Source of the DNA: a virus | Taxonomy: Duplodnaviria; Heunggongvirae; Uroviricota; Caudoviricetes | Direction: 5' to 3' (one strand) | DNA length: 12,726 nt | IMG/VR virus record: IMGVR_UViG_3300014846_000084 | Shown here: one piece after another, positions 1-12,726 of the stretch | Layout of the letters: each line of letters opens with the position of its first letter | How positions within the stretch are numbered: position 1 is the first letter of the stretch | Program-made: the position numbers and the translations under genes | Notes under the pieces: generated by a model | Databases searched by the model: none | The model's input: only the letters and a program-made list of their open reading frames with translations | What the model was told of the DNA's origin: nothing

Positions 1-1230
1 ATGAGCAGAGCACTTAACAAACTGAGCGATACACAGCTGAGGAAAATCAACGGCACACCCGCCCAAAAAACAGCCTTTCTTAATGACGGTGGAAACCTGA
101 GCGTCAGGCATTCAACCAGCGGCCTTTTAACCTGGTATTTCACCTACAGGGCCGGAACGGGAAGGGGAGCACGACCGGAACGGATTAAGCTGGGAAATTA
201 TCCTGATCTGAGTCTGAAAGCTGCCAGGGAAAAAGCGGCACAGTGTCGCGCTTGGCTTGCTGAGGGGAAAAATCCACGTCATGAGATGAATTACACCGTA
301 CAGAAAGCGTTAAAGCCCGTAACGGTTGGCGATGCGCTTACCTACTGGCTTGAGTCTTACGTAAAGGAAAACCGCGTGGATTATGCCGCCCTGAAAAAGC
401 GCCTTAATAATCACGTAATACAGCACATTGGTGCTATGCCGCTGGATAAATGCGAGCTACGGCACTGGCTGGCCTGTTTTGACCAGGTGGCAAAGCGAAC
501 GCCTGTTACTGCCGGATTCTTGCTACAGACGTGCAAACAGGCGCTTAAGTTCTGCCGGAGGCGGCGCTATGCAATCAGCAACGTTCTTGATGATATGAGT
601 GTGGCGGACGTTGGGAAAAAACCGGATATAAGCGAGCGTGTCTTAAGCACCAAAGAACTTGGCGAATTATTGCAGGCACTGGACAAAAAAATATTTTCCC
701 CTTACTACGTCGCACTAATCCGCCTCCTGATTGTTTTTGGATGCCGGACGGTAGAACTGAGGTTATCGGAGATCAGCGAGTGGGATTTTACCGAAATGCT
801 CTGGACCGTGCCGAAAGAACACAGCAAAACGAAGGTGGCAATATTCCGGCCCATACCGGAAGCAATACTGCCGTTCGTCACGCAGCTGGTGGAGCAGAAC
901 AGGCACACGGGCTTATTGCTGGGGGAAGTGAAACAGGAAACAAGCGTGTCGCAGTACGGCAGATTAGCGCACAGGAGGCTAAAACACCCTCACTGGTCAC
1001 TGCATGACATCCGGCGCACCTTTACAACGATGCTGAACGATTTAGGCGTGGATCCTCACGTCGTGGAGCAGCTTACAGGTCATCAGATGCCAGGGATGCA
1101 ACGAGTCTATAACCATTCCCGTTATCTGGATGCGAAACGTGACGCGCTGGATATGTGGACGGAGCGGTTAGGGATACTGGCGGGAACACATGAAAACGTA
1201 ACCACATTGCCAATAGCCAGAGAAATATAA
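1..1230 (+). CDS. int: Tyrosine site-specific integrase, P4-like family (409 aa)
   Basis: Full-length ORF from the track. C-terminal catalytic motifs are readable in the translation: R in GCRTVELRL, H-x-x-R in SLHDIRRTF, Y in QRVYNHSRY. N-terminal region resembles the arm-binding domain of P4-type integrases. Upstream start context is outside the window. Confidence 0.9.
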   Translation: MSRALNKLSDTQLRKINGTPAQKTAFLNDGGNLSVRHSTSGLLTWYFTYRAGTGRGARPERIKLGNYPDLSLKAAREKAAQCRAWLAEGKNPRHEMNYTVQKALKPVTVGDALTYWLESYVKENRVDYAALKKRLNNHVIQHIGAMPLDKCELRHWLACFDQVAKRTPVTAGFLLQTCKQALKFCRRRRYAISNVLDDMSVADVGKKPDISERVLSTKELGELLQALDKKIFSPYYVALIRLLIVFGCRTVELRLSEISEWDFTEMLWTVPKEHSKTKVAIFRPIPEAILPFVTQLVEQNRHTGLLLGEVKQETSVSQYGRLAHRRLKHPHWSLHDIRRTFTTMLNDLGVDPHVVEQLTGHQMPGMQRVYNHSRYLDAKRDALDMWTERLGILAGTHENVTTLPIAREI

Positions 1231-1257
1231 TTTTTTTTGCGATTTTTCAGGATGCGG

Positions 1258-1315
1258 ACAACGTGAAACAACGAGACACAACGACGAACAACAAGGAACA
1301 AAATGGAACAACGGG
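1258..1315. repeat. Tandem array of six phased 10-bp repeats (consensus about ACGnGGAACA, ACAAC core every 10 bp) immediately 3' of int
   Basis: ACAAC at 1258, 1268, 1278, 1288, 1308 and the variant ACAAA at 1298, exactly 10 bp apart. Top strand is almost entirely A/C/G. Confidence 0.6.
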
Positions 1316-1595
1316 TTAAAAATCAGCCATCGTAATAACCATTTGATTTTTATAGGTGTACTGTTTTTTTATACACTGGCGAATCACTCTTAAAAATATG
1401 TAAAAAAGGCGTAAAAGTAAAATTTTATGCCTTTGCATCATAATGAATTAAAAGAGTTTTTATTCTCATTCCCCCTGCTTCTGTAAAACGACCGCCGCCA
1501 GTGTTTGCCATTCCACAAACACCCTGACACAATCCGACACAACCCAACCCAATAATCCACCCAATGACTCTTTAAGAAACAACAAAGGGGGAATT

Positions 1596-1784
1596 GTGTT
1601 AAGCACAGATCGCTTTATACGTGAAAAAGAATGTCAGCAACTTACAGGCCTGAGCCGCTCATGTCGGTACCGCCTGGAAAAAGCCGGACAATTCCCATCA
1701 CGGCGTAAGCTGGGCGGTCGTTCCGTTGGCTGGTCTTTATCCGAAGTTCTGGCATGGAAGGACAGCTGCGAGGCAGTTCACTAA
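1596..1784 (+). CDS. alpA: AlpA-family (Vis/excisionase-like) HTH transcriptional regulator, 62 aa, GTG start
   Basis: Translation LTGLSRSCRYRLEKAGQFP...GWSLSEVLAWK matches the AlpA/MerR-like winged HTH pattern. Strong SD (AAAGGGGGA) 5 to 8 nt upstream of the GTG at 1596. Confidence 0.85.
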   Translation: MLSTDRFIREKECQQLTGLSRSCRYRLEKAGQFPSRRKLGGRSVGWSLSEVLAWKDSCEAVH

Positions 1785-1836
1785 TCAGGCTGGCGGCACA
1801 CAGCCGCCACCCATCCACTAATACAGAGATCTAACC

Positions 1837-3039
1837 ATGAATACTGGATATTCTCCCGAACAAGGGCGGGGCTTCGTTCGTCCTGAAAAACAGAATCTGC
1901 AAAATTTTGCCGAAATTATTCCGGTTATTTCCGGCCTTACTGGCGGGAGTGAAACCAATATTGTTAACGCCAGAGCGTTGCAGATGTTTGATGATAAAAA
2001 GGGAGTAAATTTAACTTACACCCCTGACGGCAATCAGAATATGAGCATTATCTCTGAGTCAGGTTTCTACAAACTAATAAAAACAAAAAGCGCCCCGTTG
2101 CCGGAGCGCCTTTGTGAACAATTAACCTACTGCGCAAAAAATGAATCTGAGCAGTGGGATTATATCAACCATGTGGAGAAGCGCCACAATTGCCGAATAA
2201 CGGGCAAAACAAAGGCCACCCGCTACGGTGGCCCCTCGACACAAGCTACACGTTATCCCCAACGCATGAGCATTGCCAACAATGCCACATTTGCGGCTGG
2301 TGGGCAATGCAATCAGTCTGGTTCAGTTCGTTGCCATACCTGCAATGAGCGCTTTTCCCTGTACTCTTTAAGGAATTGCTCAAGGGCAAAAGCACATGGC
2401 GCGAATCTTTCTGATTCATGCTCTATCTTTCTGCGCCGTCTTTTCCGTGCCGGTGATAATGTTTTGGTCAATTCTTTATCGGTCATTGTGTTGTCCTGCA
2501 TAGCAATGCGCCGTAATACCTTACACCACGGCGCTGATGGTGATTACTCTGGTTCTTTGGTCTTGCGGCGCTGGAGTTCTTCACGTGCGACAGTGACGAG
2601 CTGCCCGATCTCCTCGGCGGCTTTGATTCCGAGTTTTTCCACCTGCGCCAGTGCATCGAGCGAAGAAACTAGGGGATTTTCTCCACTTCCTTCTGCCTGG
2701 CGCCGGGCGATCTCACCGCGTACAGCCGTAACTATAAAATTCGCTTTAGTTTCCCCTGGCTGTAGGGATGCCTCAATGCCACTCACTACTTCATGTGGAA
2801 ATCTGGCATTCAGTTGCTGTGACTTATTGTTAACAGAACTCCTGGACATGTTTGCACCTCCCATTAATAACGGGATGCAGTGTAATACAAAAGTGAATAC
2901 CAAAAAAGACTTGAAATGGTATTCACCTAAATGTAATGTGAATACCACAAGTGCTGATACATGCAATTCAGCAATTGAAACGACGAAGCCCCGCACTGTT
3001 GGAGCAGTAACGGGGCTTCTAACCAACAACGTAAACTAG
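1837..3039 (+). CDS. Hypothetical ORF with a Bro-N/KilA-N-like segment in the first ~110 aa. The 3' boundary is uncertain: the open frame runs 400 codons, but the distal two thirds look like non-coding antisense of the minus-strand regulator gene. Possible pseudogene or mis-extended ORF.
   Basis: N-terminal translation contains KGVNLTYTPDGNQNMSIISESGFYKLIKTKS, which resembles the conserved Bro-N core. From about residue 150 the composition turns S/C/R-rich and overlaps a well-supported gene on the opposite strand. Weak SD before the ATG at 1837. Confidence 0.3.
   Translation: MNTGYSPEQGRGFVRPEKQNLQNFAEIIPVISGLTGGSETNIVNARALQMFDDKKGVNLTYTPDGNQNMSIISESGFYKLIKTKSAPLPERLCEQLTYCAKNESEQWDYINHVEKRHNCRITGKTKATRYGGPSTQATRYPQRMSIANNATFAAGGQCNQSGSVRCHTCNERFSLYSLRNCSRAKAHGANLSDSCSIFLRRLFRAGDNVLVNSLSVIVLSCIAMRRNTLHHGADGDYSGSLVLRRWSSSRATVTSCPISSAALIPSFSTCASASSEETRGFSPLPSAWRRAISPRTAVTIKFALVSPGCRDASMPLTTSCGNLAFSCCDLLLTELLDMFAPPINNGMQCNTKVNTKKDLKWYSPKCNVNTTSADTCNSAIETTKPRTVGAVTGLLTNNVN
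2313..2486 (-). CDS. Possible small basic protein (57 aa, MTDKELTKTLSPARKRRRRK...), downstream of the RHH gene on the minus strand
   Basis: ORF in the track (2313..2501) trimmed to the second ATG, which has an AGGA about 8 nt upstream. Composition is protein-like but there is no recognisable family. Overlaps the open + frame of the preceding feature. Confidence 0.2.
   Translation of the reverse strand: MTDKELTKTLSPARKRRRRKIEHESERFAPCAFALEQFLKEYREKRSLQVWQRTEPD
2544..2849 (-). CDS. Ribbon-helix-helix (Arc/MetJ-like) DNA-binding regulator, about 101 aa; candidate island repressor
   Basis: Track ORF 2544..3029 trimmed to the internal ATG at 2849, which has a strong SD (GGGAGGTG) 5 nt upstream. 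N-terminal segment LNARFPHEVVSGIEASLQPGETKANFIVTAVRGEI fits an RHH beta-strand/helix pattern. Transcribed divergently from the downstream operon. Confidence 0.7.
   Translation of the reverse strand: MSRSSVNNKSQQLNARFPHEVVSGIEASLQPGETKANFIVTAVRGEIARRQAEGSGENPLVSSLDALAQVEKLGIKAAEEIGQLVTVAREELQRRKTKEPE
2893..2947. promoter_or_regulatory. Operator-like triple repeat GTGAATACCA (direct 2893-2902, inverted 2918-2927, direct 2938-2947) in the divergent intergenic region between the RHH gene and the 3048 operon
   Basis: Three exact copies of a 10-mer in alternating orientation, within about 55 bp, lying between two divergent start codons (2849 minus, 3048 plus). Confidence 0.5.
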
Positions 3040-3047
3040 GAGCCGTT

Positions 3048-3248
3048 ATGGTTGCCGTAAATCATATACCACACCTTGTACACACACAAACGGCCTTTGT
3101 GTGGCGTTTTCTGGCACTGAGTGCCGGAGAATCTCAAATCATCCACGTAACCGCCTGGACGGAACGCGAAGCGCGTAGCCGTTGCCCGTCAGGTTGTGTT
3201 GCTGTATTTGCCGCTCGTATTCGTCAGGGGAAAACCTATGCACAATAA
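3048..3248 (+). CDS. Hypothetical small protein (66 aa), first gene of a coupled operon leading to the primase
   Basis: AGGAG SD at 3038-3042, 5 nt before the ATG. Stop overlaps the start of the next ORF. Confidence 0.5.
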   Translation: MVAVNHIPHLVHTQTAFVWRFLALSAGESQIIHVTAWTEREARSRCPSGCVAVFAARIRQGKTYAQ

Positions 3249-3477
3249 AACCACACCGGACGCAGCAGCCGCCGCGCTCACTACGCTGATGCACGCGCTT
3301 ATTGATATTTCTGTTATTGCTGACAGGGCGCATAAGCACGCCACCAGTGAAACAGAATATGCCGGGGCTTTCGTTCCTCATTCGCTGGCGGTTATGCAAC
3401 TTAGTGCGGATATGGCGCTGAATGAGGCCAAAGCCATCCTGATTGCTGATTGTGAAAATGGGGGGGGTTATGCGTGA
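3238..3477 (+). CDS. Hypothetical small protein (79 aa, MHNKTTPDAAAAALTT...)
   Basis: Track ORF 3196..3477 trimmed to the ATG at 3238, which overlaps the upstream stop and has AGGGGA upstream. Alanine/helix-rich, protein-like composition. Confidence 0.5.
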   Translation: MHNKTTPDAAAAALTTLMHALIDISVIADRAHKHATSETEYAGAFVPHSLAVMQLSADMALNEAKAILIADCENGGGYA

Positions 3478-3703
3478 TGATCGTTTTAATTCCCTGAAAC
3501 AGGAATTTTCCGACGTTCCTGATGATGCGGCTGATGCGCTTTCGTCAATGCCAGAGCTTATTAGAGCGGCTTTTTTCTTACTTTCCACGAGAGAATATAA
3601 ATCAACGGGGCTTGATGTACTGAATATCGCCGCCGATTATGCGGAATATGTGGCAGAGGCGCATTACAGAAGAAAATTTCCTGAGGATGTAAGCCATGCG
3701 TGA
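3470..3703 (+). CDS. Hypothetical small acidic protein (77 aa, MRDDRFNSLKQEF...)
   Basis: Track ORF 3443..3703 trimmed to the ATG at 3470, which overlaps the upstream stop in the motif ATGCGTGA. G-rich SD upstream. Confidence 0.55.
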   Translation: MRDDRFNSLKQEFSDVPDDAADALSSMPELIRAAFFLLSTREYKSTGLDVLNIAADYAEYVAEAHYRRKFPEDVSHA

Positions 3704-3929
3704 TATTTACCACGAAACAATAGACCGCGCATTTCTTGCACTTTCTCACAGTGAAAACATGCTGGAAATATTGCGCATATGGCTTGAAACACTTGGCGAC
3801 AATGAACGCGACAAACAAAAATCAAGAATTGCCACGGCATTAATAACGCTTCTTGATCCTGTAATAATGGAACTGCAAGAAATAGATCTATTGCACGACA
3901 GATATAAAGAACAGCACACCGGAGAATAA
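3696..3929 (+). CDS. Hypothetical small protein (77 aa, MRDIYHETIDRAF...)
   Basis: ATG at 3696 overlaps the upstream stop in the same ATGCGTGA arrangement. GAGGA SD at about 3682. Confidence 0.55.
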   Translation: MRDIYHETIDRAFLALSHSENMLEILRIWLETLGDNERDKQKSRIATALITLLDPVIMELQEIDLLHDRYKEQHTGE

Positions 3930-3934
3930 AAATA

Positions 3935-4234
3935 ATGAAACTTAAATATTCTGGCTTAACTGCCAGTGGCAACACTCACCCTAAATTTACGCGCGGTGAT
4001 ATTTACCGCGACCAGTACGGCGGCACGGTAATGATTAAGGGCGTGGAGGAACGTCGCGTAACTTACCGCCGTGAAGGCTACGAATATGATTGCGTGATGC
4101 CTGTTTATCAGTTCGACCGTGATTTTTCTCTTGTGCAGGCCGTACCGCGTAACGTGCCCACCAGCAGGGAGAAAGCACGCGCCAATATTCAGAAGATGAA
4201 AACCATGATTAACGGATTCAGGGGTAAAAAATGA
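3935..4234 (+). CDS. Hypothetical protein (99 aa), translationally coupled to the primase gene (ATGA overlap)
   Basis: Track ORF with GGAGA SD upstream. Its stop overlaps the primase ATG at 4231. Confidence 0.6.
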   Translation: MKLKYSGLTASGNTHPKFTRGDIYRDQYGGTVMIKGVEERRVTYRREGYEYDCVMPVYQFDRDFSLVQAVPRNVPTSREKARANIQKMKTMINGFRGKK

Positions 4235-5985
4235 AACTGGCACCGAACGTAAAACAGCAGTCACGCGGCATAAAACACAAAGAAACAGAAGTCATTATTT
4301 TTGCGGGTAGTGATGCCTGGTCACACGCAAAACAATGGCAGGAACATGACGCGCGTATGGCCGGAGATAATGAGCCTCCTGTGTGGCTTGGGGAGCAGCA
4401 GTTATCCGAACTGGATAAGCTGCAAATTGTGCCGGAAGGCAGAAAATGCGTACGAATATTCAGGGCCGGACATCTTGCGCCAGTAATGATAAAGGCGATT
4501 GGTCAGAAGCTGGCGGCGGCTGGCGTACAGGATGCAAATTTTTATCCTGAGGGTATGCACGGCCAGGAGGTGCAGAACTGGCGCGAATATCTGGCCCGTG
4601 AGCGACAGAATCTTTCTGATGGTCTGGTCATTGAGCTTCCGGTAAAGCAAAAGGCGCAACTTTCTCAGATGGCGGACAGTGAGCGCGCGCAGCTGCTTTC
4701 CGGGCGCTTTGATGGCGTTTGCGTGCATCCTGAAAGTGAAATCGTCCACGTCTGGCGCGGCGGGGGATGGTGTCCGGTCAGCACAATGGAACTGAGCCGC
4801 GAAATGGTGGCGATCTATTCAGAGCACAGGGCCACTTTCAGCAAGCGCGTAATCAATAACGCCGTGGAAGCGTTAAAAGTTATTGCCGAACCAATGGGCG
4901 AGCCGTCCGGTGATTTACTGCCGTTCGCCAATGGTGCGCTTGACCTGAAAACGGGGGAATTTTACCCGCACACGCCGGAGAACTGGATCACCACGCACAA
5001 CGGCATTGAGTACACGCCACCAGCACCAGGGGAGAACATCCGCGATAACGCGCCAAACTTTCATAAATGGCTTGAGCACGCAGCCGGAAAAGACCCGCGC
5101 AAGATGATGCGTATATGTGCCGCGCTGTACATGATTATGGCGAACCGGTACGACTGGCAGATGTTTATTGAGGCCACCGGAGATGGCGGGAGCGGTAAAA
5201 GTACATTCACGCACATAGCCAGCCTTCTGGCAGGGAAACAGAACACGGTAAGCGCTGAAATGACATCGCTTGATGATGCTGGTGGACGTGCGCAGGTTGT
5301 CGGGAGTCGTCTTATCGTCCTGGCTGACCAGCCGAAATATACAGGCGAAGGAACGGGCATCAAGAAAATCACGGGCGGTGACCCTGTGGAAATTAACCCG
5401 AAATACGAAAAGCGTTTCACGGCTGTAATCAGAGCGGTGGTGCTGGCGACCAACAATAACCCGATGATATTCACCGAACGGGCCGGAGGTGTGGCACGTC
5501 GTCGCGTGATTTTCCGTTTCGACAATATCGTCAGTGAGGCCGAAAAAGACAGGGAGCTACCGGAAAAGATTGCGGCTGAAATCCCTGTCATTATCCGCCG
5601 ATTGCTGGCGAACTTTACCGACCCTGAGAAGGCACGGGCTTTACTACTGGAACAGCGTGACGGTGATGAAGCTCTGGCAATAAAGCAACAGACGGATCCG
5701 GTTATTGAGTTTTGCCAGTTCCTGAATTTTCTGGAGGAAGCACGCGGCCTGATGATGGGCGGCGGTGGCGATTCAGTGAAGTACACGACCAGAAACAGCC
5801 TTTACCGCGTCTATCTGGCGTTTATGGCGTACGCAGGCAGGAGCAAACCGCTAAACGTAAATGACTTTGGCAAGGCTATGAAGCCAGCCGCGAAAGTTTA
5901 CGGACATGAATATATTACGCGGAAAGTTAAGGGAGTAACGCAGACTAACGCAATAACAACAGACGATTGCGACGCGTTTTTATAA
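4231..5985 (+). CDS. Phage/plasmid primase-helicase, P4 alpha-like (D5_N plus P-loop NTPase C-terminal region), 584 aa; probable replication initiator of the island
   Basis: Walker A reads EATGDGGSGKST and a Walker-B-like RLIVLADQ follows. Overall size and layout match P4-family primase C-terminal domain proteins. The iteron array starts directly after the stop. Confidence 0.88.
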   Translation: MKLAPNVKQQSRGIKHKETEVIIFAGSDAWSHAKQWQEHDARMAGDNEPPVWLGEQQLSELDKLQIVPEGRKCVRIFRAGHLAPVMIKAIGQKLAAAGVQDANFYPEGMHGQEVQNWREYLARERQNLSDGLVIELPVKQKAQLSQMADSERAQLLSGRFDGVCVHPESEIVHVWRGGGWCPVSTMELSREMVAIYSEHRATFSKRVINNAVEALKVIAEPMGEPSGDLLPFANGALDLKTGEFYPHTPENWITTHNGIEYTPPAPGENIRDNAPNFHKWLEHAAGKDPRKMMRICAALYMIMANRYDWQMFIEATGDGGSGKSTFTHIASLLAGKQNTVSAEMTSLDDAGGRAQVVGSRLIVLADQPKYTGEGTGIKKITGGDPVEINPKYEKRFTAVIRAVVLATNNNPMIFTERAGGVARRRVIFRFDNIVSEAEKDRELPEKIAAEIPVIIRRLLANFTDPEKARALLLEQRDGDEALAIKQQTDPVIEFCQFLNFLEEARGLMMGGGGDSVKYTTRNSLYRVYLAFMAYAGRSKPLNVNDFGKAMKPAAKVYGHEYITRKVKGVTQTNAITTDDCDAFL

Positions 5986-5997
5986 TTTGTTGCAATG

Positions 5998-6225
5998 GCT
6001 GTCTACCCTGTCTACCTGAGTAAAGAAAAATACATTTAATTCAGTACATTAACTTAGGTAGACAGCCTTTTTTCACTGTCTACCTACTATCTACCCTCTC
6101 TACCTGATTTTACCTGAATCAGACAGGGAGGTAGATACGGGGTAGATAGTGGATAAAAGCACTCTACCCTACTGAAAGCCGCGCCATTACTGGCATGGTG
6201 GCCAGTAAGGTAGATAAGGTAGACA
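5998..6225. repeat. Iteron array, candidate origin of replication: about 12 copies of GGTAGA(C/T)A / T(G)TCTACC in both orientations flanking an AT-rich spacer
   Basis: CTGTCTACC at 5999-6007, 6008-6016 and 6076-6084; GGTAGACAG at 6057-6065; TCTACC at 6090 and 6099; GGTAGATA at 6130, 6141 and 6209; GGTAGACA at 6218. AT-rich stretch at 6018-6056. Confidence 0.6.
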
Positions 6226-6273
6226 AGGGGAGGCACAACTCAAAACTTTTTAAACGAGGGGGTAAAAATAAAA

Positions 6274-6525
6274 ATGCGCACATCAGGAAAACTTAATAAT
6301 CAGAAGAAGCAGCATAACCGCGCCATTGACCTTACAGAGCACTGGCTGAGAGTGGCGATAAAAATCATCGACCGCAACACGGGGGAAGGATACGCGAAAG
6401 CACATCCCGACCTGATAAGCGCATTCATGACCACGGCGGCGGCAAACTTTGCCACGCTGACAGAACGGGAGATTGCCGAAGCGGAACAGGTAACAACCAT
6501 CAACGTTAAAAGCGCTGGAGAATAA
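6274..6525 (+). CDS. Hypothetical protein (83 aa)
   Basis: Track ORF. GAGGGGG SD at 6256-6262. Followed by an intrinsic terminator. Confidence 0.55.
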   Translation: MRTSGKLNNQKKQHNRAIDLTEHWLRVAIKIIDRNTGEGYAKAHPDLISAFMTTAAANFATLTEREIAEAEQVTTINVKSAGE

Positions 6526-6543
6526 CCGAAGAAGTGAGCACAT

Positions 6544-6568
6544 AGCCGGAGCAATCCGGCTTTTTTTC
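6544..6568 (+). terminator. Rho-independent terminator (AGCCGGA-gcaa-TCCGGCT followed by a T7 run)
   Basis: 7-bp GC-rich stem with a 4-nt loop and a run of seven T immediately after, 20 nt past the stop of the 6274 ORF. Confidence 0.6.
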
Positions 6569-6655
6569 GATCTCATATATCTTAAAAGATGGTTAATTAA
6601 TGATAATCTATCGAAAATACTGGTTATGTAATGATAAGTATCAGGAGAAAACAAA

Positions 6656-6850
6656 GTGGAAGAGATAAAGCAAAGCGCTACCGTGATGATTGATCATGAA
6701 ATCCTTAACGAGCTTAAAAAGTTGCAGTTCGATATTGTGCGCCGGATGAATGAATCAGGTATCTACGGCAGGGCGGCAACACCAACAATAGGGCATCTTG
6801 CGCGCGTACTGTTACGCGAACGCCTGGGCATTGCAACAAGTGAGGCGTAA
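6656..6850 (+). CDS. Hypothetical small protein (64 aa), GTG start; first gene of the putative late/packaging operon
   Basis: Track ORF. CAGGAG SD at about 6642. Preceded by an AT-rich promoter-like stretch at 6570-6650. Confidence 0.5.
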   Translation: MEEIKQSATVMIDHEILNELKKLQFDIVRRMNESGIYGRAATPTIGHLARVLLRERLGIATSEA

Positions 6851-6853
6851 ACA

Positions 6854-7015
6854 ATGGCTATCACAGAACGCGAGGCAAGCATCATTAAGGCCATTGGCGA
6901 GGAAACAAGAGACACCATAGCGCCATTGATGGAAAAGATCGCAGAGCTTGAGACACGAATAAACAAGCTGAGTAATGAAGTTGAAGGCCTGATCTCGTTA
7001 CTCGGTGAGCAATGA
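6854..7015 (+). CDS. Small predicted coiled-coil protein (53 aa, MAITEREASIIKAIGEETRDTIAPLMEKIAELETRINKLSNEVEGLISLLGEQ); absent from the ORF track, which appears to omit ORFs under 60 aa
   Basis: Translated by hand. ATG lies 4 nt after the upstream stop, with a GAGG about 9 nt upstream. Heptad-like charged/hydrophobic pattern. Confidence 0.4.
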   Translation: MAITEREASIIKAIGEETRDTIAPLMEKIAELETRINKLSNEVEGLISLLGEQ

Positions 7016-7143
7016 CATGGGGGGGAGTGTTCCGGCCGGAAAGTCGATCTCCCTGGACACCGCCCCCCGTCTCATTCGTAGAAAATTTTGCTTTTCAAAA
7101 AAGTTACACGAAAAGTTACACCCCCTCAAAACGAGGTTTTTGC

Positions 7144-7632
7144 ATGGCATTAACGACCAAAAAAAAGCGGTTTGCTGATGCGTTATCAAGGGGCGCAAAT
7201 CCCACGGAAGCCGCTATACATGCGGGATACAGCGAAAAGACCGCAAGGGTTAAAGGCTGGCAGCTATCCAACGATCCTGAGGTGAAAAAGTATCTTAAGG
7301 CTGTAACTCCTGATGTAACTTTTCAGGTTACAAAACCGAAAAAAGTTACAAAGAAAGTTACCGAAAAAGTTACACCGGAACGGGCATCAATTAACACCAT
7401 TGAGATGATGGATAACGGCCTACCCGACCCCATCAAAGCAATGGGCAGGATACTGATTGACAACATGGACACAGATCCAAAACTGGCTTTAGATGCCGCG
7501 TTTAAGCTGGCCCAGTTCACCCACCGCAAGATCGGCAGCATTGGGAAAAAAGAGGTTAAAAAACTCAATGCCGCTAGTGTCTCCTCAAATCGGTTCCCCA
7601 TCCCTAAGCCACCAACAGGCTTAAAACACTGA
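7144..7632 (+). CDS. terS: Terminase small subunit (TerS, Terminase_2-like), 162 aa
   Basis: Track ORF 7012..7632 trimmed to the internal ATG at 7144, which has a GAGG SD. N-terminus FADALSRGANPTEAAIHAGYSEKTARVKGWQLSNDPEV matches the conserved TerS HTH signature (AGYS..TA). The upstream 44 codons of the track ORF are GC-rich, structured, non-coding-looking sequence. Confidence 0.8.
   Translation: MALTTKKKRFADALSRGANPTEAAIHAGYSEKTARVKGWQLSNDPEVKKYLKAVTPDVTFQVTKPKKVTKKVTEKVTPERASINTIEMMDNGLPDPIKAMGRILIDNMDTDPKLALDAAFKLAQFTHRKIGSIGKKEVKKLNAASVSSNRFPIPKPPTGLKH
7303..7375. repeat. Cluster of six GTTAC/GTAAC pentamer-containing repeats spaced about 12 bp apart inside terS (encoding the repetitive KVT linker); candidate pac/TerS recognition site
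   Basis: GTAAC at 7303 and 7315; GTTAC at 7328, 7345, 7357 and 7369. Two further AAAAGTTACAC copies lie just upstream of the terS start (GTTACAC at 7103-7109 and 7115-7121). Confidence 0.45.
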
Positions 7633-7643
7633 GGTAGCGAACT

Positions 7644-7805
7644 ATGAGCGAATACATCACAGACCCTATTGATGTACTCACGGAAATCATGAACGACAAG
7701 CAGCAGTCGACCGAAATACGGTTACAGGCCGCCGCTATTCTGATGCCATATTTTCACGAAACACTAAACCCGTGCTTCCAAGAGGAGGAAGAAGATGATC
7801 TGTAA
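7644..7805 (+). CDS. Small acidic protein (53 aa, MSEYITDPIDVLTEIMNDKQQSTEIRLQAAAILMPYFHETLNPCFQEEEEDDL); absent from the ORF track
   Basis: Translated by hand. ATG at 7644 lies 11 nt after the terS stop, with a GAGG about 9 nt upstream. Its 3' end overlaps the start of the capsid-like gene by 11 nt. Confidence 0.4.
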   Translation: MSEYITDPIDVLTEIMNDKQQSTEIRLQAAAILMPYFHETLNPCFQEEEEDDL

Positions 7806-8718
7806 AAACATGAAAGGCGTGTCAGCAGTTCGCGCCGCCAGCGTGCTGGCATCGTGTAAATTTAGCCATGCTGACGCTATAGAGATGACGAAAAGAAATG
7901 ATCCGGCAGTATCGTTATTTCTTGAAAAATCCGTAGTAGCAGGAATGAACACGGATAACATGCCGTCGCTGGTGGCAGAGCCGATAGTAAGAGAGCTTGG
8001 CGAGTATATTTTTTCGCAGTCTGTACCAGGCAAGCTAATCAGCAGCGCGCTAAATCTTCCGTTTGGCGCAAAATTGCAGTCAATATCAGGCAAGGGTAGT
8101 AAATGGCTTAAAGAGGCCGAAGAAATCCCAGTCAAAGAGGGAGAAGTAAACGAAAGCGCGCTAAAACTGTGCAAACTCGGCGCTATTGTGATGCTGAATA
8201 ACGAGCTAATCAAATTTAGCACCCCTGGTACCAATTCAGCGATCAGAGACTTGATCACATCGGAATCGGTGAAAGAAATAGATAAAAAATTTCTTTCCAG
8301 TGACCAGGAGGTGGCTGGCGTATCCCCTGAGGGCGTGCTTAATGGTGCTGATGAGGCCGAAAACTTCATAGAGCTTTTCAAAAAGCACATAGCGAACGGT
8401 AACACGCTTGCCACGTCGTCGCTAATCTTGCCCGTAGAAAACGCCTTACAGCTTACTGATGCTGAGTTCTGGCAGATAGAGCTTTTGAGAATACCGGTAA
8501 TTGTGAGCGAACAGGCGGATCTCATGATGCTGATAGACGCTAAAAAGCTGATTATTAACGTTGAAGCCACGGTTATAACCCCAACTGATGAGGCGGTAAT
8601 AAAAACCGAATCAGGGACGGTTAGCCTTTTCCAGAATGACGCTACAGCGTTCATGGCAATCACCTATTGCGGATGGCAAAAACTCGATAAGGCCGTCACC
8701 GTTCTGGCGAAAAGCTGA
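7795..8718 (+). CDS. HK97-fold major capsid protein homolog (307 aa), putative; possibly a capsid-redirecting MCP paralog given the absence of other head genes
   Basis: AGGAGG SD 7 nt upstream of the ATG. The overall pattern, especially the C-terminal region (LRIPVIVSEQADLMMLIDAKKLIINVEATVITPT...SLFQNDATAFMAITYCGWQ), resembles HK97-type major capsid proteins. Assignment is by eye only. Confidence 0.55.
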   Translation: MICKNMKGVSAVRAASVLASCKFSHADAIEMTKRNDPAVSLFLEKSVVAGMNTDNMPSLVAEPIVRELGEYIFSQSVPGKLISSALNLPFGAKLQSISGKGSKWLKEAEEIPVKEGEVNESALKLCKLGAIVMLNNELIKFSTPGTNSAIRDLITSESVKEIDKKFLSSDQEVAGVSPEGVLNGADEAENFIELFKKHIANGNTLATSSLILPVENALQLTDAEFWQIELLRIPVIVSEQADLMMLIDAKKLIINVEATVITPTDEAVIKTESGTVSLFQNDATAFMAITYCGWQKLDKAVTVLAKS

Positions 8719-8732
8719 TTTTTCCGGCATCA

Positions 8733-8762
8733 ATCCCGATATGGTGATCCCCATATCGGGAT
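8733..8762. other. Perfect 12-bp inverted repeat hairpin (ATCCCGATATGG-tgatcc-CCATATCGGGAT) 15 nt after the capsid-like gene stop; possible weak terminator, RNA element or protein-binding site
   Basis: Arms at 8733-8744 and 8751-8762 are exact reverse complements. Followed by AT-rich sequence but not a clean T-run. Confidence 0.4.
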
Positions 8763-8805
8763 AATTACGAAATTTTCGCAGTTTAATAGCTGACCAGGTG
8801 GAGAA

Positions 8806-9087
8806 ATGACAGAAGCCGAAATACTGGGATTAATCCGCCGCGTTGCCGGAATCAGCAAGCAGGCCGACGAACAGGCCACGCAGCCGGACAGCGTGACCGC
8901 CGAAAATTATGTGCGTGTTGTTGCTGAGGTGATGCGCCGTGATGGTATCCAGCTTAATGATGTGGATATGCGCAACATACGGATCCGCGTTCTTGAAATG
9001 CTGGCCTACAATCGCCGCGTTGAACTGTATCGGGAGAAAGAAAAAATTACGTACCACTGGAAGAAGCCGGAGCGGTTACGGCGTTAA
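8806..9087 (+). CDS. Hypothetical protein (93 aa), last gene of the island
   Basis: Track ORF. AGGTGGAG SD at 8796-8803. Balanced, protein-like composition. Confidence 0.55.
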   Translation: MTEAEILGLIRRVAGISKQADEQATQPDSVTAENYVRVVAEVMRRDGIQLNDVDMRNIRIRVLEMLAYNRRVELYREKEKITYHWKKPERLRR

Positions 9088-9093
9088 CGAGTA

Positions 9094-9138
9094 GTGACAT
9101 ACCGTGACGGAGAGTGACAACCAGTGACACAACGTGAC
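9094..9138. repeat. Tandem array of five phased 10-bp repeats (GTGAC every 10 bp; consensus nnnGTGACAn) at the island terminus
   Basis: GTGAC at 9094, 9104, 9114, 9124 and 9134. Contains the octamer GACACAAC (9126-9133), which also occurs at 1275-1282 and 1536-1543. Confidence 0.6.
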
Positions 9139-9390
9139 AAAAAGACGGTATTTAAACAGGGGGAGTATTTAATACCCCTCCCACCAGCCTGATTAACATT
9201 TAACCGGAAAAAAAATCCGGTACCATGATGGCAGACGCTAGGGCAATCATTGCTGAAATTGCACACTTTTTAAGCAAATCATTTTAGTTATACGTTTGGT
9301 TATACGATTTAAAAGTTGAATCAAGCATATTTATTAAAATCATGTAGTTACACGCTAAATTAAACTACTCTCGTGCCAAAAATCCCAAGA

Positions 9391-9419
9391 AAAAACCAAC
9401 CCTTACGGTTGGTTTTTTT
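9391..9419. terminator. Bidirectional intrinsic terminator (AACCAACC-cttac-GGTTGGTT flanked by an A-run and a T-run); serves the convergent autotransporter gene and probably the island's rightward transcripts
   Basis: Perfect 8-bp stem (9394-9401 / 9407-9414) with a 5-nt loop, a T7 run on the + strand and an A-run upstream that gives a T-run on the minus strand. Lies about 60 nt past the autotransporter stop. Confidence 0.7.
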
Positions 9420-9480
9420 ATATCTGCAATTAATTCGATAAACAGACCGTGACACATCACAGCCTGTTTATTTTCTGTTA

Positions 9481-12072
9481 TCAGAACGTCCAGACCACAC
9501 CCGCCTGAGTATTCCACGGCGATTCTACCCCTGCGCCATTGCCATAGCTGACTGACAAATGACCGCTTAACGTCGGGGTAAACGATGACCTTATACCAGC
9601 CTGATAAACGCCACTGGTTCCAGCCACATCATTATTAAATTTGCCATCGTCATTAACTTTCACCTGGTTAGAATCGGCGTATTCCTGACGCACGGCCGCT
9701 TTCAGCCAGGGTTCCAGCGTCGTACCGTTTTGCAGGTCCATGTGATAGCTTACCGCCGTTCCCGCTTCAGCGCGTAATATCCGGGTATTTCCCACATCCG
9801 CGCGCATGCCGTTTGATAACGTGTAGTCCTGACCATCTGTGGTAAAGCCGGTAAAGGCCAGATAGGGTCTAACACTCCACAATCCGTCAACCCAACGGAA
9901 CCCGCTCTCAACATGAGCACCCGCGCCGTTACTATTGTAATCGCCAAACGCTGTTGCCCCATTACTCATCTTGCCATGGATGGTGTTGGCAAAACGGTCA
10001 ACTTTCACCACCCCATCAACATAGGCACCGTTCTGATGCTCCCAACCGGCATAAGCCCCCAGGGTATAGCTATCGATATTACCTTTGCCGCCGCGATCAA
10101 AACCAATATCAGAATGAGAGTAACCAAAGATCAAGCCGCGAATTGTACTGCTTTCTTCACGGGAGAAACGGCTATCGATACCGAGCGTCAGGCCCGTCAA
10201 TGTTTGCTCAAAACCAGCTCCCGCATCAGTGGTCACGTTGTTGCGGGTGTTAATTGCCGAACTCCACATCGCCGTATCGTAACTAACGCCTTTTACGCTA
10301 CCAAGACGCTCACGCACGGTGTCCAGTTCTGCATCAAATACCAGCGGTTGTGCGGCCGCCATATTCAGCACATCAGTGGTTGAAGGGGTAATTTGCGCGC
10401 GATTCTCTGCCAGACTCCAGCTATGGTTGCCATTATCCAGCAAGGTATATTCATACGTACCGATATCAACAACGCCTCCGGCATTGCCCAACGTAAATGC
10501 AGCATCACCGCCGCCCGTTGTTACCAGTGTAAGGCTATCTCCTGCTGCCGGGCTGGCACCGGTGTCCGTCACGAATATTTTGAAATCACCTGTTGCCTGA
10601 CCGGTGACGTTGAGCTGATCGCTCTGATGATTAGCCATATCGGTACGCATATAAAAATTGCCGTTTCCCGACAGGGTATTGGTGGTCAACGTAATGAAAT
10701 TTTCCGCACTTGCCGTCACTGATGAACGAGTCACTGGCTCATCCATCATAATCACATTTGCGTCAGACATCGCAAGGTTGGCTAAGTTGAGGAGGGTGTT
10801 TTGGTTCGTCGTAGTGATATCGGCAATGATGGTCCATACGCTATTTTCGAGCGAAACGTCCGCTTTGCTGGTATCCACGGCACCATTCGTTCTAAAAGAA
10901 GCGCCCTCAGAAACCACTACCTTACCCACCAACATTGCGGGTGCATAATTTATTTGCGGCTTCATGACCTCAAGAATGCCATCATTCCCTCTGACTGAAA
11001 CGTTAACCATTGTGCCAGCCCAGACGTTAGCGCGGCCATTGTTGATAACCATATTTTCAGAGATGGCTTTTGAGGAATACGTGATACTTCCATTCTGATA
11101 TGATCGACCGAGATCATATACCGCATTTGCCTGCACTTTCGTACCAGTATCCTTTCCCAGCGATTGCATAGTGGCATGCTTATCAAGGATAGTATCAATG
11201 GCCTGCGTGTCCTCCATAACAATGAGCCCGGAACCATCATCCAGTTCATAATTTTTTGACACACCATCTTTTATACTAAATTGGCCTTTACTGTTTGGAC
11301 CACTCACTTCCAGCGCATTCGTTGAGACAATTAATTTTCCGCCTGCTTTTTTATCAACGCCAGTTACAGTCCCGCCATCCATAACCTCCAGTAAGCCGCC
11401 ACTATCTACAGTGGTATTATAAGCGAAGTCATTTTCTTCAACTCGCAAACTTCCGCCGTTTTCCAACAACATATTATTAGCAATACCATTCTTGATATCG
11501 AACTGACCGAGACGGTTTGTTCCGAATACCTCCATGGCCCGCGTGGTTGTTTTAATAGCACCGCCTGCTTTCTGATCTACCGCAAATGCAAATCCCCCCT
11601 CTTTAACCTCCAGTAGTCCTCCCTTTTCGATAGCGACAAAGACGGCCCCCCCATCTTTTTCAACGATTAAGCGCCCGCCTTTAATCGTGGTATCATTCGC
11701 TGCGCCATAAACCTGTAGCACACCATTATTGAGCGTAGTCTGGTTTGCCGCGCCACCCATTTGAACAATTTGATAACCGTCATTTAATACTGAGTATTCT
11801 GCGGCGCCATTCATTTCAATGTACTGATACCCTCCGTTAATTTCAGTATTATTACTTACACCAAATTCTTTTATATGCTGTTCTCCGCCAGGATTGATTT
11901 TCGTATTATTGGCGGTCCCATAAACCAGCTGGATATCTTTTTCCAGGACAACACCATCAACTGTCTCACCATACTCAACAGTTGATGCCAATGCTATGGG
12001 TGAATATAACGCTGTAGCCACCAGAACAGATATTGCGGAACGACAAAGAGAAACAGAACCAGATTGATGCAT
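9481..12072 (-). CDS. AIDA-I-type (type Va) autotransporter adhesin, 863 aa, with signal peptide, repeat-rich passenger and C-terminal beta-barrel translocator
   Basis: N-terminal signal-peptide-like segment (LCRSAISVLVATALYSPIALAST). Passenger region has recurring glycine-rich repeats (e.g. NTKINPGGEQ, NTEINGGYQY, IVEKDGGAVF, LEVKEGGFAF). C-terminal about 280 aa has alternating aromatic/hydrophobic beta-strand pattern and ends ...AGVVWTF, typical of autotransporter beta-domains. Confidence 0.88.
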   Translation of the reverse strand: MHQSGSVSLCRSAISVLVATALYSPIALASTVEYGETVDGVVLEKDIQLVYGTANNTKINPGGEQHIKEFGVSNNTEINGGYQYIEMNGAAEYSVLNDGYQIVQMGGAANQTTLNNGVLQVYGAANDTTIKGGRLIVEKDGGAVFVAIEKGGLLEVKEGGFAFAVDQKAGGAIKTTTRAMEVFGTNRLGQFDIKNGIANNMLLENGGSLRVEENDFAYNTTVDSGGLLEVMDGGTVTGVDKKAGGKLIVSTNALEVSGPNSKGQFSIKDGVSKNYELDDGSGLIVMEDTQAIDTILDKHATMQSLGKDTGTKVQANAVYDLGRSYQNGSITYSSKAISENMVINNGRANVWAGTMVNVSVRGNDGILEVMKPQINYAPAMLVGKVVVSEGASFRTNGAVDTSKADVSLENSVWTIIADITTTNQNTLLNLANLAMSDANVIMMDEPVTRSSVTASAENFITLTTNTLSGNGNFYMRTDMANHQSDQLNVTGQATGDFKIFVTDTGASPAAGDSLTLVTTGGGDAAFTLGNAGGVVDIGTYEYTLLDNGNHSWSLAENRAQITPSTTDVLNMAAAQPLVFDAELDTVRERLGSVKGVSYDTAMWSSAINTRNNVTTDAGAGFEQTLTGLTLGIDSRFSREESSTIRGLIFGYSHSDIGFDRGGKGNIDSYTLGAYAGWEHQNGAYVDGVVKVDRFANTIHGKMSNGATAFGDYNSNGAGAHVESGFRWVDGLWSVRPYLAFTGFTTDGQDYTLSNGMRADVGNTRILRAEAGTAVSYHMDLQNGTTLEPWLKAAVRQEYADSNQVKVNDDGKFNNDVAGTSGVYQAGIRSSFTPTLSGHLSVSYGNGAGVESPWNTQAGVVWTF

Positions 12073-12269
12073 TGAGCTTTCATCCTATGAAATTAATTGC
12101 TGTTAAAAGCATTGGGTACAGAAAATACCCATAGCTCCATACCCGGAGTCAGTTTTTAAAAACTGTTTAAAGAAATGCACAAGTATTGTGATTGATTTTT
12201 TAGTTGTTTTTCTTGATGAGAAGCTGATGCAAAATTCCGTCTTTATAATGAAAATGATGCCAAAGCGAA

Positions 12270-12726
12270 TAGACTGGCCCCCTGAATCTCCAGACAACCA
12301 ATATCACTTAAATAAGTGATAGTCTTAATACTAGTTTTTAGACTAGTCATTGGAGAACAGATGATTGATGTCTTAGGGCCGGAGAAACGCAGACGGCGTA
12401 CCACACAGGAAAAGATCGCAATTGTTCAGCAGAGCTTTGAACCGGGGATGACGGTCTCCCTCGTTGCCCGGCAACATGGTGTAGCAGCCAGCCAGTTATT
12501 TCTCTGGCGTAAGCAATACCAGGAAGGAAGTCTTACTGCTGTCGCCGCCGGAGAACAGGTTGTTCCTGCCTCTGAACTTGCTGCCGCCATGAAGCAGATT
12601 AAAGAACTCCAGCGCCTGCTCGGCAAGAAAACGATGGAAAATGAACTCCTCAAAGAAGCCGTTGAATATGGACGGGCAAAAAAGTGGATAAAGCACGCGC
12701 CCTTATTGCCCGGGGATGGGGAGTAA
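12270..12726 (+). mobile_element. IS2 (IS3 family) insertion sequence, left end only; IRL begins about 12270 and the element continues beyond the window
   Basis: Sequence from about 12270 (TAGACTGGCCCCCTGAATCTCCAGACAACC...) matches my recollection of the IS2 left inverted repeat, and the downstream ORF matches IS2 orfA. Recognised from memory, not from a search. Confidence 0.8.
12361..12726 (+). CDS. insC: IS2 transposase OrfA (InsC-like HTH protein), 121 aa
   Basis: Track ORF 12316..12726 trimmed to the ATG at 12361, which has a GGAGAACAG SD-like sequence upstream. Translation [40 protein letters not shown]... is the IS2/IS3-family OrfA as I recall it. Confidence 0.88.

What the first reader, a model, noticed from the sequence alone, without database searches (positions are those of the whole stretch)
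1..9390. Compact satellite-like island: int, alpA, divergent regulator, P4-type primase with ori, TerS and a lone capsid homolog
The gene set has replication and packaging-hijack functions (integrase, AlpA, primase with iterons, TerS, one HK97-like capsid homolog) but no portal, protease, large terminase, tail or lysis genes. That is the architecture of a helper-dependent phage satellite (P4-like or PICI-like), not a prophage. About half of its roughly 18 ORFs have no recognisable function, and satellites are known carriers of anti-phage and helper-interference functions.
Basis: partly seen in the sequence, partly recalled or inferred. Interest (0 to 1): 0.6.

Follow-up and report, generated by a model that had tools for sequence, protein, structure and literature searches.

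The report
Recombinant E. coli phage satellite (PICI)
This is a roughly 9.4 kb phage-inducible chromosomal island (a phage satellite) of a family already catalogued in E. coli; its packaging genes and a newly noticed cos-like site point to Shiga-toxin-type HK97-like phages as helpers, and its integrase does not match the chromosomal junction beside it.

Summary
Bases 1 to about 9385 are a Gram-negative PICI with int, alpA, a P4-alpha-type primase-helicase, an iteron ori, a TerS homolog and one HK97-fold capsid homolog. There is no portal, protease, TerL, tail or lysis gene.

The family is already known. Bases 1-2294 differ from EcCICFT073 at 2 positions. Bases 2295-9510 are 99.8% identical to yejM/proL-site PICIs listed in Fillol-Salom 2018, such as EcCI11128. 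The lone capsid gene is a known trait of these islands, with no known function.

Three things are new here:
- **Recombinant layout.** The integrase is 100% identical to the EcCICFT073 integrase and 24% identical to the proL-type integrase. The right junction, however, is the proL tRNA-Pro attR, so integrase and att do not match.
- **Helper candidates.** TerS (47% identity) and the capsid homolog (23%) both find their nearest phage relatives in HNH/TerS/TerL/protease-MCP head modules of Sawaravirus-type Stx phages.
- **A cos-like element.** A 67-nt noncoding stretch upstream of terS (7019-7085) matches the HNH-terS intergenic region of those phages. Unrelated helper-embedded satellites show the same pattern.

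No known defence genes were found. Novelty and interest are modest.

The parts
1..1230 (+). Tyrosine integrase (409 aa), EcCICFT073 type
   Evidence: Pfam Arm-DNA-bind_3 and Phage_integrase. It is 100% aa identical to the CFT073 integrase and 24% identical to the Int413 of proL-site islands.
1596..1784 (+). AlpA, the activator/excisionase-family master regulator of Gram-negative PICIs
   Evidence: PF05930 at E=3e-18 and phrog_2790. Its role was shown for EcCICFT073 in PMC6092414.
2086..2113 (-). Strong intrinsic terminator ending the short leftward unit
   Evidence: 12-bp stem with 7 GC pairs, then a T run.
2295..2515 (.). Crossover zone shared by the two parental island types
   Evidence: The window differs from CFT073 at 2 of the first 2294 bases, and from L010 at 1 base in 2295-3300.
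2313..2501 (-). Small leftward gene of unknown function
   Evidence: phrog_21027 at E=1.6e-15. Annotated as hypothetical in CFT073.
2544..3029 (-).
   Evidence: NF041551 at E=3e-16 and phrog_6522 at E=4e-32. There is no evidence of regulatory function.
3048..3248 (+). Icd-like small protein
   Evidence: NF033153 at E=6e-18 and phrog_1743.
3238..3703 (+). Gene of unknown function split by a 1-bp insertion at 3460
   Evidence: The two halves match phrog_2512 positions 1-76 and 72-154. The gene is an intact 154 aa in L009.
3696..3929 (+). 77-aa protein of unknown function
   Evidence: phrog_2196 at E=7e-42.
3935..4234 (+). DUF4222 protein
   Evidence: PF13973 at E=3e-24.
4231..5985 (+). Primase-helicase (pri-rep) with a P4-alpha-type C-terminal origin-binding domain
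   Evidence: D5_N, DUF5906 and Pox_D5; phrog_864 at E=3.5e-172. PDB 7ola gives E=9e-15 and 1ka8 gives E=1e-6.
6000..6225 (.). Replication origin: nine 8-bp iterons (TRTCTACC) in both orientations
   Evidence: 9 observed against 0.38 expected, all inside 226 bp.
6274..6525 (+). 83-aa conserved protein, followed by a terminator at 6544-6561
   Evidence: 96% aa identical to the CFT073 homolog; phrog_1231.
6656..7015 (+). Two small ORFs (64 aa and 53 aa) of unknown function, conserved in the TerS-type late module
   Evidence: Present in EcCI11128 and in L003-L012. No confident family match: 6656-6850 had none in Pfam, PHROGs, NCBIfam or PADLOC; 6854-7015 gave only a sub-threshold Pfam TSC22 hit (17.2 bits against a 30-bit cut-off) and a marginal phrog_1397 hit, E=8e-4.
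7019..7085 (+). Candidate cos site (helper-type cosN-like core at 7061-7077)
   Evidence: 76% identity over 67 nt (E=1e-6) to the HNH-terS intergenic region of Stx2a_1447, collinear with terS. The core motif occurs once per TerS-bearing locus and nowhere else in 454 kb. L022/L023 give an independent replicate.
7098..7118 (+). Two AAAGTTACAC repeats at the cosB position; they differ from the helper's GTTAAC repeats
   Evidence: Inferred to be TerS-binding sites.
7144..7632 (+). Small terminase homolog (162 aa)
   Evidence: phrog_641 over its full length at E=1.3e-43; Terminase_2 N-terminal domain. 47% identical (E=9e-42) to the TerS of Stx2a_1447.
7644..7805 (+). 53-aa protein resembling the TerS core (residues about 82-137)
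   Evidence: phrog_641 at E=4e-7. BLASTP E=3e-6 to the helper TerS of L022. The alignment to the window TerS scored 40 against a shuffle mean of 23.3, sd 3.9, with 0 of 500 shuffles reaching it. Conserved next to terS in distant satellites.
7795..8718 (+). HK97-fold major-capsid-protein homolog (307 aa) without a protease domain
   Evidence: AlphaFold pLDDT 92.8; Foldseek top hits are phage capsid proteins. 23% identical (E=1e-18) to residues 291-629 of the helper-type protease-MCP fusion.
8806..9087 (+). 93-aa conserved terminal gene of unknown function
   Evidence: 92% aa identical to the last EcCICFT073 gene; phrog_1561.
9094..9138 (+). Five GTGAC repeats at an exact 10-bp phase (possible recombination-directionality or arm sites)
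   Evidence: Function inferred only.
9282..9306 (+). Two (T)TAGTTATACG-type repeats, the 'att core' of yejM-site PICIs in the 2018 catalogue
   Evidence: Four copies lie upstream of int413 in L007.
9366..9385 (+). attR: a remnant of the 3' end of tRNA-Pro(GGG) proL; the island ends here
   Evidence: Comparison with the empty K-12 site shows 100% identity from 9376 onward.

Best explanation
The feature is a Gram-negative phage-inducible chromosomal island (PICI), a satellite that relies on a helper phage for particles and lysis.

**What is shown by homology to EcCICFT073 and by sequence**
- AlpA is the activator that switches the island on when a helper phage enters lytic growth.
- The integrase, with AlpA, excises the island.
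- The primase-helicase replicates the island from the iteron origin immediately downstream of its gene.

**What is inferred here**
- The late module is a kit for hijacking HK97-like, HNH-dependent cos phages of the Sawaravirus / Stx-converting / PPompW type.
- The island carries a helper-like cos core directly upstream of its own terS. The flanking repeats at the cosB position differ from the helper's.
- The satellite TerS (47% identical to the helper TerS) would therefore bind satellite DNA and recruit the helper's TerL and HNH to cut and package it.
- The 53-aa TerS-core look-alike and the protease-less capsid homolog are candidate interference or capsid-remodelling factors. The capsid homolog is analogous to Ccm of SaPIbov5.

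**This particular copy**
- It is a recent recombinant. Its int-alpA arm comes from an EcCICFT073-type island, and the rest comes from an island integrated at tRNA-Pro proL next to yejO.
- The integrase does not match the right-hand att site.
- The window is therefore most likely one half of a cointegrate or tandem structure, or else an assembly join across the 220-bp shared segment.
For: - **Identity with known PICIs.** Bases 1-2574 are 99.5% identical to EcCICFT073. Bases 2295-9510 are 99.8% identical to proL-site islands, and 2295-12269 are 99.4% identical with their yejO flank. EcCI11128 has the same 64aa/53aa/TerS/53aa/MCP module.
- **Replication.** Iterons and the P4-alpha origin-binding domain.
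- **Helper inference.** TerS and the capsid homolog both hit the same phage group. That group's head module is HNH, TerS (Terminase_2), TerL and an S78 protease-MCP fusion.
- **cos.** The 67-nt match is collinear with terS. The core motif is specific to TerS-bearing loci. The record of phage Lys8385Vzw is linearised inside that core. In L022/L023, two embedded satellites each carry an 81-83% identical copy of their own helper's HNH-terS intergenic sequence, with E=1e-15 to 2e-18.
- **Absences.** No RppA and no lambda-type cosN.
- **Capsid fold.**
- **Mismatch.** The integrase is 24% identical to Int413, the CFT-type att sequences are absent, and a proL attR is present.
Against: - No experiment links this island subtype to any helper. 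The two TerS-encoding E. coli PICIs that were tested (IHE3034 and 18098) were not mobilised by their resident prophages (PMC6092414).
- The cos site of the candidate helpers has not been mapped in any paper I could find. The shared noncoding block could instead be a regulatory element.
- The capsid homologs of EcCICFT073 had no phenotype when deleted, so a Ccm-like role is only an analogy.
- The similarity of the 53-aa ORF to TerS is seen only at profile level or is weak.
- The left junction is not in the window, so the cointegrate and chimera alternatives cannot be separated.
Confidence: 0.6

Rival explanations
1. The int-alpA arm is joined to the rest by an assembly error. The strain would carry two separate PICIs, one at roxA/phoQ and one at proL/yejO, and the assembler crossed between them in the 220-bp near-identical segment.
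For: - The crossover falls exactly in the only long stretch shared by the two island types.
- Many genomes carry two or more such islands (up to 9 places per genome).
- None of 5,426 complete E. coli genomes has this junction in one piece.
- The primase protein of the window is not on record in the large assembly index.
- A simple chromosomal crossover between the two co-oriented loci would delete 1.1 Mb.
Against: - Homologous recombination over 220 bp is also biologically easy.
- Tandem PICIs and integrase/late-module shuffling occur naturally in this family (L039, L032, L034).
- Nothing inside the window, such as Ns or a coverage signal, can be inspected.
Confidence: 0.35
2. The island packages by a headful (pac) mechanism, like SaPI1. 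Its TerS would recognise a pac site, and the block shared with phages upstream of terS would be a late-promoter or regulatory element rather than cos.
For: - TerS belongs to Terminase_2, a family that includes many pac phages and SaPI TerS.
- The literature treats TerS-encoding PICIs as pac-type by default.
Against: - The nearest phage relatives have an HNH gene immediately upstream of terS and an HK97-type TerL.
- From established knowledge (recalled, not checked here), that arrangement is the hallmark of HNH-dependent cos packaging in HK97 and in the staphylococcal phage phi12.
- The conserved core is G+C-rich, sits at the position where one phage record is linearised, and is copied in satellites of a distant helper while the flanking sequence is not.
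Confidence: 0.2
3. It is a decayed prophage remnant or a P4-like satellite rather than a PICI.
For: - It shares an AlpA, an Icd-like gene and a P4-alpha-type primase with P4.
- Some databases annotate such islands as defective prophages.
Against: - No ORF received a Psu, Sid, Delta or Epsilon annotation in the PHROGs, Pfam or NCBIfam scans.
- Gene order and boundaries are conserved in at least 170 complete genomes.
- The left arm is the experimentally validated EcCICFT073.
- There are no pseudogenised phage structural genes.
Confidence: 0.04

Closest known systems
EcCICFT073 (E. coli PICI; Fillol-Salom 2018, 2019)
   Same: - Bases 1-2294 differ at only 2 positions, and the integrase is 100% identical.
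- Same order: int, alpA, small genes, DUF4222, pri-rep, ori.
- The 83-aa protein is 96% aa identical and the terminal 93-aa protein is 92% aa identical.
   Different: - The late module is replaced. The window has no SSB, PerC, lambda-E-type capsid, decoration protein, RppA or lambda-type cosN.
- Instead it has a TerS homolog, a TerS-core mini-protein, an HK97-type capsid homolog and a different cos-like site.
- The right junction is proL/yejO, not ycfD(roxA)-phoQ.
yejM/proL-site PICIs of the 2018 catalogue (EcCI11128, EcCI11368.1, EcCIED1a.1, SdCI1012, SbCISb277)
   Same: - Same attR at tRNA-Pro, same TAGTTATACG repeats and same yejO flank.
- EcCI11128 has the identical late-module gene order, 97% identical over 6352-8787.
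   Different: - Those islands carry a 413-aa integrase only 24% identical to the window's, and a different AlpA.
- EcCI11128 uses a RepA-type helicase instead of the D5-type primase.
SaPIbov5 (cos-type SaPI with Ccm)
   Same: - A satellite of HNH-dependent cos phages that carries a helper-like cos site.
- It has a lone capsid homolog about 24% identical to the helper capsid protein (PMC8569155). Here the figure is 23%.
   Different: - SaPIbov5, as I recall, has no TerS of its own.
- Ccm's role, forming pentamers that force small isometric capsids, is demonstrated. Here nothing has been tested.
- The capsid homologs of EcCICFT073 had no phenotype.
Helper-embedded PICIs (PMC10111431)
   Same: The distant relatives L022/L023 have the same TerS-like / 53-aa / short-MCP trio and sit inside late genes of an HNH-TerS-TerL-S78-MCP prophage.
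   Different: The window's island lies at a chromosomal tRNA site, not inside a prophage.

Membership tests
Gram-negative PICI (Fillol-Salom 2018) | Size of about 8-15 kb with int at the left end followed by alpA, mostly rightward transcription | tested here: met
   About 9.4 kb from the int ATG to attR. int is at 1-1230 and alpA at 1596-1784. All but two small genes are on the + strand.
Gram-negative PICI (Fillol-Salom 2018) | Primase/replicase gene with the origin of replication immediately downstream | tested here: met
   pri-rep at 4231-5985. Nine iterons at 6000-6225 against 0.38 expected.
Gram-negative PICI (Fillol-Salom 2018) | No phage structural or lysis module beyond a few packaging or capsid genes | tested here: met
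   Only TerS and one capsid homolog. No portal, protease, TerL, tail or lysis hits.
Gram-negative PICI (Fillol-Salom 2018) | A specific att site with matching integrase and flanking direct repeats | tested here: inconclusive
   The right end is the catalogued yejM/proL attR. The integrase is of the ycfD-phoQ type, its att sequences are absent from the window, and the left end is not in the window.
Gram-negative PICI (Fillol-Salom 2018) | Induction by a helper phage, helper-dependent high-frequency transfer, and interference with the helper | not testable with these tools
   These were shown experimentally for EcCICFT073 only. Candidate helpers are inferred.
P4-like satellites | Core genes psu, delta, sid and epsilon alongside int, alpA and alpha | tested here: not met
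   No ORF received a Psu, Sid, Delta or Epsilon annotation in Pfam, PHROGs or NCBIfam. Only the alpha-like primase, AlpA and an Icd-like gene are shared.
Capsid-forming PICI (cf-PICI) | A complete capsid and packaging module (MCP, portal, protease, head-tail adaptors, TerS and TerL) | tested here: not met
   Only TerS and a protease-less MCP homolog are present.
Rpp-type cos PICIs (Fillol-Salom 2019) | An Rpp protein plus lambda-type cosN | tested here: not met
   No BLASTP similarity to RppA. The only match to lambda cosN is at chance level, with 2 mismatches, inside the primase gene.
Ccm-type capsid redirection (SaPIbov5) | A satellite-encoded HK97-fold homolog of the helper capsid protein that is incorporated into, and shrinks, helper capsids | tested here: inconclusive
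   The fold and the helper homology are met. Incorporation and size change cannot be tested here.

The most novel reading that the evidence does not exclude
The late module shared by this island and its relatives would be a so far undescribed kit for hijacking HNH-dependent, HK97-like Stx-converting and related prophages. Its parts would be:
- a copy of the helper's cos cleavage core, joined to satellite-specific TerS-binding repeats;
- a diverged TerS that redirects the helper's TerL and HNH to satellite DNA;
- a 53-aa TerS-core mimic that interferes with helper TerS assembly;
- a protease-less capsid homolog that acts like Ccm.

If this is right, it would be the first PICI type tied to Stx-phage helpers, and it would give a function to the unexplained capsid genes of Gram-negative PICIs.
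Probability: 0.3. Interest if true: 0.6.

Novelty: new member of a known kind. Interest (0 to 1): 0.33.

Why it matters
PICIs move virulence and defence genes and suppress their helper phages. The TerS-plus-capsid subtype occurs in at least 170 of 5,426 complete E. coli genomes, and several of the closest matches are O157:H7, O111 and O39 strains. No helper or packaging mechanism has been reported for it in the literature searched here.

The sequence evidence gives a concrete and cheap hypothesis to test: the helpers are Sawaravirus-type Stx/PPompW prophages, the cos site is at 7019-7118, and the satellite TerS is the specificity factor. If that is correct, these islands would modulate the production and spread of Shiga-toxin phages.

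The integrase/att mismatch is also a small worked example of how PICI modules recombine. Alternatively, it shows how assemblies can mis-join co-resident islands.

Tried and rejected
- **Lambda-type cos packaging, as in EcCICFT073.** The only cosN match has 2 mismatches, is at chance level and lies inside the primase gene. There is no RppA homolog.
- **Anti-phage cargo.** Ten unknown ORFs were scanned against PADLOC with no hits.
- **Finding the source genome or the same hybrid junction.**
  - The exact-protein look-up of the primase was not on record.
  - A 57-nt junction pattern had 0 hits in genome contigs.
  - It had 7 metagenome hits, all CFT-type only.
  - A megablast of 900-3600 against 5,426 complete genomes reached at best 90% coverage, in 3 pieces.
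- **The yejO-IS2 junction.** It identified strain N18-04097, which has an empty proL site, so it only shows that the right flank is normal chromosome.
- **The 400-aa + strand ORF at 1837-3039.** Rejected as a gene. It spans the crossover and overlaps PHROG-supported minus-strand genes that end in a strong terminator. Only residues 49-84 weakly resemble Ant/BRO proteins.
- **The 206-aa version of TerS starting at 7012.** Rejected. Its N-terminal extension covers the cos-like noncoding block, and relatives are annotated from 7144.
- **Direct BLASTP of the 53-aa ORF against the window TerS.** It gave nothing. The similarity appears only with profiles, with a Smith-Waterman shuffle test and against another helper TerS.
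- **Literature search for the cos core sequence.** Nothing was found.
Full report
**Observation**

The window has an integrase at 1-1230 and an AlpA gene at 1596-1784. A short leftward unit follows, made of a 62-aa gene and a YlcI/YnfO-family gene, ending in a strong terminator at 2113-2086. Next come a run of small rightward genes: an Icd-like gene, a frameshift-split gene, a 77-aa gene and a DUF4222 gene. After these lie a D5/P4-alpha-type primase-helicase (4231-5985), three small ORFs, a small terminase homolog (7144-7632), a 53-aa ORF, a 307-aa capsid homolog (7795-8718) and a conserved 93-aa gene.

Nine exact copies of TRTCTACC lie in both orientations between 6000 and 6225, directly after the primase gene. 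Chance predicts 0.38 copies in the whole window. The primase C-terminus matches the origin-binding domain of P4 alpha, PDB 1ka8.

The TerS call is solid: phrog_641 matches over its full length with E=1e-43. The capsid call was weak by Pfam (28 bits). It is confirmed by an AlphaFold model (pLDDT 92.8, pTM 0.88) whose top Foldseek hits are all HK97-fold capsid proteins, including the SaPI1 capsid (built of phage 80alpha coat protein, as I recall) and the SaPIbov5/Ccm procapsid. No portal, protease, TerL, tail or lysis gene is present. The 'divergent regulator' has no evidence of being a regulator, and TerS starts at 7144, not 7012.

**What it is**

Megablast against 5,426 complete E. coli genomes shows that the element belongs to the Gram-negative PICI family. 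Bases 1-2574 are 99.5% identical to EcCICFT073, the experimentally characterised island between roxA (ycfD) and phoQ in strain CFT073. There are only 2 differences in the first 2294 bases, and the integrase is 100% identical.

From 2295 onward the window matches a different island. Bases 2295-9510 are 99.8% identical to L010, and 2295-12269 are 99.4% identical to L007 and L009. Those islands sit between tRNA-Pro(GGG) proL and yejO, and the L007 and L009 matches include the chromosomal flank. That site and its att repeats are listed in Table S1 of Fillol-Salom 2018 as 'yejM-luxR/aidA' PICIs: EcCI11128, EcCI11368.1, EcCIED1a.1, EcCIATCC25922, SdCI1012 and SbCISb277. EcCI11128 has the same 64aa/53aa/TerS/53aa/capsid late module.

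A later paper states that a lone major-capsid gene is present in 21 of 29 reference Gram-negative PICIs and is not needed for transfer (PMC10111431). P4-like membership fails because there is no psu, sid or delta. cf-PICI membership fails because there is no portal, protease or TerL.

**The integrase/att mismatch**

Comparison with the empty K-12 site puts the right end of the island at a remnant of the tRNA-Pro 3' end at about 9366-9385. Identity to K-12 is 100% from 9376. The TAGTTATACG repeats at 9282-9306 are those of the proL-type islands.

Those islands carry a 413-aa integrase that is only 24% identical to the window's integrase. The att sequences of the CFT-type island are absent from the window. 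These are the 31-bp repeat found 57 bp upstream of int and again downstream of the last gene, and the published GGACATATTT core.

The switch between parents falls in a 220-bp segment (2295-2515) that both island types share. The two chromosomal sites are co-oriented and 1.1 Mb apart, so a simple crossover between them would be a lethal deletion. Strain N18-04097 has the same IS2 insertion between yejO and narP, an empty proL site and normal gene order, so the right flank is ordinary chromosome.

The remaining explanations are these:
- A circular EcCICFT073-type island recombined into a resident proL island, giving a cointegrate.
- The chromosome in the source strain is rearranged.
- The assembly joined two separate islands across the shared repeat.

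Tandem Int413 islands (L039) occur naturally. So do islands that pair an int409-family integrase with this late module (L032, L034). No complete genome, species-representative genome or metagenome contig reproduces this exact junction. The window starts at the int ATG, so this cannot be settled here.

**How it probably works**

The early steps rest on experiments with EcCICFT073 (PMC6092414). AlpA is an activator induced by the helper phage and is required for transfer. Deleting int in that island abolished the excised circular form, and deleting pri-rep reduced transfer to near zero.

The late module differs from EcCICFT073. There is no RppA and no lambda-type cosN. Instead, TerS and the capsid homolog both find their nearest phage relatives in one group: Stx1a/Stx2a/Stx2c-converting phages of the genus Sawaravirus, and PPompW prophages. 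TerS is 47% identical (E=9e-42). The capsid homolog is 23% identical (E=1e-18) to residues 291-629 of a 645-aa S78-protease/MCP fusion. The head module of those phages reads HNH endonuclease, TerS, TerL (HK97-type ATPase and nuclease domains), protease-MCP fusion, portal. From my own knowledge of HK97 and phi12, which I did not check in a paper here, an HNH gene next to terS marks HNH-dependent cos packaging, with cos lying between the two genes.

**A candidate cos site**

The noncoding 67 nt at 7019-7085, just upstream of the island's terS, is 76% identical (E=1e-6) to the HNH-terS intergenic region of those phages and collinear with it. It includes the core GGACACCGCCCCCC(C/G)TCTCA. The GenBank record of phage Lys8385Vzw is linearised inside this core, which may mean that physical ends were observed there.

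Downstream of the core, the phages carry GTTAAC-type repeats, while the island carries two AAAGTTACAC repeats. A regular expression for the core matches once, on the + strand about 80 bp upstream of terS, in every locus with a TerS of this family. That covers eleven satellite relatives and three helper-type phage regions. It matches nowhere else in 454 kb of fetched DNA.

An independent replicate comes from a distant relative of the capsid homolog (46% identity). It lies in two satellites embedded in the late genes of one HNH-TerS-TerL-S78-MCP prophage (L022/L023). Each of those satellites carries, upstream of its terS homolog, a 75-94-nt copy of that prophage's own HNH-terS intergenic sequence, at 81-83% identity and E=1e-15 to 2e-18. 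Again the flanks differ.

This is the same logic as in EcCICFT073: a shared cosN with a private cosB. Here, however, the specificity factor would be a full TerS paralog rather than Rpp. That last step is inference.

**The two remaining late genes**

The 53-aa ORF is conserved next to terS in both lineages. It resembles the central helical core of TerS: phrog_641 at E=4e-7, and BLASTP E=3e-6 to the L022 helper TerS. A role as a decoy for helper TerS assembly is speculation.

The capsid homolog keeps a complete HK97 fold with an N-terminal helical region of about 85 residues, but it lacks the protease domain of the helper protein. Its 23% identity to the helper capsid protein is like the 24% between Ccm and the phi12 capsid protein (PMC8569155). 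A Ccm-like role is plausible but untested, and deleting the unrelated capsid and decoration homologs of EcCICFT073 gave no phenotype.

**Cargo**

None of ten ORFs of unknown function matches a PADLOC defence model. The PerC and SSB genes of EcCICFT073 are absent.

**Verdict**

The finding is real and the satellite interpretation is right, but the family is already described. What this analysis adds:
- The copy is recombinant, with a non-cognate integrase.
- A specific candidate helper lineage.
- A candidate cos site replicated in a distant satellite-helper pair.
- A conserved TerS-fragment gene.

These are testable leads, not demonstrations. Interest is modest.

Noticed in passing
window 12270-12726: IS2 (IS3 family; orfA from 12316) is inserted between yejO and narP. 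Strain N18-04097 has the same insertion but an empty proL site.
   Followed up: yes
window 9481-12072 (minus strand): The autotransporter gene yejO is intact here (863 aa). It is a pseudogene in K-12 (IS5 insertion), ZH48, F8704-2 and O111 11128.
   Followed up: partly
window 3238-3703: One extra G at 3460 splits a 154-aa gene (phrog_2512; intact in L009) into two overlapping ORFs. L010 has the same frameshift, so it is inherited and not an error private to this window.
   Followed up: yes
window 9094-9138: Five GTGAC repeats at an exact 10-bp spacing lie directly after the last island gene. They are conserved in proL-type islands and absent from the EcCICFT073 right arm. They may be binding sites for an excision or recombination protein.
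   Followed up: partly
window 1255-1320: About six phased (A/G)AACAAC-like repeats, roughly 10 bp apart, lie just downstream of int. They may be AlpA or Int binding sites.
   Followed up: no
window 6575-6636: A tandem pair of 31-nt AT-rich repeats (74% identical) lies upstream of the 64-aa gene, after the terminator at 6544-6561. This could be a regulatory region of the late module.
   Followed up: no
window 1837-3039 (+ strand): A 400-aa ORF spans the recombination crossover and overlaps supported minus-strand genes. Only residues 49-84 weakly resemble Ant/BRO proteins. It is probably a decayed 'Bro zone' gene fused to a spurious reading frame. Gene callers do call its 277-aa equivalent in L007, L009 and L010.
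   Followed up: partly
L039 1-8050: Two Int413-type PICIs lie in tandem at the proL site. The first island's right arm and att remnant (about 4073) are followed at once by arm repeats and a second int413.
   Followed up: partly
L032 and L034: These islands pair integrases 91% and 77% aa identical to the window's integrase with the same TerS-capsid late module (96-97% nt identity). Integrase and late-module shuffling is therefore common in this family.
   Followed up: partly
L022 7048-9339 and L023 6908-9310: The two helper-embedded satellites each encode a 763- or 800-aa protein just upstream of the cos/terS region. The 763-aa protein has no Pfam domain, and none is on record for the 800-aa one. 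The window has no counterpart, so this may be cargo.
   Followed up: no
phage records ON170149.1, ON170171.1 and ON170322.1: Unannotated 'Ralstonia phage' records of only 12.9-13.4 kb encode a relative of the capsid homolog (25% identity). They may be satellites deposited as phages.
   Followed up: no

What the first reader, a model, noticed from the sequence alone, without database searches (positions are those of the whole stretch)
1258..1315. Helically phased 10-bp tandem array immediately after int
Six ACAAC cores recur at exactly 10-bp intervals (one is the variant ACAAA), placing them on one face of the helix. Such arrays are typical binding platforms for excisionase or Cox/Vis/AlpA-type proteins, which bind tandem direct repeats. 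The position between int and alpA suggests a regulatory or recombination-directionality role.
Basis: partly seen in the sequence, partly recalled or inferred. Interest (0 to 1): 0.55.

Follow-up and report, generated by a model that had tools for sequence, protein, structure and literature searches.

The report
Candidate AlpA operator array in a PICI
Six phased 10-bp repeats just after the integrase gene of an E. coli phage satellite (almost identical to the model island EcCICFT073) use the same short DNA unit found at both ends of the island and at the alpA promoter. They are most likely a docking platform for the island's own excisionase-like master regulator AlpA, a familiar type of control element whose sites I found unmapped for this family in the literature I could search.

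Summary
ACAA(C) recurs six times at exactly 10 bp (1258-1317). No 4-mer chain reached this length in 300 dinucleotide shuffles (maximum 4).

Across 51 distinct homologous int-alpA spacers, the ACAA cores are conserved (0.25 bit entropy) while the linkers drift (0.71 bit). The array stays 195-200 bp from the alpA -35 hexamer in 49 of the 51.

Window 1-2574 is 99.5% identical to EcCICFT073, the prototype Gram-negative PICI, and the array is identical.

A weight matrix trained only on these arrays finds three other phased clusters in the complete island: the attL arm, the attR arm (each beside a doubled 12-mer of the kind annotated in P4 as attP arm repeats) and the alpA promoter. Phage P4, CP4-57 and KplE1 share this att layout. 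In KplE1 the phased units are footprinted sites of the excisionase TorI.

The published AlpA-activated reporter fragment spans window 1198-1653, so it contains the array.

Best reading (about 0.65): a distal operator for AlpA, which acts as both excision factor and autoregulator. Binding is inferred, not shown. This is a new member of a known kind and of moderate interest.

The parts
1..1230 (+). int, a P4-type tyrosine integrase of 409 aa
   Evidence: Pfam Arm-DNA-bind_3, Phage_int_M (below its cut-off) and Phage_integrase. The region is 99.5% identical in DNA to EcCICFT073. The 100%-matching island L001 and CFT073 carry the same Int accession, WP_000085269.1.
1258..1317 (.). Distal array: six 10-bp units ACAAC/ACAAA plus a 5-nt linker. 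On the minus strand they read CGTTGTTCCA TTTTGTTCCT TGTTGTTCGT CGTTGTGTCT CGTTGTTTCA CGTTGTCCGC.
   Evidence: Core versus linker entropy is 0.25 versus 0.71 bit across 51 distinct homologues. The array is identical in CFT073.
1336..1348 (-). IHF-consensus match AATCAAATGGTTA, 20 bp downstream of the array
   Evidence: This is the only exact WATCAANNNNTTR match in the 12.7-kb window on either strand; 0.68 are expected in the whole window. Partly conserved in alignment A1. Weak evidence on its own.
1405..1434 (+). Conserved A/U-rich 12-bp hairpin between the array and the alpA promoter; a possible terminator of int read-through, usable on both strands
   Evidence: RNA fold gives -16.6 kcal/mol, z -4.2, and 0 of 200 shuffles fold as well. 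The stem is kept in homologues: GGCGT/ATGCC in the window and GGCAT/ATGCC in L004, L005 and L153.
1505..1533 (+). Promoter-like site of alpA: TTGCCA, 17 nt, CACAAT
   Evidence: The only sigma-70-like hit in 1100-1900. TTGCCA followed 17 nt later by (A/C)ACAAT is present in all 51 distinct spacers.
1516..1565 (.). Promoter-proximal units in the same orientation as the distal array (CAAACACCCT GACACAATCC GACACAACCC, then two degenerate CCAAT-type units). They overlap the -10 hexamer and the start of the transcript.
   Evidence: TRF reports period 10 at 1526-1553. The weight-matrix 3-unit score is 18.7, against a null maximum of 18.4 in 100 shuffles. Unit-sized (10-bp) indels occur among homologues.
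1596..1784 (+). alpA, 62 aa, an excisionase-type winged-helix protein
   Evidence: PF05930, E 3e-18. AlphaFold2 model pLDDT 87; best PDB matches are the GIsul2 excisionase 8c3t (TM 0.83/0.90) and the RdfS excisionase 8dgl, with Pukovnik Xis and TorI as weaker matches.

Best explanation
The array is a distal operator for AlpA, the island's own excisionase-type winged-helix protein. It is one of four phased clusters of the same about 10-bp unit (TTGTTnC). The other three are in the attL arm, in the attR arm and over the alpA promoter.

Inferred mechanism: AlpA protomers bind head to tail, one per helical turn, and form a short DNA-bending filament on the six units. This filament sits at a fixed 196-197 bp from the -35 hexamer, with an IHF-like site next to it. 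It cooperates with the promoter-proximal units, probably by looping, to set the threshold and gain of the known AlpA autoregulation of PalpA. The att-arm copies let the same protein direct Int towards excision.

Shown here: the repeat, its conservation, the four-site distribution, the att-site architecture shared with P4, CP4-57 and KplE1, and the fold of AlpA. Taken from the literature: AlpA activates a reporter fragment that contains the array, and AlpA over-expression triggers Int-dependent excision. Inferred: that AlpA is the protein that binds, the looping, and the sign of the effect.
For: 1. Non-random and constrained: a chain of 6 against a null maximum of 4. Core entropy is 0.25 bit against 0.71 bit for linkers, with the minimum at phase 0. 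Arrays have 5-6 units in 45 of 51 distinct spacers; the other 6 keep 3 units in strict register. Copy-number changes are whole 10-bp units. The distance from the last unit to the -35 hexamer is 195-200 bp in 49 of 51 spacers and 208 bp in 2.

2. Same unit at the recombination sites: a weight matrix trained only on post-int arrays scores the attL arm 32.6, the attR arm 29.6 and the alpA promoter region 18.7 in the 12.9-kb CFT073 locus. The null maximum over 100 shuffles has median 5.9 and highest value 18.4. TTGT chains of at least 3 units occur only at these sites in the 28.5 kb of L001. The island borders were fixed using the empty K-12 site.

3. Architecture: in each arm the units abut a doubled 12-mer, GGTGTAGTTAAT twice. 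P4's annotated attP arm repeats are doubled 12-mers flanking the core, with TCCG units phased at 10 bp beside the int-side doublet. CP4-57 has the same layout. In KplE1 the phased GTTCG/GATCG/GTCCG units are the mapped TorI sites next to the IntS arm sites (PMC2951348), and IntS has the same Pfam architecture as the window Int.

4. Family 2 (Int 77%, AlpA 58% identical to the window's): the doublet is the same and the core of the Int arm-binding domain is identical, but the invariant part of the unit shifts from TTGT to TCG, and the putative AlpA recognition helix differs.

5. AlpA has an excisionase-type fold. Recombination directionality factors bind tandem repeats spaced one helical turn apart, and several also regulate promoters (PMC7498355; RdfS binds attP and its own promoter, PMC11963761).

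6. Window 1-2574 is 99.5% identical to EcCICFT073. The AlpA-activated reporter pJP2038 corresponds to window 1198-1653 (PMC6092414).
Against: - I found no binding experiment for any PICI AlpA.
- AlpA did not change expression of a Pint reporter that appears to contain the attL-arm units (PMC6092414; primer mapping is approximate). TorI and Vis, in contrast, repress their int promoters.
- The proximal units overlap the -10 hexamer and the early transcript, a position expected for repression, yet AlpA is reported to activate.
- The distal array lies about 190 bp upstream of the -35 hexamer, far for a simple activator.
- The related island L160 has the att-arm units but no int-alpA spacer array, so the distal array is not obligatory for this kind of element.
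- In family 2 the array directly after int has a different motif (AATATCG). The AlpA-type units (CGAACA, four copies) lie further downstream.
Confidence: 0.65

Rival explanations
1. The units are arm-type sites for the N-terminal Arm-DNA-bind_3 domain of Int. The post-int and promoter copies would let Int, rather than AlpA, bridge or regulate the int-alpA region.
For: The same units lie in both att arms. Lambda-type arm sites can also be tandem repeats at about 10 bp (established knowledge). Int carries an arm-binding domain. AlpA had no effect on Pint despite the attL-arm units (PMC6092414).
Against: - The doubled 12-mers beside the units match, in form and position, P4's annotated attP arm repeats and the doubled motif at -81/+132 in helper-embedded PICIs (PMC10111431). 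These are the better arm-site candidates.
- In KplE1, whose Int has the same domain architecture, the 5-bp phased units are excisionase sites, not Int sites.
- AlpA alone, without Int, activates the fragment that carries the arrays (PMC6092414).
- The array is 1.45 kb from the crossover site.
- Family 2 has the same doublet and an identical core of the Int arm-binding domain, but shifted units.
Confidence: 0.12
2. The array is the docking site for a helper-phage-encoded DNA-binding protein that switches on alpA, as P2 Cox does through three phased 10-bp boxes upstream of the P4 vis gene.
For: P4 carries three tandem 10-bp repeats (GCTTTAAGTG and variants, annotated as 'ori type 2 repeat') upstream of vis. 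From my own knowledge they match the Cox-box consensus; the Saha 1989 paper could be cited through PMC7498355 but not read. Helper phages induce alpA transcription through an unidentified factor (PMC6092414). Excisionase cross-talk between a PICI and its helper is reported (PMC11773190).
Against: The same unit sits in both att arms of the island, which points to the island's own recombination machinery. The helpers lambda and phi80 have unrelated excisionases (my own knowledge). The lambda Xis sites do not score with the unit matrix; the best phased score in the attP region is -1.5. AlpA alone is enough to activate the fragment.
Confidence: 0.08
3. Another protein binds the array (a different island-encoded regulator or a host nucleoid protein), or the array acts in RNA as an unstructured CA-rich tract in the int 3' untranslated region.
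For: The array lies between the int stop codon and the first strong hairpin (1405-1434), so it is probably transcribed with int. The RNA is unstructured, z +1.4. Two GGA motifs are present.
Against: The units recur in the opposite orientation in the att arms and at the promoter, which fits recognition of double-stranded DNA. There is no Rfam match. The conservation pattern is one core per helical turn. No other island-encoded DNA-binding protein is conserved across all carriers of the spacer.
Confidence: 0.1
4. The array is a neutral tandem repeat produced by replication slippage and has no function.
For: Unit-sized copy-number variation exists; L050 has one extra unit.
Against: The repeats are imperfect, with conserved cores and free linkers, across 51 variants whose spacers are 74-100% identical and occur in 859 genomes. 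The distance to the promoter is fixed. The unit recurs at three other sites.
Confidence: 0.05

Closest known systems
TorI sites in KplE1 (CPS-53) attL (Panis et al., PMC2951348)
   Same: 5-bp cores (GTTCG, GATCG, GTCCG) repeat every 10 bp. They are bound cooperatively by a small winged-helix excisionase and sit next to Int arm-type sites just upstream of an integrase with the same Pfam architecture. Family-2 PICI units (TTGTTCG) contain the TorI core.
   Different: TorI sites are only in attL and overlap Pint, which TorI represses. The array in question lies downstream of int, is inverted, has six units and is 1.45 kb from the crossover site. The island has copies in both att arms. TorI and AlpA are only 26% identical.
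Phage 186 Apl, P2 Cox and Mesorhizobium RdfS: dual-purpose directionality factors
   Same: One small protein binds phased direct repeats both at att and at a promoter region. Apl has seven operators at pR-pL. RdfS binds attP and its own promoter (PMC7498355, PMC11963761). RdfS is the second-best structural match of the AlpA model.
   Different: Apl and Cox repress face-to-face promoters, whereas AlpA is reported to activate its own promoter. RdfS sites show no consensus. Here one cluster is about 190 bp upstream of the promoter and another lies over it.
Satellite phage P4: Vis, and the Cox boxes upstream of vis
   Same: Vis is annotated in P4 as 'excisionase and transcriptional regulator'. It is reported to bind between int and the attP core; this comes from my recollection of Cali et al. 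2004, which I did not read here. P4 shows doubled 12-mer arm repeats with TCCG units phased at 10 bp beside them, and three 10-bp tandem repeats upstream of vis.
   Different: In P4, vis and int are separated by attP. The repeats upstream of vis serve the helper's Cox protein. P4 has phased units on the int side of the core only. The unit sequence is different.
EcCICFT073 PalpA autoregulation (Fillol-Salom 2018, PMC6092414)
   Same: It is the same DNA. Window 1-2574 is 99.5% identical and the array is identical. The AlpA-activated reporter spans window 1198-1653.
   Different: The paper did not map any AlpA site or mention the repeats. It treats AlpA as an activator, not as an excisionase.

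Membership tests
Operator array of a recombination directionality factor (excisionase-type winged helix) | Three or more direct repeats spaced one helical turn apart | tested here: met
   Six units at exactly 10 bp; 5-6 units in most homologues.
Operator array of a recombination directionality factor (excisionase-type winged helix) | A cognate small excisionase-type winged-helix protein encoded in the same element | tested here: met
   alpA at 1596-1784 matches PF05930. The model fold matches the GIsul2 excisionase and RdfS best, and more weakly Pukovnik Xis and TorI.
Operator array of a recombination directionality factor (excisionase-type winged helix) | The same repeat unit present in an att arm next to Int arm-type sites | tested here: met
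   Weight-matrix scores are 32.6 (attL arm) and 29.6 (attR arm) in CFT073, each next to the doubled GGTGTAGTTAAT. The same holds in family 2. The att arms lie outside the window, so this was tested in L001 and L155, whose int-alpA region is 99.5-100% identical to the window.
Operator array of a recombination directionality factor (excisionase-type winged helix) | Direct, cooperative binding and bending by the protein (EMSA or footprint) | not testable with these tools
   No binding data for a PICI AlpA in the searchable literature.
Operator array of a recombination directionality factor (excisionase-type winged helix) | Mutating the array changes promoter activity or excision | not testable with these tools
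   Only indirect evidence: the AlpA-responsive fragment 1198-1653 includes the array.
Integrase arm-type sites | Located within the att arms, within roughly 250 bp of the crossover core | tested here: not met
   The array is about 1.45 kb from the core GGACATATTT, which lies about 180 bp upstream of int.
Integrase arm-type sites | Sequence matches the element's arm-site motif (doubled 12-mers, as annotated in P4) | tested here: not met
   No GGTGTAGTYAAT-like site with 2 or fewer mismatches occurs in 1231-1595. The units differ from the doublet.
Replication-origin iterons | Clustered next to the initiator/primase gene with an AT-rich unwinding region | tested here: not met
   The origin-like repeats lie after the primase gene at 5999-6228. 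The array is 3 kb upstream of the primase gene and its unit is unrelated.
Helper-excisionase-responsive satellite promoter (P2 Cox boxes upstream of P4 vis) | Repeat unit matches the binding consensus of the helper phage's excisionase | tested here: inconclusive
   The lambda Xis sites do not resemble the unit; the best phased score is -1.5. phi80 and the CFT073 prophage were not tested.

The most novel reading that the evidence does not exclude
The six-unit array is the cis element through which the still-unidentified helper-phage signal turns on alpA. A helper-encoded excisionase-like or other DNA-binding protein would nucleate on, or displace something from, the array. This repeats the P2 Cox / P4 logic in Gram-negative PICIs, while AlpA uses the same units at the att arms. 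A variant of this reading: the inverted arrays flanking int (attL arm and post-int) are bridged by AlpA into a 1.4-kb loop that couples int expression to excision.
Probability: 0.1. Interest if true: 0.8.

Novelty: new member of a known kind. Interest (0 to 1): 0.45.

Why it matters
AlpA is the master switch of Gram-negative phage-inducible chromosomal islands. I found no mapped AlpA DNA targets in the literature I could search, and how helper phages trigger alpA was still open in the latest work I found.

The window carries the regulatory region of the model island EcCICFT073. The result therefore gives a concrete and cheaply testable map of four candidate AlpA sites: the distal array, the promoter-proximal units and both att arms. 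It predicts that AlpA is both the excision factor and the autoregulator. It also predicts that the doubled 12-mers, not the phased units, are the Int arm sites.

The same att layout is visible in P4, CP4-57 and KplE1, which suggests a common grammar for att sites of P4-type integrases. The principle itself (small excisionases binding phased repeats at att sites and at promoters) is well established, so this is an extension rather than a surprise.

Tried and rejected
- **Genome-contig scan with AlpA**: only 3 loci, of little use. The IMG/VR scans supplied the diversity instead.
- **The search for homologous proteins**: only 19 hits because of word-index limits. Two contexts were fetched. L160 confirmed the att-arm units but has no spacer array. 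L162 (AlpA 64% identical) showed no clear phased array.
- **Resemblance to lambda Xis sites**: considered because X1 contains TGTTGTGT. Rejected, since the weight-matrix phased score in the attP region is -1.5.
- **RNA-level readings**: no Rfam family reached its threshold in the window. The array folds no better than shuffled sequence, z +1.4.
- **A promoter immediately downstream of the array**: the consensus scan found none on either strand in 1100-1900 except the alpA one.
- **A GGTGTAC motif at about 1354**, similar to the arm doublet: it falls in a stretch of variable columns across homologues, so I dropped it.
- **Family-2 post-int array (AATATCG type)**: it does not match the family-2 att-arm units. 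It is a different and unexplained element, not a covarying copy as I first thought.
- **Saha 1989** (P2 Cox sites on P4) and **Cali 2004** (P4 Vis boxes): Saha 1989 is not held in the library and Cali 2004 did not turn up in my searches. Statements about them rest on citations in PMC7498355 and on my own knowledge.
- **Pint reporter primers**: they map only approximately, probably because the supplement text is garbled.

Full report
**1. The observation**

The window begins at the start codon of a P4-type tyrosine integrase (1-1230; Arm-DNA-bind_3 plus Phage_integrase). A 365-bp spacer follows, then a 62-aa AlpA-family gene (1596-1784; PF05930, E 3e-18). ACAAC starts at 1258, 1268, 1278, 1288 and 1308, and ACAAA at 1298, an exact 10-bp period. 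Tandem Repeats Finder reports the array.

In 300 dinucleotide-preserving shuffles of the window, the longest chain of any 4-mer at periods 8-13 was 2-4 units. The observed chain is 6.

**2. What the element is**

Downstream of alpA lie a DUF4222 gene, a D5-type primase, a small-terminase-like gene, a capsid-family gene, an AIDA-type autotransporter on the minus strand and an IS fragment. This is a Gram-negative phage-inducible chromosomal island (PICI).

Window 1-2574 is 99.5% identical to EcCICFT073 of E. coli CFT073, the prototype of these islands. The spacer differs at one base (1471) and the array is identical. Homologous int-alpA spacers at 74-100% identity occur in 859 of 5426 complete E. 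coli genomes.

**3. Conservation**

From IMG/VR and E. coli loci I collected 73 distinct int-alpA spacers. In 51 of them AlpA is at least 90% identical to the window's; I call these family 1.

- Arrays have 5-6 units in 45 of the 51. The other 6 keep 3 units in strict register.
- One variant has an extra unit inserted in phase.
- In an alignment of the 51, the ACAA core columns have a mean entropy of 0.25 bit and the other array columns 0.71 bit. The minimum falls at phase 0 of ten possible phases. This is a one-core-per-helical-turn constraint with free linkers.
- The fuller unit is G-n-A-ACAA, which reads TTGTTnC on the minus strand.
- The promoter-like site TTGCCA, 17 nt, (A/C)ACAAT is present in all 51. 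The last distal unit lies 195-200 bp from TTGCCA in 49 of them and 208 bp away in 2.

**4. The key finding: the unit is not confined to this array**

The window lacks the island ends, so I used L001 (100% identical to the window over 1150-1650) and CFT073 (L155).

The empty site in K-12 between roxA and phoQ places the crossover at GGACATATTT. Both flanking regions are therefore internal to the island.

- Upstream of int: CCTTGTTCCA GCTTGTTTCA CGTTGTAGCC CTTTGTGCAA, then GGTGTAGTTAAT GGTGTAGTTAAT, then the int ATG.
- At the right end: TCTTGTGTCT ATTTGTTCCA CGTTGTTTCA, the same linker, then GGTGTAGTTAAT GGTGTAGTCAAT.

These 10-mers are essentially the reverse complements of the units in the post-int array.

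TTGT chains of at least 3 units at about 10 bp occur at exactly three places in the 28.5 kb of L001: the attL arm, the attR arm and the post-int array.

A weight matrix trained only on post-int arrays was scored as three phased units across both strands of the 12.9-kb CFT073 locus:

| Site | Score |
|---|---|
| Post-int array (self) | 33.9 |
| attL arm | 32.6 |
| attR arm | 29.6 |
| alpA promoter region (window 1516-1545) | 18.7 |
| Second attL cluster | 11.0 |
| Null maximum, 100 shuffles | median 5.9, highest 18.4 |

The promoter-proximal units start at the -10 hexamer and run downstream. Homologues differ there by one 10-bp unit.

**5. Which protein binds?**

The att layout can be read against three better-studied systems.

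- **P4.** The record annotates the attP arm repeats as doubled 12-mers (GGGGGCAYnnnn twice) on each side of the core. Next to the int-side doublet I see TCCTG, TTCCG, GTCCG and ATCCG at 10-bp steps, in the interval where Vis is reported to bind (the Vis binding interval is from my own knowledge).
- **CP4-57**, the source of the name AlpA. It has GTCCC, GTCCG and ATCCG units, then a doubled TAGGCCCAnnGA, upstream of intA.
- **KplE1.** IntS has the same Pfam architecture as the window Int. The phased GTTCG, GATCG and GTCCG cores are the experimentally mapped sites of the excisionase TorI, and the Int arm-type sites lie between them and intS (PMC2951348; sequence).
- **Helper-embedded PICIs.** A doubled motif at -81 and +132 from the attP centre was proposed as the Int arm site (PMC10111431). 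The EcCICFT073 doublets sit at comparable distances, by my count.

By this shared grammar the doubled 12-mers are the Int arm sites and the phased TTGTTnC units are sites for the excisionase-type protein, here AlpA.

Four further points agree with this.

- The AlpA model (pLDDT 87) best matches the GIsul2 excisionase (TM 0.83/0.90) and the RdfS excisionase, with weaker matches to Pukovnik Xis and TorI. AlpA and TorI align at 26% identity.
- Such proteins bind head to tail on repeats one helical turn apart, and several also act at promoters (PMC7498355). RdfS binds both attP and its own promoter (PMC11963761).
- In family 2 (Int 77%, AlpA 58% identical) the doublet and the core of the Int arm-binding domain are unchanged. 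The invariant part of the unit shifts from TTGT to TCG (TTGTTCG), and the putative AlpA recognition helix differs (LSRSC becomes VCRTT).
- In family 2 an inverted CGAACA array of four units lies upstream of alpA.

**6. Link to experiments**

Fillol-Salom et al. 2018 showed four things (PMC6092414):

- AlpA expressed from pBAD activates a PalpA-lacZ fusion.
- Helper phages induce alpA transcription through an unknown factor.
- AlpA over-expression causes Int-dependent excision and replication.
- AlpA does not change Pint-lacZ.

Their primers place the PalpA fragment at window 1198-1653, so it contains both the distal array and the proximal units. I found no mapping of AlpA sites in PICIs in the searchable literature.

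**7. Proposed mechanism and its weak points**

I propose that AlpA forms a six-protomer filament on 1258-1317. Several features suggest that it cooperates with the proximal units by looping:

- its fixed distance to the promoter;
- the adjacent IHF-consensus site, which is the only exact match in the window;
- the conserved hairpin at 1405-1434, which may stop int read-through.

Looping would give a cooperative, thresholded positive feedback on alpA. The att-arm copies would serve excision.

Weak points:

- The proximal units overlap the -10 hexamer, a repressor-like position.
- The distal array is far upstream of the promoter.
- AlpA had no effect on a Pint reporter that appears to include the attL units.
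- A related island (L160) has the att-arm units but no spacer array.
- Binding by AlpA has not been tested.

**8. Rivals**

- **Int arm-type sites.** Disfavoured by the P4, KplE1 and helper-embedded-PICI comparisons, and because AlpA alone activates the reporter.
- **A helper-factor docking site, as with P2 Cox upstream of P4 vis**. This is the most novel reading still open. The att-arm copies argue against it, and the lambda Xis sites do not match the unit.
- **An RNA element in the int 3' untranslated region.** There is no structure and no Rfam match, and the orientation differs between sites.
- **Neutral slippage.** Contradicted.

**9. Verdict**

The feature is real and conserved. It is very probably a protein-binding array, most likely for AlpA. 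It belongs to the well-known class of operator arrays for excision-directionality factors. I found no earlier description of such sites for PICIs, and here they lie in the model island.

The novelty class is a new member of a known kind. Interest is moderate (0.45). The main reason is that it yields a direct, testable site map for the master regulator of Gram-negative PICIs and a handle on the unsolved induction step.

Noticed in passing
window 9094-9143 (+): A second exactly phased array: GTGAC five times at 10-bp steps (GTGACataccGTGACggagaGTGACaaccaGTGACacaacGTGAC). It lies in the non-coding stretch right after the last conserved island ORF (8806-9087). It is as improbable as the int-proximal array: the null maximum for a 5-mer chain was 3. 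In EcCICFT073 and L001 the same position instead carries GTTGATATTTTCG-type repeats. It may be a packaging or regulatory site.
   Followed up: partly
L001 12740-12830 and 23740-23810; L155 1339-1420 and 12558-12640: Both att arms of EcCICFT073-type islands contain a duplicated module of about 65 bp: 3-4 phased TTGT units, then GTGCAACGATC, then a doubled 12-mer GGTGTAGTYAAT. P4 has phased units on the int side of the core only. Excisionase-type sites on both arms would be unusual.
   Followed up: yes
L135 1660-1700; L157 16098-16140 (family-2 islands): In islands whose AlpA is 56-59% identical to the window's, the position just after int holds a hairpin followed by a different 10-bp phased array (GAATAAATCG TAGAATATCG GAAAATATCT GCAAATATCT, or an AGTTCG variant). 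It matches neither the att-arm units nor the window's array. GATATT-like words recur in the right-end non-coding region of the same island. Its binding partner is unknown.
   Followed up: partly
window 1405-1434: A conserved A/U-rich 12-bp hairpin (-16.6 kcal/mol, z -4.2). On the minus strand it is followed by a run of six T, and in most homologues the stem is perfect on both strands. It could terminate a leftward transcript from the alpA promoter region as well as int read-through.
   Followed up: partly
window 7099-7121, 7339-7374 and 9283-9311: 12-bp repeats of the AAAAGTTACACG type. Two clusters lie inside the small-terminase-like ORF (7012-7632) and one lies in the non-coding region after the GTGAC array. 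This is reminiscent of pac sites embedded in terS genes.
   Followed up: no
window 5999-6228: Short 9-11-bp repeats (CTGTCTACC, ACTATCTACCT, and TAAGGTAGA in inverted orientation) directly after the primase gene. They are probably the island's replication-origin iterons.
   Followed up: no
window 9481-12072 (-) and 12316-12726 (+): Cargo and decay: an 863-aa AIDA/pertactin-type autotransporter adhesin, followed by an IS transposase ORF (HTH_Tnp_1) at the window's end. The island's attR end is absent from the window.
   Followed up: partly
L158 (P4) 3966-4010; L164 (CP4-57) 540-600: P4 and CP4-57 both show (N)TCCG units at 10- or 20-bp steps immediately beside the doubled 12-mer arm repeats upstream of int. 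Together with KplE1 this suggests a general att-site grammar for P4-type integrases paired with AlpA/Vis/TorI-type excisionases.
   Followed up: partly
L160 2144-3001: In a related island at a roxA-like site (AlpA 68% identical), a 257-aa ORF of unknown function fills the int-alpA interval. There is no spacer array, although the attL arm keeps four phased TTGTTCG-type units and the doublet.
   Followed up: partly

What the first reader, a model, noticed from the sequence alone, without database searches (positions are those of the whole stretch)
1510..1570. CA-rich repeats (CACAA / GACACAA at about 10-bp spacing, then CCCAA repeats) in the alpA leader
The region just upstream of the alpA RBS carries GACACAA at 1526-1532 and 1536-1542, then CCCAA-type repeats. 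These are related to the phased arrays after int and at the island end, which suggests autoregulation of alpA or a shared regulator.
Basis: seen in the sequence. Interest (0 to 1): 0.4.

Follow-up and report, generated by a model that had tools for sequence, protein, structure and literature searches.

The report
alpA promoter built from phased repeats
The CA-rich repeats are real and form the core promoter and early leader of alpA, the master switch of a phage-satellite island; they are made of the same 10-bp unit that forms phased arrays beside the integrase gene, so they are most likely operator sites for an already known self-activation loop, which makes this a useful refinement and not a surprise.

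Summary
GACACAA lies at 1526-1532 and 1536-1542, followed by AACCCAAT (1546) and CACCCAAT (1558). This is the most A+C-rich 60 nt of the window.

The window is a phage-inducible chromosomal island (PICI). Its int-alpA spacer differs from EcCICFT073 at one base. In EcCICFT073, AlpA was shown in 2018 to activate its own promoter on a fragment equivalent to 1198-1653.

New here:
- The first repeat is the extended -10 (TGACACAAT). It lies 17 bp after an invariant TTGCCA, and that spacing survives 10/11-bp indels in diverged lineages.
- The units match the TGxAACAAYG unit of the exactly 10-bp-phased array after int. In relatives the same unit forms arrays in both att arms.
- The phased motif follows AlpA similarity, not Int similarity. 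An unrelated PICI has a different 10-bp-spaced heptamer in both its att arm and its alpA upstream region.

The GTGAC array at the island end is a different motif on a different module.

Best reading: the repeats are AlpA (Xis-type) operator units embedded in the alpA promoter. Binding is inferred, not shown. This is a new member of a known kind (TorI/KplE1, Vis and Cox at P4). Interest is modest.

The parts
1..1230 (+). int, a P4-type tyrosine integrase with an arm-binding N-terminal domain
   Evidence: Pfam PF13356, PF00589 and PF22022. The DNA of the whole island matches EcCICFT073 at about 97% over the aligned pieces. RefSeq annotates the same ORF in CFT073.
1254..1313 (+). Phased array after int: six 10-bp units of consensus TGxAACAAYG, with ACAA at 1258, 1268, 1278, 1288, 1298 and 1308
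   Evidence: The 10-bp spacing is exact here and in 7 other lineages, each with 4-6 units. TRF gives period 10. Core positions are conserved and inter-core positions vary.
1405..1434 (+). Conserved terminator-like hairpin (AAAGGCGTAAAA / TTTTATGCCTTT) between the post-int array and the alpA promoter. It probably ends int transcription and insulates alpA.
   Evidence: The + strand RNA folds at -16.6 kcal/mol with z -5.5; the minus strand gives only -10.1 because the G.U pair becomes a C.A mismatch. One stem position reads G.T, G-C or A-T across lineages. The simple terminator scanner did not call it.
1505..1510 (+). -35 hexamer TTGCCA of the alpA promoter
   Evidence: It is the only sigma-70 match in 1150-1900. 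TTTGCCA is invariant in all 16 aligned spacers. It belongs to the top-scoring + strand promoter in each of 7 lineages.
1515..1545 (+). Three phased units that score positive with the post-int weight matrix: ACAAACACCCT (1515), TGACACAATCC (1525) and CGACACAACCC (1535). They span about -25 to +5 of the inferred promoter and are the proposed operator units.
   Evidence: Unit scores are 4.8, 7.6 and 5.9 bits. The chain of three scores 18.2 bits, against a 95th percentile of 15.1 and a maximum of 23.2 for whole-window maxima of 100 shuffles. Phased hits at the homologous place are found in L009 (2 units) and L017 (3 units, 29 bits).
1525..1533 (+). Extended -10 element TG-A-CACAAT, which is the first GACACAA repeat
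   Evidence: The spacer to TTGCCA is 17 bp. The L009 and L017 lineages carry 10/11-bp indels, yet each again has TTGCCA-17-AACAAT. In L009 the unit homologous to the second repeat has become the -10.
1540..1595 (+). Inferred 5' untranslated leader of alpA, about 56 nt. The start site near 1540 is inferred from the -10 and was not mapped.
   Evidence: Inference from the promoter geometry. Leader length varies by whole units among lineages: 56, 55, 45 and 44 nt. The published working pBAD-alpA clone begins at 1537.
1546..1565 (+).
   Evidence: Unit 3 is RACNCAATAR in all lineages except L017, which lacks it, and CAATA is invariant among the others. In L009 the homologous unit is GACACAAT, scoring 6.6 bits. 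In the predicted RNA fold, unit 4 pairs with the AUUGUG start region.
1568..1589 (+). Small hairpin CUCUUU (1568-1573) / AAAGGG (1584-1589) that covers the Shine-Dalgarno GGGGG
   Evidence: It is in the minimum-energy fold of every lineage. In the window it is weak (-7.8 kcal/mol, z 0.1). It is significant in L008 (z -3.7). Non-homologous leaders of distant PICIs have analogous hairpins (z -3.4 to -5.5). L017 has CUCCA/UGGAG in its place.
1596..1784 (+). alpA (GTG start, 62 aa), an Xis/AlpA-family winged-helix regulator
   Evidence: Pfam PF05930, E 3e-18. It is 47% identical to P4 Vis. It matches PDB 8c3t, 'AlpA family phage regulatory protein'. RefSeq annotates the same ORF in CFT073.

Best explanation
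The CA-rich block is the core promoter and first part of the leader of alpA. It is built from 10-bp units of the same motif (TGxAACAAY, variant GACACAAY) that forms an exactly phased six-unit array after int. In relatives the same motif forms phased arrays in both att arms, next to the doubled 12-mer that marks P4-type Int arm sites.

The first unit doubles as the extended -10 (TGACACAAT, 17 bp after TTGCCA). The second spans the inferred start site near 1540. Units 3 and 4 are degenerate copies in the leader.

I infer that the units are operator sites for the Xis-type protein AlpA, which would line up on one face of the DNA as other excisionase-family proteins do. The same protein and motif would then serve excision (att arms) and the published positive autoregulation of alpA (promoter array and post-int array).

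Status of each step:
- Shown here: the repeats, their phase, the conserved promoter geometry, and the shared motif at the other sites.
- Shown by others: AlpA activates this promoter fragment.
- Inferred: that AlpA is the protein that binds these units, and how sites over -10/+1 could give activation.
For: Promoter:
- TTGCCA-17-CACAAT with a TG is the only sigma-70 match in 1150-1900.
- It is the best + strand match in each of 7 lineages.
- TTTGCCA is invariant in 16 spacers that are otherwise 67-100% identical.
- The 17-bp spacing is restored after 10/11-bp indels, and in L009 a different repeat unit serves as the -10.

Shared motif:
- The repeat finder groups 1519-1543 with the post-int copies.
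- A weight matrix from the post-int arrays gives a phased three-unit chain of 18.2 bits at 1515-1545, the best outside the post-int array and above the 95th percentile of shuffled window maxima.
- Phased hits are also found at the promoter in L009 and L017.
- The same motif, inverted, forms two blocks upstream of int at -62 to -92 and -135 to -155. It also forms a three-unit array in the attR arm of relatives.

Which protein:
- The doubled 12-mers (GGTGTAGTTAAT twice) lie in both arms about 85 and 135 bp from the core, as do the annotated P4 'attP arm sequence repeats'. They account for the Int arm sites.
- The TGTT/AACA-type phased motif is kept where AlpA is 47-70% identical even though Int is only 23-24% identical (L020, P4). 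It is replaced by CACCGGA where AlpA is 28-42% identical (L027).
- In L027, CACCGGA pairs at exactly 10-bp spacing lie in the attL arm (2719/2729 and 2803/2813) and 25-35 nt upstream of alpA (4633/4643). The heptamer has 10 hits against 2.4 expected, reached by 0 of 100 shuffles.

Precedent and experiment:
- TorI, the excision directionality factor of KplE1, binds five GTTCG-type sites in two blocks on attL that overlap the int promoter (PMC2951348).
- AlpA activates PalpA-lacZ on the fragment equivalent to 1198-1653 and is needed for excision (PMC6092414).
Against: - There are no binding data for any protein on this DNA.
- Sites that cover -10 and +1 would normally repress, whereas the published effect is activation. 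Activation may come from the post-int array or from something else on the 456-bp fragment.
- The statistical support in the window alone is marginal. The chain of three scores 18.2 bits while the shuffle maximum is 23.2, and the chain of two is not significant.
- In the L006 and L008 lineages only one unit at the promoter passes the matrix.
- Units 3 and 4 are poor matches.
- The motif is short and of low complexity, and part of it must be kept simply because it is the -10.
- The argument that the motif follows AlpA and not Int rests on three comparisons.
- The start site is inferred, not mapped.
Confidence: 0.5

Rival explanations
1. RNA-level role. The C/A-rich, G/U-poor stretch is an unstructured 5' leader that acts as a translation enhancer or ribosome standby site. 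It could alternatively be a target for a GU-rich small RNA. alpA has a weak GUG start, and its Shine-Dalgarno and start codon sit in a small hairpin. The repetition would be incidental or would supply anti-start sequences.
For: - A+C is 0.83-0.86 from 1508 to 1567, the highest in the window, and all lineages keep this composition.
- Every lineage folds a hairpin over the SD. Distant PICIs have strong non-homologous SD hairpins with z -3.4 to -5.5.
- Unit 4 pairs with the AUUGUG start region in the predicted folds, and ACACAAU is the exact complement of AUUGUGU at 1593-1599.
- The working pBAD-alpA clone kept the leader from 1537.
Against: - If the start site is near 1540, the two GACACAA units are not in the RNA.
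- The leader loses whole units in the L009 and L017 lineages.
- Conservation looks like a motif (ACNCAAT) and not like composition alone.
- The same motif, with the same phase, occurs in untranscribed att arms.
- The window's SD hairpin is no better than shuffles (z 0.1), and the whole leader has z -0.3.
- No Rfam family matches.
Confidence: 0.2
2. The units are binding sites, but for a protein other than AlpA. Candidates are the arm-binding domain of Int, or a helper-phage protein that switches alpA on, in the way helper P2 Cox activates the P4 late promoter in front of vis.
For: - The motif is in both att arms, and sites in both arms are typical of Int arm sites.
- Helper phages induce alpA transcription through an unidentified factor (PMC6092414).
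- P4 carries three 10-bp-phased repeats upstream of vis that match the Cox box consensus TTAAAGNCA; the consensus is from my own knowledge.
- The lambda X1 core TGTTGTGTTTTA contains the reverse complement of ACACAAC.
Against: - The doubled 12-mers already fit the P4-type Int arm sites in number and distance from the core.
- The phased motif follows AlpA similarity, not Int similarity.
- AlpA alone, without any helper, activates the promoter fragment.
Confidence: 0.15
3. There is no function beyond the promoter. A 10-bp slippage duplication of the -10 region produced the second GACACAA, and the CCCAA copies are decayed duplicates. The resemblance to the other arrays would be a by-product of A/C-rich composition.
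For: - TRF score is only 35.
- The number of units differs between lineages by whole 10/11-bp steps.
- Single units are common by chance: the matrix gives 20 hits at 8 bits or more against 14 expected in the window.
Against: - At least one unit 10 bp downstream of the -10 is kept in all four diverged lineages.
- CAATA of unit 3 is invariant in 15 of 16 spacers.
- An unrelated PICI independently has a 10-bp-spaced pair of its own att-arm heptamer in front of alpA.
Confidence: 0.15

Closest known systems
EcCICFT073 alpA promoter and AlpA positive autoregulation (Fillol-Salom et al. 2018, PMC6092414)
   Same: The DNA is the same: there is one mismatch in the 641 aligned bases covering the end of int, the spacer and alpA. 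Their PalpA-lacZ insert equals window 1198-1653 and so contains the repeats. AlpA in trans activates it, and helper phages lambda and phi80 induce it.
   Different: That work did not map the promoter, the start site or any operator. The repeat units, their phase and their copies at the att arms are described here only. The window's island is also a mosaic with a different right half.
KplE1 prophage: TorI (excision directionality factor) and IntS sites on attL overlapping the intS promoter (PMC2951348)
   Same: A small Xis/AlpA-type protein binds several short direct repeats (GTTCG, GATCG, GTCCG). They are arranged in two blocks in the arm next to int, and the sites overlap a promoter and regulate it. 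The PICI arm arrays have a GTTC/TTGTT core and the same two-block layout.
   Different: TorI represses int. In the PICI the published effect of AlpA is activation of its own gene, with no effect on Pint. TorI is not detectably similar in sequence to the PICI AlpA profile. No TorI sites are reported at the torI gene itself.
Satellite phage P4: late promoter PLL in front of vis, with P2 Cox boxes and Vis; attP with doubled arm repeats
   Same: Vis is 47% identical to this AlpA. vis is the first gene after a regulated promoter preceded by three 10-bp-phased repeats. attP has doubled 12-mers in both arms plus a TTGTTGTG-type tract beside them. From my own knowledge, Vis is both excisionase and regulator of its own promoter.
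   Different: From my own knowledge, Vis represses PLL, whereas AlpA activates PalpA. Also from my own knowledge, the phased repeats at PLL are Cox boxes for the helper's protein (TTAAAGNCA), a different motif that lies upstream of the promoter and not over the -10/+1.
Lambda Xis filament on X1-X1.5-X2
   Same: A winged-helix excisionase binds adjacent direct repeats on one face of the DNA. The X1 core TGTTGTGT is the reverse complement of ACACAACA, close to the unit GACACAAC. The placement of X1 is from my own knowledge.
   Different: It belongs to a different Pfam family. Its sites lie in one att arm only and have no known role at its own promoter. The resemblance is a lead, not a test.
Pseudomonas aeruginosa AlpA, a Q-like antiterminator loaded at an element inside the promoter (PMC7969949, PMC9371919)
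   Same: It is a small predicted winged-helix protein called AlpA. It acts positively through a DNA element that lies within the core promoter of its target.
   Different: There is no detectable sequence similarity to the PICI AlpA profile, even at E 10. Its element lies between -35 and -10, whereas that spacer is poorly conserved here. No intrinsic terminator was predicted between the alpA promoter and alpA.
C/A-rich translational enhancers and GcvB target sites in enterobacterial 5' leaders (own knowledge)
   Same: A C/A-rich, G/U-poor stretch lies directly upstream of a ribosome-binding site.
   Different: If the inferred start site is right, the best CACAA units lie upstream of it. Pairing with GcvB was not tested. 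The tract next to the SD (AAACAACAAAG) is not conserved in other lineages.

Membership tests
Sigma-70 promoter | -35 and -10 hexamers close to consensus with a 16-18 bp spacer | tested here: met
   TTGCCA-17-CACAAT preceded by TG matches 9 of 12 positions and is the only hit in 1150-1900. It is the top score in 7 lineages.
Sigma-70 promoter | Hexamers and spacing conserved while the spacer sequence drifts | tested here: met
   TTTGCCA is invariant in 16 spacers. Four different spacer sequences are all 17 bp long, and the spacing is restored after 10/11-bp indels.
Sigma-70 promoter | Mapped transcription start and promoter activity | not testable with these tools
   Promoter activity of the 1198-1653 equivalent is published (primers). 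No start-site data were found.
Operator array of an Xis/AlpA-family excisionase-regulator (TorI, Vis, Cox, lambda Xis type) | A protein of that family is encoded by the element | tested here: met
   alpA matches PF05930 at E 3e-18 and is 47% identical to P4 Vis.
Operator array of an Xis/AlpA-family excisionase-regulator (TorI, Vis, Cox, lambda Xis type) | Several short direct repeats in helical phase | tested here: met
   The post-int array has an exact 10-bp phase over 6 units. The promoter units are spaced 10, 10, 10 and 12 bp.
Operator array of an Xis/AlpA-family excisionase-regulator (TorI, Vis, Cox, lambda Xis type) | The same motif is present in the att arm(s) where the factor directs excision | tested here: met
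   This is met in relatives that carry the same int and alpA: two blocks upstream of int and three units in the attR arm. It cannot be seen in the window itself, because attL lies outside it and the right arm is of another type.
Operator array of an Xis/AlpA-family excisionase-regulator (TorI, Vis, Cox, lambda Xis type) | The motif changes when the protein changes | tested here: inconclusive
   The motif follows AlpA identity and not Int identity in L020, P4 and L027. This is only three comparisons, and in L027 both proteins differ.
Operator array of an Xis/AlpA-family excisionase-regulator (TorI, Vis, Cox, lambda Xis type) | Demonstrated protein-DNA binding | not testable with these tools
   No footprint or gel-shift data were found in the literature library.
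Q-like / P. aeruginosa AlpA-type antiterminator loading site | The protein is homologous to P. aeruginosa AlpA | tested here: not met
   A profile of 14 PICI-type AlpA sequences finds only 8c3t (and a weak unrelated chain) in the PDB at E up to 10. The P. aeruginosa AlpA chains are not found.
Q-like / P. aeruginosa AlpA-type antiterminator loading site | An intrinsic terminator downstream of the promoter that the factor overrides | tested here: not met
   None is predicted between 1540 and alpA. There is only a weak terminator-like site inside alpA at 1715-1732. The strong hairpin at 1405-1434 lies upstream of this promoter.
C/A-rich translational enhancer or small-RNA target | The element lies in the transcribed leader | tested here: inconclusive
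   With the inferred start near 1540, units 3-4 are transcribed and the two GACACAA units are not. The start site is not mapped.
C/A-rich translational enhancer or small-RNA target | Base-pairing partner or measured effect on translation | not tested
   No small-RNA pairing calculation was made, and no expression data are available.
Known RNA family (Rfam) | Match to a curated covariance model | tested here: not met
   There are no matches at gathering score in the whole window, and none at E up to 1 in 1200-1900.

The most novel reading that the evidence does not exclude
The phased ACAAY units (the post-int array plus the promoter units) may be the docking site through which the helper phage switches the island on. 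On this reading the helper's own excisionase-type protein binds them and activates alpA, as P2 Cox activates the P4 promoter in front of vis. For lambda this would be Xis, whose X1 core TGTTGTGT is the reverse complement of ACACAACA. This would identify the still unknown helper-encoded inducer of Gram-negative PICIs, with AlpA then taking over the same sites for self-amplification.
Probability: 0.07. Interest if true: 0.75.

Novelty: new member of a known kind. Interest (0 to 1): 0.35.

Why it matters
AlpA is the master switch of Gram-negative phage-inducible chromosomal islands, which move virulence and defence genes between enterobacteria. It is known to activate itself and to be turned on by helper phages, but neither its promoter nor its operator has been mapped.

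This analysis gives a concrete promoter (TTGCCA 1505-1510, TGACACAAT 1525-1533) and a concrete candidate operator unit. The same unit is found at the att arms, which suggests that one protein and one motif couple excision with induction.

That turns a vague 'autoregulation' into a short list of point mutations and footprints to test. It also narrows where to look for the helper's input. If the inference is wrong, the promoter assignment and the repeat map remain useful for annotation.

Tried and rejected
- Rfam, whole window at gathering score and 1200-1900 at E up to 1: nothing.
- RNAalifold on the hairpin at 1405-1434: no structure, because MAFFT shifted one clade by a base. I replaced it with single-sequence folds.
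- One scan of species-representative genomes with AlpA returned only three loci, two of them unrelated elements.
- The word-indexed protein search returned only close relatives. Four of them were used to fetch more distant PICIs.
- Literature: no paper cites PDB 8c3t. A search for the helper inducer returned mostly noise. One search failed because a term was too short.
- Single-site matrix scanning does not discriminate: 20 hits against 14 expected. Only phased chains are informative.
- The IHF consensus at 1336-1348 is the only match in the window, but 0.81 matches are expected by chance. I therefore do not claim it.
- I considered a sigma-dependent promoter-proximal pause caused by the second repeat acting as a -10-like element. 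I rejected it because CACAAC lacks the T at the last position and the downstream copies lack the A at position 2.
- I considered a Rho loading site. I put it aside because only about 30 nt of C-rich, G-poor RNA would be transcribed.
- I considered a minus-strand small RNA ending at the hairpin. I put it aside because the stem is weaker on that strand in this lineage and no conserved minus-strand promoter stood out.
- GcvB pairing was considered but not computed. The tract nearest the SD is not conserved.
- A promoter for the unrelated PICI L027 could not be assigned with confidence.

Full report
**What the window is**

The window is a phage-inducible chromosomal island (PICI). It encodes:
- an integrase (1-1230);
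- AlpA (1596-1784, GTG start, Pfam PF05930);
- a P4/D5-type primase (4231-5985), followed by origin-like iterons;
- a small-terminase-like protein and a capsid protein.

About 64% of the first 9.5 kb matches EcCICFT073 of strain CFT073 at about 97% identity. The end of int, the int-alpA spacer and alpA differ from CFT073 at one base in 641.

**The observation**

- GACACAA lies exactly at 1526-1532 and 1536-1542, and CCCAA at 1543, 1548 and 1560.
- Read in register there are four units: GACACAAT, GACACAAC, AACCCAAT and CACCCAAT at 1526, 1536, 1546 and 1558. A weaker unit lies at 1515.
- Tandem Repeats Finder gives period 10, 2.8 copies and score 35.
- GACACAA occurs 5 times against 1.67 expected.
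- The stretch 1508-1567 is the most A+C-rich 60 nt of the window.

Taken alone this is modest. The weight of the case comes from relatives.

**What is already known**

Fillol-Salom et al. 2018 (PMC6092414) reported the following for EcCICFT073:
- AlpA is required for induction and transfer of the island.
- AlpA from pBAD activates a PalpA-lacZ fusion but not a Pint-lacZ fusion.
- Induced lambda or phi80 lysogens switch alpA transcription on, and the helper factor is unidentified.

Their primer table shows that the PalpA insert equals window 1198-1653 and that the pBAD-alpA insert starts at 1537. No promoter, start site or operator was mapped. I found no later paper that maps them.

**Comparative data**

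The 370-bp spacer is found in 878 complete E. coli genomes, at 67-100% identity where the whole spacer aligns. I fetched 15 further copies that span this range and aligned them with the window. Four lineages are distinct enough to be informative: the window group, L008, L009 and L017.

**The promoter**

- TTGCCA (1505-1510), a 17-bp spacer, then CACAAT (1528-1533) preceded by TG is the only sigma-70 match between 1150 and 1900.
- It is the best + strand match in the spacer of each of seven lineages.
- TTTGCCA is invariant in all 16 sequences.
- The four lineages have four different spacer sequences, all 17 bp long.
- The L009 lineage lacks 10 bp and the L017 lineage lacks 11 bp, yet each again reads TTGCCA-17-AACAAT. 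In L009 the unit homologous to the window's second repeat has become the -10, and the former -10 has decayed.

I take this as good evidence that this is the alpA promoter. On that reading the first GACACAA is its extended -10, the second spans the start site near 1540, and units 3 and 4 lie in a leader of about 56 nt. The start site itself is an inference.

**Relation to the array after int**

- Downstream of int, ACAA recurs at 1258, 1268, 1278, 1288, 1298 and 1308.
- All eight lineages examined have four to six such units at exactly 10-bp spacing, with consensus TGxAACAAYG.
- The repeat finder had already placed 1519-1543 in this family.
- A weight matrix made only from post-int units gives 4.8, 7.6 and 5.9 bits at 1515, 1525 and 1535.
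- The phased chain of three scores 18.2 bits. That is the best in the window outside the post-int array and above the 95th percentile (15.1) of whole-window maxima in shuffles, though below the shuffle maximum of 23.2.
- The homologous promoter region has two phased hits in L009 and three in L017, the latter summing to 29 bits.
- L014 carries the 11-mer TGACACAATCA both in its post-int array and at its -10.

**The att arms**

In relatives with the same int, the same motif lies inverted upstream of int in two blocks, at -62 to -92 and at -135 to -155 from the int start. A three-unit array lies in the right arm. Both sit next to a doubled 12-mer, GGTGTAGTTAAT twice. A 31-bp segment containing this doublet is identical in both arms, and the 10-bp core is GGACATATTT. 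The doublets lie about 85 bp to one side of the core and 135 bp to the other. This is the layout of the annotated 'attP arm sequence repeats' of P4 and of the doubled motif described for other PICIs (PMC10111431). The doublets thus account for the Int arm sites. That leaves the phased short repeats for an accessory protein.

**Which protein binds the phased units**

Four lines point to AlpA.
1. AlpA is an Xis-family protein, 47% identical to P4 Vis, and is required for excision.
2. In KplE1 the directionality factor TorI binds five GTTCG-type sites in two blocks on attL that overlap the int promoter (PMC2951348). The PICI arm units have a GTTC/TTGTT core and the same two-block layout.
3. The motif type follows AlpA and not Int.
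   - L020: Int 24% identical, AlpA 64% identical. It keeps CTGTTTC twice at 10-bp spacing beside a different doublet.
   - P4: Int 23%, Vis 47%. It keeps TTGTTGTGTTTT beside its own doublet.
   - L027: Int 24%, AlpA 28-42%. It has a different heptamer.
4. In L027 that heptamer, CACCGGA, forms pairs at exactly 10-bp spacing twice in the attL arm and once 25-35 nt upstream of alpA. It has 10 hits against 2.4 expected, a count reached by none of 100 shuffles.

The architecture 'att-arm motif repeated in phase in front of alpA' has therefore arisen with two unrelated motifs. This is suggestive, not proof: there are only three comparisons and no binding data.

**An unresolved point of mechanism**

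Sites over -10 and +1 usually repress, yet AlpA activates the fragment. Three possibilities remain open:
- Activation works from the post-int array, about 230-285 bp upstream of the inferred start, across an AT-rich stretch.
- The promoter units help RNA polymerase at a weak -10.
- The promoter units give negative feedback at high AlpA levels.

I cannot choose among these.

**The island-end array**

The array at 9094-9138 is GTGAC five times at 10-bp spacing. Its constant part is GTGAC, whereas the other arrays keep ACAAY constant. Only one unit (GACACAAC, 9126) coincides. The array follows the 93-aa ORF in L005, L006, L008 and L027 but is missing from the right ends of CFT073, L009 and L011, which have the same alpA region. 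In the window it belongs to the right half of a mosaic. From the terminase-like gene to yejO the window matches a proL/yejO-type PICI (L027), including that type's doubled 12-mer at 9283-9311 and a core-like CTCTCGTGCC near 9375.

**The RNA-level alternative**

For this reading:
- The leader is C/A-rich and G/U-poor in all lineages.
- A small hairpin, CUCUUU 1568-1573 with AAAGGG 1584-1589, covers the Shine-Dalgarno sequence in every lineage.
- Unit 4 pairs with the start region in the predicted folds.
- Distant PICIs have strong, non-homologous hairpins at the same place.

Against it:
- In the window the hairpin is no better than shuffles (z 0.1).
- The two GACACAA units lie outside the inferred transcript.
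- Whole units are dispensable in two lineages.
- The same motif occurs in untranscribed arms.

I keep this as a secondary reading. The two readings could both be true.

**Other features of the spacer**

A conserved hairpin at 1405-1434 folds at -16.6 kcal/mol (z -5.5) on the + strand. One stem position reads G.T, G-C or A-T across lineages. It most simply ends int transcription ahead of the alpA promoter.

A second, weaker conserved promoter-like site, TTTATA-17-TACACT (1349-1377), lies just upstream of the hairpin. Its meaning is open.

**Comparison with what is known, and verdict**

The element works like the operator arrays of multifunctional excisionase-regulators: TorI at KplE1 attL/PintS, Vis and Cox at P4, and lambda Xis on X1-X2. 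It is not a member of the P. aeruginosa AlpA antiterminator system. The proteins share no detectable sequence similarity, and no terminator follows this promoter.

The autoregulation is known. The promoter assignment, the unit, and its recurrence at the att arms are, as far as I could find, new detail. I rate this a new member of a known kind, of modest interest.

Noticed in passing
window 7012-9480 compared with L027 (E. coli ZH48, proL-yejO site): The island is a mosaic. int, alpA and their spacer are of the roxA/EcCICFT073 type. The right half (terminase-like gene, capsid, 93-aa ORF, right arm and the flanking yejO) matches a PICI integrated at tRNA-Pro, which has an unrelated Int (24% identical) and AlpA (28% identical). 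A roxA-type Int facing a proL-type right arm probably cannot excise. No complete E. coli genome in the collection has one place covering 80% or more of the first 9480 bases.
   Followed up: partly
window 9094-9138: GTGAC occurs five times at exactly 10-bp spacing, directly after the 93-aa ORF. The array is present in L005, L006, L008 and L027 but absent from the right ends of CFT073, L009 and L011. It could be a packaging site or the site of a protein encoded by that module.
   Followed up: partly
window 9283-9311 and about 9370-9385: A doubled 12-mer (TTAGTTATACG / TTGGTTATACG; TRF period 12, score 42) lies about 85 bp before a copy of the tRNA-Pro 3' end (CTCTCGTGCC). The same 12-mer occurs four times next to int in L027. 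It fits the arm sites of the proL-type integrase.
   Followed up: partly
window 1405-1434: A conserved hairpin lies between int and the alpA promoter (+ strand -16.6 kcal/mol, z -5.5). The G.U pair makes it stronger on the + strand in this lineage. An A run before it and a T run after it give it the look of a two-way terminator. The simple terminator scanner did not call it.
   Followed up: partly
window 1349-1377: A second conserved promoter-like site, TTTATA-17-TACACT, sits in a strongly conserved block (TACAYTRGCGAATCAC). A transcript from it would meet the hairpin after about 30 nt, giving an RNA of roughly 55 nt or an attenuated leader.
   Followed up: no
window 1336-1348: TAACCATTTGATT matches the IHF consensus in reverse orientation (YAANNNNTTGATW) between the post-int array and the promoter. 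It is the only match in the window, but 0.81 matches are expected by chance.
   Followed up: yes
window 2893-2946: Operator-like repeats: GTGAATACC at 2893-2901 and 2938-2946, and the inverted copy GGTATTCAC at 2918-2926. They lie in the divergent region between a minus-strand YlcI/YnfO-like gene and the Icd-like ORF at 3048. This may be a second regulatory node of the island.
   Followed up: no
window 1837-3039: The 400-aa + strand ORF has no Pfam match and overlaps minus-strand ORFs. In the homologous regions of relatives RefSeq annotates small minus-strand genes (YlcI/YnfO family) or + strand pseudogene fragments. In this window the long ORF is probably not a real gene.
   Followed up: partly
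window 5999-6230: Iterons (CTGTCTACC / GGTAGA family, direct and inverted) lie directly after the primase gene. This is the likely replication origin of the island.
   Followed up: no
L018 2962-3000, L022 2439-2475, L020 2962-2995: Distant PICIs have strong, non-homologous hairpins that bury the alpA Shine-Dalgarno sequence (-15.7 to -19.1 kcal/mol, z -3.4 to -5.5). This suggests that translational control of alpA is widespread.
   Followed up: partly
L028 (P4) 4130-4150 and L025 (lambda) 184-197: The P4 attP arm and the lambda Xis X1 site share the 12-mer TGTTGTGTTTTA. Its reverse complement contains ACACAAC, the repeat unit studied here.
   Followed up: partly
window 7097-7376: AAAGTTACAC-type repeats (family D2/D3 of the repeat finder) lie inside the terminase-like ORF, and a further copy lies at 9346 in the right arm.
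   Followed up: no

What the first reader, a model, noticed from the sequence alone, without database searches (positions are those of the whole stretch)
2850..3047. Divergent regulatory switch: three GTGAATACCA operators between the RHH regulator and the replication operon, plus a structured leader
Three exact 10-mers in direct-inverted-direct arrangement lie between divergent start codons, the classic layout of a repressor-controlled bidirectional promoter as in cI-cro or stl-str switches. A further 8-bp inverted repeat, AAGCCCCG (2987-2994) and CGGGGCTT (3012-3019), around a 17-nt loop lies in the leader of the rightward operon. This is likely the island's induction control point.
Basis: partly seen in the sequence, partly recalled or inferred. 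Interest (0 to 1): 0.55.

Follow-up and report, generated by a model that had tools for sequence, protein, structure and literature searches.

The report
Satellite immunity switch with antisense RNA
The region is the control switch of a phage-satellite island: a small repressor's binding sites sit over two back-to-back promoters, and the "leader hairpin" most likely ends a short antisense RNA that would block the first replication-operon gene. This matters because Gram-negative satellites of this type were thought to lack a repressor.

Summary
GTGAATACCA occurs exactly three times, at the stated coordinates, and a hairpin follows (really 2985-2993/3011-3019, one base off).

The window is a Gram-negative PICI closely related to EcCICFT073. 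It carries int, alpA, a leftward YlcI/YnfO (Arc-like RHH) gene, then a rightward Icd-like gene and the primase operon.

Comparison of 27 related loci supports the operator reading:
- The geometry is constant: a -35, a 10-bp arm, an 11-bp spacer holding the -10, then an inverted arm.
- The arm sequence changes in step with the RHH beta-strand residues.
- Near-identical islands differ only in a swapped cassette made of the RHH N-terminus, the operators and the leader.

The "structured leader" reading is not supported. The hairpin is built for the opposite strand: 34 G·U pairs on the minus strand against 0 on the plus strand, and a T-rich tail only on the minus strand. Together with a conserved -10-like element inside icd, this predicts an ~80-nt cis-antisense RNA over the icd start codon and ribosome-binding site. 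The layout matches P22 mnt/arc-sar-ant and works like P1 c4-icd. Rfam membership of sar or C4 is not met.

One thing remains unexplained. A stop-free plus-strand frame runs through the repressor gene and the switch up to, or into, icd in most loci.

The parts
2544..2849 (-). 101-aa YlcI/YnfO-family repressor gene. The N-terminal half is Arc/Mnt-like ribbon-helix-helix; the C-terminal half carries a helix-hairpin-helix-like motif.
   Evidence: NCBIfam NF041551, E 1e-16. hhalign to P22 Arc gives E 0.0035, in register with the beta-strand and helix A. Arc-operator structures are among the top Foldseek hits, but the hits are not significant. The C-terminal part matches Hef/XPF HhH at E 0.007. The beta-strand residues vary by class.
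2855..2861 (-). Shine-Dalgarno sequence (GGAGGTG) of the repressor gene.
   Evidence: Read from the sequence. A CCTCC/CTCC element sits at the same distance from the start codon in nearly all related loci.
2871..2880 (.). Degenerate distal half-site of the left operator O_L (CGGGATGCAG). It lies over the predicted start of the leftward transcript.
   Evidence: Its position corresponds to the good arm TGGTATTCAG in Yersinia L022 and to good arms in most other classes. It shares 7 of 10 bases with the L022 arm.
2879..2884 (-). Predicted -10 (TACACT) of the leftward promoter P_L, inside the O_L spacer. The -35 is poor (T-run 2902-2907).
   Evidence: PWM scan. The aligned element is TATACT or TATAAT in other loci. 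This is prediction only.
2893..2902 (+). Operator half-site R1 (GTGAATACCA), the proximal arm of O_L.
2911..2916 (+). -35 (TTGAAA) of the rightward promoter P_R.
   Evidence: Top plus-strand PWM hit. TTGAC(A/G) occupies the same place in almost all loci.
2917..2926 (-). Operator half-site R2 (TGGTATTCAC on the plus strand), the left arm of O_R. It fills the promoter spacer directly after the -35.
2934..2939 (+). -10 (TAATGT) of P_R, 17 bp from the -35. The predicted transcription start is near 2946.
   Evidence: PWM scan. A TAnnnT element sits at the same offset across loci. This is prediction only.
2938..2947 (+). Operator half-site R3 (GTGAATACCA), the right arm of O_R. It covers the end of the -10 and the predicted start of the P_R transcript.
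2948..2977 (+). Small 5'-proximal inverted repeat of the P_R transcript (CAAGTGCTGA / TCAGCAATTG).
   Evidence: Analogous CCTTGAG..CTCAAGG hairpins follow O_R in other loci.
2975..2984 (-). T-rich tail (GTCGTTTCAA on the minus strand) that follows the hairpin on the antisense strand.
   Evidence: The mean is 5.1 T in the 10 nt after the stem on the minus strand, against 1.3 on the plus strand, across 21 loci.
2985..3019 (-). 3' stem-loop, a probable intrinsic terminator, of a predicted cis-antisense RNA.
   Evidence: Of 291 pair cells, 245 are Watson-Crick, 34 are G·U on the minus strand only and 0 are G·U on the plus strand only. Nine of 14 pairs show compensatory changes, 95.9% of cells are paired, and 0 of 500 shuffles reach the observed score. 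The minus-strand fold is more stable in 20 of 21 distinct loci.
3020..3054 (+). Hairpin of the icd leader that presents the Shine-Dalgarno sequence (TAGGAG 3037-3042) in its loop, with the ATG at 3048-3050 in the 3' arm. Its complement in the antisense RNA presents the anti-SD in a loop.
   Evidence: All 5 pairs of the inner stem show compensatory changes (CGTTA/TAACG, CATTA/TAATG, GTAA/TTAC). P1 icd has the same GTTA..SD..TAAC arrangement.
3061..3089 (-). Predicted promoter of the antisense RNA: -35 TTGTGT (reverse complement of 3084-3089), 17 bp, -10 TATGAT (reverse complement of 3061-3066). The predicted start is near 3054.
   Evidence: Top minus-strand PWM hit. A TAnnnT element is read at the same codons (3-6 of icd) in all the loci, although the encoded residues differ (scan plus reading of the sequences). 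This is prediction only.
3048..3248 (+). Icd-like gene, the first gene of the rightward replication operon and the target of the antisense RNA.
   Evidence: NCBIfam NF033153, E 6e-18. It shares the F(I/V)WRF..TE.EARS motif with P1 Icd.
3083..3112 (+). Terminator-like hairpin plus T-run inside the icd ORF (codons 12-22). It is a candidate translation-sensitive attenuator.
   Evidence: The sequence is identical in the E. coli relatives L001 and L014-L019. The function is inferred.
1837..3039 (+). 400-codon stop-free frame with a Bro-N-like N-terminus. It runs antisense through the repressor gene and through the whole switch, and ends 8 nt before the icd ATG.
   Evidence: See Noticed in passing.

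Best explanation
The 198-bp interval is the control region of a P22-immI-like immunity cassette carried by a Gram-negative phage-inducible chromosomal island of the EcCICFT073 family.

1. Repressor and operators. The leftward gene encodes an Arc/Mnt-like RHH repressor. Its dimers would bind 10-bp half-sites arranged as two operators.
- O_R is 2917-2926 plus 2938-2947, 21 bp centre to centre. It brackets the -10 of the rightward promoter P_R (-35 at 2911-2916, -10 at 2934-2939). Occupancy should shut off the icd-like/primase operon.
- O_L is 2893-2902 plus the degenerate 2871-2880. It brackets the -10 of the repressor's own promoter in mirror image, which would give autoregulation.

2. Antisense RNA. 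The hairpin at 2985-3019 acts on the minus strand, as the 3' stem-loop or terminator of an ~80-nt cis-antisense RNA. That RNA would start just inside icd (near 3054) and be complementary to the icd start codon and Shine-Dalgarno sequence. Both partners present this segment in hairpin loops.

3. Consequence of pairing. Pairing should block icd translation. By uncoupling translation from transcription it should also stop the operon, either at the intragenic terminator-like hairpin (3083-3112) or through Rho, as c4 RNA does for icd-ant in P1.

What is shown: the repeats, their geometry, their covariation with the protein, the strand asymmetry and covariation of the hairpin, and the modular exchange of the cassette.

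What is inferred: binding, the promoter positions, the existence and ends of the RNA, and the polarity step.
For: Repeats and geometry.

Covariation of arms with the protein:
- Loci sharing a beta-strand have arms 0.87-0.88 identical, while the spacer between the arms is only 0.58 identical.
- Loci with different beta-strands have arms 0.46-0.54 identical, while the neighbouring A-tract plus -35 stays 0.70 identical.
- The same arms recur across genera when the beta-strand is the same. E. coli, Xenorhabdus/Photorhabdus and Citrobacter all have TGTGTTTCA with QLTTVRVP.

Cassette exchange: the window and L014 are 100% identical over 2295-2564 and about 99% identical (149 of 150 bases) over 3041-3190, but only 40-60% identical in between. 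AlpA is 59/62 identical and Icd 64/66 identical.

RHH assignment.

Hairpin: (34 against 0 wobble cells; 9 of 14 pairs compensatory; T-rich tail only on the minus strand).

Antisense RNA: the candidate folds at -33 kcal/mol, z -5.3, with the anti-SD in a loop. A -10-like TAnnnT is conserved at a fixed place inside icd.

Same layout in P22 arc-sar-ant: a hairpin GAAGCCC..GGGGCTTC, about 30 nt, SD, ATG, then the Psar -10 at codons 3-4. P1 icd has the same RBS hairpin.

The covariance model finds the element in sequences it was not trained on: EcCICFT073 (71.8 bits) and the packaged satellite vB_KppS-Ant (72.9 bits).
Against: - There are no transcript or binding data.
- The promoter scores (10.2 and 9.3) are within the range of shuffled sequence, whose 95th percentile is 11.0. 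The consensus scanner calls none of the three promoters.
- The T-run starts 3-4 nt after the stem, so the simple terminator scanner does not call the hairpin on either strand, here or in L022 and L004.
- The -10 of the antisense promoter lies in coding sequence, so protein constraint is a confounder.
- Operators and the RHH N-terminus are physically adjacent, so part of the covariation could reflect linkage.
- RHH fold evidence is weak: Foldseek E > 4, and the Pfam hit is below its cut-off.
- In EcCICFT073, AlpA alone induces the island (PMC6092414). A repressor is therefore not the only gate, or it is bypassed.
Confidence: 0.6

Rival explanations
1. The hairpin is a structure of the rightward mRNA leader (a stabiliser, processing site, attenuator or nut/boxB-like site) and no antisense RNA exists.
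For: The sense leader 2946-3060 also folds well, at -37.8 kcal/mol with z -3.1. In the window itself the stem is perfect on both strands. The conserved tail CTAACCA(A/C) follows the stem on the plus strand.
Against: Across loci the plus-strand version carries A·C mismatches exactly where the minus strand has G·U: 34 cells against 0. Minus-strand folds are 3-13 kcal/mol more stable in 20 of 21 distinct loci. There is no T-run on the plus strand. No Rfam family matches, including C4.
Confidence: 0.15
2. The 10-mers are bound by some other factor, such as AlpA, the Icd-like protein (placed in PHROG families labelled 'transcriptional repressor'), or a helper-phage repressor or Cro, rather than by the adjacent RHH protein.
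For: PHROG families 1743 and 6196, which match the Icd-like protein, carry the label 'transcriptional repressor'. AlpA is the known regulator of these islands (PMC6092414).
Against: AlpA (59/62) and Icd (64/66) are nearly identical in the window and in L014, yet the operator sequences are unrelated: TGGTATTCAC against TGTGTTTCAT. Only the RHH N-terminal half changes together with them. The arm classes track the beta-strand classes across genera.
Confidence: 0.08
3. The interval is not intergenic. It is part of a translated long plus-strand ORF (Bro-N ... Icd-like) that overlaps the repressor gene in antisense, and the repeats and hairpin are secondary to that coding function.
For: In 16 of 23 loci the whole interval is stop-free in the icd frame, with a per-locus chance of 0.004-0.026. 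The lengths of the interval in those loci all equal 1 mod 3. Gene callers or annotators call such ORFs in L022, L025 and vB_KppS-Ant. EcCICFT073 has a 428-codon version that runs in frame into icd.
Against: The translation is rich in S, C, R and T and poorly conserved. In the window the frame stops at 3037-3039 and is out of frame with icd. In L003 and L004 it is closed. The operator covariation, the conserved SD and start of the RHH gene, and the minus-strand hairpin all still need the regulatory reading. The two readings are not mutually exclusive.
Confidence: 0.12
4. The minus-strand hairpin is not the end of a separate small RNA. It is a leader or attenuator element of a longer repressor mRNA that starts inside icd and reads through the operators into the RHH gene.
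For: It lies on the same strand as the RHH gene. The predicted P_L has a very poor -35. The T-tract is non-canonical, so termination could be partial.
Against: A conserved -10-like element sits in the O_L spacer in nearly all loci. P22 sar has the same hairpin and tail, and from established knowledge it is a discrete 68-69-nt RNA (layout read).
Confidence: 0.05

Closest known systems
Phage P22 immI region (mnt <- Pmnt/Pant -> arc - sar - ant)
   Same: An RHH repressor is transcribed divergently from the operon it controls, and its operators overlap back-to-back promoters. A short cis-antisense RNA starts at the 5' end of the downstream gene, covers that gene's ribosome-binding site, and ends in a hairpin GAAGCCC...GGGGCUUC followed by a weak U-tail. 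The hairpin-SD-ATG-(-10) spacing is nearly the same. The RHH beta-strand QLNARFPHEVV resembles Arc QFNLRWPREVL.
   Different: There is one RHH gene here rather than two, and it carries an HhH-like C-terminal part instead of Mnt's coiled coil. The arms are 21 bp apart and bracket the -10. The target is an Icd-like gene heading a replication operon, not the antirepressor Ant. The Rfam sar model scores only 16.8/14.7 bits against a cut-off of 43. My model hits the P22 hairpin at only 15.8 bits, E 0.14. Homology is therefore unproven.
Phage P1/P7 immI (c4 RNA - icd - ant)
   Same: The first gene is an Icd homologue whose SD sits in a GTTA..TAAC hairpin. In both, an antisense RNA is aimed at the icd RBS. 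In P1, loss of icd translation is known to stop transcription of the downstream genes.
   Different: P1 c4 is encoded in cis upstream on the same strand, is processed from the leader, and pairs through two short loops. Here no C4 match exists at E <= 10, the leader contains no complement of its own SD region, and the regulator is a true opposite-strand antisense RNA. No ant gene follows.
Immunity RNAs of the 'Bro zone' of Gram-negative PICIs and P4 (CI/C4/isrK; Mageeney et al. 2023, PMC10111431)
   Same: The genomic zone is the same, between alpA and the replication genes. The idea is also the same: an RNA acts as immunity factor while lying inside or next to a Bro-N network ORF.
   Different: Those elements are detected by the Rfam C4 and isrK models, and neither matches here. 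This cassette adds a protein repressor with its own operators.
SaPI Stl-Str and lambda cI-cro divergent switches
   Same: A divergent repressor gene, with operators between two promoters that control a replication or lytic operon.
   Different: Those repressors are helix-turn-helix proteins, and a second divergent regulator (Str or Cro) is present. Here the rightward first gene is Icd-like and not a DNA-binding regulator. No antirepressor interaction is known. An antisense RNA layer is present.

Membership tests
Gram-negative PICI (EcCICFT073 type) | int and alpA co-oriented at the left end, followed by a primase/replication module and packaging-interference genes | tested here: met
   Pfam, NCBIfam and PHROG hits for integrase, AlpA, D5_N primase, terS-like and capsid-like genes. 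AlpA is identical to that of EcCICFT073 and the gene order is the same.
Ribbon-helix-helix (Arc/MetJ/CopG) repressors | N-terminal beta-strand, helix A, turn, helix B fold | tested here: inconclusive
   hhalign to Arc gives E 0.0035 over 23 columns in the right register and to Mnt E 0.051. The AlphaFold model (pLDDT 77) has helices at 19-28 and 35-55. Foldseek lists Arc-operator chains (rmsd 1.9 A over 39 columns), but at E > 4. The only Pfam RHH-type hit is below its cut-off.
Ribbon-helix-helix (Arc/MetJ/CopG) repressors | Repeated short subsites recognised by the beta-strand residues | tested here: met
   Three to four subsites per locus change in concert with the beta-strand class. This is comparative evidence only; binding was not tested.
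sar RNA (Rfam RF00262) | Score at or above the family gathering threshold (43 bits) | tested here: not met
   16.8 bits on the plus strand and 14.7 bits on the minus strand, covering the hairpin part only.
sar RNA (Rfam RF00262) | Opposite-strand RNA covering the RBS of the gene downstream of an RHH-controlled promoter, ending in a stem-loop plus U-tail | tested here: met
   Layout compared base by base with P22. Strand asymmetry and tail. The existence of the RNA is not testable with these tools.
C4 antisense RNA (Rfam RF01695) / P1-type immI | C4-like RNA upstream of icd on the same strand | tested here: not met
   No hit at the gathering threshold in the whole window, and none at E <= 10 in 2700-3400.
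C4 antisense RNA (Rfam RF01695) / P1-type immI | Icd homologue as the first gene | tested here: met
   NF033153, E 6e-18. Shared motif with P1 Icd.
Canonical intrinsic terminator | GC-rich stem immediately followed by a U-run | tested here: not met
   The scanner calls nothing at the hairpin on either strand in the window, L022 or L004. The T-run begins 3-4 nt after the stem, as it does in P22 sar.
Sigma-70 promoters P_R, P_L, P_antisense | -35 and -10 hexamers with 16-18 bp spacing, and a mapped transcription start | tested here: inconclusive
   PWM top hits lie at conserved positions, but the scores are within the shuffle range and the consensus scanner finds none in the window. It does call the homologous P_R in L004. 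Transcription starts are not testable here.

The most novel reading that the evidence does not exclude
The repressor/antisense cassette lies on the opposite strand inside a translated read-through path more than 1 kb long, running from the AlpA-controlled promoter to the replication genes.

On this reading the plus-strand frame is kept free of stop codons, with indels in multiples of three, across the repressor gene, its operators and promoters, and the icd leader. This would keep AlpA-driven transcripts covered by ribosomes and therefore resistant to Rho. Such transcripts could cross the repressed switch, silence the repressor gene by convergent transcription, and deliver icd and primase expression.

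That would explain how an activator alone can induce Gram-negative PICIs without any anti-repressor. It would also be an unusual case of selection for 'openness' of a frame rather than for its protein product.
Probability: 0.25. Interest if true: 0.8.

Novelty: new variant of a known kind. Interest (0 to 1): 0.62.

Why it matters
[quoted passage not shown] The cf-PICI paper does not mention a repressor at all.

This analysis indicates that a large group of these satellites carries an exchangeable, heteroimmune cassette made of an RHH repressor, its operators and a predicted antisense RNA in front of the replication operon.
- The prototype EcCICFT073 carries it.
- So does a packaged satellite.
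- So do relatives in Yersinia, Klebsiella, Enterobacter, Erwinia, Xenorhabdus and Photorhabdus.
- Parts of the 801-bp query that spans the switch (2500-3300) match 1364 of 5426 complete E. coli genomes.

This gives concrete, testable parts for three questions: how these islands stay silent, why closely related islands can coexist or exclude each other, and how AlpA overrides silencing.

Tried and rejected
- Rfam over the whole window at gathering thresholds gave nothing. The permissive scan of 2700-3400 gave only weak hits: RsaJ and mir-499 are artefacts of the hairpin and inverted repeats, and sar matches only at the hairpin.
- A c4/CI-like processed leader RNA was rejected. There is no C4 hit, and the leader contains no complement of its own SD region.
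- A tRNA-like or RNase P substrate (a stem followed by ..CCA), and an rrn-type boxB-boxA antitermination site (CUCUAACCAACAA against GCUCUUUAACAA), were both considered from the plus-strand sequence. Both were dropped once the hairpin proved to be built for the minus strand. Neither was tested further.
- Pairing between the conserved CTAACC tail and the 5' arm of the SD hairpin was rejected: the two do not covary across loci.
- Homology to P22 sar through my own covariance model gave only the hairpin at 15.8 bits, E 0.14. It is left as a resemblance.
- A DNA search of 2850-3110 against 50,697 phage records found no match. tblastn with the Icd-like protein found one record, the satellite vB_KppS-Ant.
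- A profile of the RHH family against PDB sequences found no RHH hit, only HhH proteins for the C-terminal part. Foldseek against the PDB was not significant.
- The consensus promoter and terminator scanner does not support any of the three promoters or the antisense terminator in the window.
- Papers on YlcI/YnfO, Icd-like proteins and PICI regulation describe neither this cassette nor the RNA.
Full report
**Context**

The window is a Gram-negative phage-inducible chromosomal island (PICI). Its genes are:
- integrase, 1-1230;
- AlpA, 1596-1784;
- a leftward pair of small genes, 2313-2501 and 2544-2849;
- a rightward operon: Icd-like gene (3048-3248), four small ORFs, DUF4222, and a D5_N primase/helicase (4231-5985);
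- terS-like and capsid-like genes;
- an Ag43-type autotransporter as cargo.

AlpA, the Bro-N-like start of the next ORF and the gene order are those of EcCICFT073, the prototype of these satellites. RefSeq annotates the two genes flanking the finding as "YlcI/YnfO family protein" and "host cell division inhibitor Icd-like protein".

**The observation**

GTGAATACCA is exact at 2893-2902 (+), 2917-2926 (-) and 2938-2947 (+), and nowhere else in the window. The hairpin exists.

**Operators**

I collected the homologous interval from 26 other loci. They come from E. coli, Yersinia, Enterobacter, Klebsiella, Citrobacter, Erwinia, Pantoea, Serratia-like metagenome DNA, Raoultella, Xenorhabdus and Photorhabdus.

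The layout is the same everywhere:
- the repressor start codon and its Shine-Dalgarno sequence;
- an upstream operator whose arms flank a TATACT-like element on the minus strand;
- an A-tract;
- TTGAC(A/G);
- immediately after it, a 10-bp arm;
- an 11-bp spacer that ends in a TAnnnT element 17 bp from the -35;
- an inverted 10-bp arm.

What changes is the arm sequence, and it changes together with residues 11-17 of the protein, the predicted DNA-reading beta-strand:

| Beta-strand | Arm sequence |
|---|---|
| QQLNARFP | TGGTATTCA |
| QLTTVRVP | TGTGTTTCA |
| (K/R)QISIRIP | TGTGATTCA |
| QSLTARIP | TGTAAG.. |
| Q.KN.R.P | GTGTG(T/C)AT |

Pairs of loci with the same beta-strand have arms 0.87-0.88 identical although the spacer between the arms is only 0.58 identical. 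Pairs with different strands have arms 0.46-0.54 identical while the adjacent A-tract and -35 remain 0.70 identical.

The window and E. coli locus L014 give the sharpest comparison. They are 100% identical over 2295-2564 and about 99% identical (149 of 150 bases) over 3041-3190, but only 40-60% identical from about 2700 to 3047. AlpA (59/62) and Icd (64/66) are essentially the same in both, yet the operators are unrelated. The specificity factor is therefore encoded in the swapped cassette, and the only protein segment inside it is the N-terminal half of the leftward gene.

That protein aligns with P22 Arc in the strand and helix-A register (E 0.0035). Its model shows the two RHH helices. Fold and Pfam searches are not significant, so the RHH assignment is probable rather than proven. 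The C-terminal half carries a helix-hairpin-helix-like motif.

In the window the fourth subsite (2871-2880) is degenerate. The underlying design is two operators, each bracketing a -10.

**The hairpin**

In many relatives the plus-strand version of the stem has A·C mismatches (GAAGCCC/GGGCCTC). On the minus strand these are G·U pairs.
- Over 21 distinct sequences and 14 pairs there are 245 Watson-Crick cells, 34 cells that pair only on the minus strand, and none that pair only on the plus strand.
- Nine of the 14 pairs show compensatory changes, and no shuffle reaches the observed covariation.
- Minus-strand folds are more stable in 20 of 21 distinct loci.
- The ten bases after the stem hold on average 5.1 T on the minus strand and 1.3 on the plus strand.

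The element therefore functions in a leftward RNA, not in the rightward leader.

A -10-like TAnnnT element (TATGAT, TATGCT, TATCAT, TAGACT, TACGAT or TACTAT) lies at codons 3-6 of icd in every locus, although the encoded residues differ (scan plus reading of the sequences). In the window it is TATGAT, the reverse complement of 3061-3066, with TTGTGT 17 bp upstream. This is the best minus-strand promoter score in the region.

The predicted ~80-nt RNA (about 3054 to about 2975) folds into two parts (z -5.3). The first is a 5' hairpin whose loop carries the anti-Shine-Dalgarno sequence. The second is the 3' stem-loop. The sense leader presents the Shine-Dalgarno sequence in the complementary loop. 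That hairpin also covaries, and P1 icd has one as well.

**Comparison with known systems**

The P22 arc-ant interval has the same parts in the same order and spacing. After arc comes the hairpin GAAGCCCCAACTGCGGTAACAGTCAGGGCTTC, which is the sar terminator on the other strand. About 30 nt further on come the SD and ATG of ant, and the Psar -10 (TATACT) lies at ant codons 3-4.

The Rfam sar model touches the window hairpin at only 16.8/14.7 bits. My model touches the P22 hairpin at 15.8 bits. I therefore claim that the element works like sar, not that it is a member of the sar family.

P1 supplies the other half of the analogy, an Icd gene whose translation is the target of an antisense RNA. 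P1's c4 RNA itself is absent here.

Mageeney et al. (PMC10111431) noted C4/isrK-type immunity RNAs in the same zone of some PICIs. This cassette is a different solution in the same place.

My covariance model finds the element in two sequences it was not trained on: EcCICFT073 (71.8 bits) and the packaged satellite vB_KppS-Ant (72.9 bits).

**Weak points**

- There is no experimental evidence for binding, for the promoters or for the RNA.
- Promoter scores are within the shuffle range.
- The simple scanners do not call the promoters in the window, nor the antisense terminator in the window or the two relatives tested, because its T-run starts 3-4 nt after the stem, as in sar.
- Linkage contributes to the operator-protein covariation.
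- AlpA alone induces EcCICFT073 (PMC6092414), and that element's repressor is a 59-aa form lacking the C-terminal half.

**Unexplained**

On the plus strand a stop-free frame of 370-700 codons runs antisense through the repressor gene, with the wobble positions of the two frames coinciding, and then through the whole switch.
- In 16 of 23 loci it continues in frame into icd.
- In five loci, including the window (1837-3039), it ends within about 20 nt of the icd ATG.
- Only two loci are closed.
- The per-locus chance that the interval is open in a given frame is 0.004-0.026.
- The interval lengths in the in-frame loci all equal 1 mod 3.
- The translation looks non-protein-like.

A reporter fused to "ORF3" of EcCICFT073 was AlpA-dependent (PMC6092414). 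I could not verify that ORF3 is this frame. My working idea is that read-through from the AlpA promoter must stay translated in order to cross the cassette. I rate this at about 0.25.

**Verdict**

The hairpin part is re-assigned to an antisense RNA. The system is a new variant of known immunity designs (P22 immI, P1 immI) in satellites where no repressor had been described.

Noticed in passing
window 1837-3039 (+); also L032 8767-10053, L022, L025, L028 2200-3174: A long stop-free plus-strand frame with a Bro-N-like N-terminus runs antisense through the repressor gene and through the operators, promoters and leader. In 16 of 23 loci it continues in frame into icd, and the intergenic lengths of those loci all equal 1 mod 3. 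The translation is junk-like. The cause is unexplained; the ideas considered are translated read-through and an overlapping gene.
   Followed up: partly
window 3083-3112 (+): A terminator-like hairpin (CACACAAACGG..TTTGTGTG followed by GCGTTTTCTG) lies inside the icd ORF at codons 12-22. The sequence is identical in E. coli relatives L001 and L014-L019. By eye, P1 icd has a hairpin plus T-rich run at the equivalent codons. It is a candidate translation-sensitive attenuator.
   Followed up: partly
window 2086-2113 (-): A strong minus-strand intrinsic terminator (12-bp stem followed by TGTTTTTATT) lies downstream of the repressor gene and of the 62-aa ORF at 2313-2501. It probably ends the leftward operon, and it sits inside the long plus-strand frame.
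   Followed up: no
window 2544-2700 (-), residues 55-95 of the repressor; L032 9474-9653: The C-terminal half of the repressor has a helix-hairpin-helix-like motif (LDALAQVEKLGIKAAEEIGQLV) that matches Hef/XPF HhH domains at E 0.007. The EcCICFT073 homologue is a 59-aa form lacking this half, with different operators (GTGGGCCACAC, twice, as direct repeats).
   Followed up: partly
window 2295-2564 and 3041-3190 compared with L014: The flanks are 100% and about 99% identical around a diverged cassette (about 2565-3047). This is the signature of modular exchange of an immunity region between otherwise near-identical islands.
   Followed up: yes
window 2313-2501 (-): A 62-aa ORF (phrog_21027, function unknown, very basic centre RKRRRRK) lies downstream of the repressor on the same strand. 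It is 100% conserved with L014 and is annotated as hypothetical in RefSeq relatives.
   Followed up: no
L004, L003, L011, L027, L018 (Q.KN.R.P class) and L023: The subsite orientation differs between classes. In some loci the upstream pair are direct repeats, or the four subsites form one large palindrome centred on the -35. The operator arrangement is therefore plastic, as in omega- or ParG-type RHH systems.
   Followed up: no
L028 (Escherichia phage vB_KppS-Ant, LR881103.1) 2200-3174: A 16.5-kb record deposited as an induced prophage is a satellite of this family. Its annotation merges the switch and icd into one 324-aa CDS and omits the repressor gene.
   Followed up: partly
window 9481-12072 (-): An 863-aa Ag43/AIDA-type autotransporter adhesin is carried as cargo at the right end of the island.
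   Followed up: no

What the first reader, a model, noticed from the sequence alone, without database searches (positions are those of the whole stretch)
1837..3039. Open-ended ORF with a Bro-N-like start and an antisense-like tail: possible pseudogene or mis-extended frame
The first 110 codons look like a real protein with a Bro-N/KilA-N-like core (ISESGFYKLI). The frame then stays open for another 290 codons through sequence that encodes a well-supported regulator on the opposite strand. Either the native stop was lost, or the true gene is short and the long frame is accidental.
Basis: inference. Interest (0 to 1): 0.35.

Follow-up and report, generated by a model that had tools for sequence, protein, structure and literature searches.

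The report
Stop-free read-through frame in phage satellite
The 400-codon frame is not an accident. It is this E. coli phage satellite's copy of a reading frame that relatives keep free of stop codons from the alpA gene to the icd/kil gene, apparently so that ribosomes can ride a read-through transcript, as phage P4's eta gene does.

Summary
The ORF at 1837-3039 (+) is real, with a TAG stop at 3037-3039. Its first 81 codons are a chimera of two gene remnants. One is the 5' leader of an AntA-type gene. The other is an internal piece of a Bro-N gene. Neither domain is intact. The frame then crosses a minus-strand terminator, runs antisense through a 62-aa gene and a YlcI/YnfO-type gene, and crosses their promoter region. 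It stops 8 nt before the ATG of an Icd-like gene, a homologue of P4 Kil.

I sampled 131 distinct relatives by the 62-aa minus-strand gene, so the sample is not biased towards the plus frame.
- In 96, the same frame is open from about the alpA stop to the icd stop, in frame with icd.
- In 27, including this window, it stops 8-32 nt before the icd ATG.
- In 8 it is broken; four of the nine broken loci differ from an intact relative by one 1-nt indel.

Nine of 12 dissimilar promoter-region alleles have no stop in this frame (each P about 0.01-0.04). Substitutions there show no codon periodicity.

So openness is selected, not the amino-acid sequence. The best model is the P4 vis-eta-kil arrangement, in which translation protects a read-through transcript from termination. 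That mechanism is inferred here, not shown.

The parts
1596..1784 (+). alpA (homologue of P4 vis), the gene just upstream of the long frame
   Evidence: Pfam Phage_AlpA, E 3e-18. Annotated as a helix-turn-helix regulator in relatives.
1788..1812 (+). Stable hairpin between the alpA stop and the ORF start, with no U-tract
   Evidence: Fold energy -17.3 kcal/mol, z -3.8. Conserved in L001 and L015-type loci.
1837..3039 (+). The long stop-free frame (eta-like read-through frame), 400 codons, TAG at 3037-3039
   Evidence: Open in 123 of 131 distinct relatives. Null probability 0 of 20000.
1837..1982 (+). Remnant of the 5' end of an AntA/AntB-type antirepressor gene (about 48 codons; AntA domain lost)
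   Evidence: Window 1855-1982 is 90.6% identical to the start of a 282-aa ORF in L143 and 84% to one in L161. That ORF hits PF08346 AntA at E 1.9e-21, residues 43-133.
1975..2079 (+). Internal remnant of a Bro-N gene (about codons 47-81), fused in frame on both sides
   Evidence: 90.7% identical to L002:3001-3108, inside an intact 192-aa BRO-N CDS. Pfam Bro-N is below threshold.
2086..2113 (-). Intrinsic terminator of the minus-strand two-gene cassette, lying inside the plus frame
   Evidence: 12-bp stem plus T-run. Fold energy -20.5 kcal/mol, z -4.9.
2313..2501 (-). 62-aa basic protein gene (p62), read antisense by the long frame with wobble positions aligned
   Evidence: Annotated as a hypothetical protein in relatives. 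Homologues at 44-100% identity in 157 loci. Phase identical in 103 of 103 loci.
2544..2849 (-). YlcI/YnfO-family gene, probably ribbon-helix-helix (RHH; my reading of the sequence) and the likely repressor; read antisense by the long frame
   Evidence: NF041551, 60.7 bits. PGAP annotation. Third-position excess of 42:43:122.
2893..2947 (.). Three copies of GTGAATACCA in alternating orientation (operator-like) in the divergent promoter region
2985..3019 (+). Conserved two-tier hairpin followed by CTAACCA, in the icd leader and read through by the long frame
   Evidence: Hairpin predicted in 24 of 25 distinct motif-bearing leader sequences, with differing stem sequences; the motif is absent in 4 loci.
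3037..3047 (+). Junction: the long-frame stop TAG overlaps the Shine-Dalgarno (SD) sequence AGGAG (3038-3042), and the icd ATG follows 8 nt after the stop
   Evidence: Sequence. Same 8-32-nt 'coupled' layout in 27 distinct relatives.
3048..3248 (+). Icd-like gene, homologue of P4 Kil; first gene of the replication operon
   Evidence: NF033153 phage_ICD_like, 64.6 bits; P4 Kil scores 76.1 bits on the same model.

Best explanation
ORF 1837-3039 is this island's version of a conserved eta-like read-through frame of P4-like and PICI-type satellites (PICI = phage-inducible chromosomal island).

Shown:
- The window has the P4 gene order: integrase, alpA (vis), long frame, icd/kil, primase.
- In relatives the frame runs stop-free from about the alpA stop to the stop of icd, or to within 8-32 nt of its ATG.
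- The frame passes antisense through the cassette of the YlcI-type RHH (ribbon-helix-helix) gene and the 62-aa gene, and through the divergent promoter region.
- In this window two in-frame deletions have fused debris of an AntA-type gene and a Bro-N gene onto its 5' end.
- Selection acts on the absence of stops, not on the encoded amino acids.

Inferred, by analogy with P4 eta:
- When transcription comes from upstream (the alpA promoter, after induction), ribosomes translate this frame continuously.
- That keeps the roughly 1.2-kb transcript, much of it antisense, covered. Rho and other termination then cannot stop it before icd and the replication genes.
- In this window the ribosomes terminate on the icd Shine-Dalgarno sequence and can re-initiate at the ATG 8 nt later.

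The polypeptide itself is probably functionless.
For: Architecture:
- int, alpA, the long frame, icd-like, DUF4222 and a D5-type primase are all present.
- P4 has vis at 8764-9030 followed by a 214-codon ORF that ends in Kil.
- P4 Kil and window 3048-3248 hit the same NCBIfam model.
- Mageeney et al. 2023 (PMC10111431), summarising Forti et al. [quoted passage not shown]

Conservation of openness:
- Of 131 distinct loci, 96 are nested, 27 coupled and 8 broken. The other two plus frames are mostly open for only 63-129 nt at the same place.
- Four of the nine broken loci differ from an intact relative by one 1-nt indel and no mismatches.
- Nine of 12 dissimilar promoter-region alleles have no stop in this frame. 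Each has P 0.01-0.04, and the summed log10 P is -15.7.
- Over about 750 codons of cluster representatives, the long frame has 5 stops against 72 and 55 in the other two plus frames.

No constraint on the amino-acid sequence:
- Variable columns by codon position are 123:118:117 in the promoter region and 67:73:81 in the 5' segment.
- Positive controls show a third-position excess: icd 48:45:84 and the RHH gene 42:43:122.

Translation start and continuity:
- Compact relatives have the alpA stop, then an SD (AGGGGAG), then an ATG 7-10 nt later.
- Fuller islands have an unbroken chain of overlapping ORFs: alpA, AntA, Bro-N, long frame.

Link to P4 and wider spread:
- Some relatives carry the P4-type RNAs (Rfam isrK and C4) and Phage_ASH sequence on the long-frame strand, downstream of the RHH cassette.
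- Openness holds in 104 of 111 loci that lack those RNAs.
- The arrangement is also nested in Proteus, Morganella, Citrobacter and one Pectobacterium locus.
Against: - No transcript, ribosome or Rho data exist for this element. The anti-termination role is transferred from P4, which has a different immunity system (CI RNA) that is absent here.
- The window's ATG has only a weak SD-like GAGA and lies 52 nt after the alpA stop, behind a hairpin. Initiation may therefore be poor.
- C-over-G (rut-like) bias along the plus-strand RNA is modest and not diagnostic.
- Openness across the two antisense genes is only mildly unlikely given their protein sequences: P 0.78 and 0.14.
- The loci recombine and are related, so the summed P overstates independence.
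- In this window the frame is not fused to icd.
Confidence: 0.6

Rival explanations
1. Accidental long ORF. The real gene is a short Bro-N pseudogene, and the 3' 290 codons are open by chance.
For: - PGAP leaves 1837-2312 unannotated in relatives that are 99.8% identical.
- There is no Pfam or NCBIfam hit for the tail.
- The antisense frame with aligned wobble positions is fairly permissive: P(open) is 0.78 over p62 and 0.14 over ylcI.
Against: - Null probability for the whole frame is 0 of 20000.
- The frame is open in 123 of 131 distinct relatives, whereas the other plus frames close within about 63-129 nt.
- Nine of 12 dissimilar promoter-region alleles are stop-free.
- Broken copies are rare, and four of nine are single 1-nt indels relative to an intact copy.
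Confidence: 0.04
2. A genuine 400-aa protein whose sequence matters, with dual coding against the YlcI-type RHH gene and the 62-aa gene.
For: - Hundreds of database proteins of 385-540 aa cover 100% of the ORF.
- The wobble-to-wobble phase is the one most compatible with dual coding.
Against: - Codon-position variability is flat where no minus-strand gene overlaps, while control genes show a third-position excess.
- Segments of the 'protein' are swapped for dissimilar alleles.
- 21% of relatives end the frame before icd.
- No family hit exists beyond the sub-threshold Bro-N fragment.
Confidence: 0.07
3. The frame exists to make an N-terminally extended Icd/Kil isoform (an Eta-like protein), for example a masked or differently regulated form of the division inhibitor. 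What matters is the fusion, not ribosome coverage.
For: - 96 of 131 relatives are in frame with icd.
- P4 eta and kil are nested in the same way.
Against: - In the window and 26 other distinct sequences, the frame stops 8-32 nt before the icd ATG yet stays open right up to that point. That fits a need for ribosome coverage, not a need for a fusion protein.
- The N-terminal extension has no conserved sequence.
Confidence: 0.1
4. The translated read-through transcript mainly acts as an antisense or convergent-transcription switch that shuts off the RHH-p62 repressor cassette on induction. Translation only stabilises that RNA.
For: - The frame is antisense to the whole cassette and its terminator.
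- Operator-like repeats and divergent promoters lie within it.
Against: - It does not explain why the frame must stay open through the roughly 200-nt promoter region up to icd.
- It does not explain why the frame is usually in phase with icd.
- It is compatible with the main explanation and may act alongside it.
Confidence: 0.15

Closest known systems
Phage P4 vis-eta-kil nested genes (Forti et al. 1999, J Bacteriol 181:5225, as summarised in PMC10111431)
   Same: - The order is alpA/vis, then a long ORF, then Kil/Icd-like, then the primase operon.
- The Kil homology is tested.
- The long ORF starts next to the alpA homologue.
- The frame runs across the early promoter and immunity region.
- Most relatives are nested in frame with kil.
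- Some relatives carry isrK and C4 RNA hits on the long-frame strand.
   Different: - The frame here is 400 codons (385-540 in relatives) against 197-214 in P4.
- It runs antisense through a two-gene protein cassette (YlcI-type RHH gene plus the 62-aa gene) and its terminator, not across a CI RNA gene.
- The window has no C4 or isrK RNA and no Phage_ASH region.
- In the window the frame is not nested. It stops 8 nt before the icd ATG, in another frame.
Phage P1/P7 immI operon (c4 RNA, icd, ant): translation of icd is needed to prevent Rho-dependent termination upstream of ant (own knowledge: Biere et al. 1992; Riedel et al. 1993)
   Same: - An Icd-family gene sits at the head of an operon.
- Transcription of that operon depends on ribosomes translating the leader region.
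   Different: - P1 uses an antisense RNA to block icd translation, and no such RNA is found here.
- P1 has no kilobase-long upstream frame and no antisense protein cassette.
'Bro zone' of Gram-negative PICIs, made of domain-swapping Bro-network genes (Mageeney et al. 2023, PMC10111431)
   Same: - It sits between the integration genes (int, alpA) and the replication genes.
- It contains AntA and Bro-N modules in fuller relatives.
   Different: - In the window both Bro-network genes are reduced to 48- and 35-codon fragments with no intact domain.
- The bulk of the 'gene' is antisense translation of other genes, not a Bro-network domain.

Membership tests
P4-type eta/kil read-through frame | The long ORF starts immediately downstream of the vis/alpA homologue | tested here: met
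   The window ATG at 1837 lies 52 nt after the alpA stop. Compact relatives have an SD plus an ATG 7-10 nt after the alpA stop.
P4-type eta/kil read-through frame | The frame leads into a Kil/Icd-like gene at the head of the primase operon | tested here: met
   Window 3048-3248 hits NF033153 at 64.6 bits and P4 Kil hits it at 76.1 bits. The primase lies at 4231-5985.
P4-type eta/kil read-through frame | eta and kil are nested: same reading frame and a shared stop | tested here: not met
   The window frame stops at 3037-3039, 8 nt before the ATG at 3048, and is in a different phase. The feature is met in 96 of 131 relatives.
P4-type eta/kil read-through frame | The frame contains the CI RNA and seqA immunity elements (Rfam C4 and isrK) and a Phage_ASH region | tested here: not met
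   No C4 or isrK hit in the window at E up to 1, and none by blastn. No PF10554 hit. All are present in P4 and in some relatives.
P4-type eta/kil read-through frame | Translation of the frame prevents Rho-dependent termination of the late-promoter transcript | not testable with these tools
   There is only indirect support: selection for openness without amino-acid constraint.
Bro-N domain protein (PF02498) | A complete Bro-N domain above the Pfam gathering score | tested here: not met
   The score is 14.4-16.9 bits against a 25.6-bit cut-off, covering only profile positions 34-85 of 96. Intact relatives score 65.9 bits.
AntA/AntB antirepressor (PF08346) | The AntA domain is present | tested here: not met
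   Only the roughly 48-codon leader upstream of the domain is retained.
Conventional protein-coding gene | Excess of third-codon-position variation (purifying selection on the amino-acid sequence) | tested here: not met
   Variation is flat at 123:118:117 and 67:73:81 in segments not overlapped by minus-strand genes. Controls are 48:45:84 and 42:43:122.

The most novel reading that the evidence does not exclude
A kilobase-long reading frame is kept free of stop codons in hundreds of enterobacterial satellites purely so that ribosomes can escort a read-through transcript. That transcript runs antisense across the element's own repressor cassette into the icd/replication operon. The frame is selected for being translated, and its product is irrelevant. 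If so, the many 385-540-aa 'Icd-like proteins' in the databases are by-products of this device.
Probability: 0.5. Interest if true: 0.7.

Novelty: new variant of a known kind. Interest (0 to 1): 0.55.

Why it matters
1. Annotation. The search returned 1466 database proteins at E up to 0.001, most of the 120 listed being 385-540 aa. Most of those that carry a name are called 'host cell division inhibitor Icd-like protein'. Only the last 66 or so residues of these are Icd. The rest is antisense translation of a regulator cassette plus gene debris.

2. Biology. This extends the single-phage P4 eta observation to a large family with a different immunity system. It gives a clean comparative signature of selection for translatability rather than for a product.

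3. Testability. The wobble positions of the two strands coincide. Stops can therefore be introduced in the plus frame without changing the minus-strand proteins. That makes it straightforward to test translation-dependent protection from Rho during satellite induction.

Tried and rejected
- Rfam scan of the window for a P4-type CI RNA (C4, isrK): nothing found; only spurious sub-threshold hits.
- tblastn of the Icd-like protein against the phage collection: one weak hit, and P4 itself was missed. I therefore fetched P4 by accession and compared it through NCBIfam.
- Forti et al. 1999 (PMC94026) is not held in the library. I relied on its summary in PMC10111431.
- Two literature searches found no description of this antisense-spanning frame.
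- Gap-length analysis (multiples of 3): uninformative. The alignments of the mosaic segments are messy and mix nested and coupled classes.
- C-over-G (rut-like) profile along the plus-strand RNA: modest and not diagnostic.
- The idea that the protein sequences of the antisense genes force the frame open: rejected as a sufficient cause. P is 0.78 and 0.14 for the window's genes, but the intergenic alleles are also stop-free.
- The idea that the minus-strand RHH frame is likewise conserved open upstream of its ATG: true for only 21 of 60 distinct alleles, so it is not a general feature.
- Structure prediction was not run. With no amino-acid-level constraint, a model would not discriminate between the explanations.

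Full report
**1. What is in the window**

The window is an E. coli integrative satellite of the P4/PICI kind. PICI stands for phage-inducible chromosomal island. Its genes are:
- integrase, 1-1230;
- alpA, 1596-1784 (Pfam Phage_AlpA, E 3e-18);
- the target ORF, 1837-3039;
- an Icd-like gene, 3048-3248 (NF033153, 64.6 bits);
- a DUF4222 gene and a D5-type primase, 4231-5985;
- a small-terminase-like gene and a capsid-like gene;
- an AIDA-type autotransporter and the start of an IS3-type transposase.

Some part of 1600-3300 is found in 1695 of 5426 complete E. coli genomes.

**2. The observation**

The ORF is real: 400 codons from an ATG, ending at TAG 3037-3039. Several features lie under it.
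- A strong intrinsic terminator on the minus strand, 2086-2113.
- A 62-aa gene, p62, at 2313-2501 (-).
- A YlcI/YnfO-family gene at 2544-2849 (-), probably ribbon-helix-helix (RHH; my reading of the sequence). It scores 60.7 bits on NF041551, and PGAP annotates it in relatives that are 99.8% identical.
- The divergent promoter region, 2850-3047. It holds three GTGAATACCA repeats and a stable hairpin.

**3. The 5' end is gene debris**

Blastn against fuller relatives splits the 5' end into three pieces.
- Window 1855-1982 matches the start of a 274-282-aa ORF that follows alpA in L143 and L161 (90.6% and 84%). That ORF is an AntA/AntB antirepressor (PF08346, E 1.9e-21, residues 43-133). The window therefore keeps only its leader.
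- Window 1975-2079 matches the middle of an intact 192-aa BRO-N gene, L002:3001-3108 (90.7%). Pfam Bro-N stays below its cut-off, at 16.9 against 25.6 bits.
- Window 2078-2318 matches L002:3551-3791, which lies downstream of that gene's stop.

So two deletions removed both gene bodies and their stops. From the coordinates, both junctions are in frame. No Bro-N or AntA protein can be made.

**4. The tail is not accidental**

A protein search with the whole ORF returned 1466 proteins at E up to 0.001. Most of the 120 listed are 385-540 aa long, many cover 100% of the query at 56-99% identity, and most are named 'Icd-like'. In them the frame runs on, in frame, into the Icd-like gene.

That list is biased towards open frames. 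I therefore sampled loci through a neighbouring gene instead, the minus-strand p62 gene. This gave 80 IMG/VR loci and 77 metagenome loci, with p62 identity of 43-100%. The 131 distinct sequences with both ends present fall into three classes.
- Nested, 96: one plus frame is open from about the alpA stop to the icd stop, in the icd frame.
- Coupled, 27, including this window: the frame stops 8-32 nt before the icd ATG.
- Broken, 8: the frame stops 99-273 nt before the icd ATG.

The other two plus frames are mostly open for only 63-129 nt at the same place. Four of the nine broken loci differ from an intact relative by a single 1-nt indel and no mismatches. These are recent events or sequencing errors. 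The other five differ by 8-26 mismatches as well as indels.

The arrangement is also found outside E. coli among loci fetched through the YlcI-like protein. It is nested in Proteus, Morganella, Citrobacter and one Pectobacterium locus. In the other Pectobacterium and Dickeya loci the frame ends about 50 nt before the icd match.

**5. Is openness a by-product of the antisense genes?**

Only partly. The long frame always pairs wobble position with wobble position against p62 and the RHH gene (103 of 103 loci). Given the protein sequences, synonymous recoding keeps the plus frame open with the following probabilities:
- 0.78 for p62;
- 0.13-0.81 for the 37 distinct RHH proteins;
- 0.14 for the window's ylcI.

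The decisive segment is the stretch of about 200 nt between the RHH start and the icd start, where no gene is annotated on either strand. It falls into 12 clusters that share fewer than 30% of their 8-mers.
- Nine clusters have no stop in the long frame. Each has P 0.01-0.04 under dinucleotide shuffling, and the summed log10 P is -15.7.
- Over about 750 codons of cluster representatives, the long frame has 5 stops. The other two plus frames have 72 and 55.

For the window itself, none of 20000 randomisations kept 1837-3036 open.

**6. Is it a conventional protein?**

No. Where no minus-strand gene overlaps, variable alignment columns are flat across the codon positions of the long frame. Positive controls show the expected third-position excess.

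| Segment | Variable columns at codon positions 1:2:3 |
|---|---|
| Promoter region (no overlapping gene) | 123:118:117 |
| 5' segment (no overlapping gene) | 67:73:81 |
| icd (control) | 48:45:84 |
| RHH gene (control) | 42:43:122 |

Whole stretches of the conceptual protein are replaced by dissimilar sequence between relatives. No family model matches the tail. The frame is therefore kept open, but what it encodes is not conserved.

**7. What it most likely does**

P4 has the same layout. Its vis gene (ORF88, 8764-9030) is followed by a 214-codon ORF (8168-8812) whose last 65 codons are Kil. P4 Kil and the window's Icd-like protein hit the same NCBIfam model.

Mageeney et al. 2023 (PMC10111431) summarise Forti et al. 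1999 as follows.
- eta is translated only from the upstream late promoter.
- It is translationally coupled to the alpA homologue.
- Its translation prevents termination, so the transcript reaches the downstream genes.

Three further observations fit active translation here.
- Compact relatives have the alpA stop, then an SD (AGGGGAG), then an ATG 7-10 nt later.
- Fuller islands have an unbroken chain of overlapping ORFs from alpA through AntA and Bro-N into the long frame.
- In the coupled class the frame stays open right up to the icd ribosome-binding site. In the window the TAG overlaps AGGAG, and the ATG follows 8 nt later. This argues for ribosome coverage rather than for a fusion protein.

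Some relatives carry isrK- and C4-type RNA hits (Rfam) and a Phage_ASH stretch on the same strand as the long frame, downstream of the RHH cassette. This ties the two architectures together. Openness is equally conserved in the 111 loci that lack those RNAs, where 104 are nested or coupled.

The anti-termination role itself, and any added role as an antisense switch against the repressor cassette, are inferences.

**8. Differences from P4, and caveats**

- The window has no CI-type RNA.
- Its frame crosses a protein-repressor cassette and that cassette's terminator.
- It is twice as long as eta.
- It is not nested with icd.
- Its start has only a weak SD, behind a hairpin.
- The loci recombine and are related, so the combined P-value is an upper bound on significance.
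- No expression data exist.

**9. Verdict**

The feature is a new variant of the known P4 eta/kil device. It has a clear comparative signature and an easy experimental test.

Noticed in passing
window 2893-2947: Three copies of GTGAATACCA in alternating orientation lie between the YlcI-type RHH gene and icd. They look like operators for the RHH protein over the divergent promoters.
   Followed up: partly
window 2985-3019, and the same place in 145 of 149 relatives: A two-tier hairpin followed by CTAACCA lies about 30-40 nt upstream of the icd ATG. It folds in 24 of 25 distinct motif-bearing leader sequences. The stem sequences differ between alleles (GAAGCCCCG/CGGGGCTTC against AACGCCCCG/CGGGGCGT). 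The invariant CTAACCA also looks like the point where modules recombine. The window's out-of-phase junction with its icd allele lies there. Function is unknown.
   Followed up: partly
window 2544-3029 (-): The YlcI frame is also open for 59 codons upstream of its ATG, across the promoter region. The same holds in 21 of 60 distinct alleles, while the rest close within 9-48 nt. This is more than chance predicts and is only partly explained by the plus-frame openness. It remains unexplained.
   Followed up: partly
window 2113-2312: About 200 nt lie between the p62 stop and the minus-strand terminator. The stretch is 88-95% conserved in some relatives but is cut to about 60 nt in compact islands. 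It could be a 3' UTR or a small RNA. There is no Rfam hit.
   Followed up: no
window 6064-6161: A long, nearly perfect inverted repeat with repeated CTACC/GGTAG motifs lies just downstream of the primase gene. It shows up as spurious mir-3927 hits on both strands. It may be a replication origin.
   Followed up: no
L001 (NZ_CP059907) 4177-4662, and database proteins P0001-P0120: RefSeq annotation of this locus is inconsistent. Some genomes call a 161-aa 'Icd-like' CDS that starts inside ylcI. Many-540-aa versions. Others leave the 5' part unannotated.
   Followed up: partly
L166, L036 and L084 (strand opposite to the stored orientation): Relatives carry P4-type isrK (seqA-like) and C4 (CI-like) RNA hits downstream of the RHH cassette, and L084 has two C4 copies. 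Islands can therefore combine protein-based and RNA-based immunity modules.
   Followed up: partly
window 7012-12726: The cargo end of the island holds a small-terminase-like gene, a capsid-family gene, an 863-aa AIDA/pertactin-type autotransporter on the minus strand, and the start of an IS3-type transposase. No sid, delta or psu genes were seen, so the island looks closer to a PICI than to P4.
   Followed up: no
L144 5742-5809: A relative has an Rfam int-alpA RNA hit (RF02996, 45.5 bits). No such hit appears in the window at E up to 1.
   Followed up: no

What the first reader, a model, noticed from the sequence alone, without database searches (positions are those of the whole stretch)
3048..4234. 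Five translationally coupled small ORFs of unknown function feeding into the primase gene
Genes of 66, 79, 77, 77 and 99 aa are stacked with overlapping stop/start codons (twice via the same ATGCGTGA overlap) and end in an ATGA overlap with the primase. None has a recognisable family by eye. In satellites such small early genes often encode helper-interference, derepression-sensing or replication accessory proteins, so this is a reasonable place to look for uncharacterised activities.
Basis: inference. Interest (0 to 1): 0.5.

Follow-up and report, generated by a model that had tools for sequence, protein, structure and literature searches.

The report
Early operon of a phage satellite
The five stacked small genes are real and conserved: they form the front of the early/replication operon of an E. 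coli phage-satellite island, where the first is a Kil/Icd-type cell-division inhibitor, the last is the known regulator RgdR, and the three between are orphan helical proteins, two of them halves of one protein split at a variable run of eight G's.

Summary
Five + strand genes of 66/79/77/77/99 aa run from 3048 to 4234. Their junctions are an 11-nt overlap, two ATGCGTGA overlaps, a 5-nt gap and an ATGA overlap into the replication gene. All have strong Shine-Dalgarno sites and evolve under purifying selection (median dN/dS 0.31-0.44).

"No recognisable family" is only partly right. ORF1 is an Icd-like protein, the same domain as the C-terminus of P4's first left-operon ORF (Kil/Eta). ORF5 is a DUF4222 protein, 84% identical to RgdR of EHEC O-island 51. 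ORF2, ORF3 and ORF4 remain Escherichia/Shigella-restricted orphans. ORF4 models confidently as a two-helix hairpin.

The context is an EcCICFT073/OI-51-type PICI. About 30% of complete E. coli genomes carry the module in fixed order: Icd, swappable cassettes, ORF4-type, DUF4222, then an interchangeable replication initiator. A same-architecture six-gene operon in ECOR61 reportedly causes programmed cell death, with the Icd-like protein as the likely effector.

New here: ORF2 and ORF3 are one ~154-aa protein split at a length-polymorphic G-tract (G7-G11). Also new are three operator-like repeats that co-vary with the divergent YlcI/YnfO gene.

Verdict: a new member of a known kind, of moderate interest.

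The parts
1596..1784 (+). alpA (AlpA-family regulator/excisionase homologue), upstream context
   Evidence: Pfam Phage_AlpA 3e-18; 47% identical to P4 ORF88. AlpA is the master activator of EcCICFT073 (PMC6092414).
2544..2849 (-). Divergent YlcI/YnfO-family gene (101 aa, starting at the internal ATG of the listed 161-aa ORF); candidate ribbon-helix-helix repressor of the operon
   Evidence: NCBIfam YlcI_YnfO_N 3.1e-16; phrog_6522 matches residues 61-161; weak hit to the Rv0623-like transcription-factor family PSK_trans_fac. The repressor role is an inference from covariation with the operator repeats.
2893..2947 (.). Three 10-nt GTGAATACCA repeats (2893-2902 direct, 2917-2926 inverted, 2938-2947 direct); putative operators
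   Evidence: the repeat finder I1/I2/D1. Present only in loci whose YlcI protein has the same N-terminal sequence (W, L001, L002, L010) and absent where that N-terminus differs.
2911..2939 (+). Putative sigma-70 promoter of the operon: -35 TTGAAA (2911-2916), 17-nt spacer, -10 TAATGT (2934-2939)
   Evidence: Read from the sequence. The TTGA(A/C)N element and a TAnnnT about 17 nt downstream align across divergent intergenic regions. It was not picked up by the stricter consensus scan. Inference.
2985..3019 (+). GC-rich hairpin (GAAGCCCCG-N17-CGGGGCTTC) in the presumed leader, about 20 nt upstream of the ORF1 SD
   Evidence: the repeat finder I4; conserved in L001, L002, L008 and L010, and kept with changes on both arms in L016, L006 and L012. 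Function unknown.
3048..3248 (+). ORF1, 66 aa: Icd-like / P4 Kil-type protein, first cistron of the operon
   Evidence: NF033153 6.1e-18; phrog_1743 and phrog_29966; the same models hit the P4 'cI ORF' C-terminus; alignment with P4 Kil shares F-[VI]-[WF]-x-F...E-[RQ]-x-A-R...A-A-R-[IL]; dN/dS 0.38.
3238..3477 (+). ORF2, 79 aa: orphan helical protein, the N-terminal half of a ~154-aa protein in other islands
   Evidence: phrog_2512 positions 1-76 of 154; 275 homologues, all named ones from E. coli; fused with ORF3 in L005, L007 and L015; dN/dS 0.44.
3460..3467 (+). G8 homopolymer at the ORF2/ORF3 junction; it also forms the SD of ORF3
   Evidence: Sequence. Tract length is 7-11 in 91 IMG/VR contigs and 7-10 in complete genomes; G7 and G10 fuse ORF2-ORF3, G8 gives the 8-nt overlap, G9 a 28-nt overlap. 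7 of 11 groups with identical flanks hold more than one length. SD pairing is -10.0 kcal/mol.
3470..3703 (+). ORF3, 77 aa: orphan helical protein, the C-terminal half of the same ~154-aa protein
   Evidence: phrog_2512 positions 78-154 and phrog_24341; 108 homologues from E. coli/Shigella; dN/dS 0.31 with all pairs below 1.
3696..3929 (+). ORF4, 77 aa: conserved core orphan, an antiparallel two-helix hairpin
   Evidence: phrog_2196 6.7e-42; present in all 17 panel loci when the distant OI-51 form is counted (phrog_5796, which also hits phrog_2196 at 6e-11); AlphaFold2 pLDDT 90.7, helices 2-32 and 37-75; only 11 hits among 1.84 billion cluster representatives.
3935..4234 (+). ORF5, 99 aa: DUF4222 protein of the RgdR family, translationally coupled (ATGA) to the replication gene
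   Evidence: PF13973 3.4e-24; 83.8% identical to the protein annotated rgdR in L011; RGD at residues 20-22 and K35, as in the active ECs1581 (PMC3378721); ATGA junction to the replication gene in 16 of 16 loci; dN/dS 0.35.
4231..5985 (+). Replication initiator ('primase' of the finding): D5_N + DUF5906 + Pox_D5 domains, related to the P4 alpha helicase/ori-binding part
   Evidence: Pfam; 40% identical to P4 alpha residues 324-756 only; TIGR01613 scores 108.4 against a cutoff of 108.7.

Best explanation
The stretch is the promoter-proximal part of the early (replication) operon of an EcCICFT073/O-island-51-type phage-inducible chromosomal island. It is built on the same plan as the left operon of satellite P4 (AlpA/Vis, Kil/Eta, small proteins, alpha). 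One transcript probably starts at a sigma-70 promoter in the ylcI-ORF1 spacer and carries six cistrons whose starts lie within, or 5 nt beyond, the preceding stop. Each has its own Shine-Dalgarno site, so ribosomes pass from gene to gene and all products, including the replication initiator, are made together (shown: anatomy, SD strength, conservation, selection; inferred: a single transcript and actual coupling). ORF1 is a Kil/Icd-type small protein. By analogy with P1 Icd and P4 Kil it arrests division or kills when expressed, and as first cistron it licenses expression of what follows (inferred). ORF5 (RgdR family) is a small basic protein with low-specificity DNA binding. It is invariably ATGA-coupled to whichever replication initiator the island carries, so its native role is most likely an accessory of replication initiation or early regulation, and its effect on LEE is cross-talk (inferred). 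ORF4 is a conserved alpha-hairpin, probably a protein-binding adaptor. ORF2 and ORF3 are the two halves of one ~154-aa helical protein occupying a slot where cassettes are exchanged; they are candidates for specificity or sensing factors. In the resident state the operon is probably kept off by the divergent YlcI/YnfO-type protein binding three GTGAATACCA sites around the promoter. It would come on during induction by a helper phage. If an incoming phage de-represses it inappropriately, the Icd-type product would cause abortive cell death, as reported for the same architecture in ECOR61.
For: Gene reality and coupling. PICI context (int, alpA, replication gene, TerS, capsid-like gene); relatives sit between cspD and clpS or between roxA and phoQ with the same layout; EcCICFT073 is described as O-island 51-like (PMC6092414). 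P4 parallel: same gene order and 8-nt overlaps in P4; AlpA 47% and replication protein 40% identical; ORF1 and the P4 'cI ORF' C-terminus hit the same Icd-like model and phrog_1743; P4 Kil/Eta biology as summarised in PMC10111431. RgdR. Fixed order with swappable cassettes and interchangeable replication genes. ECOR61 system: Tn5 suppressors in the Icd-like gene plus genes of 186 and 192 nt with 8-nt and 1-nt overlaps, identical to the OI-51 layout in L011 and L016; all six linked genes including the primase were needed; removing the Icd-like gene abolished the effect. Operators co-varying with YlcI.
Against: No expression data exist for this locus, so the promoter, the single transcript and the coupling are all inferred. 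The two small genes hit by transposons in ECOR61 (phrog_3672 and phrog_1478 families) are absent from this window, which has ORF2/ORF3 in that slot, so the cell-death phenotype may not transfer. The ECOR61 sequence itself could not be fetched; its equivalence to the OI-51 layout rests on gene sizes and overlaps. PADLOC has no model matching any of the five proteins. In EcCICFT073 AlpA, not a repressor, was found to be the key regulator, and nothing is known about YlcI/YnfO function. The window lacks the C4/CI antisense RNA that controls Icd/Kil translation in P1 and P4, so the leader-cistron logic may differ. The RgdR link to replication is circumstantial.
Confidence: 0.7

Rival explanations
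1. The six genes (ORF1-5 plus the replication gene) are primarily a dedicated anti-phage abortive-infection system of the ECOR61 type. [quoted passage not shown]
For: [quoted passage not shown] The operon architecture is the same. The variable cassette slot and mosaic identities resemble fast-evolving specificity determinants. EcCIMP1 also contributes to superinfection immunity.
Against: The window lacks the two small gene families hit in ECOR61. The reconstituted phenotype was described as muted. The replication gene, which is essential for the PICI life cycle, is part of the same operon, so defence is more likely a by-product of de-repression. There are no PADLOC hits.
Confidence: 0.3
2. ORF2-ORF4 are helper-manipulation factors equivalent to P4 epsilon: anti-repressors that de-repress the helper prophage, or proteins that interfere with helper development.
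For: They occupy the position of epsilon, orf151 and orf106 between the Kil/Icd gene and the replication gene. A local ORF2-epsilon similarity exists (PH...D...LNE.KA, blastp E = 0.002 against 7 sequences).
Against: Profile-profile comparison gives only 11.7% probability over 24 columns. P4 epsilon, orf151 and orf106 fall in different PHROGs. PICIs of this type are induced by their helper through AlpA and are not known to de-repress the helper.
Confidence: 0.12
3. ORF4 and ORF5, and possibly ORF2/3, are accessory subunits of the replication machinery (initiator chaperone, loader or origin-remodelling factors).
For: DUF4222 is ATGA-coupled to the replication gene in 16 of 16 loci, whatever the initiator type: primase family, RepA helicase, DUF927 or DUF5906. 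An ORF4-type gene always immediately precedes it. RgdR binds DNA non-specifically.
Against: If they were specific partners they should co-vary with the initiator type, yet nearly identical ORF4/ORF5 alleles sit in front of unrelated initiators. A cloned rgdR alone alters host transcription.
Confidence: 0.25
4. The G-tract length differences are homopolymer sequencing errors, and ORF2/ORF3 is simply one gene, or two, in all strains.
For: Homopolymers of 7-10 G are error-prone on several platforms. Many fused database proteins are singletons or partial.
Against: The fused 154-aa form carries a RefSeq WP accession and is annotated in a finished genome, and eight finished genomes, several of them O157, return the same match statistics and gene count. 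Lengths differing by 2-3 nt occur (7, 9, 10, 11). All three frame states are common, with 31 of 91 fused. Every state preserves an intact ORF3 start.
Confidence: 0.2
5. Some or all of the five ORFs are chance open frames, not genes.
For: They are short, and three have no curated family.
Against: dN/dS is well below 1 for all five. All have strong SD sites. Order and junctions are conserved in about 100 loci. All have PHROG families at 1e-31 to 1e-47.
Confidence: 0.02

Closest known systems
Left (early) operon of satellite phage P4: ORF88/Vis, kil/eta ('cI ORF'), epsilon, orf151, orf106, alpha
   Same: Same order of AlpA-type gene, Icd-like first cistron, several small proteins joined by 8-nt overlaps, then the replication protein. 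The Icd-like domain is shared, AlpA is 47% identical and the replication protein 40% identical to alpha.
   Different: No C4/CI antisense RNA, isrK or seqA-type targets (against the positive control). No detectable homology of ORF2-5 to epsilon, orf151 or orf106. A divergent YlcI/YnfO gene and protein-type operators take the place of RNA immunity. The replication protein lacks the region matching alpha residues 1-323. Downstream genes are TerS and capsid-like rather than sid/delta/psu.
rgdR locus of EHEC O157:H7 O-island 51 (CP-933C); c1493 in EcCICFT073
   Same: ORF5 is a 99-aa DUF4222 protein, 83.8% identical to annotated RgdR, with RGD at 20-22 and K35. Same position, immediately before and ATGA-overlapping the replication gene, after an Icd-like gene and small ORFs.
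   Different: OI-51 has phrog_3672 and phrog_1478 genes and a distant ORF4 relative (phrog_5796) where the window has ORF2/ORF3/ORF4. Its replication gene is DUF927-type. ORF5 has A10, R45 and D61, unlike ECs1581.
ECOR61 prophage-encoded programmed-cell-death / superinfection-exclusion system (Silas et al., bioRxiv 2023)
   Same: Six linked genes from an Icd-like gene to a DNA primase. Small genes directly follow the Icd-like gene with 8-nt and 1-nt overlaps, as in OI-51-type relatives of this window.
   Different: The ECOR61 Icd-like protein has a long N-terminal extension (122 aa). The two small genes hit by transposons belong to families absent from this window. The phenotype is untested here.
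immI operon of phage P1 (c4 RNA, icd, ant)
   Same: An Icd-family small ORF is the first cistron, and downstream genes are coupled to it (NCBIfam family name; P1 biology from my own knowledge of Riedel/Heinrich/Schuster 1993 and Biere et al. 1992, not re-read here).
   Different: No c4 RNA, and no antirepressor downstream; here the replication module follows.
Gram-negative PICIs (EcCICFT073 family; the four zones Integration, Bro, Replication, Late)
   Same: int and alpA at the left, a Bro-N remnant and Icd-like gene, a replication gene, then packaging-type late genes.
   Different: This island has a TerS homologue, which EcCICFT073 lacks. In this window the Eta/Bro-type gene is broken up by a leftward ylcI cassette, leaving a stand-alone 66-aa Icd-like ORF.

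Membership tests
Icd-like cell-division inhibitor (NCBIfam NF033153; P1 Icd / P4 Kil) | Sequence match to the family model above the curated cutoff | tested here: met
   ORF1 scores 64.6 bits against a cutoff of 25, E = 6.1e-18, covering model positions 1-48 of 48. The P4 'cI ORF' residues 85-132 score 73.9 bits on the same model.
Icd-like cell-division inhibitor (NCBIfam NF033153; P1 Icd / P4 Kil) | Expression blocks cell division or kills the host | not testable with these tools
   Needs controlled expression with microscopy and viability counts.
RgdR / DUF4222 (Pfam PF13973) | Pfam DUF4222 domain above the gathering score | tested here: met
   ORF5 scores 84.6 bits against 27, E = 3.4e-24, model positions 1-53 of 53.
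RgdR / DUF4222 (Pfam PF13973) | About 99 aa with an RGD tripeptide at residues 20-22 and K35 (residues shown to matter for activity in PMC3378721) | tested here: met
   ORF5 is 99 aa with R20-G21-D22 and K35, read from the translation. It is 83.8% identical to WP_000770148.1, annotated 'prophage regulator RgdR'.
RgdR / DUF4222 (Pfam PF13973) | Activates LEE1/T3SS and represses motility | not testable with these tools
   Phenotypic assay. The window shows no LEE.
Gram-negative PICI (Fillol-Salom 2018) | Integrase at one end, alpA in the same orientation, then the replication (pri-rep) gene | tested here: met
   int 1-1230, alpA 1596-1784, replication gene 4231-5985, all on the + strand.
Gram-negative PICI (Fillol-Salom 2018) | No phage tail or lysis genes; size about 10-15 kb; own att site | tested here: inconclusive
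   Only TerS and a capsid-like gene were seen downstream. The right end and att sites were not defined, because an autotransporter gene and an IS follow.
Gram-negative PICI (Fillol-Salom 2018) | Excision, replication and packaging induced by a helper phage | not testable with these tools
   Experimental.
P4-like satellite (core set: int, alpA, epsilon, alpha, sid, delta, psu; CI RNA immunity) | Epsilon homologue | tested here: not met
   hhalign of the ORF2 family against P4 epsilon gives 11.7% probability. Epsilon is in phrog_10016, which none of ORF1-5 hit.
P4-like satellite (core set: int, alpA, epsilon, alpha, sid, delta, psu; CI RNA immunity) | C4/CI antisense RNA with seqA-type targets next to the Icd/Kil gene | tested here: not met
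   No Rfam hit at gathering or at E <= 10 for C4, isrK or c4-a1b1 in the window. All three were found in P4 with the same tool.
P4-like satellite (core set: int, alpA, epsilon, alpha, sid, delta, psu; CI RNA immunity) | sid/delta/psu capsid-size module | tested here: not met
   The downstream ORFs match TerS, a major-capsid-like protein and unknown PHROGs.
ECOR61-type Icd-dependent PCD operon | Six linked genes from an Icd-like gene to the primase | tested here: met
   Window: Icd-like, ORF2, ORF3, ORF4, DUF4222, replication gene with no gap above 5 nt.
ECOR61-type Icd-dependent PCD operon | The two small genes following the Icd-like gene that were hit by suppressor insertions (186 and 192 nt) | tested here: not met
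   These correspond by size and overlap to the phrog_3672 and phrog_1478 genes of L011 and L016. Neither family is present in the window.
Simple-sequence contingency (phase-variable) locus | Homopolymer of at least 7 nt in a coding region, with length polymorphism among close relatives that changes the reading frame | tested here: met
   G8 at 3460-3467. Lengths of 7-11 occur in 91 contigs, 31 of them fused. 7 of 11 groups with identical flanks are polymorphic.
Simple-sequence contingency (phase-variable) locus | Frame change switches expression ON/OFF at measurable frequency | tested here: inconclusive
   Every tract length leaves both halves translatable (fused, or split with ORF3's own start), so the outcome is fusion or fission rather than ON/OFF. 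The switching rate is not measurable here.

The most novel reading that the evidence does not exclude
The conserved G-tract between ORF2 and ORF3 is a genuinely hypermutable site, or a site of programmed frameshifting. It toggles a satellite early protein between one two-domain polypeptide and two translationally coupled subunits. This would change the stoichiometry or specificity of the proteins that gate an Icd-type toxin, giving a population-level, bet-hedging way for a PICI to vary which phages trigger its induction or its abortive response.
Probability: 0.15. Interest if true: 0.6.

Novelty: new member of a known kind. Interest (0 to 1): 0.35.

Why it matters
About 30% of complete E. coli genomes carry this module (1648 of 5426), yet three of its genes are annotated only as hypothetical. 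The connections among them do not seem to have been drawn together before: a P4 Kil-type first cistron, RgdR as the invariable partner of the replication initiator, and a published cell-death phenotype for an operon of the same architecture. If the operon does act as replication starter and Icd-based suicide trigger at once, that would explain two things. It would explain why PICI early regions keep a toxic gene at their head, and why RgdR, known only as a virulence regulator of EHEC, is found in commensals and uropathogens that lack LEE. The cassette slot and the G-tract give concrete, cheap genetic handles for testing what determines which phage switches such islands on.

Tried and rejected
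1. ORF2 as a P4 epsilon homologue: a local blastp match was not supported by hhalign (11.7%).
2. C4/CI-type antisense RNA control: no Rfam hit even at E <= 10, although the P4 control was positive.
3. The terminator-like hairpin inside ORF1 (3083-3103) as a translation-sensitive attenuator: it is lost in divergent alleles.
4. ORF2/3/4 as tandem paralogues, since ORF3 and ORF4 are both 77 aa and start with MRD: hhalign probabilities are 0.2-0.3%.
5. Known defence systems: PADLOC gave no hits.
6. Solved structures: sequence and profile searches found nothing below E = 0.1.
7. ORF4 fold: Foldseek against PDB and BFVD gave 0 hits at E <= 0.001, only generic helical hairpins. afdb50 was unavailable.
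8. Structure of a natural ORF2-ORF3 fusion (P0091): pLDDT 52.6, not usable beyond an all-alpha secondary structure.
9. Exhaustive profile search with ORF4: 11 hits and no domain fusions.
10. Antisense ORFs of 149, 103 and 102 aa: no family hits.
11. Phage genomes: no DNA match for the operon, and one weak protein match for ORF5.
12. Species-level genome scan with ORF5: only Shigella flexneri and Escherichia albertii loci were retrieved.
13. The EcCIMP1 LEE repressor is a PerC-like protein and unrelated to these genes.
Full report
OBSERVATION. The junctions are an 11-nt overlap (ATGCACAATAA), two identical 8-nt overlaps (ATGCGTGA), a 5-nt gap (TAAAAATAATG, so ORF4 and ORF5 do not overlap) and an ATGA overlap. 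All six start codons are preceded by Shine-Dalgarno sequences pairing with the anti-SD at -6.5 to -10.0 kcal/mol. The 221 other ATGs in the window average -1.95, and only 6.8% reach -6. Against 12-14 distinct alleles from related loci, Nei-Gojobori dN/dS has medians of 0.38, 0.44, 0.31, 0.36 and 0.35 for ORF1-5, with 89-100% of pairs below 1. The long antisense ORFs overlapping the region have no family support. The five ORFs are therefore real genes arranged for coupled translation.

CONTEXT. The window begins with a P4-type tyrosine integrase (1-1230) and an AlpA-family gene (1596-1784). Downstream of the replication gene lie a small-terminase homologue, a major-capsid-like gene and several unknown PHROG families, then an AIDA/pertactin autotransporter on the other strand and an IS3-type transposase fragment. 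Related E. coli loci sit between cspD and clpS (strain 042) or between roxA and phoQ, with int, an AlpA-like regulator, a leftward YlcI/YnfO gene, an Icd-like gene, three or four hypothetical genes, a DUF4222 gene and a replication gene. This is the organisation of the Gram-negative PICIs typified by EcCICFT073, which Fillol-Salom et al. equate with O-island 51 (PMC6092414), and of the Integration/Bro/Replication/Late zones described in PMC10111431. At blastn sensitivity, 1648 of 5426 complete E. coli genomes have a match to the 1.19-kb stretch, and 687 cover at least 80% of it. It has no DNA match in 50,697 phage records.

WHAT THE FIVE PROTEINS ARE. [quoted passage not shown] I fetched P4 and found that the C-terminal 48 residues of its first left-operon ORF, the old 'cI gene product', hit the same model at 73.9 bits and the same phrog_1743. 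This explains the misleading PHROG label 'transcriptional repressor'. That P4 region encodes Eta and its nested 65-aa product Kil, which kills cells and whose translation prevents premature termination of the operon (as summarised in PMC10111431; original work by Forti et al. 1999 recalled from memory). ORF1 aligns with P4 Kil over a shared motif, F-[VI]-[WF]-x-F...E-[RQ]-x-A-R...A-A-R-[IL].

ORF5 matches Pfam DUF4222 at 84.6 bits against 27. It is 83.8% identical to the O157 protein that RefSeq names 'prophage regulator RgdR'. It has the same length (99 aa) and the RGD tripeptide at 20-22 and K35 that Flockhart et al. found important (PMC3378721). RgdR activates LEE1, represses motility and binds DNA without specificity. 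Its CFT073 orthologue, c1493, lies in EcCICFT073.

ORF2, ORF3 and ORF4 match only PHROGs of unknown function. They have no Pfam, NCBIfam or PADLOC hit. They have 275, 108 and 518 database relatives, and all the named ones come from E. coli or Shigella. Profile searches of the PDB found nothing. They are not paralogues of one another. ORF4 models with high confidence (pLDDT 90.7) as an antiparallel hairpin of two long helices. That fold finds only generic coiled-coil hairpins in the PDB and BFVD. An exhaustive HMM search of 1.84 billion cluster representatives returned 11 hits and no fusions.

ARCHITECTURE ACROSS RELATIVES. In 16 annotated E. coli relatives the order never changes: Icd-like gene, optional cassettes (three further small families), ORF2, ORF3, an ORF4-type gene, DUF4222, replication gene. 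The Icd-like, ORF4-type and DUF4222 genes are present in all 17 loci. In OI-51 the gene before rgdR is a distant ORF4 relative (phrog_5796, which also hits phrog_2196 at 6e-11). ORF2/ORF3 are present in 15 of 17. The same collinearity holds in about 90 IMG/VR contigs and in a Shigella flexneri locus; an Escherichia albertii locus shows the shorter OI-51-like layout (Icd-like, phrog_3672-type gene, DUF4222, DUF927), without ORF2-ORF4. Identities are mosaic. In Nissle 1917, for example, ORF1 is 50%, ORF2 56%, ORF3 88%, ORF4 98.7% and ORF5 88.9% identical to the window, which implies exchange of cassettes at the gene boundaries.

The junction types are stereotyped: 19 ATGA, 21 eight-nucleotide overlaps (13 of them ATGCGTGA), 15 eleven-nucleotide overlaps and 15 five-nucleotide gaps. 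The gene after DUF4222 may be a primase-family protein, a RepA-type helicase, a DUF927 protein or a DUF5906 protein, yet the ATGA junction is kept in 16 of 16 loci.

COMPARISON WITH P4 AND P1. P4's left operon has the same plan: ORF88/Vis, kil/eta, epsilon, orf151, orf106, alpha, with 8-nt overlaps. AlpA and the replication protein are homologous (47%, and 40% to alpha residues 324-756). Epsilon, orf151 and orf106 belong to other PHROGs, and the one local ORF2-epsilon similarity did not survive profile-profile testing. The RNA immunity of P4 and P1 is missing. Rfam finds C4, isrK and c4-a1b1 in P4 but nothing in the window, even at E <= 10. The island is therefore not a P4-like satellite in the strict sense, though its early operon works on the same design.

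The 198-nt spacer between the leftward YlcI/YnfO gene (2544-2849, true start at the internal ATG) and ORF1 contains three copies of GTGAATACCA in direct, inverted and direct orientation. They lie around a TTGAAA-17 nt-TAATGT promoter-like element whose TTGA core aligns across divergent relatives. The repeats occur only in loci whose YlcI protein has the same N-terminal, ribbon-helix-helix-like sequence (W, L001, L002, L010), and other sequences replace them where that N-terminus differs. From this covariation I infer a repressor-operator pair controlling the operon; this is untested. A GC-rich hairpin (2985-3019) upstream of the ORF1 SD is conserved, with changes on both arms in some relatives, and its role is unknown. 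A terminator-like hairpin inside ORF1 is not conserved and was dropped.

THE G-TRACT. The ORF2/ORF3 junction lies on a G8 run (3460-3467) within an invariant context, GATTGTGAAAAT-Gn-TTATGCGTGATGATCG. Database 'fusion' proteins read ...CENGGVMRDDRF..., which is what G7 would give. In complete genomes the tract is G7 (fused 154-aa protein with its own WP accession, L005), G8 (8-nt overlap; the window, L001, L008, L013), G9 (28-nt overlap; six loci) or G10 (fused, L007). In 91 IMG/VR contigs the counts are G7 x23, G8 x35, G9 x20, G10 x4 and G11 x2, with 31 fused. In 7 of 11 groups whose 250-nt flanks are identical on both sides, more than one length occurs.

ORF2 and ORF3 are therefore the two halves of one helical protein, as phrog_2512 with its 154 positions already implies. 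The tract changes faster than its surroundings. Because the tract is also ORF3's SD (-10 kcal/mol) and ORF3 keeps its own ATG, every length still yields both halves, either fused or as two coupled products. Sequencing error cannot be excluded for individual records. The breadth of lengths and the stable WP-accessioned fused form argue that the polymorphism is real.

HOW IT MOST LIKELY WORKS. Shown: six tightly packed cistrons with strong SDs, under selection, in a fixed order, with an Icd/Kil-type first gene and an RgdR-type last gene welded to the replication initiator. Inferred: one promoter, a YlcI-type repressor, activation during helper induction (AlpA-dependent in EcCICFT073), and coupled translation delivering the small proteins and the initiator together.

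The most relevant experiment in the literature is the Silas et al. preprint. In ECOR61 a phage accessory protein (orf24) triggers cell death. Suppressor insertions fall in an Icd-like gene and in the next two genes (186 and 192 nt, with 8-nt and 1-nt overlaps). All six linked genes including a primase were needed to reconstitute the effect, and removing the Icd-like gene abolished it. Those sizes and overlaps are exactly those of the OI-51-type loci L011 and L016. I therefore conclude, by inference since the ECOR61 contig could not be fetched, that the ECOR61 system is the OI-51 version of this same operon. The same preprint found that a P4 prophage kills in response to P22 Abc1, with suppressors in alpA, the Icd-like gene, a small gene and the primase, and suggested up-regulation of kil.

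My best reading is that the operon is first of all the island's early/replication operon. Its Icd-type head gene makes inappropriate de-repression lethal, which can act as abortive defence. The window lacks the two small families hit in ECOR61, so the phenotype may differ here.

NOVELTY AND VERDICT. Three genes remain narrow orphans. The points I could not find stated in the papers read are as follows. The Icd-like gene gives PICIs and P4 a fourth homologous gene, where PMC6092414 lists three. RgdR and an ORF4-type hairpin form an invariant core ahead of interchangeable initiators. ORF2/ORF3 are fused or split by a polymorphic G-tract. The operator repeats co-vary with YlcI. Interest is moderate at 0.35: this is a useful, testable synthesis rather than a surprise.

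Noticed in passing
window 3460-3467: G8 homopolymer at the ORF2/ORF3 junction. Its length varies from 7 to 11 among relatives and decides whether ORF2 and ORF3 are one 154-aa protein or two. The flanking 12 + 20 nt are invariant even where the rest of ORF2 is only about 55% identical.
   Followed up: yes
window 2893-2947 and 2544-2849 (-): Three GTGAATACCA repeats around a promoter-like element co-vary with the N-terminal sequence of the divergent YlcI/YnfO protein. This suggests an uncharacterised repressor-operator pair in PICIs that were reported to lack a master repressor.
   Followed up: partly
window 2985-3019: A 9-bp GC-rich stem (GAAGCCCCG/CGGGGCTTC) with a 17-nt loop just upstream of the ORF1 ribosome-binding site. 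It is conserved in relatives, with changes on both arms in some, and has no U-tract, so it is not a typical terminator.
   Followed up: partly
window 1837-3039 (+): The 400-aa ORF listed here is probably not a gene. Only its first ~90 residues resemble Bro-N/antirepressor proteins. The rest is antisense to the ylcI gene and to two further leftward small ORFs (2313-2501, 2122-2307), and a strong bidirectional terminator sits at 2086-2113. It looks like the remnant of an Eta/Bro-type gene interrupted by a leftward cassette.
   Followed up: partly
window 4231-5985: The 'primase' matches P4 alpha only over alpha residues 324-756 (helicase and origin-binding part) and has D5_N/DUF5906/Pox_D5 domains. 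Its first ~140 residues match only phrog_2850. TIGR01613 scores 108.4, just under the 108.7 cutoff. Whether it has primase activity is open.
   Followed up: partly
L001, L002, L005-L007, L010-L012, L015, L016 (relatives): Nearly identical ORF4/DUF4222 genes are followed by unrelated replication initiators (primase family, RepA helicase, DUF927, DUF5906), always through an ATGA overlap. The exchange point seems to be exactly at the DUF4222 stop.
   Followed up: yes
window 3470-3477, 3696-3703 and relatives: The identical octamer ATGCGTGA forms 13 of 21 eight-nucleotide junctions between different cassette pairs across loci. It may serve as a micro-homology boundary for cassette shuffling.
   Followed up: partly
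P0070, P0229, P0042 (database proteins): Other fusion variants exist. One is an ORF3-ORF4 fusion seen on 36 contigs (P0070). Another is an ORF1-into-ORF2 read-through (P0229). A third is a deletion joining an Icd-like N-terminus to the end of ORF2 plus ORF3 (P0042).
   Followed up: no
window 7012-7805: The small-terminase homologue probably starts at the internal Met near 7144. The following 53-aa ORF (7644-7805) again matches the middle of the same TerS family (phrog_641 positions 89-125), suggesting a partial duplication or remnant.
   Followed up: no
window 9481-12072 (-) and 12316-12726 (+): An 863-aa AIDA/pertactin-type autotransporter and an IS3-family transposase orfA fragment follow the island's late genes. 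They are either cargo or mark the island boundary.
   Followed up: no

What the first reader, a model, noticed from the sequence alone, without database searches (positions are those of the whole stretch)
5998..6225. Iteron-rich candidate origin directly downstream of the primase gene
About a dozen copies of GGTAGA(C/T)A in both orientations surround an AT-rich stretch, beginning 13 nt after the primase stop. Primase followed by an iteron ori is the replication module arrangement of phage satellites and many plasmids.
Basis: partly seen in the sequence, partly recalled or inferred. Interest (0 to 1): 0.5.

Follow-up and report, generated by a model that had tools for sequence, protein, structure and literature searches.

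The report
Known satellite (PICI) replication origin
The repeat cluster is real and is the replication origin of an E. coli phage satellite island, almost base-for-base the origin already published and tested for the island EcCICFT073; one 20-base block inside it is unexpectedly shared with the origins of many unrelated phages and plasmids.

Summary
There are 11 GGTAGA cores (9 exact GGTAGAYA) in both orientations at 6000-6225. They start 14 nt after the stop of ORF 4231-5985 and bracket a roughly 80% A+T stretch (6018-6056).

The intergenic region differs at 3 of 288 positions from that of E. coli CFT073, and none of the three lies in a core. That region is the ori of EcCICFT073. Fillol-Salom et al. 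[quoted passage not shown] Their published primers map the delta-ori construct to removal of window 5990-6296.

- The cores are invariant across 10 alleles while the spacers drift.
- An otherwise similar island with a RepA-type helicase carries a different repeat.
- The protein's C-terminus is homologous to the P4 alpha origin-binding domain, and the iteron (TGTCTACC) resembles P4's (TGTTCACC).

One correction: no primase domain is detectable, so the protein is an initiator-helicase.

One unexpected result: the invariant non-iteron block at 6173-6192 recurs exactly in origins served by unrelated initiators (lambda-O-type, Rep_3, RepA-type helicase and others), and as close variants in a P1-like and an IncQ-like origin. 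Its function is unknown. A DnaG priming signal of the phage G4 type is one candidate.

The parts
4231..5985 (+). pri-rep gene (584 aa). It encodes the replication initiator and SF3 helicase. Its N-terminal ~135 aa form a domain of uncertain function.
   Evidence: Pfam matches D5_N (aa 159-282), DUF5906 (aa 316-417) and Pox_D5 (aa 487-575). Residues 141-573 are 40% identical to P4 alpha residues 324-756. It differs from CFT073 Pri-Rep at 11 of 584 residues.
5692..5958 (+). Coding region for the C-terminal winged-helix origin-binding domain (aa 488-576), the presumed iteron reader.
   Evidence: phmmer hit to PDB 1KA8, the P4 alpha origin-binding domain, E=1.2e-6. The domain is 82-100% conserved among 11 alleles.
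6000..6016 (-). Left iteron pair: TGTCTACC at 6000-6007 and 6009-6016, 9-nt spacing.
   Evidence: Both cores are invariant in 10 alleles.
6018..6056 (.). AT-rich stretch, the presumed DNA unwinding element.
   Evidence: 30-nt windows are 73-80% A+T, and the stretch is among the least stable 40-mers of the window. Its sequence drifts between alleles but stays AT-rich.
6057..6064 (+). Iteron GGTAGACA, inverted relative to the left pair across the AT-rich stretch.
   Evidence: Present in 9 of 10 alleles, shifted by 1-2 nt in four of them.
6077..6104 (-). Three iterons at 6077-6084, 6088-6095 and 6097-6104, with 11- and 9-nt spacing.
   Evidence: The 6090 core is invariant and the 6099 core is kept in 9 of 10 alleles. 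The 6079 copy is replaced by a plus-strand copy in alleles L006-L009.
6104..6122 (.). Short palindrome CTGATT-N7-AATCAG at the centre of the origin's pseudo-dyad (centre 6112/6113). It contains the degenerate copy GGTAAA at 6109-6114.
   Evidence: Inverted repeats I1, I2 and I9. Five mirror pairs share the centre 127.5 of the intergenic region.
6130..6148 (+). Two iterons GGTAGATA at 6130-6137 and 6141-6148, 11-nt spacing.
   Evidence: The 6130-6135 core is invariant in all 10 alleles. The 6141-6146 core is kept in 9 of 10, reading TGTAGA in L004.
6161..6168 (-). Iteron with core TCTACC (GGTAGAGT on the minus strand).
   Evidence: Invariant core.
6173..6192 (+). Invariant non-iteron block TGAAAGCCGCGCCATTACTG. 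It is an origin-associated module shared with many unrelated replicons. Its function is unknown; a DnaG priming signal or a host-factor site are candidates.
   Evidence: 18 of the block's 20 columns are invariant in the 10 alleles. It is unique in the window. The degenerate pattern matches exactly at 36 loci in one-genome-per-species contigs and in at least 120 viral contigs, mostly beside iterons. It lies inside the ori of phage Kapi1. Variants lie in a P1-like oriR and an IncQ-like oriV.
6209..6225 (+). Right iteron pair: GGTAGATA at 6209-6216 and GGTAGACA at 6218-6225. It mirrors the left pair.
   Evidence: Inverted repeat I2 is 89% complementary to 6000-6017. Cores are invariant.
6242..6273 (+). 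Conserved leader and ribosome-binding region (AAAACTTTTTAAACGAGGGGGTAAAAATAAAA) of the next gene, 6274-6525.
   Evidence: Invariant runs at 6242-6263. A CDS begins at the equivalent position in CFT073.

Best explanation
Window 5998-6225 is the vegetative replication origin (ori) of an EcCICFT073-type phage-inducible chromosomal island.

Proposed mechanism:
1. After the island is induced, the 584-aa product of 4231-5985 binds the GGTAGA(Y)A iterons. This protein is a P4-alpha-like SF3 helicase with a C-terminal winged-helix origin-binding domain.
2. The iterons are arranged as a near-perfect dyad, so binding should assemble helicase rings on both sides.
3. The AT-rich stretch 6018-6056 melts, and the protein then acts as its own replicative helicase.
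4. No primase domain is recognisable, so priming is probably done by the host.

Status of each step:
- Shown by others for the 99%-identical CFT073 sequence: the pri-ori segment drives plasmid replication, and deleting either the gene or this intergenic region impairs it.
- Shown here: the repeats, their conservation, their co-variation with initiator type, and the homology of the binding domain.
- Inferred: which domain reads the iterons, double-ring loading, the melting site, and host priming.
For: - The ori region is 99% identical to CFT073. There are 3 differences in 288 nt, none in a core.
- Their primers place the end of the delta-ori construct at window 5989 and the end of the pri-ori construct at 6296.
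- Phylogenetic footprint over 10 alleles down to about 72% identity: 55 of 66 core columns are invariant, against 37 of 162 non-core columns (Fisher p=1.7e-17).
- Number, order and orientation of the iterons are conserved.
- Module swap: island L011 shares the flanking genes but has a RepA-family helicase. It carries AGTGGGGA repeats around an AT-rich stretch and no GGTAGA.
- No second GGTAGA cluster exists in the window.
- The C-terminal domain matches the P4 alpha origin-binding domain 1KA8.
- The P4 type-1 iteron TGTTCACC is identical to TGTCTACC at 6 of 8 positions, with the same 9-11-nt spacing. P4's crr also lies immediately 3' of its alpha gene.
- The helicase core matches SaPI5 PriRep, PDB 7OLA. 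SaPI Reps are self-loading helicases that bind iterons placed 3' of rep (PMC9371898).
Against: - No binding, melting or start-site data exist for this sequence or for EcCICFT073.
- In the published test, deleting the ori 'significantly reduced' colony numbers; the paper does not say it abolished them.
- The AT-rich stretch is not at the dyad centre. Its mirror position is G+C-rich, so double-ring loading around one central melting site is not obvious.
- The window's island is a mosaic and its own activity is untested.
Confidence: 0.9

Rival explanations
1. The cluster is an auxiliary cis element like the P4 crr. It would enhance replication by looping to a separate true origin, rather than being the site where replication starts.
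For: It occupies the position of the P4 crr, directly 3' of the alpha homologue, and uses a related iteron.
Against: The window spans the island from int to its right end and holds no second iteron cluster. The only other GGTAGA copies are isolated ones at 750, 9524 and 11576. The cloned pri-ori segment alone supported plasmid maintenance.
Confidence: 0.04
2. The repeats are mainly operators. The initiator or another island protein would bind them to terminate or regulate transcription from pri-rep into the downstream genes.
For: The cluster fills the whole gap between two co-oriented genes. Iteron origins often double as autoregulatory sites (general knowledge).
Against: No sigma-70-like promoter is predicted in 5800-6400, and the only terminator-like site lies on the minus strand at 6309-6321, outside the repeat cluster. 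The repeats travel with the initiator type and not with the downstream genes. Replication dependence on the region is published. A secondary regulatory role is not excluded.
Confidence: 0.03
3. The repeats are a packaging (pac/cos) site or integrase arm-type sites.
For: The island encodes a small terminase (7012-7632) and an integrase (1-1230).
Against: The same ori occurs in cos-type EcCICFT073 and in this terS-type island, although their packaging modules differ. In one search the best-matching yejO-site islands align only from window 2295 onward, so the int end does not travel with the replication module. The EcCICFT073 cos sites were cloned and deleted as separate sites from the ori. A different repeat (GTGAC, five copies) sits at the island's right end.
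Confidence: 0.02

Closest known systems
ori of EcCICFT073, the prototype Gram-negative PICI (Fillol-Salom et al. 2018, ISME J, PMC6092414)
   Same: The position is the same and 285 of 288 intergenic bases are identical. The iterons and the AT-rich region are the same. The initiator is 98% identical (573 of 584 residues).
   Different: Three point differences lie outside the cores. The surrounding island is a mosaic: the int end matches CFT073, while the packaging end carries terS plus a capsid-like gene and abuts yejO.
SaPI origins (Staphylococcus aureus pathogenicity islands), as summarised in PMC9371898
   Same: The ori lies immediately 3' of rep. It has 6-12 short iterons, at least two on each side of an AT-rich region and pointing in opposite directions. 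The initiator is a self-loading helicase with a C-terminal winged-helix domain, and its ATPase core is homologous (7OLA, E=9e-15).
   Different: The iteron sequence differs and the host is Gram-negative. The AT-rich region here is off-centre, with two iterons on one side and nine on the other.
Satellite phage P4 ori/crr with alpha protein
   Same: The helicase and origin-binding domain are 40% identical. The iteron matches at 6 of 8 bases (TGTCTACC against TGTTCACC), occurs in both orientations, and has 9-11-nt spacing. The cluster lies directly 3' of the initiator gene, as the crr does.
   Different: P4 needs two loci about 4.5 kb apart (ori and crr), whereas there is a single cluster here. 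P4 alpha has an N-terminal zinc ribbon and Toprim primase that are absent here. P4 contains no GGTAGA at all and has no match to the 20-nt block.
Classical iteron plasmid origins (Rep_3/RepA type, P1 oriR, IncQ oriV)
   Same: These also have repeated initiator sites next to an AT-rich unwinding region. The 20-nt block or a close variant occurs in some of them, between the iterons and the AT-rich part.
   Different: Their iterons are 17-22 bp long and mostly direct repeats, and their initiators are not helicases. Here the repeats are 8-mers in both orientations and the initiator is the helicase.
Phage G4 complementary-strand origin (a primase-only priming signal)
   Same: The block and its left flank share CCCTACTG-AAAGCC and GAAAGCCGC...TACTG with the annotated G4 primer start site.
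   Different: The G4 stem-loops are not conserved here, and the similarity is short (14 of 15 bases). The block's orientation relative to the AT-rich region varies between replicons.

Membership tests
Gram-negative PICI pri-rep/ori module (EcCICFT073 type) | The ori lies immediately 3' of the replication initiator gene. | tested here: met
   The stop codon ends at 5985 and the first iteron starts at 6000.
Gram-negative PICI pri-rep/ori module (EcCICFT073 type) | Two sets of iterons flank an AT-rich region. | tested here: met
   Iterons at 6000-6016 and from 6057 onward flank 6018-6056, which is 73-80% A+T.
Gram-negative PICI pri-rep/ori module (EcCICFT073 type) | Sequence identity to the published element. 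| tested here: met
   285 of 288 nt of the intergenic region and 573 of 584 aa of Pri-Rep are identical to CFT073.
Gram-negative PICI pri-rep/ori module (EcCICFT073 type) | Island context: an integrase, an AlpA-type regulator, rightward unidirectional genes, and a size of roughly 9-12 kb. | tested here: met
   An integrase at 1-1230. Window 1-2574 is 99.5% identical to CFT073, including its helix-turn-helix regulator gene. terS and a capsid-like gene lie downstream. The chromosomal gene yejO starts at 9481.
Gram-negative PICI pri-rep/ori module (EcCICFT073 type) | Initiator-dependent replication of DNA that carries the ori. | not testable with these tools
   Published for the CFT073 sequence. 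Not shown for this window's three-base variant.
P4 ori/crr - alpha system | An alpha-type initiator with an SF3 helicase and a C-terminal origin-binding domain. | tested here: met
   40% identity over 434 aa (E=2e-111). Hit to 1KA8 at E=1.2e-6.
P4 ori/crr - alpha system | An N-terminal zinc-ribbon and Toprim primase domain. | tested here: not met
P4 ori/crr - alpha system | Type-1 iteron TGTTCACC. | tested here: not met
   The iteron here is TGTCTACC, TATCTACC or CTCTACC, a 6 of 8 match.
P4 ori/crr - alpha system | Two separated cis elements (ori and crr). | tested here: not met
   There is one cluster only in the window.
Classical iteron plasmid origin (Rep_3/RepA winged-helix initiators) | Direct repeats of 17-22 bp bound by a non-helicase Rep protein. 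Host DnaA boxes are usual. | tested here: not met
   The repeats are 8-mers in both orientations and the initiator is an SF3 helicase. The single DnaA-box-like site at 6148-6156 is not above chance and is kept only in close alleles.
G4-type single-strand initiation signal (for the 20-nt block only) | Sequence and structure resembling the G4 complementary-strand origin, with a CTG start site. | tested here: inconclusive
   The best local match between the window and the G4 complementary-strand origin falls exactly on the primer start (14 of 15 bases, z about 5.8). However, the hairpin is weak in the PICI alleles (2-4 of 7 pairs), and the block's orientation relative to the AT-rich region varies between replicons.
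G4-type single-strand initiation signal (for the 20-nt block only) | Primase-only priming on SSB-coated single-stranded DNA. | not testable with these tools
   This needs an in vitro DnaG/SSB assay.

The most novel reading that the evidence does not exclude
The invariant 20-nt block inside this origin (6173-6192, TGAAAGCCGCGCCATTACTG) may be a previously undescribed, initiator-independent origin module.

The same sequence sits within or beside the iteron arrays of replicons whose initiators are unrelated. These include D5/P4-type and RepA-type helicases of PICIs, lambda-O-type phages such as Kapi1 and some Stx2a phages, Rep_3 replicons, and prim-pol and Toprim-helicase elements. P1-like oriR and IncQ-like oriV carry close variants.

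The block would therefore be read by something the hosts share. One candidate is DnaG primase acting at a G4-like priming signal. That would also explain how a Pri-Rep without a primase domain gets its first primer.
Probability: 0.35. Interest if true: 0.6.

Novelty: already known. Interest (0 to 1): 0.3.

Why it matters
As an origin call it adds little. It re-finds the published ori of the best-studied Gram-negative phage satellite, in a mosaic relative.

Three by-products may be of use:
1. The evidence ties PICI origins to the P4 ori/crr system through a homologous binding domain and a related iteron. The 2018 paper treats these systems as only distantly related.
2. The protein annotated as 'DNA primase' has no recognisable primase catalytic domain. 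How these satellites are primed is therefore an open question.
3. A 20-nt sequence is shared by origins with unrelated initiators. If it is functional, it would be a common host-facing element of many phage, satellite and plasmid origins, and an easy target for mutagenesis.

Tried and rejected
- **Known RNA families.** Rfam at gathering thresholds found nothing in the whole window. Rfam at E<=1 on eight block-bearing loci found only tRNAs and spurious microRNA-like hits on palindromes. The window has no tRNA.
- **Promoters and terminators.** The scan of 5800-6400 found no promoter and only one minus-strand terminator-like site inside the next gene.
- **DnaA box.** TTATCCACT at 6148-6156 is not above chance (6 sites found, 2.7 expected) and is absent from the divergent alleles.
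- **Hairpin right of the block.** In this window, ATTACTGGC / GCCAGTAA can form a hairpin to the right of the block, but its right arm is not conserved between alleles.
- **Hairpin enclosing the block.** TGAAASCC / GGSTTTCA gives 6-7 pairs in only a subset of loci and 2-4 in the PICI alleles. The mean is 3.7 of 7, against 3.6 with permuted partners, and covariation at the S position is weak. I therefore treat the block as sequence-conserved and not structure-conserved.
- **Literature search for the block.** Searching for the block as a text string gave no relevant paper.
- **Coding-sequence matches.** Five of the 36 genome hits lie in a conserved flavoprotein gene, where the block encodes MKAAPLLR. 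I set these aside as a coding coincidence.

Full report
**1. The observation**

The sequence at 5998-6225 holds 9 exact copies of GGTAGAYA. No copy lies elsewhere in the 12.7-kb window, where 0.35 would be expected, and 0 of 200 shuffles reach 9. Counting the 6-mer core GGTAGA gives 11 copies between 6002 and 6223, against 3 scattered copies in the rest of the window. A twelfth, degenerate copy (GGTAAA) lies at 6109-6114. Six cores are on the minus strand and five on the plus strand. Neighbouring copies are 9 or 11 nt apart.

A 39-nt stretch at 6018-6056 has 30-nt windows of 73-80% A+T. It is among the least stable duplex segments of the window, ranking 23rd of 12,685 40-mers. It lies between two minus-strand copies (6000-6016) and a plus-strand copy (6057-6064). 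ORF 4231-5985 ends 14 nt before the first copy.

Ten of the eleven cores form five mirror pairs about a single centre at 6112/6113, where a short palindrome (CTGATT-N7-AATCAG) sits.

**2. What it is**

A 401-nt query across the region matches 517 of 5,426 complete E. coli genomes, always on the chromosome. It is 99% identical to E. coli CFT073 at 1383910-1384310. In CFT073 that position lies between the genes annotated 'DNA primase family protein' and 'hypothetical protein', in the island inserted between roxA and phoQ. This island is EcCICFT073, the prototype phage-inducible chromosomal island (PICI) of Gram-negative bacteria.

The 288-nt intergenic region differs from CFT073 at three positions (6056, 6074, 6170). 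None is in a GGTAGA core. The protein differs at 11 of 584 residues, none in the C-terminal domain.

Fillol-Salom et al. 2018 (PMC6092414) state that the region immediately 3' of the replication initiator gene of these islands is the origin. [quoted passage not shown] They cloned the EcCICFT073 rep gene plus the putative ori into the temperature-sensitive plasmid pKO3-blue. At 44 C the pri-ori plasmid gave colonies and the delta-rep plasmid did not. [quoted passage not shown]

Their supplementary primer table lets the constructs be placed on this window. The pri-ori insert ends at window 6296 and the pri-delta-ori insert ends at window 5989.

**3. Independent support obtained here**

- **Conservation.** I aligned the region from ten alleles, some down to about 72% identity. 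Within 5998-6225, 55 of 66 core columns are invariant, against 37 of 162 other columns (Fisher p=1.7e-17). The alleles are related, so this is a footprint and not a set of independent trials. The contrast is still plain in the alignment. The number, order and orientation of the copies are kept in all alleles, and the approximate dyad is kept to within 1-2 nt. Positions 7-8 of the 8-mer vary by lineage: GGTAGAYA here and GGTAGAGG in four alleles.
- **Co-variation with the initiator.** Island L011 shares the genes on both sides (98.7% identity over window 6352-12269). In place of this protein it encodes a RepA-family helicase. Directly after that gene lie six AGTGGGGA repeats around an AT-rich stretch, with no GGTAGA. 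None of the loci with the D5-type protein contains AGTGGGGA. The repeats therefore travel with the initiator as one module.
Residues 488-576 match the crystal structure of the origin-binding domain of P4 alpha protein (1KA8, E=1.2e-6). Residues 141-573 are 40% identical to P4 alpha residues 324-756. In the annotated P4 genome the type-1 repeats are TGTTCACC, with spacings of 9-11 nt, in both orientations. One of the two clusters (the crr) lies immediately 3' of the alpha gene. The iteron here, read on the same strand, is TGTCTACC, a 6 of 8 match. The binding domain is the most conserved part of the protein among alleles at 82-100%, whereas the N-terminus ranges from 46% to 98%. Two substitutions in it (N to A and G to S in PLNVNDFGKAM) occur only in the four alleles with GGTAGAGG iterons. 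With only four related alleles, this is a hint and no more.

**4. The 'primase'**

Pfam finds D5_N, DUF5906 (the SF3 helicase P-loop region) and Pox_D5. The NCBI name comes from TIGR01613 'primase_Cterm'. That model covers residues 229-495 and scores 108.4 bits, just under its 108.7-bit cutoff.

Reading the sequence against the model, the strand ends that carry the Toprim Glu and DxD residues read FAGSD and FRAGH. I infer a degenerate, probably inactive, Toprim-like domain, but this is not established. The same N-terminal domain is also found fused to RepA/AAA-type helicases. The protein is best described as an initiator-helicase. The source of primers is open.

**5. Mechanism**

The most likely mechanism is that of SaPI Reps and P4 alpha. 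The winged-helix domain binds the iterons, the helicase self-assembles on either side of a melted AT-rich stretch, and it then unwinds the DNA (background from PMC9371898). The dyad arrangement of ten iterons fits loading of two oppositely oriented rings.

One asymmetry remains unexplained. The AT-rich stretch lies in the left half of the dyad and its mirror position is G+C-rich.

**6. An unexpected element inside the origin**

Apart from the iterons and the ribosome-binding region of the next gene, the only invariant stretch is 6173-6192, TGAAAGCCGCGCCATTACTG.

*How often it occurs.* An exact search with TGAAASCCGCGYCATTACTG in one genome per species found 36 loci. By my arithmetic, about 4 are expected for 1.2e12 positions. 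Five of the 36 lie in a conserved coding gene and are a separate matter. Of those hits, 118 had full flanks, and they fall into 14 groups by flank similarity.

*Where it occurs.* Most non-coding occurrences lie within or beside short repeats that differ from locus to locus, often next to an AT-rich run. The neighbouring initiators belong to unrelated families:
- The D5-type PICI protein.
- RepA-family helicases (L056, L159; family assigned by eye from the helicase motifs).
- Lambda-O-type proteins. In phage Kapi1 the block sits in the middle of the iteron array inside gene O, with 25 of 25 bases identical. The same match occurs in O-type replication genes of some Stx2a phage records and in Salmonella plasmid records that carry lambdoid cI/cII-type regulators.
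- A Rep_3-type protein (L123; assigned by eye).
- A prim-pol protein (L015), a VirE-like protein (L016) and Toprim-helicases (L032, L046). I read these from the sequences by eye and did not run them through Pfam.

Close variants also occur. One lies between the GATC-rich/AT-rich part and the iterons of a P1-like oriR. Another lies between the iterons and the AT-rich part of an IncQ-like oriV.

Other occurrences are in core-genome intergenic regions, such as lon-hupB in Pseudoxanthomonas, or between a tRNA or tmRNA gene and an integrase gene.

*What it is not.* It matches no Rfam family. An enclosing hairpin exists only in a subset of loci. The side on which the AT-rich region lies is not constant.

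*One lead.* The best local match between this window and the phage G4 complementary-strand origin falls exactly on the annotated G4 primer start (CCCTACTG-AAAGCC, 14 of 15 bases, z about 5.8). The block also shares GAAAGCCGC...TACTG with the G4 stem-loop I and start site. Phage alpha3 keeps only part of this. From memory, and not checked here, primase-only 'G4-type' priming signals are known at plasmid origins such as R1. The collection of such signals by Nomura et al. 1991 is cited in PMC6854812. Also from memory, the G+C-rich spacer of P1 oriR was reported to tolerate sequence changes, which would argue against a sequence-specific role.

I rate the DnaG-signal reading at about one in four. 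I rate the broader claim, that the block is a functional origin module independent of the initiator, at about one in three. No paper in the searchable library prints the sequence, but that library omits most of the older replication literature.

**7. Verdict**

The finding is correct and well described, and it is already known. It is the EcCICFT073-type PICI origin, differing by three bases from the published and tested sequence. The score is low for that reason. It is raised slightly for the conserved 20-nt block, for the P4 link and for the absent primase domain, all of which merit a short follow-up.

Noticed in passing
window 6173-6192; also L049 1501-1525, L052 119-143, L053 2501-2530, L176 2501-2523, L013-L048, L055-L174: The 20-nt block TGAAAGCCGCGCCATTACTG, invariant in the PICI ori, recurs exactly or nearly so in iteron origins of replicons with unrelated initiators (lambda-O type, Rep_3/P1-like, IncQ-like, RepA-type, prim-pol). 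It also recurs in some core-genome intergenic regions and at tRNA-integrase junctions. Its function is unknown. It shows a short similarity to the phage G4 primer start site.
   Followed up: partly
window 4231-4650 (aa 1-140 of the 584-aa protein): The N-terminal domain matches no family and replaces the zinc-ribbon/Toprim primase of P4 alpha. The same domain is also fused to RepA/AAA-type helicases. Its predicted fold is weakly Toprim-like, and the usual acidic motifs appear to be missing.
   Followed up: partly
L011 4660-4890: A sister island at the yejO site has a RepA-family helicase in place of the D5-type protein. Its own origin has six AGTGGGGA repeats around an AT-rich stretch. This is a clean initiator-plus-iteron module swap.
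   Followed up: yes
window 1-2574 versus 3416-12269: The island is a mosaic. The int end is 99.5% identical to EcCICFT073, which sits between roxA and phoQ. The body and right flank match islands inserted next to yejO, which carry a different integrase beside tRNA-Pro. The window starts at the int ATG, so the left junction cannot be seen.
   Followed up: partly
window 9089-9145: Five GTGAC(A) motifs at 10-11-nt spacing lie just after ORF 8806-9087, at the right end of the island. Four of the window's five GTGACA copies are here. They may be recombinase or regulator binding sites.
   Followed up: no
window 5890-5910 (codons for PLNVNDFGKAM) and alleles L006-L009: Two substitutions in the origin-binding domain (N to A, G to S) occur only in the alleles whose iterons read GGTAGAGG instead of GGTAGAYA. 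This may be a specificity switch.
   Followed up: partly
window 6148-6156: A DnaA-box-like TTATCCACT lies on the minus strand between two iterons. It is kept only in the closest alleles and is not above chance in the window.
   Followed up: yes
window 9481-12072 (minus strand) and 12316-12726: yejO is an intact 863-aa ORF here, whereas the two related genomes inspected annotate it as a pseudogene with an internal stop. An open reading frame that looks like an insertion-sequence orfA runs off the right end of the window. I judged that by eye and did not test it.
   Followed up: no
L050 233-262 (phage phiCTX 35319-35348): A related hairpin, CTGAAGGCC-N11-GGCTTTCAG, is flanked by GGTAATT repeats in phiCTX 'region 3', between cos and attP and next to the annotated IHF sites.
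   Followed up: no

What the first reader, a model, noticed from the sequence alone, without database searches (positions are those of the whole stretch)
6854..7805. Two sub-60-aa ORFs missing from the ORF track, flanking terS
Hand translation gives a 53-aa coiled-coil-like protein (6854-7015) and a 53-aa acidic protein (7644-7805), both with SD-like sequences and tight coupling to neighbours. Small proteins next to terS in satellites can modulate helper terminase specificity.
Basis: partly seen in the sequence, partly recalled or inferred. Interest (0 to 1): 0.4.

Follow-up and report, generated by a model that had tools for sequence, protein, structure and literature searches.

The report
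Two small satellite packaging-module genes
Both 53-codon reading frames are real, conserved genes in the DNA-packaging module of an E. coli phage satellite; one is a previously undescribed cut-down copy of the small terminase's ring-forming core that always sits next to the terminase gene, and the other is a plain leucine-zipper protein of unknown role.

Summary
Both 53-aa ORFs exist at the stated coordinates, each with an ATG start, a GAGG Shine-Dalgarno sequence and tight coupling to its neighbours. They were "missing" only because of a 60-aa display cut-off; RefSeq already annotates both as hypothetical proteins. Both are under purifying selection (dN/dS about 0.1-0.25, like terS and the capsid gene) and are intact in every related locus checked.

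The window is a PICI-type satellite (int, alpA, primase) next to yejO. Its packaging module reads: 64-aa gene, ORF A, cos-like site, terS, ORF B, capsid-like gene.

ORF B is the interesting one. It is a paralogue of the TerS oligomerisation core with no DNA-binding HTH domain (hhalign 98%, E 4.5e-14, against TerS residues 87-135). It carries an acidic tail where TerS has a basic one. It belongs to an unnamed family of 47-68-aa proteins found in Enterobacterales, Pseudomonas and Burkholderia. In all 11 contexts examined, the gene lies immediately 3' of terS: 7 satellites, 3 complete prophages and 1 prophage remnant.

My best guess for its action is docking onto TerS rings, either as an accessory subunit or as a decoy. 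This is inferred, not shown.

ORF A is one long helix with a GCN4-like zipper. It was found only in E. coli and Hafnia, and nothing links it to terminase.

The parts
6656..6850 (+). 64-aa gene (GTG start), the upstream partner of ORF A. I read it by eye as ribbon-helix-helix-like; no tool supports that.
   Evidence: ORF. Annotated by PGAP. Intact in 18 of 18 loci aligned over their full length. No Pfam, PHROG or NCBIfam hit. The Hafnia island has a non-homologous 65-aa gene at the same place that overlaps its ORF A by 10 nt.
6854..7015 (+). ORF A: a 53-aa protein forming a single long helix, with a GCN4-like leucine zipper over residues 22-52.
   Evidence: for the ORF. PGAP WP_001018604.1. pS 0.74 against pN 0.28 versus Hafnia. 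Intact in 25 of 25 loci. AF2 helix 5-51, pLDDT 95. GCN4 matches.
7019..7086 (.). cos-like core: a G7 run, then GGACACCGCCCCCC, then GTCTCAT and AGAAAA.
   Evidence: About 80% identical to the intergenic region between the HNH endonuclease gene and terS in O157:H7 and STEC prophages. The core is conserved in the Hafnia island and in Pseudomonas phages and satellites at the same position. Its function as cos is inferred from position; it was not tested.
7097..7122 (+). Two direct AAAAGTTACAC repeats, candidate TerS-binding (cosB-like) sites.
   Evidence: Five further AGTTAC copies at 7303-7373, inside terS, share the 12-nt phasing. Seven of the 12 matches in the window fall in 7102-7373, against 4.1 expected for the whole window. 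The prophage L002 has 5 GTTAAC instead.
7144..7632 (+). terS, a 162-aa small terminase subunit (N-terminal HTH, variable linker, oligomerisation core, basic tail).
   Evidence: Pfam Terminase_2 E 1.9e-10. phrog_641 over its full length, E 1.3e-43. PGAP 'terminase small subunit'. 47% identical to the O157 prophage TerS by BLASTP; the C-terminal core stretch is much more similar than the rest by my reading of that alignment.
7644..7805 (+). ORF B: a 53-aa paralogue of the TerS core with no HTH domain (two-helix hairpin plus acidic tail).
   Evidence: phrog_641 positions 89-125, E 4.4e-7. hhalign against the TerS alignment: 98.2%, E 4.5e-14, onto TerS residues 87-135. NV1 TerS 7JOQ residues 81-101. 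AF2 helices 8-16 and 23-37. Top Foldseek hits are TerS. dN/dS 0.19-0.25. PGAP WP_167599070.1.
7795..8718 (+). Capsid-like gene, 307 aa, HK97 fold. It overlaps ORF B by 11 nt.
   Evidence: Pfam Phage_capsid E 1.7e-6. 23% identical to residues 291-629 of the prophage's 645-aa 'phage major capsid protein'.
8806..9087 (+). 93-aa gene (phrog_1561), the last gene of the island on this side.
   Evidence: This segment is shared by many more E. coli genomes than the rest of the module.

Best explanation
The window carries a PICI-type phage satellite next to yejO. In a 99.5%-identical relative the island sits at tRNA-Pro, between yejM and yejO.

The region in question is the satellite's packaging module: 64-aa gene, ORF A, cos-like site with AGTTAC repeats, terS, ORF B, capsid-like gene. 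Both small ORFs are real protein-coding genes.

**ORF B.**
- It is a stand-alone copy of the small terminase's oligomerisation core. It has a two-helix hairpin equivalent to TerS residues 87-135. It lacks the N-terminal DNA-binding HTH domain. It has an acidic tail where TerS has a basic one.
- It belongs to an old, unnamed family that always travels with terS in HNH/cos-type packaging modules.
- Most likely mechanism (inferred): ORF B docks through the hairpin onto, or into, TerS rings. There it changes how the small terminase engages DNA or the helper's large terminase.
- The satellites keep only terS and ORF B of the terminase genes. The pair is therefore probably the unit that directs the helper's TerL and HNH nuclease to the satellite's own cos.

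**ORF A.**
- It is a homo-oligomeric leucine-zipper protein made together with the upstream 64-aa protein, at the start of the packaging operon.
- Its role is unknown. My weak guess is a regulatory or assembly partner rather than a terminase factor.
For: **Shown: the satellite.**
- Integrase, AlpA and a D5_N primase-helicase are present, and there is no terL, portal or tail gene.
- Locus context comes from L001.

**Shown: real genes.**
- dN/dS and intactness and PGAP annotation.

**Shown: ORF B is related to the TerS core.**
- phrog_641, E 4.4e-7.
- tblastn hits fall inside Burkholderia phage TerS genes.
- The family HMM scores 51-63 bits on five phage TerS.
- hhalign gives 98.2%, E 4.5e-14.
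- PDB 7JOQ residues 81-101 match. PMC7672466 places the alpha4-alpha5 hairpin, residues 64-105, in the oligomerisation core of the related PaP3 TerS.
- The AF2 hairpin has pLDDT 94-96, and its top fold hits are TerS.

**Shown: the family.**
- Dozens of 47-68-aa stand-alone proteins with the core DPxDFLLAVMND...R[IL]EAAxALMPYFH.
- In the 11 family members and 16 TerS taken from the loci examined, every family member is net acidic and every TerS tail is basic.

**Shown: synteny.**
- The gene lies directly 3' of terS in 7 satellites (window, L013, L007, L012, L034, L028, L029), 3 prophages (L030, L031, L033) and 1 remnant (L032).

**Shown: satellite and phage versions of the module are related.**
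- The Pseudomonas satellite TerS is 76-77% identical to the phage L033 TerS.

**Shown: cos.**
- The cos-like core is shared with HNH-type prophages, while the adjacent repeats differ (AGTTAC against GTTAAC).
Against: - No binding or functional data exist; the docking mechanism is pure inference from homology.
- Fold matches are top-ranked but not significant on their own (E 0.7 and 0.015), because the domain is tiny.
- The E. coli prophages with the most similar cos and TerS (L002, L003) lack ORF B, so the terminase works without it in close relatives.
- In most ORF B-bearing elements, the cognate TerS core no longer matches the ORF B motif (0-5 bits). That fits a decoy aimed at other TerS at least as well as a cognate partner.
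- For ORF A there is no functional lead beyond its structure and position.
Confidence: 0.55

Rival explanations
1. ORF B is an anti-terminase decoy (a dominant-negative TerS). It binds the helper's, or a competitor's, TerS protomers or TerL through the shared core. The resulting complexes lack the DNA-binding HTH domain and the basic tail, so rival genomes are not packaged. The element's own TerS has a diverged core and escapes.
For: - ORF B lacks the HTH domain and has a charge-inverted tail.
- Its motif matches canonical phage TerS cores at 54-63 bits. The TerS encoded next to it in the E. coli, Hafnia, Burkholderia and several Pseudomonas elements scores 0-5 bits.
- It diverges faster than TerS between phage and satellite copies (40-62% against 76-88% identity), as expected in an arms race.
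- Satellites are known to encode small packaging inhibitors: Gpi of PLE, Rpp and Ppi (from my own knowledge).
Against: - Complete prophages L030 and L031 encode it next to a TerS whose core still matches the motif (51 bits). By my count the two cores are roughly half identical.
- That would make it self-poisoning unless it is regulated.
- No candidate target TerS with the canonical motif was found in E. coli phages.
- Faster divergence is also expected for any short protein with a disordered tail.
Confidence: 0.25
2. ORF B is an evolutionary leftover: the 3' fragment of a second terS left behind by recombination. It is translated or not, but has no function of its own. ORF A is likewise a dispensable filler ORF.
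For: - ORF B aligns only to the C-terminal half of TerS.
- Packaging modules of these islands are mosaic. The same module occurs with a D5_N primase in the window and with an AAA_25 helicase in L016 and L017.
- The closest E. coli prophage terminase works without ORF B.
Against: - dN/dS is 0.19-0.25 for ORF B and about 0.12 for ORF A, and no copy is disrupted.
- Each has its own Shine-Dalgarno sequence and start codon.
- The stand-alone family spans Enterobacterales, Pseudomonas and Burkholderiales down to 38-45% identity, with a conserved acidic tail and conserved position.
- A decaying fragment would not persist that long.
Confidence: 0.05
3. ORF A is a small scaffolding-like or size-determining protein that works with the capsid-like gene, analogous to CpmB of the SaPIs. 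Its invariant C-terminus (NEVEGLISLLGEQ) would contact capsid protein.
For: - It is a small, fully helical, oligomerising protein.
- It sits in the same operon as a capsid homologue.
- The C-terminal 13 residues are identical between E. coli and Hafnia while the underlying codons differ at synonymous sites.
Against: - It shows no sequence similarity to the prophage's 645-aa capsid protein or to any other phage sequence in the collection.
- It is absent from the Pseudomonas and Burkholderia satellites that have the same terS, ORF B and capsid trio.
- It is coupled to the 64-aa gene rather than to the capsid gene.
- The resemblance to CpmB is from memory only.
Confidence: 0.15

Closest known systems
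Small terminase subunit (TerS) of the Terminase_2 / SF6-PaP3-NV1 class; PHROG 641
   Same: ORF B aligns to the helical core that follows the HTH domain and linker. Evidence: hhalign 98% onto TerS 87-135, a match to NV1 TerS residues 81-101, and TerS as the top fold hits. PMC7672466 places the alpha4-alpha5 hairpin in the oligomerisation core of PaP3 TerS.
   Different: ORF B has no HTH DNA-binding domain and no linker. It has an acidic instead of a basic C-terminal tail. It is 53 aa, against 142-187 aa for the full-length HTH-type TerS compared here. It is encoded as a separate gene after a complete terS.
Rpp (redirecting phage packaging) of EcCICFT073-type E. coli PICIs (PMC6739421)
   Same: Both are satellite-encoded proteins that partly mimic TerS. 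Rpp forms a heterocomplex with helper TerS to retarget packaging to the satellite cos.
   Different: Rpp is about 139 aa. It mimics the DNA-binding domain and dimerises through a C-terminal coiled coil. ORF B mimics the opposite part of TerS, the oligomerisation core, and has no DNA-binding domain. This island also has a full terS. No sequence relation was seen.
Ppi of SaPIs, and Gpi/GpsA/GpsB of Vibrio PLE (bioRxiv 10.1101/2024.04.22.590561)
   Same: These are small satellite proteins that act on helper terminase subunits and help decide whose DNA is packaged. ORF B's gene sits directly after terS.
   Different: Ppi (own knowledge) and Gpi are described as inhibitors, not as terminase-derived proteins. 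ORF B is terminase-derived and also occurs in complete prophages.
cos-type SaPIs such as SaPIbov5 (cos site, Ccm capsid homologue, HNH-dependent helper; PMC5052747, PMC8569155)
   Same: The module logic matches: a satellite carrying a helper-like cos and a capsid-protein homologue, exploiting a helper with HNH, TerS and TerL.
   Different: This island also carries its own terS and ORF B. Next to the shared cos core it has different repeats (AGTTAC against GTTAAC). That points to its own recognition specificity rather than simple cos mimicry.
GCN4-type leucine zipper
   Same: ORF A residues 22-52 carry a continuous a/d heptad pattern and score against GCN4 zipper chains (best E 5.5e-5).
   Different: The match reflects coiled-coil composition, not ancestry. 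ORF A has no basic DNA-binding region; its N-terminal 21 residues are acidic to neutral.

Membership tests
Phage-inducible chromosomal island (Gram-negative PICI, as listed in PMC6092414) | Tyrosine integrase at one end | tested here: met
   Window 1-1230: Arm-DNA-bind_3 plus Phage_integrase.
Phage-inducible chromosomal island (Gram-negative PICI, as listed in PMC6092414) | AlpA-type regulator and unidirectional transcription | tested here: met
   Window 1596-1784: Phage_AlpA, E 3e-18. All island genes from int to the 93-aa gene are on the + strand.
Phage-inducible chromosomal island (Gram-negative PICI, as listed in PMC6092414) | Own replication module (primase/helicase) | tested here: met
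   Window 4231-5985: D5_N, DUF5906 and Pox_D5.
Phage-inducible chromosomal island (Gram-negative PICI, as listed in PMC6092414) | Small size, with no lysis, tail, portal or terL genes | tested here: met
   About 9.1 kb from int to the last island gene. The only phage-like genes are terS and one capsid homologue. The left end of the island lies outside the window.
Phage-inducible chromosomal island (Gram-negative PICI, as listed in PMC6092414) | Induction, packaging and high-frequency transfer by a helper phage | not testable with these tools
   The only lead is the cos-like core shared with HNH-type prophages.
Terminase small subunit (Terminase_2 class), tested for ORF B | N-terminal HTH DNA-binding domain | tested here: not met
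   ORF B gives no Terminase_2 hit. Its alignment to TerS starts at TerS residue 87.
Terminase small subunit (Terminase_2 class), tested for ORF B | Helical oligomerisation core | tested here: met
Terminase small subunit (Terminase_2 class), tested for ORF B | Basic C-terminal tail (GKKE...F..PPP) present in every TerS of this group | tested here: not met
   The ORF B tail is ETLNPCFQEEEEDDL, with 7 acidic and 0 basic residues. TerS tails have 8-11 K/R in their last 45 residues.
Terminase small subunit (Terminase_2 class), tested for ORF B | Forms ring oligomers and binds cos/pac DNA | not testable with these tools
   Needs biochemistry or multimer modelling.
Rpp family | MerR-like wHTH domain mimicking the TerS DNA-binding domain, plus a C-terminal dimerisation helix (PMC6739421) | tested here: not met
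   Neither ORF has a wHTH domain. PDB sequence searches with ORF B, ORF A and the island TerS returned no Rpp chain.
SaPI Ppi, PLE Gpi | Binds helper TerS (Ppi) or TerL (Gpi) and blocks packaging | not tested
   No sequences of these proteins were at hand. The function is not testable here.

The most novel reading that the evidence does not exclude
The ORF B family is an unrecognised third component of HNH/cos-type terminases: a TerS paralogue with no DNA-binding domain that assembles into mixed rings with TerS. Changing the number or spacing of HTH domains, or displaying acidic tails, would set which cos/repeat array is recognised or would poison rival TerS rings. Satellites from E. coli to Burkholderia would have captured it together with terS as their means of telling their own DNA from the helper's.
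Probability: 0.3. Interest if true: 0.65.

Novelty: new variant of a known kind. Interest (0 to 1): 0.45.

Why it matters
How satellites get their own DNA, rather than the helper's, into helper capsids is known in detail for only a few systems: SaPI TerS and Ppi, Rpp, and PLE Gpi/Gps.

This island type occurs in about 220 of the 5,426 complete E. coli genomes in the collection, including many STEC O157, O26, O111 and O121 strains. It appears to use a different kit: a helper-like cos core with its own repeats, its own TerS, and a conserved mini-protein made only of the TerS ring-forming core.

If that mini-protein does co-assemble with TerS, it would show that small-terminase rings can be tuned or sabotaged by subunits lacking a DNA-binding domain. 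It would also put a name and a testable function on a small-protein family that no Pfam, NCBIfam or PADLOC model matched. It would further give a handle for engineering the packaging specificity of PICI-based delivery vehicles.

ORF A, by contrast, is of local interest only.

Tried and rejected
- **BLASTP of ORF B against the island TerS** found nothing. Only profile methods show the relationship.
- **Family libraries.** Pfam, NCBIfam and PADLOC gave no meaningful hit for either ORF. Rfam found nothing in the window.
- **ORF A homologue searches** of the phage collection, IMG/VR and metagenome contigs found only copies at least 96% identical. The one distant relative, from Hafnia, came from the first protein search.
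- **ORF A against the prophage's 645-aa capsid protein** gave no similarity, which weakens the scaffold idea.
- **The name 'antitermination protein NusG'**, given to ORF A by some NCBI records, is rejected. ORF A is a 53-aa single helix, and no NusG family appeared in the Pfam or NCBIfam scans.
- **Readthrough or frameshift fusion of terS and ORF B** is rejected for E. coli and Hafnia: the frames differ and a TAG lies just upstream. In the Pseudomonas loci the two genes abut in the same frame, but across a stop codon.
- **The hypothesis that ORF B is satellite-specific** is rejected after finding it in complete prophages.
- **HEAT-like repeat hits.** The exhaustive search with the ORF B profile also hit long proteins matched in 6-9 separate stretches, and a PDB search hit a repeat protein weakly. 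I regard these as motif-level resemblance (D..xR..AA.AL), not as relatives.
- **First genome scan** with the 17-sequence alignment failed for lack of a conserved stretch. A smaller alignment worked.
- **Promoter scan** found no sigma-70-like promoter in 5900-9400, so how the operon is expressed remains open.
Full report
**1. What the window is.**

The + strand carries, in order:
- a tyrosine integrase (1-1230; Arm-DNA-bind_3 plus Phage_integrase);
- an AlpA regulator (1596-1784);
- several small genes, including a DUF4222 gene (3935-4234);
- a D5_N/DUF5906/Pox_D5 primase-helicase (4231-5985);
- an 83-aa gene (6274-6525), followed by a terminator-like hairpin (6544-6561);
- the block under study;
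- a 93-aa gene (8806-9087).

Beyond the island lie the autotransporter gene yejO on the - strand and the start of an HTH_Tnp_1 transposase ORF. A 99.5%-identical region in E. coli ZH48 places the island between tRNA-Pro/yejM and yejO. With int, alpA and its own replicase, and with no terL, portal, tail or lysis genes, it fits the Gram-negative PICI description of PMC6092414. That paper already notes that some of these islands carry a terS homologue and a capsid homologue.

**2. The observation.**

- ORF A (6854-7015) starts 3 nt after the stop of a 64-aa gene, with GAGG 8 nt upstream.
- ORF B (7644-7805) starts 11 nt after the terS stop, with a GAGG that overlaps that stop codon.
- ORF B ends 11 nt inside the capsid-like gene. 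The codons of its acidic tail (GAGGAGGAAGAAGATG) supply that gene's Shine-Dalgarno sequence and ATG.
- terS begins at 7144, not 7012.

The ORFs were "missing" only because they are shorter than 60 aa. PGAP annotates both as hypothetical proteins. The whole block is present at 95-99% identity in about 220 of 5,426 complete E. coli genomes, always annotated with three hypothetical proteins, terS and a capsid gene.

**3. Are they genes?**

A Hafnia island (L013) has the same five-gene order, with an ORF A homologue of 57 aa and an ORF B homologue of 50 aa. Nei-Gojobori counts give:
- ORF A: pS 0.74 and pN 0.28 against Hafnia;
- ORF B: dN/dS 0.19-0.25 against two E. coli variants, and pS 0.83 with pN 0.27 against Hafnia;
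- terS and the capsid gene: 0.15-0.19 in the same comparisons.

The invariant C-terminus of ORF A is encoded by codons that differ at synonymous positions, so the constraint is on the protein and not on the adjacent DNA site. In 25 further loci from genomes, IMG/VR and metagenomes, ORF A is intact in 25 of 25 and ORF B in 24 of 24. Both are real genes.

**4. The space between ORF A and terS.**

Window 7019-7097 is about 80% identical to the intergenic region between the HNH endonuclease gene and terS in O157:H7 and other STEC prophages. Those prophages have the order HNH, terS, terL, a 645-aa capsid gene.
- In HNH-dependent cos phages, that interval is where cos lies. This rests on established knowledge of HK97-like phages and on the SaPIbov5 work cited in PMC6739421.
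- The core (a G run, then GGACACCGCCCCC) recurs at the same position in the Hafnia island and in Pseudomonas phages and satellites.
- Downstream of the core, the elements differ. The island has AGTTAC copies in 12-nt phase, two before terS and five inside its linker-coding region. That is 7 of the window's 12 matches, against 4.1 expected for the whole window.
- The prophage instead has five GTTAAC.

I read this as a shared cleavage site with element-specific TerS-binding repeats. This is inference.

The island TerS is 47% identical to the prophage TerS overall. By my reading of the alignment, its C-terminal core is far more similar than the rest.

**5. What ORF B is.**

- Its best PHROG hit is the same family as the island's terS, phrog_641, at profile positions 89-125 (E 4.4e-7).
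- An exhaustive profile search and a second indexed search found dozens of stand-alone proteins of 47-68 aa. They share the core DPxDFLLAVMND...R[IL]EAAxALMPYFH. Full-length small terminases carry the same motif after their HTH domain and linker.
- hhalign of the family against a TerS alignment gives 98.2% probability and E 4.5e-14. It maps ORF B residues 2-46 onto island TerS residues 87-135.
- The family profile also matches residues 81-101 of the NV1 TerS (PDB 7JOQ). For the related PaP3 TerS, PMC7672466 describes an alpha4-alpha5 hairpin (residues 64-105) that forms the oligomerisation core together with the following beta strand.
- AF2 predicts helices 8-16 and 23-37 with pLDDT 94-96 and a disordered tail.
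- The top Foldseek matches in the PDB and in BFVD are small terminases. Their E-values, 0.7 and 0.015, are weak for so small a domain.
- In the 11 family members and 16 TerS taken from the loci examined, every family member is net acidic (-3 to -11), while every TerS has a basic tail.

ORF B is therefore a TerS core without the DNA-binding domain, and with the charge of the tail inverted.

**6. Where the family occurs.**

In all 11 contexts examined, the gene lies immediately 3' of terS.
- Seven are satellite-like: they have int, alpA or a replicase, plus a capsid homologue and terS, and no terL. These are the window, Hafnia L013, Pseudomonas L007, L012 and L034, Paraburkholderia L028 and Burkholderia L029.
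- Three are complete Pseudomonas prophages with the order HNH, cos, terS, ORF B, terL, portal, ClpP, capsid (L030, L031, L033).
- One is a remnant (L032).
- Five other terS genes of the same family have no ORF B after them: L002 and L003 from E. coli, and L009-L011. In four of these, terL follows terS directly.

The Pseudomonas satellite TerS is 76-77% identical to the phage L033 TerS, and the Hafnia island TerS is 88% identical to that of L032. The matching ORF B pairs are only 40-62% identical. The family is thus not satellite-specific. It behaves as a companion of terS, and satellites appear to have taken it over together with terS and cos.

**7. How ORF B most likely works.**

- Shown: homology to the ring-forming core, obligatory linkage to terS, absence of the HTH domain, and the acidic tail.
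- Inferred: ORF B binds TerS through the hairpin.

Two readings remain.

(a) Accessory subunit. The satellites keep exactly terS and ORF B of the terminase genes, and complete phages encode ORF B between terS and terL, next to a TerS with a similar core.

(b) Decoy. The ORF B motif scores 54-63 bits on the phage TerS that have no ORF B after them, but 0-5 bits on the TerS encoded next to it in most elements. It also evolves faster than TerS.

I favour (a), or a mixture of the two, at about 0.55, and give (b) about 0.25. A non-functional remnant is very unlikely, given the selection and the phylogenetic depth.

**8. ORF A.**

- AF2 gives a single helix over residues 5-51 at pLDDT 95.
- Residues 22-52 have an unbroken a/d heptad pattern and score against GCN4 zipper chains, so a parallel coiled-coil oligomer is expected.
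- The N-terminal 14 residues and the last 13 residues are the conserved parts.
- Relatives were found only in E. coli (at least 96% identity, with one protein cluster at 89%) and in Hafnia (56-60%).
- The Pseudomonas and Burkholderia satellites have unrelated genes, or none, at that position.
- In both genera it is coupled to the upstream small gene, although those two upstream proteins are not homologous to each other.
- Nothing ties it to terminase. A regulatory or assembly role is a guess, and the CpmB-like scaffold idea has no support beyond shape.

**9. Comparison and novelty.**

The island type, and the presence of terS and a capsid homologue in some Gram-negative PICIs, are known (PMC6092414).
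- Rpp (PMC6739421) mimics the DNA-binding end of TerS; ORF B mimics the other end.
- Ppi and PLE Gpi/GpsA/GpsB are functional analogues at most.

I found no paper and no Pfam, NCBIfam or PADLOC model for the ORF B family. I rate it a new variant of a known kind: a terminase-derived small packaging protein. Interest is moderate. ORF A is an ordinary small coiled-coil gene.

Noticed in passing
window 7019-7086: A cos-like core (G7, then GGACACCGCCCCCC, then GTCTCAT) lies between ORF A and terS. It is about 80% identical to the HNH-terS intergenic region of STEC prophages. It is also conserved in Hafnia and in Pseudomonas phages and satellites.
   Followed up: yes
window 7097-7122 and 7303-7373; L002 4084-4203: There are seven AGTTAC copies in 12-nt phase: two upstream of terS, two inverted and three direct inside the terS linker-coding region. 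They encode the KKVTKKVTEKVT repeat. The related prophage has five GTTAAC instead. Other TerS linkers read KVN/KVK repeats, which suggests that recognition repeats are embedded in the terS linker itself.
   Followed up: partly
window 7782-7797: The codons of ORF B's acidic tail (GAGGAGGAAGAAGATG) double as the Shine-Dalgarno sequence and ATG of the capsid-like gene. The tail is acidic in family members that have no such overlap too, so the charge is a protein-level feature.
   Followed up: partly
window 7795-8718 versus L003 5965-7902: The island's 307-aa capsid homologue aligns only to residues 291-629 of the prophage's 645-aa 'phage major capsid protein' (23% identity). It corresponds to the C-terminal part alone, reminiscent of Ccm of SaPIbov5.
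   Followed up: partly
window 4231-5985 versus L001 5309-6709, L016 3027-4436: The same packaging block occurs with different replication modules: a D5_N primase-helicase of 584 aa here, and an AAA_25-type (PGAP 'RepA family') helicase of about 466-469 aa in L001, L016 and L017. The islands are modular mosaics.
   Followed up: no
window 6656-6850; L013 5813-6010: The small gene coupled to ORF A looks ribbon-helix-helix-like by eye in both E. coli and Hafnia, yet the two proteins are not detectably homologous to each other. No profile hit was found.
   Followed up: no
L007 4967/4968, L012 4973/4974, L030, L031, L033 and L034 7000/7001: In the Pseudomonas elements the ORF B homologue starts on the nucleotide after the terS stop codon and in the same reading frame (for example TAAATG and TGAATG). 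The genes are tightly coupled, and stop-codon readthrough to a TerS-ORF B fusion cannot be excluded there.
   Followed up: partly
L007, L012, L033; L013, L032: Between phage and satellite copies of the module, TerS is 76-88% identical but ORF B only 40-62%. ORF B diverges faster than its neighbour.
   Followed up: partly
proteins P0009-P0011 (ORF A homologues): Some NCBI records name this 53-aa zipper protein 'antitermination protein NusG', which looks like a propagated misannotation.
   Followed up: no
window 1837-3039: A 400-aa + strand ORF with an odd, low-complexity-looking translation covers a region where the ZH48 relative has a pseudogene, a YlcI/YnfO-family gene on the - strand and an Icd-like gene. 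It is probably not a real gene.
   Followed up: no
window 9481-12072 (-) and 12316-12726 (+): yejO is an intact 863-aa autotransporter here (AIDA, Pertactin and Autotransporter domains), whereas it is a pseudogene with an internal stop in strain ZH48. A transposase ORF (HTH_Tnp_1) begins at the window's 3' end.
   Followed up: no
window 6544-6561: A terminator-like hairpin with a T run follows the 83-aa gene and precedes the 64-aa gene. No sigma-70-like promoter was found anywhere in 5900-9400, so how the packaging operon is switched on is unclear.
   Followed up: no
L034 7506-12132; L028 9941-13193: The Pseudomonas and Paraburkholderia satellites carry defence-like cargo right after the ORF B homologue: AAA_15/AAA_21 and Abi_2 genes in one, Z1 and DUF4928 genes in the other.
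   Followed up: no

What the first reader, a model, noticed from the sequence alone, without database searches (positions are those of the whole stretch)
7099..7375. GTTAC repeat clusters upstream of and inside terS: candidate pac site that also encodes a repetitive linker
Two AAAAGTTACAC copies lie 12 bp apart just upstream of terS, and six GTAAC/GTTAC-centred repeats at about 12-bp spacing lie within terS, encoding the repetitive VT/KVT protein segment. Repeated TerS-binding motifs within or beside terS are the classical arrangement of pac sites. Related GTTA(T/C)ACG copies recur at the island end, which I report separately.
Basis: seen in the sequence. Interest (0 to 1): 0.55.

Follow-up and report, generated by a model that had tools for sequence, protein, structure and literature searches.

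The report
Satellite cos site with TerS-binding repeats
A phage-parasitic island of E. coli carries the DNA-cutting signal of its likely helper phages, followed by its own 12-base address label, which recurs inside the small-terminase gene and there also spells out that protein's repetitive linker.

Summary
AAAGTTAC occurs 6 times in the window, all within 7100-7373 (0.54 expected; 0 of 200 shuffles reach 6). Two 12-nt copies lie upstream of terS and six GTTAC/GTAAC-centred copies lie inside it.

The repeats are very probably small-terminase (TerS) recognition sites, but they belong to a cos site, not a pac site. Thirty bases upstream lies CGCCCCCCGT (7061-7070). This matches the published 3' cohesive end of Stx1 phage Lys8385Vzw and sits in a core shared with HNH-terS-terL phages. 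The first repeat starts about 33 nt after that core in all 12 loci compared.

The motif is under selection as DNA:
- Relatives with VT linkers carry AAAAGTTACACC both upstream and in the gene.
- Relatives with VN linkers carry GTTAAC in both places.
- Some copies lie in another reading frame or on the other strand.
- Codon identity is 78% in the linker against 48% elsewhere.

I read this as a cosB-like array that lets the island's own TerS direct the helper's TerL and HNH to island DNA. Binding itself is untested.

The GTTAYACG copies at the island end are more likely integrase arm sites. This is a new variant of a known kind, of moderate interest.

The parts
7019..7098 (+). cos core shared with helper-type phages. 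It runs from the G-run (7019-7025) through CTGGACACCGCCCCCCGT to CTCATTCGTAGAAAATTT.
   Evidence: About 79% identical to the intergenic HNH-terS stretch of Stx1a-converting phages (L001 2501-2579). The same block aligns in 12 loci of satellites and phages.
7061..7070 (+). Equivalent of the cohesive end (cosN): CGCCCCCCGT.
   Evidence: Virion sequencing with PhageTerm gave phage Lys8385Vzw 3' cohesive ends of CGCCCCCCCT (PMC7946995). Its GenBank record ends in that 10-mer and starts with CTCACGCAGAG. The window 10-mer differs at one base and is identical to that of Stx1a_PV728. Cleavage in the island itself is inferred.
7099..7110 (+). Upstream site U1, AAAAGTTACACG, non-coding.
   Evidence: Its GTTA starts 33 nt after the CTCA anchor, the same register as the first site in all compared loci.
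7111..7122 (+). Upstream site U2, AAAAGTTACACC, which equals the family consensus. Non-coding.
7144..7632 (+). terS, 162 aa. It has an N-terminal HTH DNA-binding domain (residues about 5-54), a predicted disordered linker (about 55-90) and a helical core and C-terminus.
   Evidence: PHROG 641 at E 1.3e-43 and Pfam Terminase_2 at E 1.9e-10, N-terminal part only. It is 47% identical to the Stx1a phage TerS. The AlphaFold model has pLDDT above 87 for residues 1-50 and about 45-64 for residues 51-90.
7300..7311 (-). In-gene site G1, AGGAGTTACAGC on the minus strand. It encodes A-V-T-P.
7312..7323 (-). In-gene site G2, AAAAGTTACATC on the minus strand. It encodes D-V-T-F.
   Evidence: GTA ACT T(T/C)T is kept in 4 of 5 diverged homologs.
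7323..7334 (+). In-gene site G3, TCAGGTTACAAA, with a weak flank. It encodes Q-V-T-K.
7341..7352 (+). In-gene site G4, AAAAGTTACAAA. It encodes K-V-T-K.
   Evidence: AAA GTT ACA is invariant across homologs.
7353..7364 (+). In-gene site G5, GAAAGTTACCGA. It encodes K-V-T-E.
7365..7376 (+). In-gene site G6, AAAAGTTACACC, identical to U2. It encodes K-V-T-P.

Best explanation
The segment 7019-7376 is the cos site of a phage satellite (a PICI-like island at tRNA-Pro). It has two parts.

1. A cosN-type core (7019-7098) that the island shares with HNH-dependent, HK97-style cos phages of E. coli, namely Stx1, Stx2 and PPompW prophages. It includes the 10-nt cohesive-end sequence at 7061-7070.

2. 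A private cosB-like array of 12-nt sites with consensus AAAAGTTACACC. Two lie between the core and the terS start. Six more lie 160-230 nt into terS, two inverted and four direct, mostly 12 bp apart.

Proposed mechanism (inferred):
- The HTH domains of the island's own oligomeric TerS bind this array. The phage TerS instead prefers GTTAAC.
- TerS then recruits the helper's TerL and HNH nuclease through its conserved C-terminal half.
- The complex is positioned to cut at the shared core, so island concatemers are packaged in preference to phage DNA.

The in-gene sites sit in the disordered linker between the DNA-binding domain and the oligomerisation core, where almost any peptide is tolerated. 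The K-V-T and V-T-F repeats are what the DNA word reads as on the two strands. In this reading the DNA sites dictate the peptide, not the reverse.
For: What is shown here:

1. Motif enrichment and clustering: 6 matches against 0.54 expected, all within 274 bp.

2. A 12-nt consensus with conserved flanks. Among 34 sites from five loci only 52-65% identical in protein, positions -4 to -1 are A in 23-29 sites, +5 is A in 30, and +6 and +7 are C in 19 and 18. This holds for coding and non-coding copies on either strand.

3. A fixed register. In 12 satellite and phage loci the first site begins 33-36 nt after the conserved ...CCCC(C/G)T|CTCA... junction.

4. That junction is the mapped 3' cohesive end of Lys8385Vzw.

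5. Covariation between the upstream and in-gene motifs:
- Five VT-linker loci have GTTAC in both places.
- VN-linker loci L113, L114 and L117 have GTTAAC in both places. L115 has GTTAAC in the gene and on the HNH side of the core, but ATTAAC at the first upstream position.
- L117 has the same satellite gene layout as the window but reads AAAAAGTTAACCCC.
- Phages without linker repeats (the Stx1a phage and L118) keep all their GTTAAC copies upstream.

6. Independence from reading frame:
- GTAACTTTT, the reverse complement of the word, reads V-T-F.
- L116 carries ATG TTA ACA (M-L-T), L117 carries AGG TTA ACT, and L078 carries GCG TTA ACC.

7. Synonymous-site conservation:
- Pairs with the same amino acid share the codon in 78% of linker comparisons and 48% elsewhere.
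- The codon is invariant in 5 of 7 linker columns against 8 of 47 elsewhere (Fisher p = 0.006).

8. The 12-bp spacing also holds in non-coding DNA: window U1/U2, L078, L114 and L118.

9. The linker is predicted to be disordered.

10. TerS is the only DNA-binding packaging gene common to all these elements. The island has no terL, HNH or portal gene.

11. No sigma-70-like promoter was found in 6500-7700, and no Rfam family matches.

From the literature:
- HNH-dependent cos packaging.
- Lambda cosB R-sites in both orientations downstream of cosN.
- PICIs that keep the helper's cosN but have a different cosB.
Against: - No binding, cleavage or packaging data exist for this island. TerS as the binder is an inference from adjacency and covariation.
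- In SF6, the best-studied member of the same Pfam family, the isolated DNA-binding domain showed almost no preference for the pac repeats (PMC4737164). Specific HTH-to-repeat recognition cannot be assumed.
- In HK97 the TerS reads a single 15-bp site through its central tunnel. That TerS belongs to a different family, but it shows that arrays are not obligatory.
- The covariation probably reflects one ancestral switch, since the GTTAC loci form one clade of 52-68% identity. It is not many independent events.
- Site number varies from 4 to 10 between loci, so no fixed stoichiometry emerges.
- The nearest relative of the window (ZH48) shows no second cos or terS match in its genome. A resident helper is therefore not always present.
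- No sequenced phage in the phage collection has the GTTAC-type TerS. The only phage context found is a Hafnia prophage.
Confidence: 0.72

Rival explanations
1. Coding constraint only. The DNA repeats are a by-product of selection for a repetitive K-V-T peptide linker in TerS. The two upstream copies arose by chance or by local duplication.
For: The in-gene copies are in frame at 4-codon spacing. The VT dipeptides are conserved in homologs down to 51% identity. Copy number changes in whole 4-codon units (P0003 and P0004).
Against: - The same 12-mer sits in non-coding DNA at a fixed distance from the cos core in every locus.
- Copies occur on both strands, giving different peptides (KVT and VTF), and in other reading frames (MLT, RLT, ALT).
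- Synonymous positions are fixed: K is always AAA, V is GTT or GTA and never GTG or GTC at the core sites, and T is ACA or ACT.
- The peptide switches to VN exactly where the upstream motif is GTTAAC.
- The linker is predicted to be disordered, and its length and sequence are otherwise unconserved.
Confidence: 0.04
2. The sites are bound by a protein other than TerS. They could be operators for a regulator of the packaging operon, or arm-type sites for the island integrase or excisionase, given the similar AGTTA(T/C)ACG copies at the att ends.
For: AGTTACACG at 9346-9354 is an exact 9-mer match to U1. It sits among AGTTATACG repeats that flank both att sites. The integrase has an arm-binding domain. 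In satellites the sites lie directly upstream of the first gene of the packaging block.
Against: - The motif array is conserved in true phages, where terS lies inside the late operon after HNH, with different or no integrases nearby.
- Its register is fixed relative to the cohesive end, not to any promoter.
- No promoter-like site was found.
- The motif varies together with the terS lineage.
- A single shared 9-mer in 12.7 kb is expected by chance about once in ten.
Confidence: 0.08
3. A classical pac site. TerS binds the repeats, TerL cuts imprecisely nearby, and packaging is headful.
For: The TerS belongs to the Pfam family of the pac phages SPP1 and SF6. Their pac region also has repeats running into the terS gene.
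Against: - The conserved core includes the mapped 10-nt 3' cohesive end of a related phage.
- An HNH gene lies next to terS in all phage relatives, and terL is of the HK97-type Terminase_1 class.
- The core is conserved base for base between satellite and phages, as expected for a precise cutting site.
Confidence: 0.04
4. The upstream copies are functional TerS sites, but the in-gene copies are evolutionary residue with no role in packaging. They could be a duplicated array captured by the growing linker and kept by mild selection, or a slippage-prone tract that tunes linker length.
For: - Some phages do without in-gene sites: the Stx1a phage and L118.
- Copy-number variants exist.
- The in-gene sites lie 230-300 bp from the cut, further than the lambda R sites.
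Against: - The in-gene words are conserved at synonymous sites across lineages whose other synonymous sites are randomised.
- They switched motif together with the upstream site.
- Loci with only one upstream site always have in-gene sites, while loci with 2-5 upstream copies and no linker repeat have none in the gene. This suggests a requirement for a minimum total.
Confidence: 0.12

Closest known systems
Lambda-type cos: cosN followed by cosB with R3-I1-R2-R1 sites for gpNu1 (TerS), upstream of the TerS gene
   Same: The order is cut site, then repeated TerS sites in both orientations, then the TerS start codon. The first site lies a few tens of bp after the cut: lambda R3 is at bp 50-65 and the site here is at about +29 to +40. 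The number of sites varies between relatives; N15 has one, with its TerS start at bp 89 (PMC9026076).
   Different: - The TerS is of another family: Terminase_2 with an SF6-like DNA-binding domain, not the gpNu1 winged HTH.
- The cohesive end is a 10-nt 3' end and HNH-dependent, not a 12-nt 5' end.
- Most sites lie inside the TerS coding sequence at 12-bp spacing.
- No IHF site was looked for or shown.
E. coli PICI EcCICFT073 and Rpp: a satellite that keeps the helper's cosN but has its own cosB
   Same: The logic is the same. The cutting site is shared with the helper and the recognition site is private, which diverts the helper terminase to satellite DNA (PMC6739421).
   Different: EcCICFT073 has no TerS. 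It encodes Rpp, which forms a heterodimer with lambda TerS. This island encodes a complete TerS homolog, and its apparent helpers are HNH-type cos phages, which Rpp does not affect (HK97 is insensitive).
SaPI TerS(S) with the SaPI pac site, and SaPIbov5 (a cos SaPI with the capsid homolog Ccm)
   Same: Like pac SaPIs, the island brings its own TerS to recognise its own site. Like SaPIbov5, it exploits HNH-dependent cos phages and carries a capsid-protein homolog (7795-8718; PMC8569155 abstract).
   Different: - pac SaPIs use headful packaging.
- SaPIbov5 has no TerS and simply copies the helper's cos.
- This island combines own TerS, shared cosN and private sites, a combination I did not find described.
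SPP1/SF6 pac region (same Pfam family of TerS) and the P1 pac hexamer arrays inside pacA
   Same: The TerS family and domain plan are the same. The repeats span the start of the TerS gene. From my own knowledge, not checked here: P1 pac consists of repeated hexamers located inside the pacA gene.
   Different: Those are headful systems. For SF6 the repeats turned out not to be read specifically by the isolated DNA-binding domain. None of them is reported to have sites that generate a repetitive peptide linker.
HK97 cos and small terminase
   Same: HNH-assisted cos cleavage leaves a 10-nt 3' overhang, and the TerS site lies just downstream of the cut, at +15 to +29 (PMC11331095).
   Different: HK97 TerS belongs to a different family, uses a single 15-bp site and threads DNA through its channel. 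Here there is an array of 4-10 short sites.

Membership tests
cos site of HNH-dependent (HK97-style) packaging modules | Defined cohesive-end sequence at the cutting site | tested here: met
   Window 7061-7070 CGCCCCCCGT against the mapped 3' cohesive end CGCCCCCCCT of Lys8385Vzw. It is identical to the 10-mer of Stx1a_PV728. This is met by homology only; cleavage in the island has not been shown.
cos site of HNH-dependent (HK97-style) packaging modules | HNH endonuclease gene next to terS-terL | tested here: not met
   The window has no HNH or terL gene. All phage relatives do have them, and one satellite type (L078) has HNH. The island would have to borrow both.
cosB-like TerS recognition array | Repeated sites at a fixed position downstream of cosN and next to the TerS gene | tested here: met
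   The first site starts 33-36 nt after the junction in 12 loci. Further copies lie upstream or in the gene.
cosB-like TerS recognition array | Site sequence co-varies with the TerS lineage | tested here: met
   The GTTAC(AC) clade differs from the GTTAAC lineages. Upstream and in-gene copies agree in 8 of 9 loci that have in-gene repeats; L115 has ATTAAC at the first upstream position. TerS residue 20 partitions the same way, P/S against Q/K/R. This probably reflects one switch event.
cosB-like TerS recognition array | Direct, specific binding by TerS | not testable with these tools
   This needs EMSA or footprinting. Caveat: the SF6 DNA-binding domain is nearly non-specific in vitro.
pac site (headful packaging) | Imprecise cleavage with terminally redundant, permuted virion DNA | tested here: not met
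   A related phage has defined 3' cohesive ends in the very sequence conserved here. This is an indirect test.
Terminase_2 (SPP1/SF6-type) small terminase | N-terminal HTH DNA-binding domain, linker and helical oligomerisation core | tested here: met
   Pfam PF03592 at E 1.9e-10, covering positions 1-51 of 141 only. PHROG 641 matches at full length, E 1.3e-43. A profile hit to SF6 TerS 3ZQP has E 0.006, in the DNA-binding domain only. The model shows four helices at 5-54, a disordered stretch at 55-90 and helices at 96-149. The oligomeric state was not tested.
PICI-type phage satellite | Integrase at one end and site-specific insertion with att repeats | tested here: met
   Tyrosine integrase at 1-1230 with an arm-binding domain. 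Insertion next to tRNA-Pro between yejM and yejO. A 10-nt core, CTCTCGTGCC, repeats at 9368-9377.
PICI-type phage satellite | Own replication module (primase/helicase plus ori) and no lysis, tail, portal or terL genes | tested here: met
   D5-type primase at 4231-5985. Iterons lie 3' of it. No other structural genes were detected apart from the capsid-like ORF.
PICI-type phage satellite | Induction and high-frequency transfer by a helper phage | not testable with these tools
   There is only circumstantial evidence. The cos core is shared with Stx and PPompW prophages. Nine of the 11 listed island-bearing genomes show additional phage-type matches.
PICI-type phage satellite | AlpA-type regulator | tested here: inconclusive
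   No Pfam hit for the small ORFs tested. A relative is annotated with an HTH regulator in the equivalent region.

The most novel reading that the evidence does not exclude
In this TerS family the gene carries its own address label. The disordered linker is used as a parking place for an array of TerS-binding sites, so cosN, the sites and terS travel as one self-contained specificity cassette. The peptide repeats (KVT, VTF or KVN) are a read-out of the DNA word. A two-base change of that word (GTTAAC to GTTACAC), matched by changes in the DNA-binding domain (candidate residues 20 and 39), created an orthogonal packaging channel. Satellites would use this channel to out-compete Stx-type helper phages for their TerL and HNH.
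Probability: 0.45. Interest if true: 0.65.

Novelty: new variant of a known kind. Interest (0 to 1): 0.55.

Why it matters
If correct, it gives three things.

1. A first map of the cos recognition elements (cutting site plus TerS sites) for the HNH-terS-terL module carried by many Stx1, Stx2 and PPompW prophages of pathogenic E. coli and by the satellites that parasitise them. That bears on how Shiga-toxin phages and their satellites compete and spread.

2. A third way for satellites to hijack packaging in Gram-negative bacteria: own TerS, private cosB and shared cosN. The two known ways are copying the helper's cos and reprogramming the helper's TerS with Rpp.

3. A clean natural example of dual coding, in which protein-binding DNA sites dictate a protein's linker sequence.

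It also offers a simple experimental system. Two closely related words (GTTACAC and GTTAAC) and their matching TerS proteins could be used to study how ring-shaped small terminases read arrays of sites. That question is still open for the SF6/SPP1 family.

Tried and rejected
- A genome-contig scan with the TerS alignment found 37 pattern matches but no confirmed relative.
- The metagenome and viral-contig scans returned only near-identical islands or the single Stx-phage lineage, so they added no diversity. Diversity came instead from a profile protein search followed by contig look-ups.
- I looked for a sequenced phage with the GTTAC-type TerS in the phage collection. None was found; the best hit was 41.6% identical.
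- I tested whether the 53-aa ORF after terS is a TerS fragment. It has a profile hit only and no BLASTP similarity.
- Promoter or operator reading: no sigma-70-like site in 6500-7700.
- RNA-element reading: no Rfam hit in the window.
- Residue 39 (W/C/Y against S) as a clean specificity determinant was rejected, because P0045 is a GTTAAC-type protein with C at that position.
- The island-end GTTAYACG repeats as further TerS sites were rejected in favour of integrase arm sites.
- Close relatives of the island (23 loci) show no variation in the sites, so they could not be used for a population-level test.
Full report
**1. What is in the window**

The window is a phage-satellite-like island of E. 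coli inserted next to tRNA-Pro, between yejM and the chromosomal autotransporter gene yejO. Its genes are:
- a tyrosine integrase with an arm-binding domain (1-1230);
- small ORFs and a D5-type primase (4231-5985);
- three small ORFs;
- a 162-aa small terminase, TerS (7144-7632), which matches PHROG 641 at E 1.3e-43 and Pfam Terminase_2 over its N-terminal domain;
- a 53-aa ORF;
- a 307-aa capsid-like ORF (7795-8718);
- a 93-aa ORF.

The island ends near 9368-9377, where 10 nt of the tRNA 3' end recur. It has no terL, HNH, portal, tail or lysis gene. Near-identical terS regions occur in 220 of 5,426 complete E. coli genomes, many of them STEC.

**2.

- AAAAGTTACACG (7099-7110) and AAAAGTTACACC (7111-7122) lie 22-45 nt upstream of the terS ATG.
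- Inside terS, GTAAC or GTTAC cores sit at 7303 and 7315 (minus strand) and at 7327, 7345, 7357 and 7369 (plus strand).
- TRF reports both period-12 arrays.
- AAAGTTAC occurs 6 times in the window, all within 274 bp. Shuffles give 0.54, and none of 200 reaches 6.

**3. The repeats are part of a cos site, not a pac site**

The 79 nt just upstream of the repeats (7019-7097) are about 79% identical to an intergenic stretch of Stx1a-converting phages. In those phages the stretch lies between an HNH endonuclease ORF and terS-terL.

A related phage, Lys8385Vzw, was sequenced from virions. It was reported to be a cos phage with 3' cohesive ends of sequence CGCCCCCCCT (PMC7946995). Its GenBank record ends with that 10-mer and begins with CTCACGCAGAG. 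The window has CGCCCCCCGT|CTCATTCGTAG at 7061-7081, and the 10-mer is identical to that of phage Stx1a_PV728.

Twelve loci from satellites and phages align here: E. coli, Salmonella, Hafnia, Dryocola, Morganella, Proteus, Enterobacter and metagenomes. All show the same architecture: a G-run, about 45 nt...CCCC(C/G)T|CTCA(C/T)..AGAAAA.., and then the first repeat beginning 33-36 nt after the junction. This is the order seen in lambda-like phages: cosN, then cosB R sites, then the TerS start. The 10-nt 3' end and the HNH gene point to HK97-style cleavage.

**4. The repeats are selected as DNA**

I collected homologs only 51-65% identical to the island TerS. All keep AAAAGTTACAC(C) upstream:
- one copy in a Hafnia prophage that has a full HNH-terS-terL-capsid module;
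- one copy each in a Salmonella satellite and in a metagenome-derived satellite (L084);
- six GTTAC-centred copies, one of them inverted, in an E. coli island that has its own HNH.

All also keep GTAACT(T/C)T followed by AAAAGTTACA(CC) inside the gene. A compilation of 34 sites gives the 12-nt consensus AAAAGTTACACC. Its flanks are conserved whether the copy is coding or not, and on either strand.

The peptides follow from the word. AAA GTT ACA reads K-V-T. The reverse complement, GTA ACT TTT, reads V-T-F.

Synonymous positions are conserved in the linker. Pairs with the same amino acid share the codon in 78% of comparisons there and in 48% elsewhere. The codon is invariant in 5 of 7 linker columns against 8 of 47 elsewhere (Fisher p = 0.006).

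**5. Covariation**

A profile search found more distant TerS proteins whose linker repeats are x-x-V-N rather than x-x-V-T. V-N is GTT AAC, and GTTAAC is the hexamer repeated five times upstream of terS in the Stx phages. I predicted that VN-type loci would carry GTTAAC both in the gene and in the upstream non-coding DNA. They do:

| Locus | Upstream | In gene |
|---|---|---|
| L113 (metagenome phage) | 1 copy | at least 8 |
| L114 (Dryocola prophage) | 3 copies | 2 |
| L115 (Morganella prophage) | ATTAAC at the first position; GTTAAC on the HNH side of the core | 3 |
| L117 (satellite, same terS / 53-aa / ~318-aa layout as the window) | AAAAAGTTAACCCC | 5 |

Other loci add to the picture:
- In Proteus (L116) the in-gene GTTAAC is in another frame (ATG TTA ACA).
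- L117 and L078 also have out-of-frame copies.
- Phages without a peptide repeat (the Stx1a phage and the Enterobacter prophage L118) hold all their GTTAAC copies upstream, 12 bp apart in L118.

The 12-bp spacing also holds in non-coding DNA in the window, L078, L114 and L118, so codon periodicity does not impose it.

The GTTAC loci form one clade. The covariation therefore probably reflects a single switch of the word, followed by long maintenance at many sites.

**6. Protein context**

The AlphaFold model, built on a 40-sequence alignment, shows:
- a confident four-helix N-terminal domain (residues 5-54, pLDDT 87-95);
- a low-confidence linker (about 55-90, pLDDT 45-64) that contains all the VT repeats;
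- a helical core and C-terminus.

The DNA-binding domain aligns weakly with that of SF6 TerS. The C-terminal half is well conserved with the Stx-phage TerS; identity is 47% overall, concentrated there. This fits use of the phage's TerL.

Residue 20 is P or S in all GTTAC-type proteins and Q, K or R in all others aligned. Residue 39 is W, C or Y against S, with one exception. These are candidate specificity determinants, not demonstrated ones.

**7. Mechanism proposed**

Shown here:
- the architecture of the site;
- its conservation, register and covariation;
- the island's lack of terL and HNH.

Taken from the literature:
- the cohesive end;
- the HNH dependence of this class;
- the logic of a shared cosN with a private cosB in PICIs.

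Inferred:
- The island TerS oligomer binds U1, U2 and G1-G6 through its HTH domains.
- It recruits the helper's TerL and HNH.
- It positions them on the shared core so that island concatemers are cut at 7061-7070 and packaged.
- The helper TerS prefers GTTAAC and so ignores the island.

I put 0.72 on the repeats being TerS recognition elements of a cos site, and somewhat less on the in-gene copies being required.

**8. Caveats**

- The isolated DNA-binding domain of SF6 TerS shows little sequence preference in vitro.
- HK97 TerS uses a single site.
- Site number varies from 4 to 10 among loci.
- No helper has been identified experimentally.
- The island's closest relative genome has no second cos match.
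- The phage collection contains no phage with a GTTAC-type TerS.

**9. Island-end repeats**

AGTTATACG (9286-9294), GGTTATACG (9298-9306) and AGTTACACG (9346-9354) lie just inside the attR core. Four more AGTTATACG copies, two direct and two inverted, lie between the tRNA and int at the other end in a near-identical island. Together with the integrase's arm-binding domain, these look like arm-type recombination sites. The 9-mer they share with U1 is within chance expectation.

**10. Novelty**

The general kinds are known:
- TerS sites beside or inside terS (lambda cosB, SPP1 pac and, from memory, P1 pac);
- satellites that bring their own TerS (SaPIs);
- satellites that change cosB recognition (Rpp).

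In the searched literature I found no description of this cos architecture, of the GTTAC and GTTAAC words, of a TerS-encoding cos satellite of HNH-type phages in E. coli, or of binding sites that write a repetitive linker. I rate it a new variant of a known kind, with interest 0.55.

Noticed in passing
window 7644-7805 (+): A 53-aa ORF directly after terS has a PHROG profile hit to the core of the TerS family (phrog_641 positions 89-125, E 4e-7) but no BLASTP similarity to the island's TerS. A 50-53-aa ORF occupies the same position in other satellites (L083, L084, L117). It could be a decoy or inhibitor of the helper's TerS, comparable to SaPI Ppi.
   Followed up: partly
window 7795-8718 (+): A 307-aa ORF matches the C-terminal two-thirds of the HK97-type major capsid family (PF05065, E 1.7e-6). 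A similar ORF of about 280-320 aa follows terS in every satellite-type locus. This is reminiscent of the SaPIbov5 capsid homolog Ccm, which makes small capsids.
   Followed up: no
window 5999-6228: Short iterons containing TCTACC (CTGTCTACC x2, ACTATCTACCT x2, and TAAGGTAGA x2.6 on the other strand) lie just downstream of the primase gene. PICI replication origins usually lie at that position.
   Followed up: no
window 9094-9139: Five copies of GTGAC(A/G) at an exact 10-bp period lie immediately after the last island ORF (8806-9087). I have no explanation for them.
   Followed up: no
window 9286-9354 and 9368-9377; L002 3371-3440: AGTTATACG-type repeats flank both ends of the island, inside the att cores. 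The attR core CTCTCGTGCC at 9368-9377 matches the 3' end of tRNA-Pro. They are probably integrase arm-type sites, since the integrase has an Arm-DNA-bind_3 domain.
   Followed up: partly
L078/L079 3800-4235: A second E. coli island type (HNH, terS, capsid-like ORF) has six GTTAC-centred copies (one inverted) plus a GTTAAC copy upstream, and a GTTAAC (GCG TTA ACC) among its in-gene GTTAC sites. This may be a hybrid array readable by two TerS types.
   Followed up: no
P0003, P0004, P0018, P0063 (TerS homologs): The linker is highly plastic. There are deletions of exactly 4 or 8 codons in E. coli variants, a 15-aa duplication in an E. albertii Stx-type TerS, and about 15 xxVN units in a metagenomic phage. 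This fits unequal recombination between the 12-bp repeats.
   Followed up: partly
window 1837-3039 and comparison with L002: The left half of the island is mosaic. The closest relative (ZH48) matches only from window position about 6370 onward and has a RepA-type helicase where the window has a D5-type primase. The 400-aa ORF at 1837-3039 has no family hit and looks non-genic. An IS3-family transposase ORF starts at 12316, beyond yejO.
   Followed up: no
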